Shown in pieces: positions 1 through 30,057 of a DNA stretch of 30,057 nucleotides (within the stretch, counting starts at the first letter, position 1; each line of letters opens with the position of its first letter). The notes beneath the pieces are model-generated. The model was not told the origin of the DNA. It did not search any database and saw nothing but the letters and a program-made list of their open reading frames with translations. Both the position numbers and the translations under genes were made by a program. The stretch comes from Macrostomum lignano (Eukaryota). The stretch lies in NCBI GenBank assembly GCA_002269645.1, contig NIVC01004960.1, forward strand, positions 1-30,057, written 5' to 3'.

Positions 1-344
1 GCATCTACAAGCAATGCAAAAAGAGTTTAGAATTAAGGGGCGACGACAAATTTTGACAAGAAATGTGGTTCCATTGCAGGCATCTGTCACACGCAATGCT
101 TGGGGCGTCCCCCAGATCACCGTGGCAAATTCCACACTGCCAGGAGGAAACCTTCAGCCAAGCCACCCTACGTCAAAGCTCTCGAAAGCCATTGTCTGAA
201 AAAATGGGTATACTCTTCCAGTTTCACATGGCAGTCACGGAAGCCAAAATGTAGCAGATTTCAAATGTCGGTAGGGCTGATCAAGCATCTACCTTGCAGT
301 GTTGCCTTGGTCGTCATATCATTTGTTATCCAATGGAGCACGAC

Positions 345-504
345 TAGAAGAGGAAATGAGGGTGTAGGAGAGAAAGGTATGGAAGACAATTAAAGGTGTG
401 GGTAAGGGCGAGATTAAGGGAGAGAGAAGAGGGCAAAGATTTAGGAAGAAAGGGCATAGAAAGATTGAGAGTACATGTATGTGGAAGAGGAAGGGAGAGA
501 AGGA
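345..504 (+). repeat. Purine-rich (GA) low-complexity tract
   Basis: Near-continuous A/G runs (aagaggaaatgagggtgtaggagagaaagg...ggaagaggaagggagagaagg) abutting the point where transposase homology stops. Confidence 0.7.
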
Positions 505-1082
505 ATTTTAGCTTCAGGAAAGGCAGCTCCAAACACATCTCTCTCAACAAAATCTTTATAGGCCATTATGACCTTTACATCTGTTCACGATGGGTTGTCC
601 CATTTGATTTTGTCTATAACAACTTCGATGGCCTGTTTTGTCTCAGCTTCCAAAAGCCACACAGCAGCTATTTCTGTTTTGCCATTTCCATCCTCAACAG
701 CAAGAATGTAAAGCGCAAAGCCAAGGTTGTTTACTCCATATATTGCATCCACAAATAGTATTTCAGGAAAGCACTGCATGACGTTCTTCATTTCTGCATC
801 CTGAAACAATATGCCTGACAATATGTCATCATCACCTGTGAAGACGTGCACTGATGTCCCTTCCTCTGAGGACATGTCTGTGAGAATCTTGTTTTTGTCA
901 CCATGAGAGTCAGTAGCCTTTTTTGAGAGCCTGTGTAGGTCTTTCAGAAGGATCTTGCCTGTCTCTGCTTCAATATGCTCCTGCAGGATCTTCTTGTTGG
1001 CTCCGAGCTTCAATGCTCGAATTGCAGCCTGCTCTTCTGTATCACTGAGCCGTCTCTCCTGGGCCAAATGCTTAAAGGCCAT
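505..1082 (-). pseudogene. MULE transposase core exon (ZSWIM3-like), disrupted and truncated
   Basis: Polypyrimidine acceptor ttttccccaaattatag|ATG at 1082. ORF has FKHL..ERRL and FPEILFVDAIY...LYILAVEDGNG.TEIAAVWLL. Reading past the TGA at 587-585 continues TDVKVIMAYKDFVERDVFGAAFPEAKI, the MULE 'DKD..ER..FP.A' block with D>Y, then breaks into low-complexity sequence. Confidence 0.88.
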
Positions 1083-1403
1083 CTATAATTTGGGGAAAAT
1101 GAAAGGAAAGAAATTAAATGCAGCAATTGCAAAACCAGTGCATTGCTACAAATAAAGTGATGCTAGTCAGCTGCTTGGCCAATGGACATATAATTGAGGT
1201 GTTGTAGGGCTCAGTAGGTTTGAATGAGTAGTAGTGTTAGTAGTAGTCTTAGCAGTGTTTATTAAGTGTTTTCCCCAGATTTGGCAAAGTTAGTAAAAGT
1301 TAATGAAAATTTAAAAAGAAGTCAATAAAATGATTAATAAAATAATATGTAATGATTCAACATCAAAATTATACCATTTTCACTCTAGTCTCATGAAAAC
1401 TTC

Positions 1404-2493
1404 AATCAATTTGGAGCCATCTCCTAATGCTAAGATTTGAGTCAAATCTTGGCTCTAACAATAGACAAAAAAATTTCAGCAAGTAATTTGGAAACAAAAC
1501 TTCAATCAAGTTGGTTCCAATGGAGGAATCTAGCATGCTGACGAGTGCATCAATGGCTGAAACACAAGTGCGCATAGCGCACAAGGGTTTTTGCCATAGA
1601 CGCACAAGTCAAAGTGCTTGATTCCCATTCTTATTTGATCCAACATGTGTGGCTAAAGAAGACAAGGGTGGAGCTGGTTGTGTGGAGTTAGACTTGAACC
1701 ATAGACAAAATATGCACAAGCTAGTCTGAACATTCTTGCACGATTGAAAGATTATGCTTGTAGTCTATGGCTGTTATGCTAAATATAGAAACATCGCGCA
1801 TTACATTCTTGCACGATTGACATTCCTGCACGGAGTGCACATGCAAATTGAATGTGCTTTTACCATAGACACTTGCATTTCTGCACGCATATGGCGACTT
1901 CCAAAGCATTCTTGCATGCTCGATCAAATAAGAATGTTCTAGGCTTGTTGTTTTGCTTCTGATTCTCCCCTCTTCCTTCTACCATTTCATTCCCTCTCTG
2001 TACCTCTCTTTACCCCTCAACTCTGTTCCCATCTTCTATCATGTTTTTTTCCTTCAGCATCTCCTTTTACCAGTTGCTTGAGGTTTTGCCATCGATAGCA
2101 ATAAGTGTACAGAGGAGGAAAGCCTTAAAGTTGTCTGATCTCCAAACTTTCCCAGCCAAGAATTTCCACAGTTTGTGTAAGATGTTGATTCATCTCCCAT
2201 GGCAAACCAAGGACTGTACTCTGTAGTACCAATAAAATTGTAACAGACATTGACCTTTGTCTTGAAAATAAACAATTTCCTGTTTCTACCATCTGTTTAT
2301 TTGAATGTTCGATTGTTTAATTTGCTTGTCACATTTAAAGCACAATTTAATACATACCTGACTTATCTGACTAGTGGTTGTTACAAATCAACTTGATTGA
2401 AGTTTTTTTCTAAATTGTTTGTGGGATTTTTTGTCTATGGTTAGAGCCAAGATTTGACTCAAATCTTAGCATTAGATGGAACCAAATTGATTT
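1404..2493. mobile_element. MITE/foldback-like element with long imperfect terminal inverted repeats
   Basis: 1424-1472 is the reverse complement of 2427-2475 (48/49 identical). 1496-1513 and 2389-2406 form a perfect 18-bp inverted pair. Similarity extends outward (aatcaatttgg..ccatct; ctctagt). No clear TSD was found. Confidence 0.75.
2100..2270 (-). mobile_element. Degenerate LINE (CR1/L2/Jockey-like) RT C-terminal fragment
   Basis: Minus-strand frames give KTKVNVCYNFIGTTEYSPW (like K..Y..LVRP.LEY...VW) and, after frameshift, LGWESLEIRQL (like LGW.SLE.RR). Confidence 0.4.
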
Positions 2494-2718
2494 CCCCAAC
2501 TAGAGGGGAAATGTATTGTTAGAATTTAGTAAGGTTATTTCCCTGAATTAACAGATGGGAATGCTATTTGACATGGATTCCTTTATGGAAGCCCAACATC
2601 ATTATTAATAAAGTCTGATGGGTTTTGTTAGAATGATTGAATAAGAGATATATACTGCATCTCTACTAGGTGGGATGTATGTTTCTAAGCTAGAATGCTT
2701 AAAGTAGAAAATTGTTAC

Positions 2719-2791
2719 TTCTTGGTTGAAGCCATTTCAGCTAAAACCACAAGTCAGAGCAAACCCACAGCTGTCTAGCTTAAGGTATGCC
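2719..2791 (-). pseudogene. Tentative middle exon of the MULE-like transposase
   Basis: tag|G GCA TAC... reads (G)AYLKLDSCGFALTCGFS*NGFNQE|gtaaca. Its phases (2 in, 0 out) bridge exon 1 and the exon starting at 1082. The acceptor is weak, the expected HNH is absent and there is a stop at 2739-2737. Confidence 0.3.
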
Positions 2792-3779
2792 CTATTACTC
2801 AACTTAGTACACTTGTTTGGCCTAATAAAATTATTGAAAATTAATAAAGTATCTGCAAAGTATATGAAATTCACAACTATGTCACTGCCAAAGATTTCAG
2901 TAATAATACTAAATACTCTAAAAAAATTAACTAGCAACAATCAAATTGTGCTTTATAATTTTTTTATTGCTATGTACCAAGTTTAAAGAAAATATAGTTT
3001 TTGCAATCTCTATTCCATATTAAGTTACTTCCCTTCCAACTTCTATTTTCATTGTAGCATACTTGTATTATGTTACACTTACATATACAAATTGCCTTCA
3101 TACATATTTTAAAGGCCTCCAATACATTTTTATCAGGGTTATATGATTAGTAGTTAGATTAATAATAATAGACAATCAAATCAATAGCCTACACTAGACC
3201 CATGTCATCTGGCCATTATGAGATATATACTACTAAGATCAATTTGACCCTTCCTCTATTGCTCAGTGAGTTGTTGAATATATGGATAAATCATGCAGCC
3301 AATTGTCTTGCCAATTACAAAATTTTTATACCACTAGCATGACATCATTGTCATCATGAGTGCTGGATGTTTTTGATATACCTAAAGCCAAAAAATGGTA
3401 ACTCCATGTCCATGATAGAGACTCATACGAGTCATAGAGATCATTTTTAGATCATTTATGTCACAAGTACAAAGTAAGTGCTTTGCATAAAGATAAGGTA
3501 CATAATTTTTGAATAGAAAAAAAAGAAACAACTCTTGTATCAAATTATATTATAGAATGATAAATGCACTAGGCCTATAATAGCTAGTGACACTAAAGCT
3601 TATAACAACCAGTTGGCTGGTTCAGTCCAGTGGTTCCCTGGCTGCATGCAAAAGTATAAATAATTAAGAACAATCCTTGATCTTATAACTAATGACAATG
3701 TATGAGATTAGATCAATAGGGCCTATCAAGATAAGATAAAGTATCGCATTAGATCAATAAACTCAATGGTTGAACTTAC

Positions 3780-4021
3780 CCTTGTTGTGGCCTTGATCCA
3801 TGCGATTTCGATGTGTAATTCTTGCCACCATGCACACAGGCAAATTTGATAGCAGCAAGGCCCAATGTGTCTTCAGCTGGTCACAAGTATTTTCTTCGAT
3901 ATTGTGCTGGGCTACGTGAATCGCGAAGGTAAAACTTTACAAAGTTTTCTTTCTCAAAAGTCTGCAGTGCAGTCTTAAGCTCTTTGAAAGTGGCGAAACG
4001 TGCACCAAATTTAATCTCCAT
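3780..4021 (-). pseudogene. Exon 1 of an intron-containing MULE/FAR1-ZSWIM3-like transposase, with an in-frame stop
   Basis: ATG at 4021 reads MEIKFGARFATFKELKTALQTFEKENFVKFYLRDSRSPAQYRRKYL*PAEDTLGLAAIKFACVHGGKNYTSKSHGSRPQQ. This matches the N-terminus of ZSWIM3-like/MULE proteins (F..EL..A, FY.RDSR, C.HGG, G.RP.Q). TGA at 3883-3881; donor GG|GTAAGT at 3780/3779 (phase 2). Confidence 0.8.
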
Positions 4022-5952
4022 TGGTCATGGTTTGTGTAAGCTAAAGTTAGTGTAAATAGGCAAGTACAATGGCCATTAGTACAAAATTAAACGAATAATG
4101 CTCTAGAGCTCTAGAGTCTAGAGCTAAAAACTAAAAACTAAAAATACCAGCTCATCTATCTAGAGCTAGAGCTATATAGATAAGAACATATATTAGTTCA
4201 AATGATAAGCTACAATAAGAATTGTTGTTGCTACAATAAGAATTGTAGCTCATCATTTAAACTAATATAATTTTTTGCTAGATCACATTTTCATCTGATG
4301 GACATTCTGCTTTTTATCTTAGCTATTTCTTGGATATTCTACAAATCAAGAAAGAGACATTTATTATAACTAATGTACTTACTTATGTTTCCCCTCACTT
4401 TTGTTTCATAATCTCCTTAGTAAAATAGATGTATGTTTTATATTGAGGAAAGATTGTAAGACAAAAGTGAAGGTAAAGTGCAAAACCTTATTATAACAAA
4501 TATTTTTGTTCTCAACCCTACAAATTATTGATAGAGGTATAATGTTTAATGTGAACTGGGACTTTGTGTCTATAGAATAAAAATGATCAAATTGCTAATT
4601 TGGGACCCTACTATTCCATTCAATTTTGTGATACAGTTCTGATACAATTCTACTATTGGTATGACCATAATTCAAAACCTATAAGCTCTTTCAGTTTTGT
4701 CTTATAATCACTTACATATAATTTCATCATTTAAATGATTGTATAACAAAAGTGAATATAAGCTATGCTTCTATAACTTTTTATGCTACATTTTAATGCC
4801 TTGCAGTGATGATTTAAAGTGATTTTAAAAGTGAATAAAATGTAAAATAAATGTGTTAAGCAGTTTTTGGTATATTGGCATTCCTTTTGGTTCTTTTTTA
4901 ATAGGAATTTTTTAATTGAAGTCCCTAATTAAACCCTTGCTTGGGTCCCCTATCTTAAATCTAATTTGCATTATTTTTTGCCAAACCTAGCTTTCTACTA
5001 TGAGCAGAATGATATATCATTTGTGTATATAGATTTTTTTGGCTCCATTATATAAGCTTAAGTTGGCAGGTCTTTCATCTTTGGATTTTTAAGTATATGC
5101 TCAAAACTGTCTTTAATTTGAACTAATATGATGCTAAAAATGTGCTTTAACTTAAAAAGTAAAAACCACATGATCTAGGATAATCTTTTTTAACTTTATA
5201 TTTTTGCACTTTTAGGAAATTTTTTGTGCTATATTGACTGTTTGGCACCTAAAATTTCATTTTCAAGTACTGGAGGACTGGACTTATCAAAAAGTAACTT
5301 CCATTACTAAAGTCTGGCATTCTAAAAAAAGAACTGGAAAAAAGTGCTGCTTTGAAAAAAGTAACTTCTGGTACTAAACGTGCTGGAAGTGCCAGAACTT
5401 TGCCCAACACTGCAAAATAGTTTGATTGTGCCATGTGCTTGAACTTTTTTTTGCAAAAAACAAACAAAAATCTGTAATTTCCCTTAAAAATACCAATAAA
5501 ACTTGTATTTGAATCTGTTTCGTAGAAATACAATGTTAATGTATTTTAATTGAAGAAGCCGTCAATACACTAGCAAACAAAAAAGTGCTAATTCTGCATT
5601 ATGCACAAATGACCCAAAAAGGCTGAGTCTTGAAATTTTGAAATTGAGATTGAGATCTTGGTTGGACTCTAGATCAGACTTAATTTCAATAAGTATCTAT
5701 TAAAATATTGTAGTTGTTAAGTTAGGCAATTTTTATGAACTTTAAAATTAAAGGTTATATGAAACCTTATATATGTTGTTAATTAGTAAAAAATGGAAAA
5801 AAAGTCAACAGCTATTAAAATAGGTAGATAAAGCAATGAGCATTGCAAAATGTGCAGTTTTTCTCTTTGTATTGGGTTATAAATGAGAATTTTTTCAACT
5901 TCTAAGTTCCATTCTCTTAAGATATTAACAGTAAATATCATTCTCTTTTTAG

Positions 5953-8217
5953 GTATCCTGGTCTTCATAGCCATCTATCTTATGTTTGGCTATGGCTCCC
6001 AGTTCCTAGCTAATTTCATTGGCTTCCTCTATCCAGCCTATGCCTCCGTTAAAGCTATCGAGACTCGTGCCAAAGACGACGATACAAAGTGGCTCACCTA
6101 CTGGGTTGTATATGCTGGCTTCAGTCTGCTCGAGACCTTTACTGACATTTTCCTGTGGTGGATTCCACTGTATGCCTTCATCAAGTGCATATTCCTAATA
6201 TATCTGATGGTACCCATCCAGGCCAATGGGTCTGTGCTTCTGTACAACCGTGTTATCCGCCCATTCGTGATCAAGCACCAGAAGCGCATTGATGACACTA
6301 TTGACAAAATGCAGGATGCCGCTGGACAGTTAGTCAATGAGGGTAAGCCATTGTTGTGCCATAACTATTGTATTTGGCTTATCCCAATCGAAACAGTACC
6401 TAGGTCAATAAGCGTCCCAGAGTCATTTGCGTTGTTTCAGATTCGTTGCAGGTAACATAGGTAAAAAAGGAAATAAGTGACTCTAGACGACTCTAAACCG
6501 ACAAGATGTCATGGTACAATTCACTAAAGAGTCAATTTGAGGAGTTTTACTGTCTACGATTCAAGTGACGAAAATGACTGGGCGCGACTCTAGTGACTCT
6601 GGGGTGACGCAATAACTCGTTCGCGACTCTAGTGACTCTGGGGTGACGCAATAACTCTGTTCGCGACCCTAGTGACTCTGGGGTGACGCAATAACTCTGT
6701 TCGCGACTCTAGTGACTCTGGGGTGACGCAATAACTCTGTTCGCGACCCTAGTGACTCTGGGGTGACGCAATAACTCTGTTCGCGACTCTAGTGACTCTG
6801 GGGTGACGCAATAACTCTGTTCGCGACCCTAGTGACTCTGGGGTGACGCAATAACTCTGTTCGCGACCCTAGTGACTCTGGGGTGACGCAATAACTCTGT
6901 TCGCGACCCTAGTGACTCTGGGGTGACGCAATAACTCTGTTCGCGACCCTAGTGACTCTGGGGTGACGCAATAACTCTGTTCGCGACTCTAGTGACTCTG
7001 GGGTGACGCAATAACTCTGTTCGCGACTCTAGTGACTCTGGGGTGACGCAAATAACTCTGTTTGCGTGCTGGAGTCGCTGTAGAGTGAAGAGTCACTGGT
7101 TTGCGTCTAAAGTGCATCTGCGTCACTTTACGAGTATGCATTAGAATCGCATTTCATATTATAAAAGTCTATTTAGCCTACTTGTTTGTAGAAGGTTAAA
7201 CGCTAACACAACGACTCTTGGGCGACTTTCGTGACTCTTAAAATTATACAACTCACGTGATGCGCTCGTGACTCAACAGTCGCCTCCGTTGCATTACAAT
7301 CGTTCGAGTTGTTAAAAAGTCACAAGAGTCGCCCCAGAGTAGCCAGTGTCACTAGTGAGTTGTTTGCAATATCGATTCTTGTCACTATAACGTTAACAAT
7401 GAGTATGTCATTGCGAATCTGTTATTCATCCATGGTTCGTAAGTGTTAGCTGTTCGTAAACGTAGTTTTCTTTCGTCTGTTACTTGATCTACTTTAGTAC
7501 ACTGTCTAGCATTGCTTCAAAGGTCCTGTCATTATTCAATTATTTTCCAGTCATCCTCGCGAAGCTTAACCCTTGACATTTATTCCTTCGTTCTTGAAGT
7601 TGAAGCAGGCAGTGCAGAAAAGCTTTGCCCATGTTCAAGGCCCAAAAGTGAAGCAAATGGCAAGGTTTTTCTATCACCCTCCTGTTCGTGCTGCATTCGC
7701 AACCGTACTTTCTGTGTGTGCCATTTGTAGTTTCCTTCCTCCCGTAGTCTTGTGTGTTTCTTCCTGACCTTTCTACTTTACTTTGTCCTTGTACTCTCTC
7801 TGCTGGTCCTCTTTGGAGTTTCTCTGGCCTAGCTAGACAGTGCGTTTCTACTAATCTACCTGGATAAATTGGATTATTTGTTATAACAGTTTCGTATTTC
7901 AGAACATTTCCCAGCACAAGGCTTTCCCACTAGAACTTGCAAATGCAAAATAGTAGTTTGAAATTGATTGTATTTGACATAGAGCTTTCGAAAGTGAGTT
8001 CAAGAAGCTGAAGAAAATACTTACAATTTATTTAGTTTCTTGAACTTCGCGTCAACTAAAGCAATAAAAGTAGCAAGTTTGCTTCAGTGACTGGTGTATT
8101 GTGTAATATTATGTAACTAAATTTGCTGTCATTTTCCTGATGCTTTCAGCTGAGGGCGAGTTGAGGAAGCGCGGCACTGACTATGCCGCCAGTCGCCTCT
8201 CTGACTCTCAGTATTAG
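5953..8217 (+). CDS. REEP5: REEP5/6-like (DP1/Yop1) ER-shaping protein, 3' exons; first exon not found in window
   Basis: Exons 5953-6342 (ttctctttttag|GT; G|GTAAGC, phase 1/1) and 8150-8217 (gctttcag|CT...TAG). Protein ...GILVFIAIYLMFGYGSQFLANFIGFLYPAYASVKAIETRAKDDDTKWLTYWVVYAGFSLLETFTDIFLWWIPLYAFIKC...AEGELRKRGTDYAASRLSDSQY* carries the TB2/DP1/HVA22 motifs YPAY.S.KAIE and DDT.WLTYW. Confidence 0.95.
6476..7353. mobile_element. Putative non-autonomous inverted-repeat element containing the 40-bp array
   Basis: Ends AGTGACTCTAGACGACTCT (6476-6494) versus the reverse complement of 7336-7353 (AGTGACACTGGCTACTCT). Internal inverted pair 7214-7236 / 7318-7340 (20/23). GACTC motifs point forward on the left, and GAGTC motifs recur on the right. 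Confidence 0.45.
6586..7065. repeat. 40-bp minisatellite, 12 copies, intronic
   Basis: Unit GAC(T/C)CTAGTGACTCTGGGGTGACGCAATAACTCTGTTCGC. Starts at 6586, 6625, then every 40 bp to 7025. No spacers. Confidence 0.98.
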
Positions 8218-9340
8218 AGGTCTGCCGGAGCAAGTGAAGACGAGCGGAGTCAACTATCAACTTGACAGGTTTTCTTAACTCTTACCGCCTAGTAGATGCG
8301 TCATTATTCGATGCGATATTCAATCCCAACCGGTTAGTATATTCTTCGATGTTTGTTTGTTTAACCCTTGTACAACGAAGCCTATTTAGAAAAAAAGTAG
8401 TTGCAATCTGAGTCAATTTTTAAAGCGTCGTTTACTTGCCGAAATTGATTTCACTTCTATGCGGCCATTTATTGCACACGAGTCACATTGACTGTTTTAC
8501 ACAGATTACATGTTTTATTACTCGTAATTGTACGGCAATCGTGTTTCAGAACCTGGGCTTTTTCATTTGCCTTACCTACCCTTATTCAGTTTTGTATTGA
8601 AAAATATTTACAGTGTAGGAATGGCATATGACTGCAATAAGCACTTACTGTAACTGCATGTTTATCGGTACATGATTTCGTAGCCTAGTCAAGCATGCGC
8701 AGATCTTTGCTGTATTCTGTCAAATTGGTTGGCTGGTTCGGTTCACTAATCGATACTTGTACACAAATAGTGAAACGAATATTGTATGTTCTTCCTGCTC
8801 ATTATCAGTTGTGTCTACTGATCAGTAGTTATTTTTGGCTTTTGCTTCCTATTTCATATCGTACTGTTTTAGTTACTCATCCGTAGTTTGGAGTAGTTCC
8901 GTCTCTGTGATCATGCTTTTTCAAATTAGTTTGTTAACCAATTCATTAAATAAAGTAGTCTTTAAAATTTTATCCTTACTACAATACAGTTATTTAGTAA
9001 AGAAAAGTGCAGCATCTTCAATAATAAAGCTCTTCTTAAATGTATATTTTGCAAAAGGACTGCAAACTTATGCAATACCCGTATTTGTGAATATTAATGC
9101 TGTCGTGAAGCCGATGGCAGTTGTGATTGCGAGTGCACTGATAGTTGAGAAGTGGCAGCATGTAGGAGCTAACGAAATCAGATTTGGTATCTGAACACAA
9201 GTGGGGCTAGTCGATTTTGAGTAGATTTGGATTCGACTCTCAGTAGCCTTTAAAATTTGTGAAATGCCTAAAAAACCATTGCATTCAATCTTAGGCGAAT
9301 AATTTTATACTGTGTTGATATATACTAGGGTGTGGGTGGG

Positions 9341-9481
9341 CAACAAGTTGACGCGGTGCACGCTGGGCTGCTGCGCGCCGCCTTAAAGATCGGCTACGAG
9401 CGAGTGACCAACGCGGGTTTGTATCGCCGCGCCGGCCTGGTCTGTTCAAGCGACTTGTTGCGCCGTCGGCGACTCCAGCTA
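9341..9481 (+). mobile_element. RTE-like non-LTR retrotransposon ORF C-terminal fragment
   Basis: GC-rich island reading QQVDAVHAGLLRAALKIGYERVTNAGLYRRAGLVCSSDLLRRRRLQL, like the post-RT '..TN..LY.R......L.RRRL..AGH' segment of RTE LINEs. It is isolated in AT-rich DNA. Confidence 0.65.
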
Positions 9482-10953
9482 TGCAATATATGCAATATTT
9501 AATTAATTGCATATAAAAATACCGAAGGACTACAAAAAACAATTCGCAGTCATAAGTGTTTCCAGGCGTTACAGAAAGAAAACTACTATACACCAGCACC
9601 GCTTTGCAGCACCATCGAATTTGGGTTAAAGCTGTAAAATGGGGGGTCGTATTTACGTAGCCAAGCGCTCTTATGTGCCAGCGGCCCAGGCTCGATTCCA
9701 AGTGCAGTCATTAATTTGGATCTAAATTGGAATCTCGGCTTGGCTCTGCTCGGTCGTGAATGCAATTAACGCCTTTGAGGGCCAACCCCCAAAGGCACAG
9801 TGAAGTGTAAATGCCTAATGATAAATGAAGTTAGGGCCGCTACATGTTATGTGTGCTTGAGCGTATGACTGCGTACATATCCGCGCGCTTGTGTACCTGC
9901 TCAGGGAAGTCGGCGGAATGGCCAGTATATGCCGGTTGTGACAATGTCGCTTAAAGTGCGCCAGGGTGCACACAGCCATCTACCTGCCTCTAATACATAA
10001 GGAGTTCACTGCACTGCAAAAGTTCAAGAAACATTTTGCCTATCAACAGTTCTCGCTTGTCATTTTTCAGAGCTGCCTGTCGTGACTCGCACCATTGTGC
10101 AGAAGACTTGTGAGCGCAAACAGCTCTGAAATCCAGATTGAATAGGGATCAGGATCAGTGAGCGCCGCATGGACAGCATGCAGCTTGCTGGAATCGCACA
10201 GGCTGCAGATTGCAGTTAAGTGCAGCTTTCTTACACCCAGCTCCTCGACCACTCTGTGAGACTGGCGCTTTGCCAGGCGTTTTTGATGCCTATAAAAACC
10301 CATCACGTCCATGCATTGGAAAGTGCAGGCCATTAAACGACATGTTCATACATTAATTAAAGTTCGTGGATCATAGTTCGTATGATTATAACTTATGAGC
10401 GTATTTTAGATACATGTAAATGCACAGCTTCTTATTATTATATTAATATCTAAATCGCTCATTATTTCAGTACGAGCTACGAGCTATATAGAGTCGAACA
10501 CTGCAAATGCAAAATGTACATTAGTTGTTGGTGACACCGCTGTCCGTCAGTTAAAAATAGCTACGAGTATAAATGCTCGATCTTATCAGTCTAACGCAGT
10601 TGCATGAACTGCTTGTGCTTGCAGTTATAAAATTGTGTGCATAAAGTCAAGCGGAGCTACACGTGTATAAGACTTGCAAGTTCAATCCTAACTCAGCTCT
10701 TTATCTACTGTTTTGCTTTGTTTTATCCGACCAACACGAGTGGCATTTGTGCACACAGCCGTGTTTTGTAAGTCTTCAATTGTAAGGCTCTGCGTTCAAG
10801 AGGTGTCACAAAAATGAAATTGCAGCAGAAGCTTGTACAAACTTAATTATGCAGTATATACACTGTGGATTATACAATAATTTCAGCCATTGTGGTTTGC
10901 ATAATTTTGATCTTCCACTCAGATACAGCCATGTGTGCGCTTTTGCAGGATAG

Positions 10954-13900
10954 GAACTGGCCTCGGAAGCATCGGGAGTTCGGTTTGCCCTGCCGGGCGA
11001 CTCGGACGCAGAGGAGGAGCCAGGCCGGTGCTTGCTGAAGAAGTCTATCAGCATCGATCCCTTCGATGTATCGTGCAAGGTGATGCTGGTTGGCGACAGC
11101 GGCACCGGCAAGACCAGCTTTATGCACCAGTTCAAGGACGCCAAGTTTCCCGGCAGCACTTTTATCAGCACGGTCGGGGTCGACTACAGGGTTCGCTGTA
11201 TTTTTGCACCTTCTTACTCTCAGTTCTTAAATCTTTTAAGACATACTAAGATGTGCGTCTCATGCAAATTAACTTAATAGATGATGGAGAACGATCTATG
11301 AGGTGCTATTTTTTCAGCGAGCATCTCGTTTCTTCCTGACGAGGTTTTCCCGTCCATTTTATGACGATGTTTCGGCGGCCTGGGGTATATATATGTCACA
11401 GCTTTTCTATTGCCGAGACTTCCCCATTGGAACCTTTCGAGCCAATTCATGTTTCATGCTGCTGAAATGTAGATACGTTAAAAAATTAAATCGGTCACAC
11501 TATAGTAGGGGCACTAACTTTTGAGGCTCATGGCTTCAAAGTGGTCCATTTAGCAGTTCCCTGCGCAGGTCAGTTCACTTAGCGCAAAGACAGCCCTAAG
11601 AGCGCGGTCATTCACCTGAAAGCCCCCCCCCCGGGACACACTTGCACCCTCCGGGCACTATGAGCCCACGATCGCAGAGCCCATGAGCCCATGAGCATAG
11701 TCTTTACAAATTCTATGCTTCAAGACTCGTACATGCAATCGTTTTGCAGCTTGGCAGCCTCCCAGATCCTCAGTCAGTAATTTATATATATGTTTATTCC
11801 AGAGCAAAACACTGCCAGTGGATGGCTACAGAGTTCGCTTTCAGGTAAAATATACGCTCGTACTTTTACAGTTCACTTTTAGCTCAATTAGAATAATTCC
11901 ATTTGCTCACTAAGCTAGGTTGACGAAATCTAGGCTGCTAGGTACGCATACGTATATGTTTCTACTGTATTGCCCAGGACTACGAGCTATTTCTGATGAA
12001 GAAACATGAAGTAAGAAAAATATAGAAGCTTCTAGAATGTGAATCATCTTTCTCTTAAGCAGATATTTATTCTTTCCACATTTTAAACCCAGAGAGCTGA
12101 AAACTTTGCGCTCATGCAATTGACCAACCATGCAGCACGTGTCCCATCTTTCAGGTCTGGGACACGGCCGGTACGGAGCGATATCGGAGCATCACCAGTG
12201 CGTACTACAGAGATGCTGACTGTGAGCATTGCAAACCGTTTCCTCTTTCACGCTCATGCGCAAGTGTATTGCTATCATGGAAATGTGAATTCCTACTTTA
12301 GTAGTTCCAAAGTGACAAAACCATTCGACTAGAGTTACGAGTAGTTAAAAAGTAAGCGTGATAAAAGGCAGCGGTCATTTGCTTAAATTCGAGTATTAAG
12401 AAGAACCGGCAGGTAGGCAAGAGGCTGAGATGGGAAGAATTAATTTAGACAAGTGCAGAAGCGAAAGCATAGGTCTGTTGAGTGACTGCATCAATAAAAA
12501 CAGTCTCAGTGAGCTGGAAGCTCTCAAACCGACTTTTTGCCGAGCACAGCTATTCTGCTATTCTACGATCTGACCAGCCGCCAGACATTCAGCAGTGTCC
12601 GCTCCTGGCTCACGGACATTCGCGAATACGGCTCTGAGGATGTATTCATCATTTTGGTGGCCAACAAGGCTGATCTGGACTCTGAAAGGCAGGTTAGCGC
12701 TCACGAAGGGCAGAGGCTAGCTCAGGTGGGTCACACAGGTTAATTCTGAGTTTTCAATCCAGAAAATCAAGGGGGTCATTTTGATTTCAACGCTGCCCAC
12801 AGGAGTGCGACATAATGTGCTTTATGGAGACGAGCGCCAGGACGGGGCACAATGTTGACCTCTGCTTCCAAACAATCGGACGGTAAGTTGCCTTTCTTCT
12901 TCTGCATAAATGCTCTTGAAAAGCGTGCTATAACGATTTCCACGTTAACTATGAAATTCAAGCCTTCACTGGTCCATCTCACCCAAGCTGCAGCGATCCG
13001 GACAAAGTAAATTTGTATTTATCAGCTTGAAATATCGGTGCGACGCATCGGTTTTCAGTTGGAGTTTTCAGTCATCACACGATCAGCATGATGGCAAATA
13101 CACGATCAGAATGATGGCAAATACACGATCAGCATGATGGCAAATACACAATCAGCATGATGGCAAATACACGATCAGCATGCTGGCAAATACACAATCA
13201 GAATGATGGCAAATACACAATCAGCACGATGGCAAATACACAATCAGCACGATGGCAAATACACGATCAGCACGATGGCAAATACACAATCAGCACGATG
13301 GCAAATACACAATCAGCACGATGGCAAATACACAATCAGAATGATGGCAAATACACAATCAGCATGATGGCAAATACACGATCAGCATGATGGCAAATAC
13401 ACAATCAGCATGATGGCAAATACACGATCAGCATGATGGCAAATACACAATCAGCACGATGGCAAATACACGATCAGAATGATGGCAAATACACAATCAG
13501 CATGATGGCAAATACACGATCAGCATGATGGCAAATACACAATCAGCACGATGGCAAATACACAATCAGCACGATGGCAAATACACAATCAGAATGATGG
13601 CAAATACACAATCAGCATGATGGCAAATACACGATCAGCATGATGGCAAATACACAATCAGCATGATGGCAAATACACGATCAGCATGATGGCAAATACA
13701 CAATCAGCACGATGGCAAATACACGATCAGAATGATGGCAAATACACAATCAGCATGATGGCAAATACACGATCAGCATGATGGCAAATACACGATCAGC
13801 ATGCTGGCAAATGCACGATCAGCATGATGGCAAATACACGATCAGCATGATGGCAAATACACGATCAGCATGATGGCAAATACACGATCAGCATGCTGGC

Positions 13901-14573
13901 AAATGCACGATCAGCATGATGGCAAATACACGATCAGCATGATGGCAAATACACGATCAGCATGATGACAGCTCAATTTTAGTGCACTACTGAATTCACC
14001 AATTACTCACTATGACTCACTCTTGGCTTAGGCAGCTGCAAAAATATTTCTGCACAGCTCTACTATCGCTAATGCAACGACGAACACAAAAACAGGCTGT
14101 CACAAAGGTTTGATATTGTAGCAGCGCCCGCAGGACCCGCATATGCTCAAGGCTTATGTTCCAGGCTGATGCAGAAACTCAGCGAAATAGATGTCACTTA
14201 ACCAGTGCATCAGAAATCAACTTGCCTCATGGGATCTGATGGTGCTAGTAAGGTCAGCTTCTGAATGTGGTTTGAATGGCTTCGCAAGGCTGAGGGGAGG
14301 AGGCTATGGCTGGTAGCTTTTGTTGTAAACGAAATCATGAAGAAATGTTGAAAAAAACAAACTTCGTTGCTTTTTTATTCCCTATTATACCCCGTTATTA
14401 ATAATTCCCCAAGATCTAAATAGCGGCGCTGATGGATTGAAACTTGACTTATCAATTCAATGATCTTCAGGAAGCTTCTGGCAAAGCAAAACTTCCAAAC
14501 CAGCGGCTCGATCGCCCAGGCGGACTCGCGGCACCAGAGCGGTCACCGGCCAGCGTCCTGCGGCTACTGCTAG
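10954..14573 (+). CDS. RAB26: Rab26/Rab37-like small GTPase with switch-II Q>T; start exon not identified
   Basis: Exons ~10954-11190, 11803-11844, 12155-12221, 12550-12725, 12803-12882 and 14471-14573, all GT-AG and phase-compatible. Motifs: GDSGTGKT, FISTVGVDYR, WDTAGTERYRS, NKAD, ETSAR; C-terminus ...HRPASCGYC*. The 'FKD..F...TFISTVG.D.R' segment and intron positions resemble Rab26/37. Confidence 0.92.
13077..13967. repeat. 23-bp minisatellite, 39 copies, with higher-order structure
   Basis: Unit ACAC(G/A)ATCAG(CAT/CAC/AAT)GATGGCAAAT in the last Rab intron. It explains the spurious ORF 13157-13390. Confidence 0.98.
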
Positions 14574-15348
14574 GCGGCTCATTGATGCTGAAAAACTGCC
14601 ATTTTATCAAAACATTCCTGATAAAGTCGCTCTTTATATTGTCGGGGTCTGATCATCCATGCCTTTTACAAACAGTTTATGGACTCGGAGCAGCTTTGCT
14701 GGCTCTTTGATGCCTTTTCATTTCTCTGTATAATTAGTGGCGACACCGGGGTAATCTTTAATAGCTGAAATTTTAATACTGCTCAAGCTCTAGGACGCAT
14801 TATAAAATGTAATTAACCTGTCAAAAAAACTCAAATCAGTTGTGAAGCCGAAGTCATTTTTGTAGCCTCCACTTCGGTGAACCCAATTTTCTAATTTGCC
14901 ATTTCAGAATCAGTTTCCTATGACTAGTCTTCAATCTTAGTGAAATCTCACTTATTGGTAAATAGGCGTGCAGCAGTGTCTCAATTATTCTTTGAAGAAA
15001 TTAGAAGGGCCCTAAATGTAATGAAGGACATGAAAGACTTTAATTAATAATGTCAAAGATCAAACGGTTTCAGAATTGGTGAAAAATTAGAGATTCTCTC
15101 AGATGCTGGCGATGTCTTGGTTGGCTACTAGGTAACGAGAGTAGTTCAGATGTCCAAAATTCTCTGAAAAATGTTCTGCTCAGGACTGATTGATCTGCCC
15201 TTTACTTAGAGCCATGTATGGGTTTGCCTTCCGAAGCACATACGGAATGCTCCTGTCACCAACATGTGTATGAGAGGACCTTGAGAATTTTTCCAGGCAT
15301 TCAAAACCTACAAAAGCCTGATTACTTTTTGCCTAGCTTTTAATTAAG

Positions 15349-16046
15349 TAAACTGAGTCTGGGAGACAGGTGTGAGTAGTCATCTACTCAAATCCCAGTA
15401 AACTGAGTCTGGGAGACAGGTGTGAGTAGCCATCTACTCAAATCCCAGTAAACTGAGTCTGGGAGACAGGTGTGAGTAGCCATCTACTCAAATCCCAGTA
15501 AACTGAGTCTAGGAGACAGGTGTGAGTAGCCTTCTACTCAAATCCCAGTAAACTGAGTCTGGGAGACAGGTGTGAGTAGCCATCTACTCAAATCCCAGTA
15601 AACTGAGTCTAGGAGACAGGTGTGAGTAGTCATCTACTCAAATCCCAGTAAACTGAGTCTGGGAGACAGGTGTGAGTAGCCATCTACTCAAATCCCAGTA
15701 AACTGAGTCTGGGAGACAGGTGTGAGTAGCCATCTACTCAAATCCCAGTAAACTGAGTCTGGGAGACAGATGTGAGTAGTCATCTACTCAAATCCCAGTA
15801 AACTGAGTCTGGGAGACAGGTGTGAGTAGCCATCTACTCAAATCCCAGTAAACTGAGTCTGGGAGACAGGTGTGAGTAGCCATCTACTCAAATCCCAGTA
15901 AACTGAGTCTGGGAGACAGGTGTGAGTAGCCATCTACTCAAATCCCAGTAAACTGAGTCTGGGAGACAGGTGTGAGTAGCCATCTACTCAAATCCCAGTA
16001 AACTGAGTCTGGGAGACAGGTGTGAGTAGCCCTCTACACAAATTCC
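15349..16046. repeat. 50-bp minisatellite, ~14 copies, each unit palindromic
   Basis: Unit TAAACTGAGTCTGGGAGACAGGTGTGAGTAGCCATCTACTCAAATCCCAG, period exactly 50 from 15349 to 15999, last copy degenerate. Lies between the convergent Rab and P450 stop codons. Confidence 0.98.
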
Positions 16047-16404
16047 GACTTAGTAGATATAAAAGTGACAGATTTTAAGTTCACACGTACAGTTTCACTT
16101 ACCGAAAACATGAGCCGTAGCTGAAATTCCTTTTTATTGCTTTAACTACTGAACTAATATAGACGTCTATAGTAAAAAACAATATCTATATAAAATGCTA
16201 TAGCCCTTCTGCTGCTTACTCTTTTACATGACAAACCAGAACAGGAAATGAATAGTAACAAGATAATTAACACCTATATCGTAAAAATATGGCGGAACAG
16301 AAGCAAAGGGAGGGAGATAAGCAATACCTGGCGCAATTAGTTCAAAATATTGGGCTCAGCTCTGATTGATTTTCACATGAGGCTAGTGAAAGAGCCGCGT
16401 CACA

Positions 16405-18666
16405 CTAAAGCGTAAATGTCGCTCTCATCTGCTCCCTGGCCTGGAACTGAAAGACAACGTCCTCCGTCCAGGGCAGAATATCAACGCAGAAGGCGCTGGC
16501 GTCAACCTGAGCGCCTGTGCCTTCATCAGCGCGAATGCGGCACCGGCTCAGCAGCAGCACCAAGAACAGCTTAAGCTTCAACAGCCCGAGGCGCCGGCGA
16601 GGCCACAGACAGCCGAACGGCAGGGCCAGGAGCTCCGCATGCTGGGTCTCAAACAGAAAGCGCTGCGGCTGGAACGCCTGTGTGGCACAATGGACGGGAA
16701 TTCGCATTTCTGTACGGCAATAAAAGACTTTGTTGAAGCACACTAGAAATCATCCCAGTTAGGATTGAATTCGTTCTACGATACTTCAAGTGGGATTCAA
16801 GGTGTCGTGTCATTGCTGCCGCCAAGGAGATCGGAGTGTGCACTGTAAGGTCTGAACGACATCTCAAAAGTTCTGCTTTTGACTTCGAGACTCTACAAGT
16901 AGACCACCACCCTTACGTACGGCACCAACCCTCCTCCCCTGAATAAGTAACTTAGCAGACCGTATTTTAAGCTTAGCAAACCACACCGGATTATGATCTT
17001 CTATTCCAAAAGAATGAGATGACTTTAGATTTTTAAGATCTGAATGCTGCTAAATAGTTCGCTAGCTTTTTTACTAATAGCCATATCGAAGCGAATGTCA
17101 AAAGTAATCACTAATCTTAAGCTAGTACTGAGTGATTTAGACCCAGAATAACTAACAACATAGATCTATGTTCACCTGCACTTTCAATACTAACAGCCAA
17201 AAACTCACCTCTGGATTTTTGAACAGACTGGGGTCCATGTTCAATGAACGAAGCAGCACCCCGATCTCTTCACCGCTGTGCAAGCAGATGCCCTCAGAGT
17301 TCTTATGCGTCTGCAACAACAAGTCAGTTCCAGCTCTGAAGCTAACGAACTGCCCCGACGTGAGCCGGTAAACTTCTTTTACGAAGGCCTCTGAAATGAA
17401 AAGTTGACTCTGAGCTTCGCGAAATATTCAATAGAATCAAAGCAAGTGCCACCCACCAAGAAATGGCATCTCATCAAGCTCCTTGAGCGTCAATCGCCGA
17501 AATTCGTGCGGTCTTGCTGCGGTCGCCATGGAATCGATCTCGGCTAACAGGCTCTCCTGCACGGCTGTGTGAGATATGAGATAGTGAATTGCCCAGAAAG
17601 CTGCTTTCTTAGCACTGTAGTCGCTATAGAGACAGTTGATGCTGCAGCCGACAAAGGCTCTCCAAGACTTATTTGGATCTGGAAAATACATGAGTTAATT
17701 TTCTGAGATAACAAATAAAGCTATTGCTGCTAGTTTAGATTGGAGGTGTGACTTGTATTGGTCAGACCCGGTTTCCATGCTGTTCTGTTCCCTGTGCCAG
17801 TGTCTATGCTCATAGCGTTTTGGTTAGGACAGGCACTGCTGTTCTGTTCCCTGTGCCAGTGTCTATGCTCATAGCGTTTTGCTTAGGACGGCCGATATAT
17901 GGTAAATCAAACAGTCAACAAGCAGTTGCACGCACTCTTTAGGGCTCTGTTGAGTAAATCCTTGAAATGATGACATGGCTCAGCGGCAGCCAGCTCCTGG
18001 GCTGTCGGGTGCAGGCGATAGAGATTCTCCCAGGCTTTGTCCAGGTCGGCTTTACCCAATTTTGCTTGACTACCGGAAGTGCCACTGAAGAATGTCACAA
18101 AACCTTTTTCAAGCTCATGCAACGCTGCGTCCACAGCGTACGAGTGGAAGCGATGGTCCCGCTCGATTCCATAGATGCTGCAGATCGAGGAACCAAAGAA
18201 AGTATCCACGACAAAATAGGCTGCACTCTCTGGCGACCAGATATCCAAGAAGCTTCCTGAGCCGGCGCAGCGGACCCGCAGCATGCTGTCAACTTTGCTC
18301 GCGAAATTTCGCAGCTCCTCAAGAGCTCCTCTACCAGCTCCGATGCCAGCTCCGAGTCCATCGGCGGCATCAACGTCTGAGGCTGTGTCGCACCTGAACA
18401 CTTTTGCTCGTATTTTCGGGAGCAGTGGATGGATGAGTGGAGTGCGGTGATCTTTGGCAGCGTCCAACATCCAAGTCATCAGCTCCGGTGTGAGCACTAA
18501 ACCAAGTTTCTCTGTACGCTTGGAGCTGGGATAGGACACGCGCACCAGGTCTCCAATGTCTGAATGCGCTTGATGTAGCTTATTTAGTGCACCGGGATGA
18601 AGGCCCCAGCCATCTTTTGCGAACACTTCTGTCTCGATGCCATCCTCAGCCAGGCTTTGGTCTAAC
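16405..18666 (-). CDS. Cytochrome P450-fold protein (CYP7/8/39-like) with non-canonical heme motif; no start codon of its own
   Basis: Exons 18666-17936, 17678-17457, 17390-17209 and 16677-16405 are phase-compatible (2/1, 1/1, 1/0, 0/stop) and give ~469 aa without internal stops. Motifs: I-helix region ...DYSAKKAAFWAIHYLISH, K-helix KEVYRL (ExxR), DPSLFKNPEAFQPQRFL (PERF-like), LPFGCLWPRRRLGLLKLKLFLVLLLS (heme loop/L-helix). Confidence 0.9.
17778..17889. repeat. Two-copy tandem duplication (59-bp period) in P450 intron
   Basis: tgctgttctgttccctgtgccagtgtctatgctcatagcgttttg(g/c)ttaggac at 17778-17830 and 17837-17889, one mismatch. Confidence 0.95.
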
Positions 18667-18703
18667 CTGTTTGTTTGTTAATCAGTTAGATGTTTACGAG
18701 ATA

Positions 18704-20688
18704 TCATAAAAATTGGTAAATGAAAATCTCAATAATCTGATCCGATTGATACGAAATATGAGAGCCTACACACTGAATGAAGTGGCTAAAGCCTGGTTGA
18801 AGAATCAACCAGGTATCGTGTATGAAAATCTTTTTCCTGGGGTCATAAGTCAAAGCCGCATAGACAAAGAAAGAAAAACCAAGTCGTAAATGCACCAACT
18901 CTGTTTTGCTGGTGTTGATAACCGCCTCACAGAACTGGATGTCTGCCGAGGTGGCGGCGGCAGAGATGCACATTGGCTGGCCCGGGTGAGCCGCGGGCAT
19001 TGATGCGCACCGGGCCCGAGGCTGCGTAGGCATCTTTGTCGCCATGTGCAGTGGCGGCGGCGAGACCGAATCTGCCAGTGGCATGGCATTCTGCGAGATT
19101 GGCTTTGAAAGCTTTCCGAATGGTGCTAAAGAAATAGAGTCAGTATCGCTGGTTGTACTGCTTCTGGGAGCAAAAGACCGAGCAACGTTGCTGGATGCCG
19201 ACTGATTTACGAGAGCACGCTTCCGAGCTCTAGCCAGGCTTTCGAGTTTTTCGTTTGAATAGCTGACAAATATAATGTCTCCATCGTGTAGCTGGAGGCT
19301 GTCCGCCGTTGATTGATTTGAGATTTCCATCCACGGAACTGCATCTAAATGTGAAAACAGGACTGTTTAGCACAAGTTTGTCTGTCATCCACTTTTTTAA
19401 CTCTCGATTCGGGGACACCAGTCTAAAAAATGGGTAGATTGGGTCCATAGTTCTGGAGGTTGTATGGTAAATGGTAAATTGTGTCTGTGTTTTTTGAAGC
19501 AGACAAGGGTAGATTGTGTCTATGGTTTTGGAGGCAGACAATGGTAGATTGTGTCTATGGTTTTGGAGGCAGACAATGGTAGATTGTGTCTGTGGTTTTC
19601 GAGACAGACAATGGTAGAATGTCTCCGCCTTGGGCCTGGTTGAACGCAGAGGGTGCCTCTTCTGGCGTGGTGCACACGAATTTGAGCACAGCTCCGCATC
19701 ACTCGAGTTTTCAACGTTGAAGTGCCCAGAGCCCCAAGTACTATGTTAAAATTTCGTAGCTATTTTTTGCTTGTCAATCTTAAATGTCTTCTATTTTTTT
19801 GTTTTCGCACCGCAATCTTCATTGTTATGTGACGTGACTCAATTTGTGCGACAAGTAGTGAAGTAAAAAATGAACTTTAATATACTACTTCAGTATAATA
19901 TAATTTAAAGTAAGTTTAATAATATGCCATGGCTCACAGCTTACCGTCACTATGGTTTCCAAATATGTCGCCAAAGCCAGGCATGCCGTAGAAGCCGTCC
20001 AAACACAGTTTAAGAGCCTCACTTGTCGAGCCGAGCCCGAAGCGGCAGCAAAGACCTCGCAGAAGACAACCAAAGGGAACTCGTCGGTGCATTCGAACTC
20101 GCAGCTGAACAGTCCACAGCGACAAGTTTGAGTACGCTTCGCTCCCGTGGAACCGGCCAAGGCGCACAAACTGCCACAAGTAGTTCTCGTAATTGTGCTT
20201 CCTGACGCACAGCCAGAGGGTGACACTGTGCGCATCCCGACGAAGGCTCGTGGCCTCAAAGGACTGTCGCAAAGTCTTCTGGCAGCCGTGCAGGAAGCCC
20301 GGCTCTGGCTGTGGCCGTAGGCGGGTTTCTCTGGTTAGAAGCAATCTAAACCACTGGCACTGCGCGAGACTAGTAAGCTCTAGTAGTAGTTAGGAGTAGT
20401 TCTTGATTCTTGAACACTATATTTAAATGGCTTTACTATTCGCAGTCTCATTTTAGGCCTACAGTGGGCGTGAGTTGCGTATATTCAGGAGATTTTAAAA
20501 AGCCTCACCACTGGAACAGGACTTGAGCTCGCCGGTAGGGCGGTGGAAGAGTTATTTCGAGACCGCTGTGGTCCCGCTCTGCTGCAGTCACTGTAGATGC
20601 ACTTTTTCCACTCGCTATCGATTTCGAAATCGATAAAGATCTGATCGGAAGCAAGCTCTTCTGCAGCCGGTTCGGATGGATTAGACAT
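18704..20688 (-). CDS. Protein with integral SUMO/ubiquitin-like (Rad60/NFATC2IP-SLD-like) domain; 3' end may splice into the P450
   Basis: Exons 20688-20509 (ATG; GTG|GTGAGG), 20359-19945 (cgcgcag|TGC; G|GTAAGC) and 19344 onward (cacatttag|AT) are phase-compatible. Spliced sequence VQLRVRMHRRVPFGCLLRGLCCRFGLGSTSEALKLCLDG...MEISNQSTADSLQLHDGDIIFVSY follows the beta-grasp pattern (F/L.....L.......G......L..DG..I....T...L.L.DGD.I.V). The frame stays open to TGA at 18706-18704. Confidence 0.7.
19466..19624. repeat. Degenerate 35-bp tandem repeat (~4.5 copies) in intron
   Basis: AGACAATGGTAGATTGTGTCTATGGTTTTGGAGGC at 19501, 19536, 19571 and partial at 19606, plus decayed copies upstream. Confidence 0.9.
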
Positions 20689-22415
20689 TGGGGGGGGGGG
20701 GTTTGCTTTTTTGCTAAAACATAGAACTTAATGGTCCATAATTTTTAATCCATACAATATTACGTACTTCATCAAGCTTGACAAGCTGAAGTTTTTTTAA
20801 TTATCCCACAAAAGTTTGAGCATGCGGACGTCTATGGCACTGGCAGTTATGCTATCCAATGCAGTATTTTTTGAAAACTGCATTGTCGTAGGGCTATTTT
20901 TAGAAGTCTATTGTGTTCCCGACATATCCTACAAGTTGAATACCGAAAAAATGTAGATATCACCGGTTGAAAACCGCACTCAAACACTGTGTACAGGCGA
21001 AATAGACCTTTTTTTGTTGTTGTAGTTGTACAAAGCTTATTTATCTCTATTTTAAAGGGCTAGAACTCCTGTACCCAAAAGCCATTTGGGGCATTTTTGA
21101 AGGGCTATAGCTCGTGTACCCAAAGGCTCATTCACACTGCCACCGAATGAGGAATCAACTCACACTACTAATGTGCAAAAACGAATGAAAGTGGAAGTAC
21201 AAATGGTGTGATCACACGAATTTGGTCTTATTTTTAAAGTTGTTTAATTTAATTTACTTCATATAGAATTTATAGTCATATCACAAGCTTACGGCTTTCT
21301 ATATGCTTTCTATCTGGTTTTAAGTCTTAAATTTTAATAACGCGTTTATACATTTTTAAGACAAAGATACCTAAAACGCCATCAGTTATTTGTACGGCCA
21401 TCCAATTTTTCAGTAAGACAATCGCACAAGCCTTTCACTTTCATGCAGTGGCATGTATTGGATTCGTTGGATTGAAAATTCTTGCGATCGAAGACGGTTA
21501 ACAGTGGTTTAAGGGGATAAGGCAATCCATCAACCAAAAGCTTATTTTTTCTGTTACAAGCGCAGCAGCTTTGGTAAAGTCACTCGAGCATGAAACCGGC
21601 TGCAGCAATTAGTCCTGTTCTGCAGCAGCCCCTTTCCTGCTTTTCAGTCCTGCGCAGCACTCTGCCTGCTTGCCGGCACAGAGCACCGAGGCAGGCAACC
21701 CTTCGACCCATGCTATGCCGATTCGTTAGCTTGGGAAGCCACAGGAGTGGGGATTTGGGCGACCATTTGGGCTAGCTGCCATGCGTTAGGCAATATGGCT
21801 AGAGTTCGTTCTGGAAAAAAGCTCTTGTGTTCATGTATTATGATGAAAAATACAAAGTTCTGGGACTTATTTACACTGAAATGCGATACTTTGCCGTTCG
21901 CTCAAAACAAAGCCACTAAATTGTTTTGCTATCCAACCACAGACATCTTCAACGCAGAATCTTTCAGTGCAAAGTTCAAGCATACAGTCTCAACAGCATG
22001 AAGCACACTTTATAGCCTACTGTATATTTGAATTCAGAAGTAAAAATCAAATGCAAACACAAAAGTAATTACGCAAGCATATGCAACAATGAATCAGCAT
22101 ATTTCCATATTTTCCCCGAAGTGTATAGCCAGTGCAAACTTGATATTGAATTTTAACTGAATCTGTCTGCGAGAAGACTCCAAGTGGCGGGCTTTTAGAT
22201 TTTATACCGCGCAAAATGCATGGTAGCTGAGGTATCTAGGCATAGTTATTGCAAGAACCTGCGGGCTCTGCAGAGAATGCTAGTGTTTGGGGAAGCTGAA
22301 TATAACTATAAGCTATAGTTCATTTGCAGTGCAGGCTACCACGTCCACCTAGTATAAGAGTTGTTATGCCAATAGATAAAATGGTACATCGTACCTTGCA
22401 TTCAGCGGGCATCTC

Positions 22416-25400
22416 TTACACACGCAGGGGATTGATTTGCACGCGCTGCTGCTGAAAATTGTGATTGCGGTCACTGCTGTCACTTCTACTGTCACAGTTT
22501 TCATCAACAGAGCCTCCAGCAACACCGCAGCCATCAGCGACACCGCCTGCACTGTTCAACGGTGAAGCGCGCAGAACTTGCATAGGAAGGGACTCCGCGC
22601 GCTGTTGATGTCGCTGCTGCTCGGGACCCGGTGGCTGCCGAACACACAGCAGCTGCTGCTGCTGCTGCTGTAGCAAGAGCTGCCGGGTGCGGTCTGAGTC
22701 GGAGTCAAAGCGAATCACCCGGGCCGGTGGCTTCTTTCGTCGGCGCATGGTGTAGAGCATGTTGCGCCGAAAGTTGCGACTCCAAACGCAGTAAATGAAA
22801 AAGTTGATAGCGGAATTGAATAGTGTCAGTAGCGAGCCAACCGAGTACAAGTATGAGTTGAACCATGCGCTCTTGTCGAATTTTGTGCCCAGGAGCATGT
22901 GCCAGATGGTGCCAGGTATCTCGGTAAGCACGAACACGGCAATAATGACGACCAGCATTTTGGTCTCCTCAGTGCGCCGCGTGGTCTCCCGAGTAATGGC
23001 GGCGCGGATTCGCGAGGCCACCAGCAAACTTCGAATCAAAAGAATGTTAAGGGCCGTCAGGCATAACATAGGCCCAACTGTAAGCAGGAGAATGTACAGC
23101 AATTTCTTATATATAAACATGTACGCACTACCCAGACTTTTCGGGCGCGCCAAAATCAAGCTGATATTTAAGCACTTTATCGTATCCGATTTATACTCCA
23201 GGAATAGCGGGAAGTTGTAAAACATGGCCGTAATCGTGACGCATATGCAGTAAAGCCTTGACCGCTTCGGATTGCTGCGCTGCGTGGATAAGAACGGATT
23301 CTGCACAACCATATAGCGATCCAGTGCCACCAGCAGGACAATCCAGTTCCGACCTGTTCGTGCAACATTGCCCAGATAATAAACAGCTGGCAGGATTAAC
23401 TGAATGCCGGGACTGGCATGGAGCCATGTCTGCAGAGTTACGCCATGTGAGTCCTGGATGATGGAGCCCAGGCCCATGTACACAACGAAGTAGGGCGCCG
23501 ACAGTAAGATGAAGGTCAAATCGACTGCAATGAAGAAAATCAGTTGGTTTGGGTGTCGGTAGAATGTCTTGCCACTGGATAGTGACAGATTCAGGTGCAG
23601 TGTTTCGTTAACGACCGTTCTTACGCGGGTAAAAGCGTACTTTAATCATTACGCTCGAAATAAAACAGGGGACAATTTGAAGAGGGAAAGTTTGAAGTAA
23701 AACTTTTCCCACATATCCAATAGCATATCCAATAGCATAGCATACTAATAAGTTCGTTGATTGACAGCGCCTGAATCCACTTAAGATTTTTTATTACAGC
23801 TGTTACAGAGAAGAAACAGAAACTTAATTTATCCCGCATGTGTGCTTCAAGTTCAGCTACAGTGGAGGAAGGCTGCAATTTTTTATAAATAAGAACAAAA
23901 TTAGGACAAAAGAGTGTATTCAACAAGCGTATCATTTGCATCCCGGTGCATCAAACTCTGTGCCGGATGATGAGTTCCAGAGGCCCAACCCAGCTAGAAT
24001 TGGTTTTCTGTACTCGTACACGCTGATCAGAACTAATCATGCATTGATCAAAATGGACTTCAATATGGTGCTTAGGCAACAGTAGCCAAGTTACCGGCTG
24101 ACAACTCAGTGGCGACCCTGACCCTTTGGAATCACAGCCTACTGCAAACGTCATGCATTGGTAGATCGAAGAATTAATTAATTTCCGCTGAAATTAACGA
24201 AAAGCGAAATCGAAATGTCACCTGAAATCAGTTGTACAACAGGACTGAAAATGTCAGTACTTTATTGGGTCTCGTATACATACGAGCGTATGCGCCGAAC
24301 AAAAAGAACTCTTGTTTAAACGATTTCGTTATAAATGACTAGATTATTTTTTTATAAGAAAATTTCGACGGGCAAAGTCGAAAGTGTGCCAAGCTTAAAT
24401 ACAGGGAAAAGTCAAACTGTTCTTAATCACTGGTTAATATATACATACTCAGCAGGAGCCTTGAGTTGCTCGTGAGTTACTCGTAGCTGCAAGCGCGTTC
24501 CCTCCCGGGGTCCAAAAATGACTCAAGTTGGAATTTTCTTCTGATAAACAGTCTCTCGGGATGCCAGTCAAGAGAAACGAAAGGATGATTAAGCTGCATC
24601 AGAGCAAAGGAGCAAAAGGGCTCTCGCCGGCGAATCTCCTGGCTAATCAAGCCGAACGCAAGTTGCGATATTAACCGGGGGTTTGTATGCTCAATCAGGC
24701 AAAGCGAAAAGAGAAAAAGCTTCTTGCTCCCTGGCTCACTTTGCTAACTTTTTTCTCCCCCCCCTCCTCCACTGGCCTCACAGTCGGCCACTCACTCTTG
24801 GTACGAGCTGGAAACACTCAGCCAGTGCGCGCTCCAGGGGGCGATCGGGATTTAAAGAAGTACCGATAGCGAGCTCAAAAATCAAGATGAACAACTTTTC
24901 AAAAGACGAGTGCGAGAGTTGAGATCGGGCCGTGAGCAAACGCGTCAATCCGAAGTGAAACGTCTCAGTTTAACTAAGCCTTGGCTCTGGCGATCGAGCT
25001 TCTTTTGCTGTAAACGGGAGATTTTCTTTCACGCTAAATCCTTTCTTGCACTAAAGAATCCTTATACATATTGTTCCTCACGTCACATTTCTTATCTTGC
25101 ACTACAAGAAGTTCACTAAAAGCATTTTGATAAAAGCAACACGACGTCCATTCTCGGGTTGATAAAATATGCATCAAATTAGGATGCATATCTATGCTGG
25201 TAAATCTAGTGAAAAAAAGAAATAGTATCTCGAATAGCATAAAGCTAAATAGAAGGGGATTAGGTGGGGAAGCAGCCACCAGTCAGTTAGAAATGAGCTC
25301 AGAGCTCCTGAAATTCGCGAAAGGCTCTGTTTTCTAGAGAAATGAGGAATTTATGTAAAGGTGGCGATTTTTGGGAGTGGCATATTTCTGGGGTTAATAA

Positions 25401-25826
25401 TCTGAGTTAGTAAAAAATCTGAACGTTCAAGCCACGACGCTAAGTCGAAACCTGAAATACTGTTAGTCTTGGGAAGAAAAAGATTGTGCGGAGGTGCCTT
25501 TCTAGACCCGAAAAGGTAATCCCATCGTTTGCACCCAGTATTTTTTGTACTAACAAAAAGGAAATAAAAAGCTCACAGATTGCAAGAGCCAGGAGTAGAA
25601 TACTCATTGATGATCGGCGCACATCTCGCTTGAGCACGACAATAGACAGTGAATTGAGAAGCAGGCCAAGCAAGCAGATTGCGGAGGATAGACCAACGTC
25701 AGTGACAAGAATGAAGCGGCGCTCGCTGTCAGTGAAGAGACGTAAGCTTTTAGCGCAATCGTCCTCGGTGCCATTGCCAGTAGCGTTGGCTTCTTCAGAT
25801 GAGTCGTTAAAGAATGCACCTTTCAT
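22416..25826 (-). CDS. Class A (rhodopsin) peptide GPCR, FMRFamide/sex-peptide-receptor-like, 2 coding exons
   Basis: Exon 25826-25577 (MKGAFFNDSSEEANATGNGT... with 3 N-glycosylation sequons; TM1 LLGLLLNSLSIVVL; T|GTGAGC) joins exon 23524-22416 (cattgcag|TC). This yields LALAIFD (TM2 LAxxD), LDRY, FPLFLEY, FVLTEIP and NSAINFFIY (TM7), ending QINPLRV*. Confidence 0.95.
22653..22670 (-). repeat. (CAG)6 coding microsatellite, polyQ in GPCR tail
   Basis: ctg x6 on the + strand encodes the QQQQQQ of LLLQQQQQQLL. Confidence 0.9.
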
Positions 25827-28800
25827 GCAGTGATAGAGCTGAAGAGTCAAGGGCCAAAAGTGCCGACAGATTACTTTGCCTTGCCTTGGCGTTTCGATCC
25901 GGTTGATTTAGGATCTCTCAGCTGCTAGTAGGCGGGGCAGGTCCGACTGTATGCGGTATACCATCTAATGCACAGAACTATCGCCTGAGGTCCAATGGGG
26001 CAAGCAAGCTCTTGGTGCATGGCTTTCAGTATTCCCTGTATTTTAGCCTCAGCCAATCAACTATGAGAGAGGCATCTCTGGCCGACTGTTCTGATGCTAA
26101 AATCCCAAAACAAGAAACTGCGAAATGAATTCACAGACCAAGTTTGGTGGGATGGTTTGTGTGATGAATAAGTTAGACAAACTTCCAAGCTTGAATAAGA
26201 CAAAATTCTAGAAGTTTGCCATGCAGTTTCATCAGTTTTGAGAAAGAAGTCGCTAACCTTGTCGCTAAAGCACACGGTCATTGATCTTTTTCACCCCAAT
26301 GCAATGACTCACCCCAACCGATGACCCAGTTCAAATAAAGCATCGTGTTATACGGCTAGCTAGGAAAGTGCACATGCAAAGGTAACTGCAAAAGGAAGCA
26401 GCTAGCGTTGTGTGCTCCTGTGAAACTGGTACTAAAGTCTAACAAGAATGGGCCATAAAAGTCTTCAGTGCCGATGCATCCTACGAGAATCAACCACGTA
26501 GATAGAGGTCGTAAAGAGTTGCCGGCTTTTTACAATCAAAGGTCAAACAGCCAGGGTGGCATTACCACTTTGATTAGTAAGTAGCTGGTGTACACATAGC
26601 CAGAGCAATTACTGTTTGAACAAGCAGGAGTTATAAAGTCACTTTATCTTTAAACAGGAATTCAGGTGCCACGGCGAGGTGAAACGAATCTGCCGTATTA
26701 CCTGTATAAGTACACAATAATAAGTAAACTGAGACCAAGGAATGCCATTTGCCCCTGTGTCAATAGAATATACAAGCATGCCACTAAATCTGATAGTTTC
26801 TGAAATATGCCGACGCTTGCCCTGCGCATCGGTCCTTGGTCTTCAGGACTACAGTAATGGGCATTGGGAGCGGGCATGCCACATAAGTGAAGTCTAGGGA
26901 AAAAGAATTGAAAGCACTGATTCCTTCTTCTTGCTTCTCCGACAGCCCATAATTGGAAGCAGGCGTGCAAAGGGCAGCTGGAAAGGCTGGGAATTCGGGT
27001 TGAACGGGATGGTGCTGGGCATTTTGCGTGTTCCCAGTGCCTCTTCGTTTTTTCGATCTGTTGATCTCTTGTAAAGCAGATTGTGTGGTGACGGACGCGC
27101 AAGAATTTTTCCAGCAGATTTCGTGTGCACCGTAGTGTCTCTGTTTCTCTTCGATCTGCTGGTCTCTCTTGTAAAGCGCAAAGCGTAGCAAGCGCAAGAA
27201 TTTGTCAAACCAAATGAGTGACATTGTGAGTGATAAGCGTGCTTACTTTATCTGTTCATACGAAGTTAAATTCATCCAAGTTCGAAACAGTTTACCCTTG
27301 CCCTTATCCACATGTACTATTCAACGTTCCAAACTTTCATAGCAAAACATAGCATAGCAAAGAAATTCTACTGTTACTATTAAAGCTACAGAATTATTAA
27401 TTAGACTTGCTATTACCCACACTGCAACTCATTCTCAGACGGTCAGAGCCAGAACACAAATTAAAAAGCTTAGTCTAAAGTCTGCTATCCAGAAGCTGAA
27501 CACAGAAGTCCCACCCTCGCACGCCAAATGGAATCAGGGCGTTCATTGAGAGCAAAAGCAGGGCATATATGCGTTGATTACCATTCAAATGAATACAGCG
27601 GCGGACACCTGATAGCTGGTAGCTCAAAAGTTTCTGGACCCATCGGAACCCGAACTCGCCATCAAAACCTGAGCCAACGCAATCCTTAAGCACCCTTGCT
27701 TATTTCGCAAACAGCTGCTCAATTTGATCGTTAATTAAAACCCAACAAGCTGCTGGTCCCCGAGACCATATGGTTAAAGTTGAATAACTTTGATAGAGCC
27801 AGAATTACAAACTGGCCTCAACCAGGGATCGGAGGTCCGGCTTTGGAGCCTGACATGTACTTCAGAGCTTTAATGCATACGGTGTTACTTCAATGAAATC
27901 TGAAGCTTGACTAAATTCAACTCTGGACTGTCTGTGCAAATCCTCTCGGGTGACAATACAACTAGTTTACGGTCAAACTGACATGGATGAGCACGGCTCT
28001 AATGAAGCACAAGAAAACAGCGACCACTTGCTTTAAGAAATTTAAGTGTTTGCTAGACTTTAAGCACACGGCCCAATGAACTTTATAAATAGGGAACAGC
28101 ATCACGTACTTTTACTTAGCTCTACGGACACAGCAGTATTATAGACAATCATGCGTGTGACGAAGTGATGATTCGGTTAATTTTCAACATCGATGAAAAG
28201 ATTTCCAACCATACTTAAGACACAATGGCCCGACTGAAGAAGCCGATGTTTACAATGGCCCGAGGCCAGTAAGCAGGAAGGGCGAGGCCCACGAACAGCA
28301 TCTACTTGCACGAACGACACCGCCAGGACTTGACTCCACAGCCAGTCAGCCTCTGCACAGGGATTGAGTGGAACGGGATGCAGTTACAGGGGTTGCCCAA
28401 TTCAGAGTAGCGCTTCGGCTGGGCCAGCTGCAAGGACTGAGGAGGGTTTCTAGGCTTGAGCACGCAAGCAGCAGTTCTCTGCAGTTTGAAATCATTCTTT
28501 TCCTAAGATTCTGACACCACGGTTATTCTGCATGAATCGTGGGTGACAAATTTATGAAGCCTTTCTGAAACAACGCTTTTGATCAAAAGTAATTTGTTGA
28601 ATTTTTTAGCATTAGCAGAGCAGCCATTTAGCAGCTAATTGAGCTTTTGTGAGCATTTTTTAATTTTCACGTTTTATAGCTTCTAAAAAAACTTTTCAAA
28701 ATTAATCGCAGAAAGAGCAATTATTTTGCAAAGTTTAATTTAGAGTGTTGCATTAGTCTTCACTATTTTTAAATAAGCTAAAATTATTTGATTCTACTCA

Positions 28801-29618
28801 AAATAATAGAACATCACTAAACTCCATAAGGAACAGTTCGAGATGAATTACCATTCATTAGAATAGCAGCGGCGCAGCAGTGGGAATCGCAATATCTGGC
28901 TAAATCTCGGGATTAAAAATTTGGATTAAGCCGAAGGATCTAAAAGCCCGGGATCAAATAATCGGAAAAACCGTTATAAAAATGCAATGAAATTGAACTC
29001 ATTTCACCCCGTCGCCTGTGCTGGATTAGCACTGCAGGTCTGGCTCCTTTGCTGGCTTCATTTGAAACAGTGCCTTGGAGGTGAAAGGGGTTCTTGAAGC
29101 CCTCAACAGGATGCAGGGCCGCCCTTGTCGAGCCACCATGGGCGCGGCACCCTGTACATTCTAGCACTCCTTCCTGGAAGTCTTCCTTTAACCTCTTTGT
29201 TCGAACGGAAGCGTTAAAGGCCACCCGCCGTCTCCCAGACGTGAGCGTCCCCACCCAAAAGCAAGTTCGGTTTTAGAAATCAAACCTACGGCGATCTCAC
29301 CTGCGTGACCTGGAAGCAGCGGGAGGCCCTCTCGGGTGGAATCCCGTCCACGCTGCGTTCAACTCAAACTCAAAACCAGCATTACTAAGTCACGAAGCAA
29401 AGGACAGCTGGCAAACACTGCTTCACTGACGGGTCCCAACTCCATCGCTGGCTACAAATATTTGGCACACCGGCAGTAGATCTACCGTATTCAAAAAAGA
29501 AGTTTCAGCTATCAGACAATAAAACAGCTAAAACCGGCTCGGGTCCTTATTTGGAAGCCTGCCCGTGGCTCCTACCGTCGTCGCCGCTCGGATCAACCAG
29601 TGAAGAGGTAGGTGAGAG

Positions 29619-30057
29619 GTGAGCAAATACCCAACTGCCGACAGTCTCACTAAGCCATCCCGTTCCTCCCCGCCATCCGCGGAGCTCAAAGAATCTCTGC
29701 CAGCTCGTCCGCTGTTGGGCGAGCGAACATTCACTATTCCTGGACTTTGCTGCGGACACCAGCACAACCAAGTCTCCCTGAGTGATACAGCAGCAGTAGC
29801 TGTCCGTGGGCGGCGACGCCTCCCACTGCATCCGGACAGATCGAAGCCCGGCAAGCGGCAGGTAAGCAGTGGTGTGATTGGAAAGTTTGCCAAATTTCGC
29901 GCCGACTGAAAATTTTCGCGCCATGCCAATAATATTCTACTGACAGCCAAATAAGTCAATTGATGACACTTTTGAAGATGCGTCTGGCTACCAATTAGCA
30001 TGTCTCTCAAGTCCCAGCCGTGTCCCGCCTGAACTTCTTGTTGGCGATGTCTGCAGG
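29619..30057 (+). CDS. Possible internal exons of an unidentified gene running off the window
   Basis: Open frame 29619-29861 ends at CAG|GTAAGC. Acceptor ctgacag|CCA at 29946/29947 opens the only stop-free frame to the window end (PNKSIDDTFEDASGYQLACLSSPSRVPPELLVGDVCR), phase 0/0, 85-nt intron. No recognisable domain. Confidence 0.35.

What the first reader, a model, noticed from the sequence alone, without database searches (positions are those of the whole stretch)
16405..20688. Candidate SUMO-like-domain / P450 fusion gene
Seen: the P450 exons begin at an acceptor (aaacag|G, 18666, phase 2, branch-like CTAAC upstream). The first in-frame Met lies well inside the fold (…ELMTWML), and there is no N-terminal anchor. 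The open frame continuing the SUMO-like exon (19344 onward) runs to within 38 nt of that acceptor. It encodes a Ser/Pro-rich linker, then a hydrophobic segment followed by basic residues (LVHLRLGFSFFVYAALTYDPRKK) like a microsomal P450 signal-anchor. Three junctions join the two in frame: TG|GTTGAT 18810 to 18666; TC|GTATCA 18753 to 18666; T|GTGAGG 18931 to ttag|AC 18661. Inference: one ~800-860 aa protein made of a novel N-terminal region, a UBL domain, a linker (with or without TM) and a P450 fold. I know of no P450 with a SUMO/ubiquitin-like domain. It could link a sterol/lipid-binding fold to SUMO or proteasome machinery.
Basis: partly seen in the sequence, partly recalled or inferred. Interest (0 to 1): 0.85.

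Follow-up and report, generated by a model that had tools for sequence, protein, structure and literature searches.

The report
SUMO-like domain fused to cysteine-less P450
This flatworm (Macrostomum lignano) gene is already annotated as one 798-residue "hypothetical protein"; it joins a SUMO-shaped interaction domain to a very divergent cytochrome-P450-like domain that has lost its heme-binding cysteine, which is an unusual and undescribed combination of unknown function.

Summary
The window is Macrostomum lignano contig NIVC01004960.1. The finding's span (20688-16405, minus strand) is exactly the public gene BOX15_Mlig033662g3 (PAA46266.1, 798 aa). I rebuilt its CDS from seven GT-AG exons. 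That annotation is guided by RNA-seq and already fuses the two parts. It removes the "signal-anchor-like" segment, which is only weakly hydrophobic.

The N-terminal domain is SUMO-like. A profile of its family hits SUMO2/3 and SMT3 first. An AlphaFold model (pLDDT 85) matches SUMO structures (TM 0.7-0.85). It belongs to a family of otherwise standalone 218-372 aa Macrostomum proteins.

The C-terminal part passes Pfam p450 (E 1.3e-18), but only its last ~200 residues are recognisable. The heme signature is absent: FGCLWPRRRLG has Arg where the thiolate Cys should be. The I-helix acid-alcohol pair is also missing.

Across the three genomic copies this domain shows 9 synonymous and 3 non-synonymous changes (dN/dS about 0.1). 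It is therefore maintained, probably as a non-catalytic ligand-binding or scaffold module.

I saw no reads. The fusion rests on annotation pipelines, reading-frame logic and the lack of a poly(A) signal. The gene is real and unusual, but lineage-restricted and of unknown function.

The parts
20509..20688 (-). Exon 1 (aa 1-60). ATG at 20688. Acidic, Ser-rich tail containing a SIM-like stretch, DQIFIDFEIDSE.
   Evidence: The CDS rebuilt from these exons equals PAA46266.1/P0001. The donor is gtg|GTGAGG. The SIM-like motif was read by eye only.
19945..20308 (-). Exon 2 (aa 61-182, first base). First part of the SUMO-like domain.
18900..19344 (-). Exon 3. End of the SUMO-like domain (to about aa 226), then the Ser/Pro-rich linker (aa ~232-330). 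It ends at the weak donor aga|GTTGGT.
   Evidence: Across the three copies the linker shows 1 synonymous and 3 non-synonymous changes.
19211..20266 (-). Coding span of the SUMO-like domain (aa 75-226), interrupted by intron 2 (19944-19345).
   Evidence: Family of standalone homologues. Profile against PDB hits SUMO2/3 and SMT3 first. AF2 pLDDT 84.9. Foldseek top ~50 hits are SUMO, with TM 0.7-0.85 normalised to the target.
18667..18899 (-). Intron 3 of the public model (233 nt). If retained, the frame runs on through the weakly hydrophobic segment to a stop at 18706-18704, giving a 394-aa product with the SUMO-like domain only.
   Evidence: There are no indels and 3 substitutions among the three copies, which is uninformative.
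17936..18666 (-). Exon 4. Start of the P450-like domain (aa 330/331 onward). It has no start codon of its own.
17457..17678 (-). Exon 5. I-helix region (SAKKAAFWAIHYLISH) without the acid-alcohol pair.
17209..17390 (-). Exon 6. K-helix ExxR motif (EVYR).
16405..16677 (-). Exon 7. PxRF motif (FQPQRF), degenerate heme loop, stop at 16407-16405.
16585..16617 (-). Remnant of the heme-binding loop, FGCLWPRRRLG (aa 729-739). Arg737 (CGC, 16593-16591) sits where the thiolate Cys should be.
   Evidence: PROSITE PS00086 pattern is absent. HMMER alignments to CYP17A1 and CYP1A1 put Arg at the Cys position, and the alignment to CYP11A1 puts Trp there. The loop is identical in all copies.
16133..16138 (-). 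First canonical poly(A) signal (AATAAA) after the stop codon. There is no AATAAA or ATTAAA between 19881 and this site.

Best explanation
One gene on the minus strand of a Macrostomum lignano contig makes a soluble 798-aa protein from seven exons.

**Architecture**
- An acidic N-terminal tail.
- A SUMO-like beta-grasp domain that cannot be conjugated. It is internal, has no Gly-Gly end, and carries two extra helices and a long loop.
- A disordered Ser/Pro-rich linker of about 100 residues.
- A P450-fold domain with no membrane anchor.

**How the fusion forms.** A weak donor inside the last exon of a SUMO-like-domain family gene (18900) is cis-spliced to the acceptor at 18666. That acceptor would otherwise have received the P450's own first exon.

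**The P450 domain.** It keeps the structural motifs ExxR and PxRF. It has Arg in place of the axial Cys and lacks the I-helix acid-alcohol pair. It therefore most likely does not carry out heme-thiolate monooxygenation. It is nonetheless under purifying selection.

**Inferred function.** The P450 domain acts as a ligand-binding or scaffold pseudoenzyme. The SUMO-like domain tethers it to partners that recognise SUMO surfaces (SIM-containing proteins or Ubc9-type factors).

**Shown versus inferred**
- Shown: the exon structure, the frames, the domain identities, the motif losses and the selection pattern.
- Inferred: that the fused mRNA is the main product, and everything about function.
For: - The CDS rebuilt from the window equals PAA46266.1, and all introns are GT-AG.
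- The gene span equals the finding's span.
- The annotation is built from RNA-seq with StringTie/TACO. TBONE cuts transcripts at spliced-leader and poly(A) sites, and ORFs come from TransDecoder (PMC5730564).
- The three loci g1, g2 and g3 all carry the 798-aa model.
- UniProt models from another assembly share the SKTE|LDQS junction.
- The P450 exon cannot start translation by itself. Its frame closes 11 nt upstream and its first Met is codon 63. The ATG that ends the M. lignano spliced leader (PMC8629364) would be out of frame at both 18666 and 18661.
- There is no AATAAA or ATTAAA between the two parts.
- SUMO-like domain.
- P450: Pfam 67.5 bits against a cut-off of 22.8.
- Cys is absent from the heme loop.
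- Substitutions among the copies: P450 domain 9 synonymous and 3 non-synonymous (dN/dS ~0.10, P = 2e-4); SUMO-like domain 2 and 0; tail plus linker 1 and 6.
Against: - I examined no RNA reads, and the 18900 donor is weak (score -3.4, against -0.5 to 7.4 for the gene's other donors). Intron retention, or a rare read-through junction, could therefore dominate.
- Every other family member found is a standalone protein without a P450.
- I found no orthologue of the fusion, or of this P450, outside M. lignano. The word-index search is insensitive, because one search missed known family members.
- The N-terminal 265 residues of the 'P450' part have no detectable similarity to any solved P450, and the AF2 model failed (pLDDT 31.6).
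- The three copies are 98-99% identical, so the selection test rests on 21 substitutions.
Confidence: 0.65

Rival explanations
1. These are two genes in one transcriptional unit (operon-like). The SUMO-like-domain gene ends at the stop at 18704. The P450-like gene is matured separately, by spliced-leader trans-splicing at 18666 or from another first exon. On this view the 798-aa model is an artefact of assembling read-through or rare cis-spliced RNA and then taking the longest ORF.
For: - 15% of M. lignano genes are estimated to lie in operons, with typical spacing of ~100 bp, and 30% are trans-spliced (PMC8629364).
- The stop at 18704 lies only 37 nt from a good acceptor.
- The annotated donor is weak.
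- All relatives of the upstream part are standalone proteins that end soon after the domain.
Against: - The annotation pipeline cuts units at mapped spliced-leader and poly(A) peaks, and it left this one whole at three loci.
- There is no canonical poly(A) signal between 19881 and 16138.
- A spliced leader joined at 18666 or 18661 gives 7-aa or 26-aa out-of-frame ORFs. The P450 frame would then start 63 codons in, after two out-of-frame ATGs.
- Models from another assembly use the same junction.
Confidence: 0.17
2. The fusion is real and the P450 domain is still a working hemoprotein. It would use an unconventional axial ligand, for example Cys731 of FGC. It might act as an isomerase- or peroxygenase-type P450, which needs neither a reductase nor the I-helix threonine.
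For: - Strong purifying selection on the domain.
- ExxR and PxRF are kept.
- A Cys lies six residues upstream of the canonical position.
- From general knowledge: CYP8A1, CYP5A1 and CYP74 lack the I-helix Thr and work without a reductase.
Against: - The PS00086 pattern is absent. No alignment places a Cys at the ligand position: Arg in two alignments and Trp in one.
- Phe-Gly-Cys spacing is incompatible with the conserved Cys-pocket geometry (established P450 structure knowledge).
- No model of usable confidence could be made.
Confidence: 0.1
3. The P450-like part is a decaying relic carried along on the transcript of a functional SUMO-like-domain gene. It has no function of its own.
For: - Loss of the Cys ligand and of the I-helix motif.
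- Extreme divergence: the best PDB hit is E 1.5e-8, over the C-terminal part only.
- No similarity for the N-terminal half.
Against: - The 468-codon frame is intact across four exons in three copies.
- 9 synonymous against 3 non-synonymous differences, dN/dS ~0.10, P = 2e-4 against neutrality.
Confidence: 0.07

Closest known systems
Natural P450 fusion proteins with a partner domain N-terminal to the P450 (XplA flavodoxin-P450; PpoA/linoleate diol synthase and CYP5619 peroxidase/dioxygenase-P450)
   Same: The P450 fold sits at the C-terminus of a multidomain polypeptide. An unrelated domain replaces the membrane anchor. The CYP5619 family is described in PMC5919972; the rest is from general knowledge.
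   Different: In those proteins the partner is a redox or catalytic domain that feeds the heme, and the P450 keeps its Cys ligand. Here the partner is a SUMO-like interaction domain and the Cys is gone.
SUMO-like-domain (SLD) proteins of the Rad60/Esc2/NIP45 type
   Same: Both have an internal, non-conjugatable SUMO-fold domain without a Gly-Gly end. This protein also has an acidic N-terminal tail with a SIM-like hydrophobic stretch, read by eye.
   Different: Those proteins have two tandem SLDs at the C-terminus and match Pfam Rad60-SLD. Here there is one SLD with large insertions, no Pfam hit, and a P450-like domain follows. The protein is not a member of that family.
Standalone Macrostomum SLD family (e.g. 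BOX15_Mlig015520, Mlig022324, Mlig027574, Mlig014754, Mlig010594)
   Same: They share a homologous domain, 29-42% identical, with the conserved W-T, R-x-G and C-x-D-G-F-x-G motifs and a conserved Pro.
   Different: They are 218-372 aa long and end 30-60 residues after the domain, and none carries a P450. The neighbour of the closest one is TRAPPC13, not a P450.
Animal microsomal and mitochondrial P450s (best sequence matches: CYP11A1, CYP17A1, CYP1A1, CYP7A1, CYP8A1)
   Same: The I-helix to L-helix region aligns. ExxR and PxRF are present. The overall length is collinear with a full P450.
   Different: The thiolate Cys, the acid-alcohol pair and the N-terminal anchor are all missing. The N-terminal half is unrecognisable. 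The sequence cannot be assigned to any CYP clan.

Membership tests
Cytochrome P450 (Pfam PF00067) | Profile match above Pfam's gathering score | tested here: met
   67.5 bits against a cut-off of 22.8, E 1.3e-18. Only residues 271-432 of the 468-aa part match, aligned to HMM positions 283-440 of 462.
Cytochrome P450 (Pfam PF00067) | Heme-thiolate signature FxxGxRxCxG (PROSITE PS00086) with the axial Cys | tested here: not met
   The regex finds no match. The loop reads FGCLWPRRRLG. Arg737 aligns with the Cys of CYP17A1 and CYP1A1, and Trp aligns with the Cys of CYP11A1. The loop is the same in all copies.
Cytochrome P450 (Pfam PF00067) | K-helix ExxR and PERF/PxRF structural motifs | tested here: met
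   EVYR and FQPQRF are present.
Cytochrome P450 (Pfam PF00067) | I-helix (A/G)Gx(D/E)T(T/S) oxygen-activation motif | tested here: not met
   The I-helix region reads SAKKAAFWAIHYLISH.
Cytochrome P450 (Pfam PF00067) | Complete P450 fold, including the N-terminal beta-rich half | tested here: inconclusive
   The length is collinear with full P450s (query 183-411 aligns to chain 177-405 of CYP90B1). The first 265 residues hit no solved P450, and AF2 failed (pLDDT 31.6).
Cytochrome P450 (Pfam PF00067) | Heme binding with a 450-nm CO-difference spectrum | not testable with these tools
   Needs recombinant protein.
Microsomal (class II) P450 | N-terminal transmembrane signal-anchor | tested here: not met
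   In the public CDS the domain is internal. The candidate segment is intronic and has a 19-residue hydropathy mean of only 1.05-1.08.
SUMO / SUMO-like beta-grasp domain | Beta-grasp fold superposable on SUMO | tested here: met
   AF2 model with pLDDT 84.9 and pTM 0.79. Foldseek against PDB gives almost only SUMO1/2/3 and SMT3 in the top 50, with E 3e-5 to 5e-4 and target-normalised TM 0.67-0.85.
SUMO / SUMO-like beta-grasp domain | Sequence-profile similarity to SUMO | tested here: met
   The family profile against PDB gives di-SUMO2 at E 7.7e-7 and single SUMO2/3 and Drosophila Smt3 at E 3e-3 to 1e-2. It aligns beta2-alpha1-beta3 and the last strand. The match is weak but consistent.
SUMO / SUMO-like beta-grasp domain | Pfam ubiquitin or Rad60-SLD model match | tested here: not met
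   No UBL family at E <= 10 in any of 10 family members.
Conjugatable SUMO/ubiquitin modifier | C-terminal Gly-Gly exposed or exposable by a protease | tested here: not met
   The last strand reads DGDIIFVSYSNEKLE and is followed by a helix and the linker. There is no GG.
Rad60/Esc2/NIP45 (RENi) family | Two tandem C-terminal SLDs | tested here: not met
   There is a single SLD. The linker and tail have no similarity to the SLD family.
Spliced-leader-resolved operon pair | Poly(A) signal or site for the upstream gene, and a translatable downstream ORF after spliced-leader addition | tested here: not met
   No AATAAA or ATTAAA lies between the parts. The spliced leader's ATG is out of frame at both acceptors. 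Spliced-leader and poly(A) reads themselves cannot be tested here.

The most novel reading that the evidence does not exclude
This would be a naturally evolved, selectively maintained P450-fold pseudoenzyme: the thiolate Cys is replaced by Arg, and it has no membrane anchor. It has been captured by a lineage-specific SUMO-like-domain gene. The result would be a soluble sensor or adaptor that couples small-molecule (sterol or lipid) binding by a dead P450 pocket to SUMO-type protein-protein recognition. That domain logic has not been described for any P450.
Probability: 0.2. Interest if true: 0.7.

Novelty: new variant of a known kind. Interest (0 to 1): 0.45.

Why it matters
P450s are studied almost entirely as heme-thiolate catalysts. 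Their known natural fusions are to redox or catalytic partners. A P450 fold that has lost its cysteine, stays under purifying selection and is tethered to a SUMO-like module would be an example of a P450 pseudoenzyme put to a non-catalytic use.

It would also show how a lineage-specific gene family can capture an enzyme fold through a weak internal splice donor. M. lignano is amenable to transgenesis and RNAi, so the idea can be tested.

If the fused model turns out to be a read-through artefact, the locus is instead a cautionary case for operon-rich genomes.

Tried and rejected
- **AF2 model of the P450 part.** With only three near-identical sequences it gave pLDDT 31.6 and is unusable.
- **Word-index homologue search with the P450 part.** It found only the three M. 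lignano models. The same search with the SLD profile found only one known member. This tool therefore says little about absence in other species.
- **PDB search with the N-terminal half of the P450 part.** No P450 hit.
- **Comparing the three paralogous loci, to decide whether 18899-18667 is coding.** There were only 3 substitutions (2 synonymous and 1 non-synonymous in the read-through frame) and no indels, so the test is uninformative.
- **Idea that the linker (…NAMPLADSVSPPP…) is a remnant of a second SLD-family gene.** hhalign found nothing beyond the self-overlap, so I rejected it.
- **Transmembrane-anchor reading of LVHLRLGFSFFVYAALTY.** Its hydropathy is too low and it is intronic in the public model.
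- **UniRef names of the relatives** (Rad60-SLD, Spt5-NGN, SH2, FERM, protein kinase and others). They are inconsistent with the sequences, and I did not use them as evidence.
- **Literature.** There is no paper mentioning Mlig033662 and nothing in the supplements of PMC5816591. I found no report of a UBL-P450 fusion, and no relevant paper on Cys-less natural P450s beyond CYP5619.
- **Wasik et al. 2015 annotation methods.** The paper is not in the searchable library, so I could not check them.
Full report
**Origin and observation**

A search with the downstream exons returned a 100%-identical 798-aa protein, [quoted passage not shown] (PAA46266.1), whose only contig is 30,057 bp long. The contig look-up shows the window is NIVC01004960.1 of assembly GCA_002269645.1. 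It places that gene at exactly 20688-16405 on the minus strand, which is the finding's span.

I rebuilt the CDS from the window. The exons are 20688-20509, 20308-19945, 19344-18900, 18666-17936, 17678-17457, 17390-17209 and 16677-16405. All introns are GT-AG, and the translation is identical to the database protein.

- The acceptor at 18666 is in phase 2 and follows CTAAC.
- The P450 frame is closed 11 nt upstream, and its first Met is 63 codons in.
- The exon-3 frame stays open to a stop at 18704.

The three proposed junctions are in frame, but none of them is the one in the public CDS. That junction is ACAGA|GTTGGT at 18900, joined to 18666, giving …NTSKTE|LDQSLAEDG….

The "signal-anchor-like" segment therefore lies in intron 3. 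Its 19-residue hydropathy mean is 1.05-1.08, which is not convincing for a membrane anchor.

**Is the fusion real?**

I could not look at reads, so this rests on indirect evidence.

1. The Mlig_3_7 annotation is not ab initio. Transcripts were assembled from RNA-seq alignments (STAR, StringTie, TACO). They were then cut into genes wherever spliced-leader reads or poly(A) reads mapped (TBONE), and ORFs were called with TransDecoder (PMC5730564). The unit was left whole at all three loci of this gene, g1, g2 and g3, each giving 798 aa.
2. Two UniProt models from a different assembly (712 and 745 aa) differ elsewhere but use the same SKTE|LDQS junction. The donor is weak (score -3.4, against -0.5 to 7.4 for the gene's other donors). 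That is not what a gene predictor would pick without transcript evidence.
3. The P450 exon cannot be translated by itself. The M. lignano spliced leader ends in ATG (CGGTCTCTTACTGCGAAGACTCAATTTATTGCATG; PMC8629364). Joined to 18666 or 18661, it opens 7-aa or 26-aa out-of-frame ORFs.
4. There is no AATAAA or ATTAAA on this strand between 19881 and 16138. The first one follows the final stop codon.

Several points count against the fusion. The donor is weak, so an intron-retaining mRNA encoding a 394-aa SLD-only protein is plausible. Operons are common in this species. All relatives of the upstream part are standalone proteins. I put the fused protein as a real product at about 0.65-0.75.

**The N-terminal domain**

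Pfam finds nothing in it. An exhaustive HMMER search with residues 1-239 found nine further clusters, with E values from 1e-28 to 4e-5. All are 218-372 aa proteins that match residues ~55-230, and none carries a P450.

Eight of the clusters are M. lignano hypothetical proteins. The ninth comes from an unidentified RNA-seq run (SRR30276812) and is 56% identical to Mlig022324.

The family shares invariant W-T, R-x-G, D-G-F-x-G and P positions. A profile of the domain searched against PDB sequences returns SUMO2/3, Drosophila Smt3 and yeast SMT3 as essentially all the top hits. Di-SUMO2 scores E 7.7e-7 and single domains score 3e-3 to 1e-2. The alignment covers beta2-alpha1-beta3 (…RLGL…L.FC.DG) and the last strand.

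An AlphaFold2 model built on the ten-sequence alignment is confident (pLDDT 84.9, pTM 0.79). Foldseek against the PDB gives almost only SUMO structures among the top 50, with probability 1.0, E from 3e-5 and target-normalised TM 0.67-0.85.

The domain has two helices inserted between the first two strands and a loop of about 40 residues before the last strand. It has no Gly-Gly end. It is not a Rad60/NIP45-type protein, because it has a single SLD and no Pfam Rad60-SLD match.

**The P450-like domain**

Pfam p450 is well above threshold (67.5 bits, E 1.3e-18). However, it covers only residues 271-432 of the 468-aa part. The best solved relatives are remote (CYP11A1, E 1.5e-8) and span several clans (CYP17, 1A, 7A1, 11B, 2A6, 8A1). 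They again match only the I-helix-to-L-helix region.

The first 265 residues hit no solved P450. They are collinear in length with a full P450. AF2 failed for lack of alignment depth.

ExxR (EVYR) and PxRF (FQPQRF) are present. The PROSITE heme signature is absent. The loop reads FGCLWPRRRLG. In the alignments to CYP17A1 (FGA-GVRVCLG) and CYP1A1 (FG-MGKRKCIG), the first Arg and the Gly match the conserved R and G, and the third Arg (CGC, 16593-16591) occupies the Cys position. The CYP11A1 alignment puts Trp there. The I-helix reads SAKKAAFWAIHYL and has no acid-alcohol pair.

The loop is identical in all genomic copies and in the models from the other assembly, so it is not a sequencing error.

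**Selection**

The three loci are 98-99% identical, including their introns. The counts of variable codons are as follows.

| Region | Synonymous | Non-synonymous | Note |
|---|---|---|---|
| P450 domain | 9 | 3 | dN/dS ~0.10; binomial P = 2e-4 against neutrality |
| SUMO-like domain | 2 | 0 | |
| N-terminal tail plus linker | 1 | 6 | |

Folded domains compared with disordered segments give Fisher P = 0.016. The Cys-less P450 fold is therefore maintained, not decaying, and the linker behaves like a disordered tether. The numbers are small, and gene conversion cannot be excluded.

**Most likely mechanism**

The protein is soluble and has no anchor. A SUMO-like recognition module, possibly with a SIM-like acidic-hydrophobic stretch (DQIFIDFEIDSE) in its own tail, is tethered to a P450-fold pocket.

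That pocket cannot ligate heme through cysteine. It therefore most likely serves as a binding or scaffold domain rather than as a monooxygenase.

The gene probably arose when a member of the Macrostomum SLD family came to lie upstream of a P450 and a weak donor in its last exon captured the P450's second-exon acceptor. That replaced the anchor exon. This last step is inference.

**Comparison and novelty**

Natural P450 fusions are known, with N-terminal partners in XplA, PpoA and CYP5619 (PMC5919972). Their partners are redox or catalytic domains, and the heme Cys is kept.

I found no report of a UBL/SUMO-like-P450 architecture or of this gene. The gene model itself is public but unnamed and unstudied.

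I rate it a new variant of a known kind. Interest is moderate (0.45): the gene is unusual and testable in a tractable flatworm, but it is lineage-restricted, its function is unknown, and the fusion is not yet confirmed by reads.

Noticed in passing
window 22416-23519 (minus strand); also 25440-25850 (minus): A 367-aa ORF matches Pfam 7tm_1, the rhodopsin-type GPCR family (E 2.4e-13). It lies ~1.7 kb upstream of the gene on the same strand. It is not among the genes called on this contig. A second ORF further upstream has a weak Srw-type 7TM hit.
   Followed up: partly
window 585-1082 (minus strand): A 165-aa ORF matches the ZSWIM1-3 RNaseH-like and MULE transposase domains. It is probably a transposon fragment.
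   Followed up: no
window 15347-16043; 17778-17889; 19470-19622: Three tandem arrays: 50 bp x 13.9 copies just downstream of the gene's poly(A) signal, 59 bp x 1.9 in intron 4, and 35 bp x 4.4 in intron 2. The two intronic arrays have more copies in the sister loci g1 and g2.
   Followed up: partly
L002 (g1 locus), intron 2, about 7160-11640 in locus coordinates: The g1 copy of the gene spans 9.5 kb instead of 4.3 kb. About 4.5 kb of extra DNA sits in intron 2, and its content was not examined.
   Followed up: no
window 20620-20655 (aa ~16-27, DQIFIDFEIDSE): The acidic N-terminal tail contains a hydrophobic core flanked by acidic and Ser residues, which resembles a SUMO-interacting motif. Other family members have similar stretches in their tails, for example P0011 (DFDISEDSEIFVSSDDI). 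This was read by eye only.
   Followed up: no
window 11083-14573 and 5883-8217; L002 and L003: The same neighbours flank all three copies on the 3' side: an Arf/Ras-type small GTPase gene (191 aa, opposite strand) and a TB2/DP1/HVA22 (REEP-like) gene. The three loci are therefore segmental duplicates of a larger block.
   Followed up: partly
L004 (Logan contig from SRR30276812), 111-767: An intron-less transcript contig from an unidentified sequencing run encodes a standalone member of the SUMO-like-domain family, 56% identical to Mlig022324. The family therefore exists outside the M. lignano reference genome.
   Followed up: partly
window 20689-20701: A run of 12 C residues sits two bases upstream of the annotated start codon.
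   Followed up: no

What the first reader, a model, noticed from the sequence alone, without database searches (positions are those of the whole stretch)
16590..16625. Intact P450 gene with Trp at the apparent axial heme-cysteine position
Seen: CCG TTC GGC TGT CTG TGG CCT CGC CGG CGC = PFGCLWPRRR, followed by a normal L-helix (LGLLKLKLFLVLLLS). Established: P450s ligate heme through the Cys of FxxGxxxCxG. As I recall it, the shortened invertebrate CYP7-like form is FGSLCPG(K/R)R. On that alignment Cys>Trp (16605-16603) and Gly>Arg, while a Cys sits two residues earlier (16611-16609). The gene otherwise looks intact, with 4 phase-correct exons and ExxR and PERF-like motifs kept. Inference: either a non-catalytic P450 (ligand sensor or scaffold) or one with a register-shifted thiolate ligand.
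Basis: partly seen in the sequence, partly recalled or inferred. Interest (0 to 1): 0.8.

Follow-up and report, generated by a model that had tools for sequence, protein, structure and literature searches.

The report
Flatworm P450 paralogue lacking heme cysteine
A gene of the flatworm Macrostomum lignano encodes an intact, selectively maintained cytochrome-P450-fold protein in which the cysteine that normally holds the heme iron is a tryptophan, so it is most likely a non-catalytic "pseudo-P450", a kind so far described in bacteria and fungi.

Summary
On the minus strand, 16620-16591 reads PFGCLWPRRR, with TGG at 16605-16603. The window is a Macrostomum lignano contig, and the gene is BOX15_Mlig033662g3 (798 aa, 7 GT-AG exons). 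Its closest relatives are two canonical M. lignano P450s and a Littorina "CYP7A1-like" protein. All three carry a short Cys loop, xG(S/V)LCPGxR. The window protein aligns to them without gaps, which puts Trp733 in the Cys column and Arg735 in the Gly column. Three genomic copies and models from a second assembly all keep the Trp, so it is not an assembly error.

The gene is not decaying. All three copies are intact, dN/dS between them is 0.1-0.3 (P about 1e-3 against neutrality), and the GenBank model comes from transcripts. AlphaFold gives a confident P450 fold (pLDDT 86.8), closest to CYP7A1, CYP8B1 and PGIS.

The protein evolves fast. It breaks 8 of 18 positions that are invariant in 15 clan-7 relatives, including the I-helix Asn. 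It has no membrane anchor and carries a roughly 340-aa N-terminal extension with no detectable homologues.

Best reading: a heme-thiolate-less, non-catalytic P450-fold protein. A register-shifted Cys731 ligand is less likely. Heme binding is untested.

The parts
16405..20688 (-). Complete coding region of BOX15_Mlig033662g3 (798 aa) in 7 exons: 20688-20509, 20308-19945, 19344-18900, 18666-17936, 17678-17457, 17390-17209, 16677-16405 (stop TAG 16407-16405)
   Evidence: The spliced translation equals P0001 exactly and every intron is GT-AG. P0001 is 100% identical and its source contig is 30057 nt, the window itself.
18900..20688 (-). Exons 1-3. They encode a roughly 340-aa N-terminal extension that replaces the usual membrane anchor and PPLVPG hinge. 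It has no recognisable domain and no hydrophobic anchor.
   Evidence: No Pfam or PDB hit. The maximum Kyte-Doolittle 19-mer score is 1.24, against more than 2.0 in the paralogues. A 12-nt poly-C run lies just upstream of the ATG.
16405..18666 (-). Exons 4-7, which encode most of the P450 fold (P0001 residues about 332-798)
   Evidence: Pfam PF00067 at 66-67.5 bits against a cut-off of 22.8. AF2 pLDDT 86.8 and pTM 0.91. Best Foldseek matches are CYP7A1, CYP8B1 and PGIS at TM 0.70-0.75.
16591..16620 (-). Degenerate Cys loop PFGCLWPRRR (residues 728-737)
   Evidence: Gap-free alignment to FGSLCPGKR and YGVLCPGQR.
16603..16605 (-). TGG = Trp733, in the column of the axial heme-ligand Cys. It is one nucleotide away from TGT/TGC.
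16609..16611 (-). TGT = Cys731, two residues N-terminal of the ligand column. The relatives have Ser, Val or Thr here.
16597..16599 (-). CGC = Arg735, in the column of the conserved Gly/Ala of the C-x-G motif
   Evidence: Gly in at least 90% of 58 P450s.
17614..17616 (-). Ser595, in the column of the clan-7 I-helix Asn (CYP8B1 N286), which is invariant in the 15 relatives. The I-helix reads LYSDYSA, against LHVNYNT or LWASQANT in the relatives.
   Evidence: PMC9463588.
17365..17376 (-). K-helix ExxR motif (EVYR, residues 653-656), retained
   Evidence: E and R are invariant across all alignments.
16657..16668 (-). PERF-like motif PQRF (residues 712-715), retained
   Evidence: R714 invariant.

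Best explanation
The locus encodes a functional but non-catalytic member of the cytochrome P450 fold. It is a Macrostomum-lineage paralogue of a lophotrochozoan clan-7 (CYP7/8/39-like) P450 subgroup with a short Cys loop.

Shown here:
- The protein keeps the fold determinants: the ExxR and PERF-like motifs, the L helix, and a confident P450 model.
- It has Trp in place of the thiolate ligand and Arg in place of the adjacent Gly.
- It has lost further family-invariant residues, including the I-helix Asn.
- It has lost the N-terminal membrane anchor and carries a roughly 340-aa extension of unknown fold.
- It has evolved much faster than its sister genes, yet its three genomic copies are under purifying selection.

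Inferred, not shown:
- It cannot form a heme-thiolate centre, so it cannot perform P450 oxygen chemistry.
- The bulky Trp733 and Arg735 side chains occupy the proximal heme face.
- The protein is soluble and works by binding a lipid or sterol-like ligand or a partner protein in the former substrate or heme cavity. This would resemble the heme-less bacterial P450-derived glycosyltransferase activators.
For: Identity and integrity:
- 100% match to M. lignano PAA46266.1.
- The 7-exon GT-AG model is exact.
- Three genomic copies of 798 codons, none with a stop or frameshift.
- GenBank models for this assembly derive from a genome-guided transcriptome (PMC5730564).

Trp in the Cys column:
- HMMER pairwise alignments.
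- MAFFT with 7, 15 and 58 other P450s.
- The stretch from FG to ILP..DV is visibly gap-free against Littorina P0011.

Family placement:
- The exhaustive HMMER search gives M. lignano P0007 (E 8e-31) and P0010 as nearest relatives, then Littorina 'CYP7A1-like'. All three have the short loop and a Cys.

Loss of active-site constraint:
- The window protein keeps 22 of 36 (61%) clan-7 columns that are at least 90% conserved. The 15 relatives keep 80-100%.
- It breaks 8 of 18 columns invariant in the others: G347K, P527S, N595S, R665F, H698N, C733W, G772C and P778W.
- Tajima relative-rate test: 106 against 30 unique changes, p = 7e-11.

Still under selection:
- pN 0.2-0.4%, against pS 1.1-2.0% and intron divergence 1.8-2.6%.
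- Binomial P(nonsyn <= observed | neutral) is 2e-4 to 1e-3.

Fold:
- AF2 pLDDT 86.8 and pTM 0.91, with the Cys-loop block lowest in its neighbourhood (67 against 92-95).
- Foldseek top hits are CYP7A1, CYP8B1 and PGIS.

No transmembrane anchor.

Precedents for heme-less P450 folds:
- EryCII/PDGAF (PMC3391682; PMC11703216).
- The fungal 10R-DOX-1 P450 partner that lacks the thiolate ligand (PMC13049297).
Against: - No direct evidence on heme content. AlphaFold2 models carry no cofactor and the tool returned no coordinates, so the positions of Trp733 and Cys731 relative to a heme site could not be examined.
- A Cys lies two residues upstream, and the loop is the least confident part of the model, so re-registration cannot be excluded.
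- Native non-Cys heme ligation (Ser, Sec; putative Glu, Arg) exists in bacterial CYPs.
- The selection evidence rests on only about 20 substitutions among copies that are about 98% identical and may undergo gene conversion.
- No orthologue from another species was found, so the age of the Cys-to-Trp change is unknown and no long-term dN/dS is available.
- Expression is inferred from the annotation method, not from reads seen here.
- The proposed binding or scaffold role is by analogy only.
Confidence: 0.6

Rival explanations
1. Register-shifted thiolate: Cys731 (FGC) moves into the axial position and the protein is a working heme-thiolate P450 with an unusual proximal loop.
For: A Cys lies only two residues from the canonical position and is kept in all copies. 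The Cys loop is the least confident region of an otherwise confident model, so its conformation is open. The subgroup's loop is already three residues shorter than in vertebrate clan-7 enzymes, and those relatives still carry the ligand Cys.
Against: The alignment from the FG through the L helix to the C-terminus is gap-free against the relatives, so the L-helix register is fixed and Cys731 corresponds to a Ser/Val/Thr position. Gly735Arg and Trp733 put two bulky residues where the helix N-terminus packs against heme. Several other family-invariant residues are also lost, among them the I-helix Asn, the beta1-4 Arg and the HxDP His, and so is the membrane anchor used by microsomal P450s. This pattern suggests that the constraint on catalysis as a whole was lifted.
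Confidence: 0.1
2. Heme protein with non-thiolate or no protein ligation (for example a five-coordinate heme, or Arg, water or another residue as ligand). It would carry out non-monooxygenase chemistry or sense gases or ligands, like the recently described bacterial non-canonical CYPs.
For: Native Ser- and Sec-ligated CYPs exist, and subfamilies with Glu, Arg, Phe, Leu or no residue at the axial position have been catalogued (PMC11703216). Three Arg residues follow the Trp. The fold, including helices I, K and L around the heme site, is confidently predicted.
Against: Trp is not a known iron ligand and is not among the 20 published subfamilies. The family-invariant beta1-4 Arg and the HxDP His are lost. 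Their role in propionate binding is inferred from general P450 knowledge. Nothing positive points to heme binding.
Confidence: 0.12
3. Young non-functional gene: a recently disabled P450 duplicate (unitary pseudogene) that is still transcribed and has not yet accumulated stops.
For: The catalytic residue is lost, evolution is strongly accelerated, and no orthologue was found outside M. lignano. Divergence among copies is small (about 1.5-2.5%), so there has been little time for disabling mutations since the duplication.
Against: The protein is only 20-25% identical to its nearest paralogues over the MAFFT alignment (29% by phmmer). Even so, it keeps a 798-codon ORF, six canonical introns and the fold-defining motifs, which is not expected after such long neutral drift. 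Non-synonymous changes between copies are 4-8 times rarer per site than synonymous or intronic ones. The N-terminal exons are also conserved relative to the introns. AF2 predicts a well-packed fold.
Confidence: 0.13
4. Sequencing or assembly artefact: the true codon is TGT/TGC.
For: A single third-position change separates TGG from TGT/TGC.
Against: Three distinct loci in GCA_002269645.1 encode the same Trp, as do the WormBase/UniProt models from the earlier assembly. The loci differ at other sites and in intron lengths. The neighbouring Gly-to-Arg change and the other active-site substitutions are independent changes that point the same way.
Confidence: 0.02

Closest known systems
Short-loop lophotrochozoan clan-7 P450s (M. 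lignano A0A1I8ITJ4 = P0007 and Mlig023623 = P0010; Littorina saxatilis 'cytochrome P450 7A1-like' XP_070192908 = P0011)
   Same: They are the nearest sequence relatives. They share the three-residue-shorter Cys loop xGxL[C]PGxR, the I-helix KKA.FWAI stretch, the ExxR and RF motifs, and the C-terminal ILP..D motif.
   Different: The relatives have the axial Cys, the Gly/Ala at +2, the I-helix Asn, the YPP...H.D motif, an N-terminal transmembrane anchor and the EPPLVPG hinge. The window protein lacks all of these, has a roughly 340-aa extension, and evolves about 3.5 times faster.
Vertebrate clan-7 enzymes CYP7A1, CYP8B1 and CYP8A1 (prostacyclin synthase)
   Same: They are the best structural matches to the AF2 model (TM 0.70-0.75). 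HMMER aligns the window protein to CYP7A1 right to the C-terminus.
   Different: They are true heme-thiolate enzymes with the longer FGxGxxxCPG loop and the I-helix Trp/Asn pair (PMC9463588). Sequence identity is only 15-19% over the Foldseek alignments.
PDGAF / EryCII-DesVIII family (bacterial P450-derived glycosyltransferase activating factors)
   Same: They have the P450 fold, lack the axial Cys and are heme-free. They act as non-catalytic partners or chaperones. The I, J, K and L helices are conserved although the cofactor is lost (PMC3391682).
   Different: They are actinobacterial, are encoded next to their glycosyltransferase partner, and lack the C/C' helices. They have an independent evolutionary origin. 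No partner is known for the flatworm protein.
Bacterial non-canonical CYPs (ncCYP subfamilies A-T; Nguy et al. 2024)
   Same: They are CYP homologues with a residue other than Cys at the aligned axial position.
   Different: All 880 are bacterial. The residues listed are Glu, Arg, Ser, Sec, Ala, Phe, Leu, Ile/Val or none, and Trp is not among them. Some are proven heme proteins, whereas heme binding here is unknown.
Fungal 10R-dioxygenase (PpoC / 10R-DOX-1) C-terminal P450 domain
   Same: It is a eukaryotic P450-homologous domain without the heme-thiolate ligand, retained as part of a functional protein (PMC13049297).
   Different: It is fused to an active dioxygenase domain and belongs to a different CYP lineage. 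The N-terminal extension here has no recognisable domain.

Membership tests
Cytochrome P450 superfamily (fold; Pfam PF00067) | Significant match to the P450 profile | tested here: met
   66-67.5 bits against a gathering cut-off of 22.8, but only profile positions 283-440 are matched.
Cytochrome P450 superfamily (fold; Pfam PF00067) | P450 three-dimensional fold | tested here: met
   AF2 pLDDT 86.8 and pTM 0.91. All top Foldseek PDB hits are P450s, at TM up to 0.75. This is a prediction, not an experiment.
Cytochrome P450 superfamily (fold; Pfam PF00067) | K-helix ExxR and PERF/PxRF motifs | tested here: met
   E653/R656 and R714 fall in invariant columns.
Cytochrome P450 enzymes (heme-thiolate monooxygenases) | Axial Cys in the FxxGxxxCxG (here xGxLCPGxR) loop | tested here: not met
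   Trp733 is in the Cys column and Arg735 in the Gly column.
Cytochrome P450 enzymes (heme-thiolate monooxygenases) | I-helix catalytic or active-site residues (the clan-7 version is Trp/His ... Asn) | tested here: not met
   LYSDYSA against LHVNYNT or LWASQANT. Asn, invariant in the 15 relatives, is Ser595 here.
Cytochrome P450 enzymes (heme-thiolate monooxygenases) | Heme binding with a 450-nm reduced-CO spectrum | not testable with these tools
   Needs recombinant protein.
Cytochrome P450 enzymes (heme-thiolate monooxygenases) | N-terminal membrane anchor and proline hinge of microsomal (class II) P450s | tested here: not met
   No hydrophobic 19-mer scores above 1.24 in the first 350 residues, against more than 2.0 in P0007, P0010 and P0011. 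The EPPL motif is absent.
CYP clan 7, short-loop lophotrochozoan subgroup | Closest sequence relatives belong to the group | tested here: met
   Exhaustive HMMER search: P0007 at 8e-31, P0010 at 3e-19, P0011 at 4e-17. The names come from the sources.
CYP clan 7, short-loop lophotrochozoan subgroup | Cys loop three residues shorter than in vertebrate clan 7 | tested here: met
   Same loop length as P0007, P0010, P0011, P0030 and P0110.
CYP clan 7, short-loop lophotrochozoan subgroup | C-terminal GxxILPP..D motif | tested here: inconclusive
   ILP and D are kept, but the invariant Gly and second Pro are replaced (G772C, P778W).
CYP clan 7, short-loop lophotrochozoan subgroup | Structural nearest neighbours are clan-7 enzymes | tested here: met
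   CYP7A1, CYP8B1 and CYP8A1 are the top Foldseek hits.
PDGAF (EryCII/DesVIII-type heme-less P450 homologues) | Absence of the axial Cys | tested here: met
PDGAF (EryCII/DesVIII-type heme-less P450 homologues) | Bacterial origin, encoded beside a partner glycosyltransferase, and common descent with EryCII | tested here: not met
   This is a flatworm gene with introns. Its nearest relatives are animal clan-7 CYPs. The ORFs scanned around it are GPCR-like, REEP-like and transposase-derived.
Non-canonical CYPs with an alternative heme ligand (Nguy et al. 2024) | [quoted passage not shown] | tested here: met
   Trp733.
Non-canonical CYPs with an alternative heme ligand (Nguy et al. 2024) | Heme bound through the alternative residue | not testable with these tools
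   No cofactor modelling or spectroscopy is available. Trp is not a known iron ligand (established chemistry).
Pseudogene | Disabling mutations (stops, frameshifts, broken splice sites) | tested here: not met
   None in the three copies. All introns are GT-AG.
Pseudogene | Neutral substitution pattern (dN/dS about 1; exon divergence equal to intron divergence) | tested here: not met
   dN/dS is 0.10-0.30. pN is 0.2-0.4% against 1.8-2.6% in introns. Binomial P is 1e-3 or lower. The number of substitutions is small.

The most novel reading that the evidence does not exclude
An animal P450-fold protein that still binds heme or another tetrapyrrole or lipid ligand without a thiolate, with Trp733 stacking on or capping the cofactor. 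It would act as a soluble sensor or carrier (for example of heme, sterol or oxylipin) in a sterol- and possibly heme-scavenging flatworm. That would make it the first natural non-thiolate CYP described in Metazoa.
Probability: 0.12. Interest if true: 0.8.

Novelty: new variant of a known kind. Interest (0 to 1): 0.5.

Why it matters
The axial cysteine is treated as the defining, near-universal residue of P450s. Natural exceptions have been catalogued only in bacteria (PDGAFs and ncCYPs) and in a fungal fusion enzyme.

This is an animal example with several notable features:
- It is intact and under purifying selection.
- It is present in three copies.
- It has lost its membrane anchor and gained a new N-terminal region.

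If confirmed, it would show that P450 folds are recruited to non-catalytic roles in Metazoa too. M. lignano has transgenesis, and knockdown studies are reported in it, so the role of such a pseudo-P450 could be tested there directly.

It is also a practical warning for CYPome annotation: this protein passes the Pfam P450 threshold and would be counted as an enzyme.

Tried and rejected
- Word-indexed protein searches found only M. lignano self-hits plus one Littorina protein. The search with the N-terminal extension returned nothing at all, not even the parent protein, so its negative result carries little weight.
- Looking up the WormBase model P0002 on contigs found nothing on record.
- Reading off the residue aligned to Trp733 from pairwise phmmer alignments of about 150 hits was misleading. 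For P450s with the long canonical loop, HMMER pairs 'GPR' with 'WPR' and pushes the Cys into insert columns. I therefore relied on multiple alignments and on the short-loop relatives.
- The first AF2 run, with a 6-sequence alignment, was poor (pLDDT 60.8, Cys-loop region below 50), and its Foldseek matches were weak (TM 0.45-0.49). It was replaced by the 59-sequence run.
- Model coordinates are not exposed, so distances from Trp733 and Cys731 to a heme site could not be measured.
- Literature searches for the gene ID, for the GSLCPG motif and for Cys-less animal CYPs found nothing.
- Assembly error was considered and rejected, because several loci and a second assembly agree.
- A bacterial or contaminant origin was rejected, because the gene has introns and its paralogues are flatworm genes.
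Full report
**1. Observation**

The minus strand of the window at 16620-16591 reads CCG TTC GGC TGT CTG TGG CCT CGC CGG CGC, which is PFGCLWPRRR. It is followed by LGLLKLKLFLVLLLSRC.

All have GT-AG borders and consistent phases. Their translation hits Pfam p450 (PF00067) at 67.5 bits against a cut-off of 22.8, although only over profile positions 283-440.

**2. Identity of the locus**

The translation is 100% identical to Macrostomum lignano PAA46266.1 (BOX15_Mlig033662g3, 798 aa). Its source contig is 30057 nt long, so it is the window itself.

The full gene has seven coding exons: 20688-20509, 20308-19945, 19344-18900, and the four above. All introns are GT-AG, and the spliced translation equals the GenBank protein exactly.

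GenBank models for this assembly were derived from a genome-guided transcriptome built with StringTie/TACO on RNA-seq (PMC5730564). The spliced structure is therefore RNA-supported, although I did not see reads myself.

Two further genomic copies exist on other contigs of the same assembly: g1 on a 111.7-kb contig and g2 on a 43.6-kb contig. They are 98.2-98.9% identical in DNA, introns included. This fits the known large-scale duplication in the DV1 line. Gene models from the earlier assembly (UniProt A0A1I8J0L4, A0A1I8FUR6, A0A1I8J3I2) encode the same PFGCLWPRRR. An assembly error at the TGG codon is therefore very unlikely.

**3. Family and alignment**

An exhaustive HMMER search of 1.84 billion cluster representatives found 581 P450 hits. 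The closest non-self hits are:
- P0007, M. lignano A0A1I8ITJ4 (E 7.8e-31, 29% identity).
- P0010, M. lignano Mlig023623 (3.4e-19).
- P0011, Littorina saxatilis 'cytochrome P450 7A1-like' (4.4e-17).
- Two unnamed relatives, P0019 and P0030.

These share a Cys loop three residues shorter than in vertebrate CYP7/8/39: YGVLCPAAV, YGVLCPGQR, FGSLCPGKR, FGSLCPGKR and HGSLCPGEK.

The window protein aligns to them without gaps from FG through the L helix to the C-terminal ILP..DV motif. That puts Cys731 under Ser/Val/Thr, Trp733 under the axial Cys and Arg735 under Gly/Ala. HMMER alignments to CYP7A1 (3SN5) and CYP11A1 also pair the Trp with the Cys. In a 59-sequence MAFFT alignment the column at Trp733 is Cys, and the column at Arg735 is Gly, in at least 90% of sequences. 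All 15 clan-7 relatives examined have Cys.

For scale, a published survey found Cys at this position in more than 99.5% of about 200,000 CYP homologues. All 880 exceptions were bacterial, and none was reported with Trp (PMC11703216).

**4. Is it a decaying gene?**

The three copies have no stop or frameshift.

| Measure between copies | Value |
|---|---|
| pN | 0.22-0.44% |
| pS | 1.1-2.0% |
| Intron divergence | 1.8-2.6% |
| dN/dS | 0.10-0.30 |
| Window vs g2, P450 part | 9 synonymous, 3 non-synonymous |
| Binomial P of so few non-synonymous changes under neutrality | 2e-4 to 1e-3 |

The counts are small, about 20 events in all, but they are consistent for both the N-terminal and the P450 parts. 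The protein is only 20-25% identical to its nearest paralogues over the MAFFT alignment (29% by phmmer). Even so, it keeps a 798-codon ORF and six canonical introns, which long neutral drift would not allow. A pseudogene is therefore unlikely.

**5. Signs that catalysis, not the fold, has been given up**

- In a leave-one-out comparison with 15 clan-7 relatives, the window protein keeps 22 of 36 (61%) columns that are at least 90% conserved. The others keep 80-100%.
- It breaks 8 of 18 columns that are invariant in all the others: G347K, P527S, N595S, R665F, H698N, C733W, G772C and P778W.
- N595 is the I-helix Asn that protrudes into the active site of CYP8B1, CYP8A1 and CYP7A1. The clan-7 'ceiling' Trp/His position is Tyr here (PMC9463588).
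- R665 corresponds to the beta1-4 Arg, which in many P450s binds a heme propionate. That role is my inference from general P450 knowledge and was not tested here.
- Fold-defining residues are kept: ExxR, the R of PERF, and the W of the I-helix FW.
- A Tajima relative-rate test with Littorina as outgroup gives 106 unique changes on the window lineage against 30 on P0007 (p = 7e-11).
- The paralogues have a clear N-terminal transmembrane anchor (Kyte-Doolittle 19-mer above 2.0) and an EPPLVPG hinge. The window protein has neither (maximum 1.24 in the first 350 residues).
- Instead it has a roughly 340-aa N-terminal extension with no Pfam or PDB match.

**6. Structure prediction**

With a 6-sequence alignment AF2 was poor (pLDDT 60.8). 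With 59 sequences the P450 domain was modelled confidently (mean pLDDT 86.8, pTM 0.91). The L helix scores 94-95, and the Cys-loop block (model residues 391-400) is the local minimum at 67.

The best Foldseek matches in the PDB are CYP7A1 (3SN5, 3DAX), CYP8B1 (7LYX) and prostacyclin synthase (3B6H, 2IAG), at TM 0.70-0.75. This supports the clan-7 placement.

The geometry of Trp733 and Cys731 relative to a heme site could therefore not be examined.

**7. Interpretation**

The most economical reading has three steps:
- A duplicate of a short-loop clan-7 P450 in the Macrostomum lineage lost the thiolate ligand by a single-nucleotide change (TGY to TGG) and the neighbouring Gly (GGC to CGC).
- It was then released from catalytic constraint.
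- It lost its membrane anchor, acquired a new N-terminal region, and has since been maintained by selection as a soluble P450-fold protein with a non-catalytic role.

By analogy with the heme-less bacterial PDGAFs such as EryCII (PMC3391682) and with the fungal 10R-DOX-1 P450 partner that lacks the thiolate ligand (PMC13049297), I propose that it binds a ligand or partner through the former active-site or heme cavity. This last step is inference only.

I give the overall reading (a functional gene that is not a thiolate P450 enzyme) about 0.6. The rivals are:
- Cys731 as a register-shifted ligand (about 0.1). It is disfavoured by the gap-free L-helix register, by Arg735 and by the other losses.
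- Heme bound without a thiolate (about 0.12).
- A young pseudogene (about 0.13).
- A sequencing artefact (about 0.02).

**8. Novelty**

Cys-less P450 homologues are a known kind in bacteria and in one fungal enzyme class. I found no described animal example and no natural Trp at this position, but the literature search was limited.

The protein is not a member of the PDGAF or ncCYP families by descent. It is a divergent member of animal CYP clan 7 that fails the defining enzyme feature. I rate it a new variant of a known kind, with moderate interest of 0.5. The finding is solid at the sequence level and experimentally tractable in M. lignano, but heme status and function are untested.

Noticed in passing
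window 17778-17889 (intron 4) and 19470-19622 (intron 2); L001, L002: The introns of the P450-like gene contain tandem repeats: a 59-bp unit x1.9 and a 35-bp unit x4.4. Copy number differs between the three gene copies. Intron 4 is 254, 611 and 488 nt, and intron 2 is 594, 840 and 5561 nt, so copy g1 carries an insertion of about 5 kb.
   Followed up: partly
window 6583-7066, 13077-13967, 15347-16043: Three long, very regular intergenic tandem arrays: 40 bp x12, 23 bp x39 and 50 bp x14, at 94-97% identity. This fits the high tandem-repeat content reported for this genome.
   Followed up: no
window 20689-20700 (minus strand, just 5' of the ATG at 20688): A run of 12 C residues sits immediately upstream of the annotated start codon (…AAACCCCCCCCCCCCAATG). 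Whether this is the true 5' end or start of the gene was not checked.
   Followed up: no
window 5883-6455 (+): An ORF of 190 aa with a strong TB2/DP1/HVA22 (REEP-like ER-shaping protein) domain, E 2e-29.
   Followed up: partly
window 585-1082 (-): An ORF with a ZSWIM1-3 RNaseH-like / MULE transposase-type domain (E 5e-22). It is probably a transposon-derived sequence at the contig edge.
   Followed up: partly
window 22416-23519 (-) and 25440-25850 (-): Upstream of the P450-like gene lies a rhodopsin-family GPCR ORF (7tm_1, E 2e-13) with a Gln-rich C-terminal tail. Further upstream is a weak (below Pfam cut-off) 7TM_GPCR_Srw-like N-terminal fragment, possibly part of a second receptor gene.
   Followed up: partly
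P0002, P0003, P0006 (UniProt A0A1I8J0L4, A0A1I8FUR6, A0A1I8J3I2): UniRef names these near-identical M. lignano models 'Protein kinase domain-containing' and 'FERM domain-containing' protein. The only Pfam domain on record for them is p450, and they differ from the GenBank model only by skipped exon segments. The names look spurious.
   Followed up: partly
L001 17595-20667, L002 20116-24397: In both other copies the next gene downstream is a 191-aa Arf/Ras/Roc-type small GTPase on the opposite strand. I did not check whether the window has the same neighbour below 16400.
   Followed up: no
P0001 residues 61-181 (window 20308-19945, exon 2): The annotated exon-2 peptide has an odd composition, rich in R, L, C and W. 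A second long ORF overlaps it in another frame (19885-20259). Only two substitutions among the copies fall in this exon, both synonymous in the annotated frame. The reading frame, or even the coding status, of the N-terminal extension is therefore weakly supported.
   Followed up: partly
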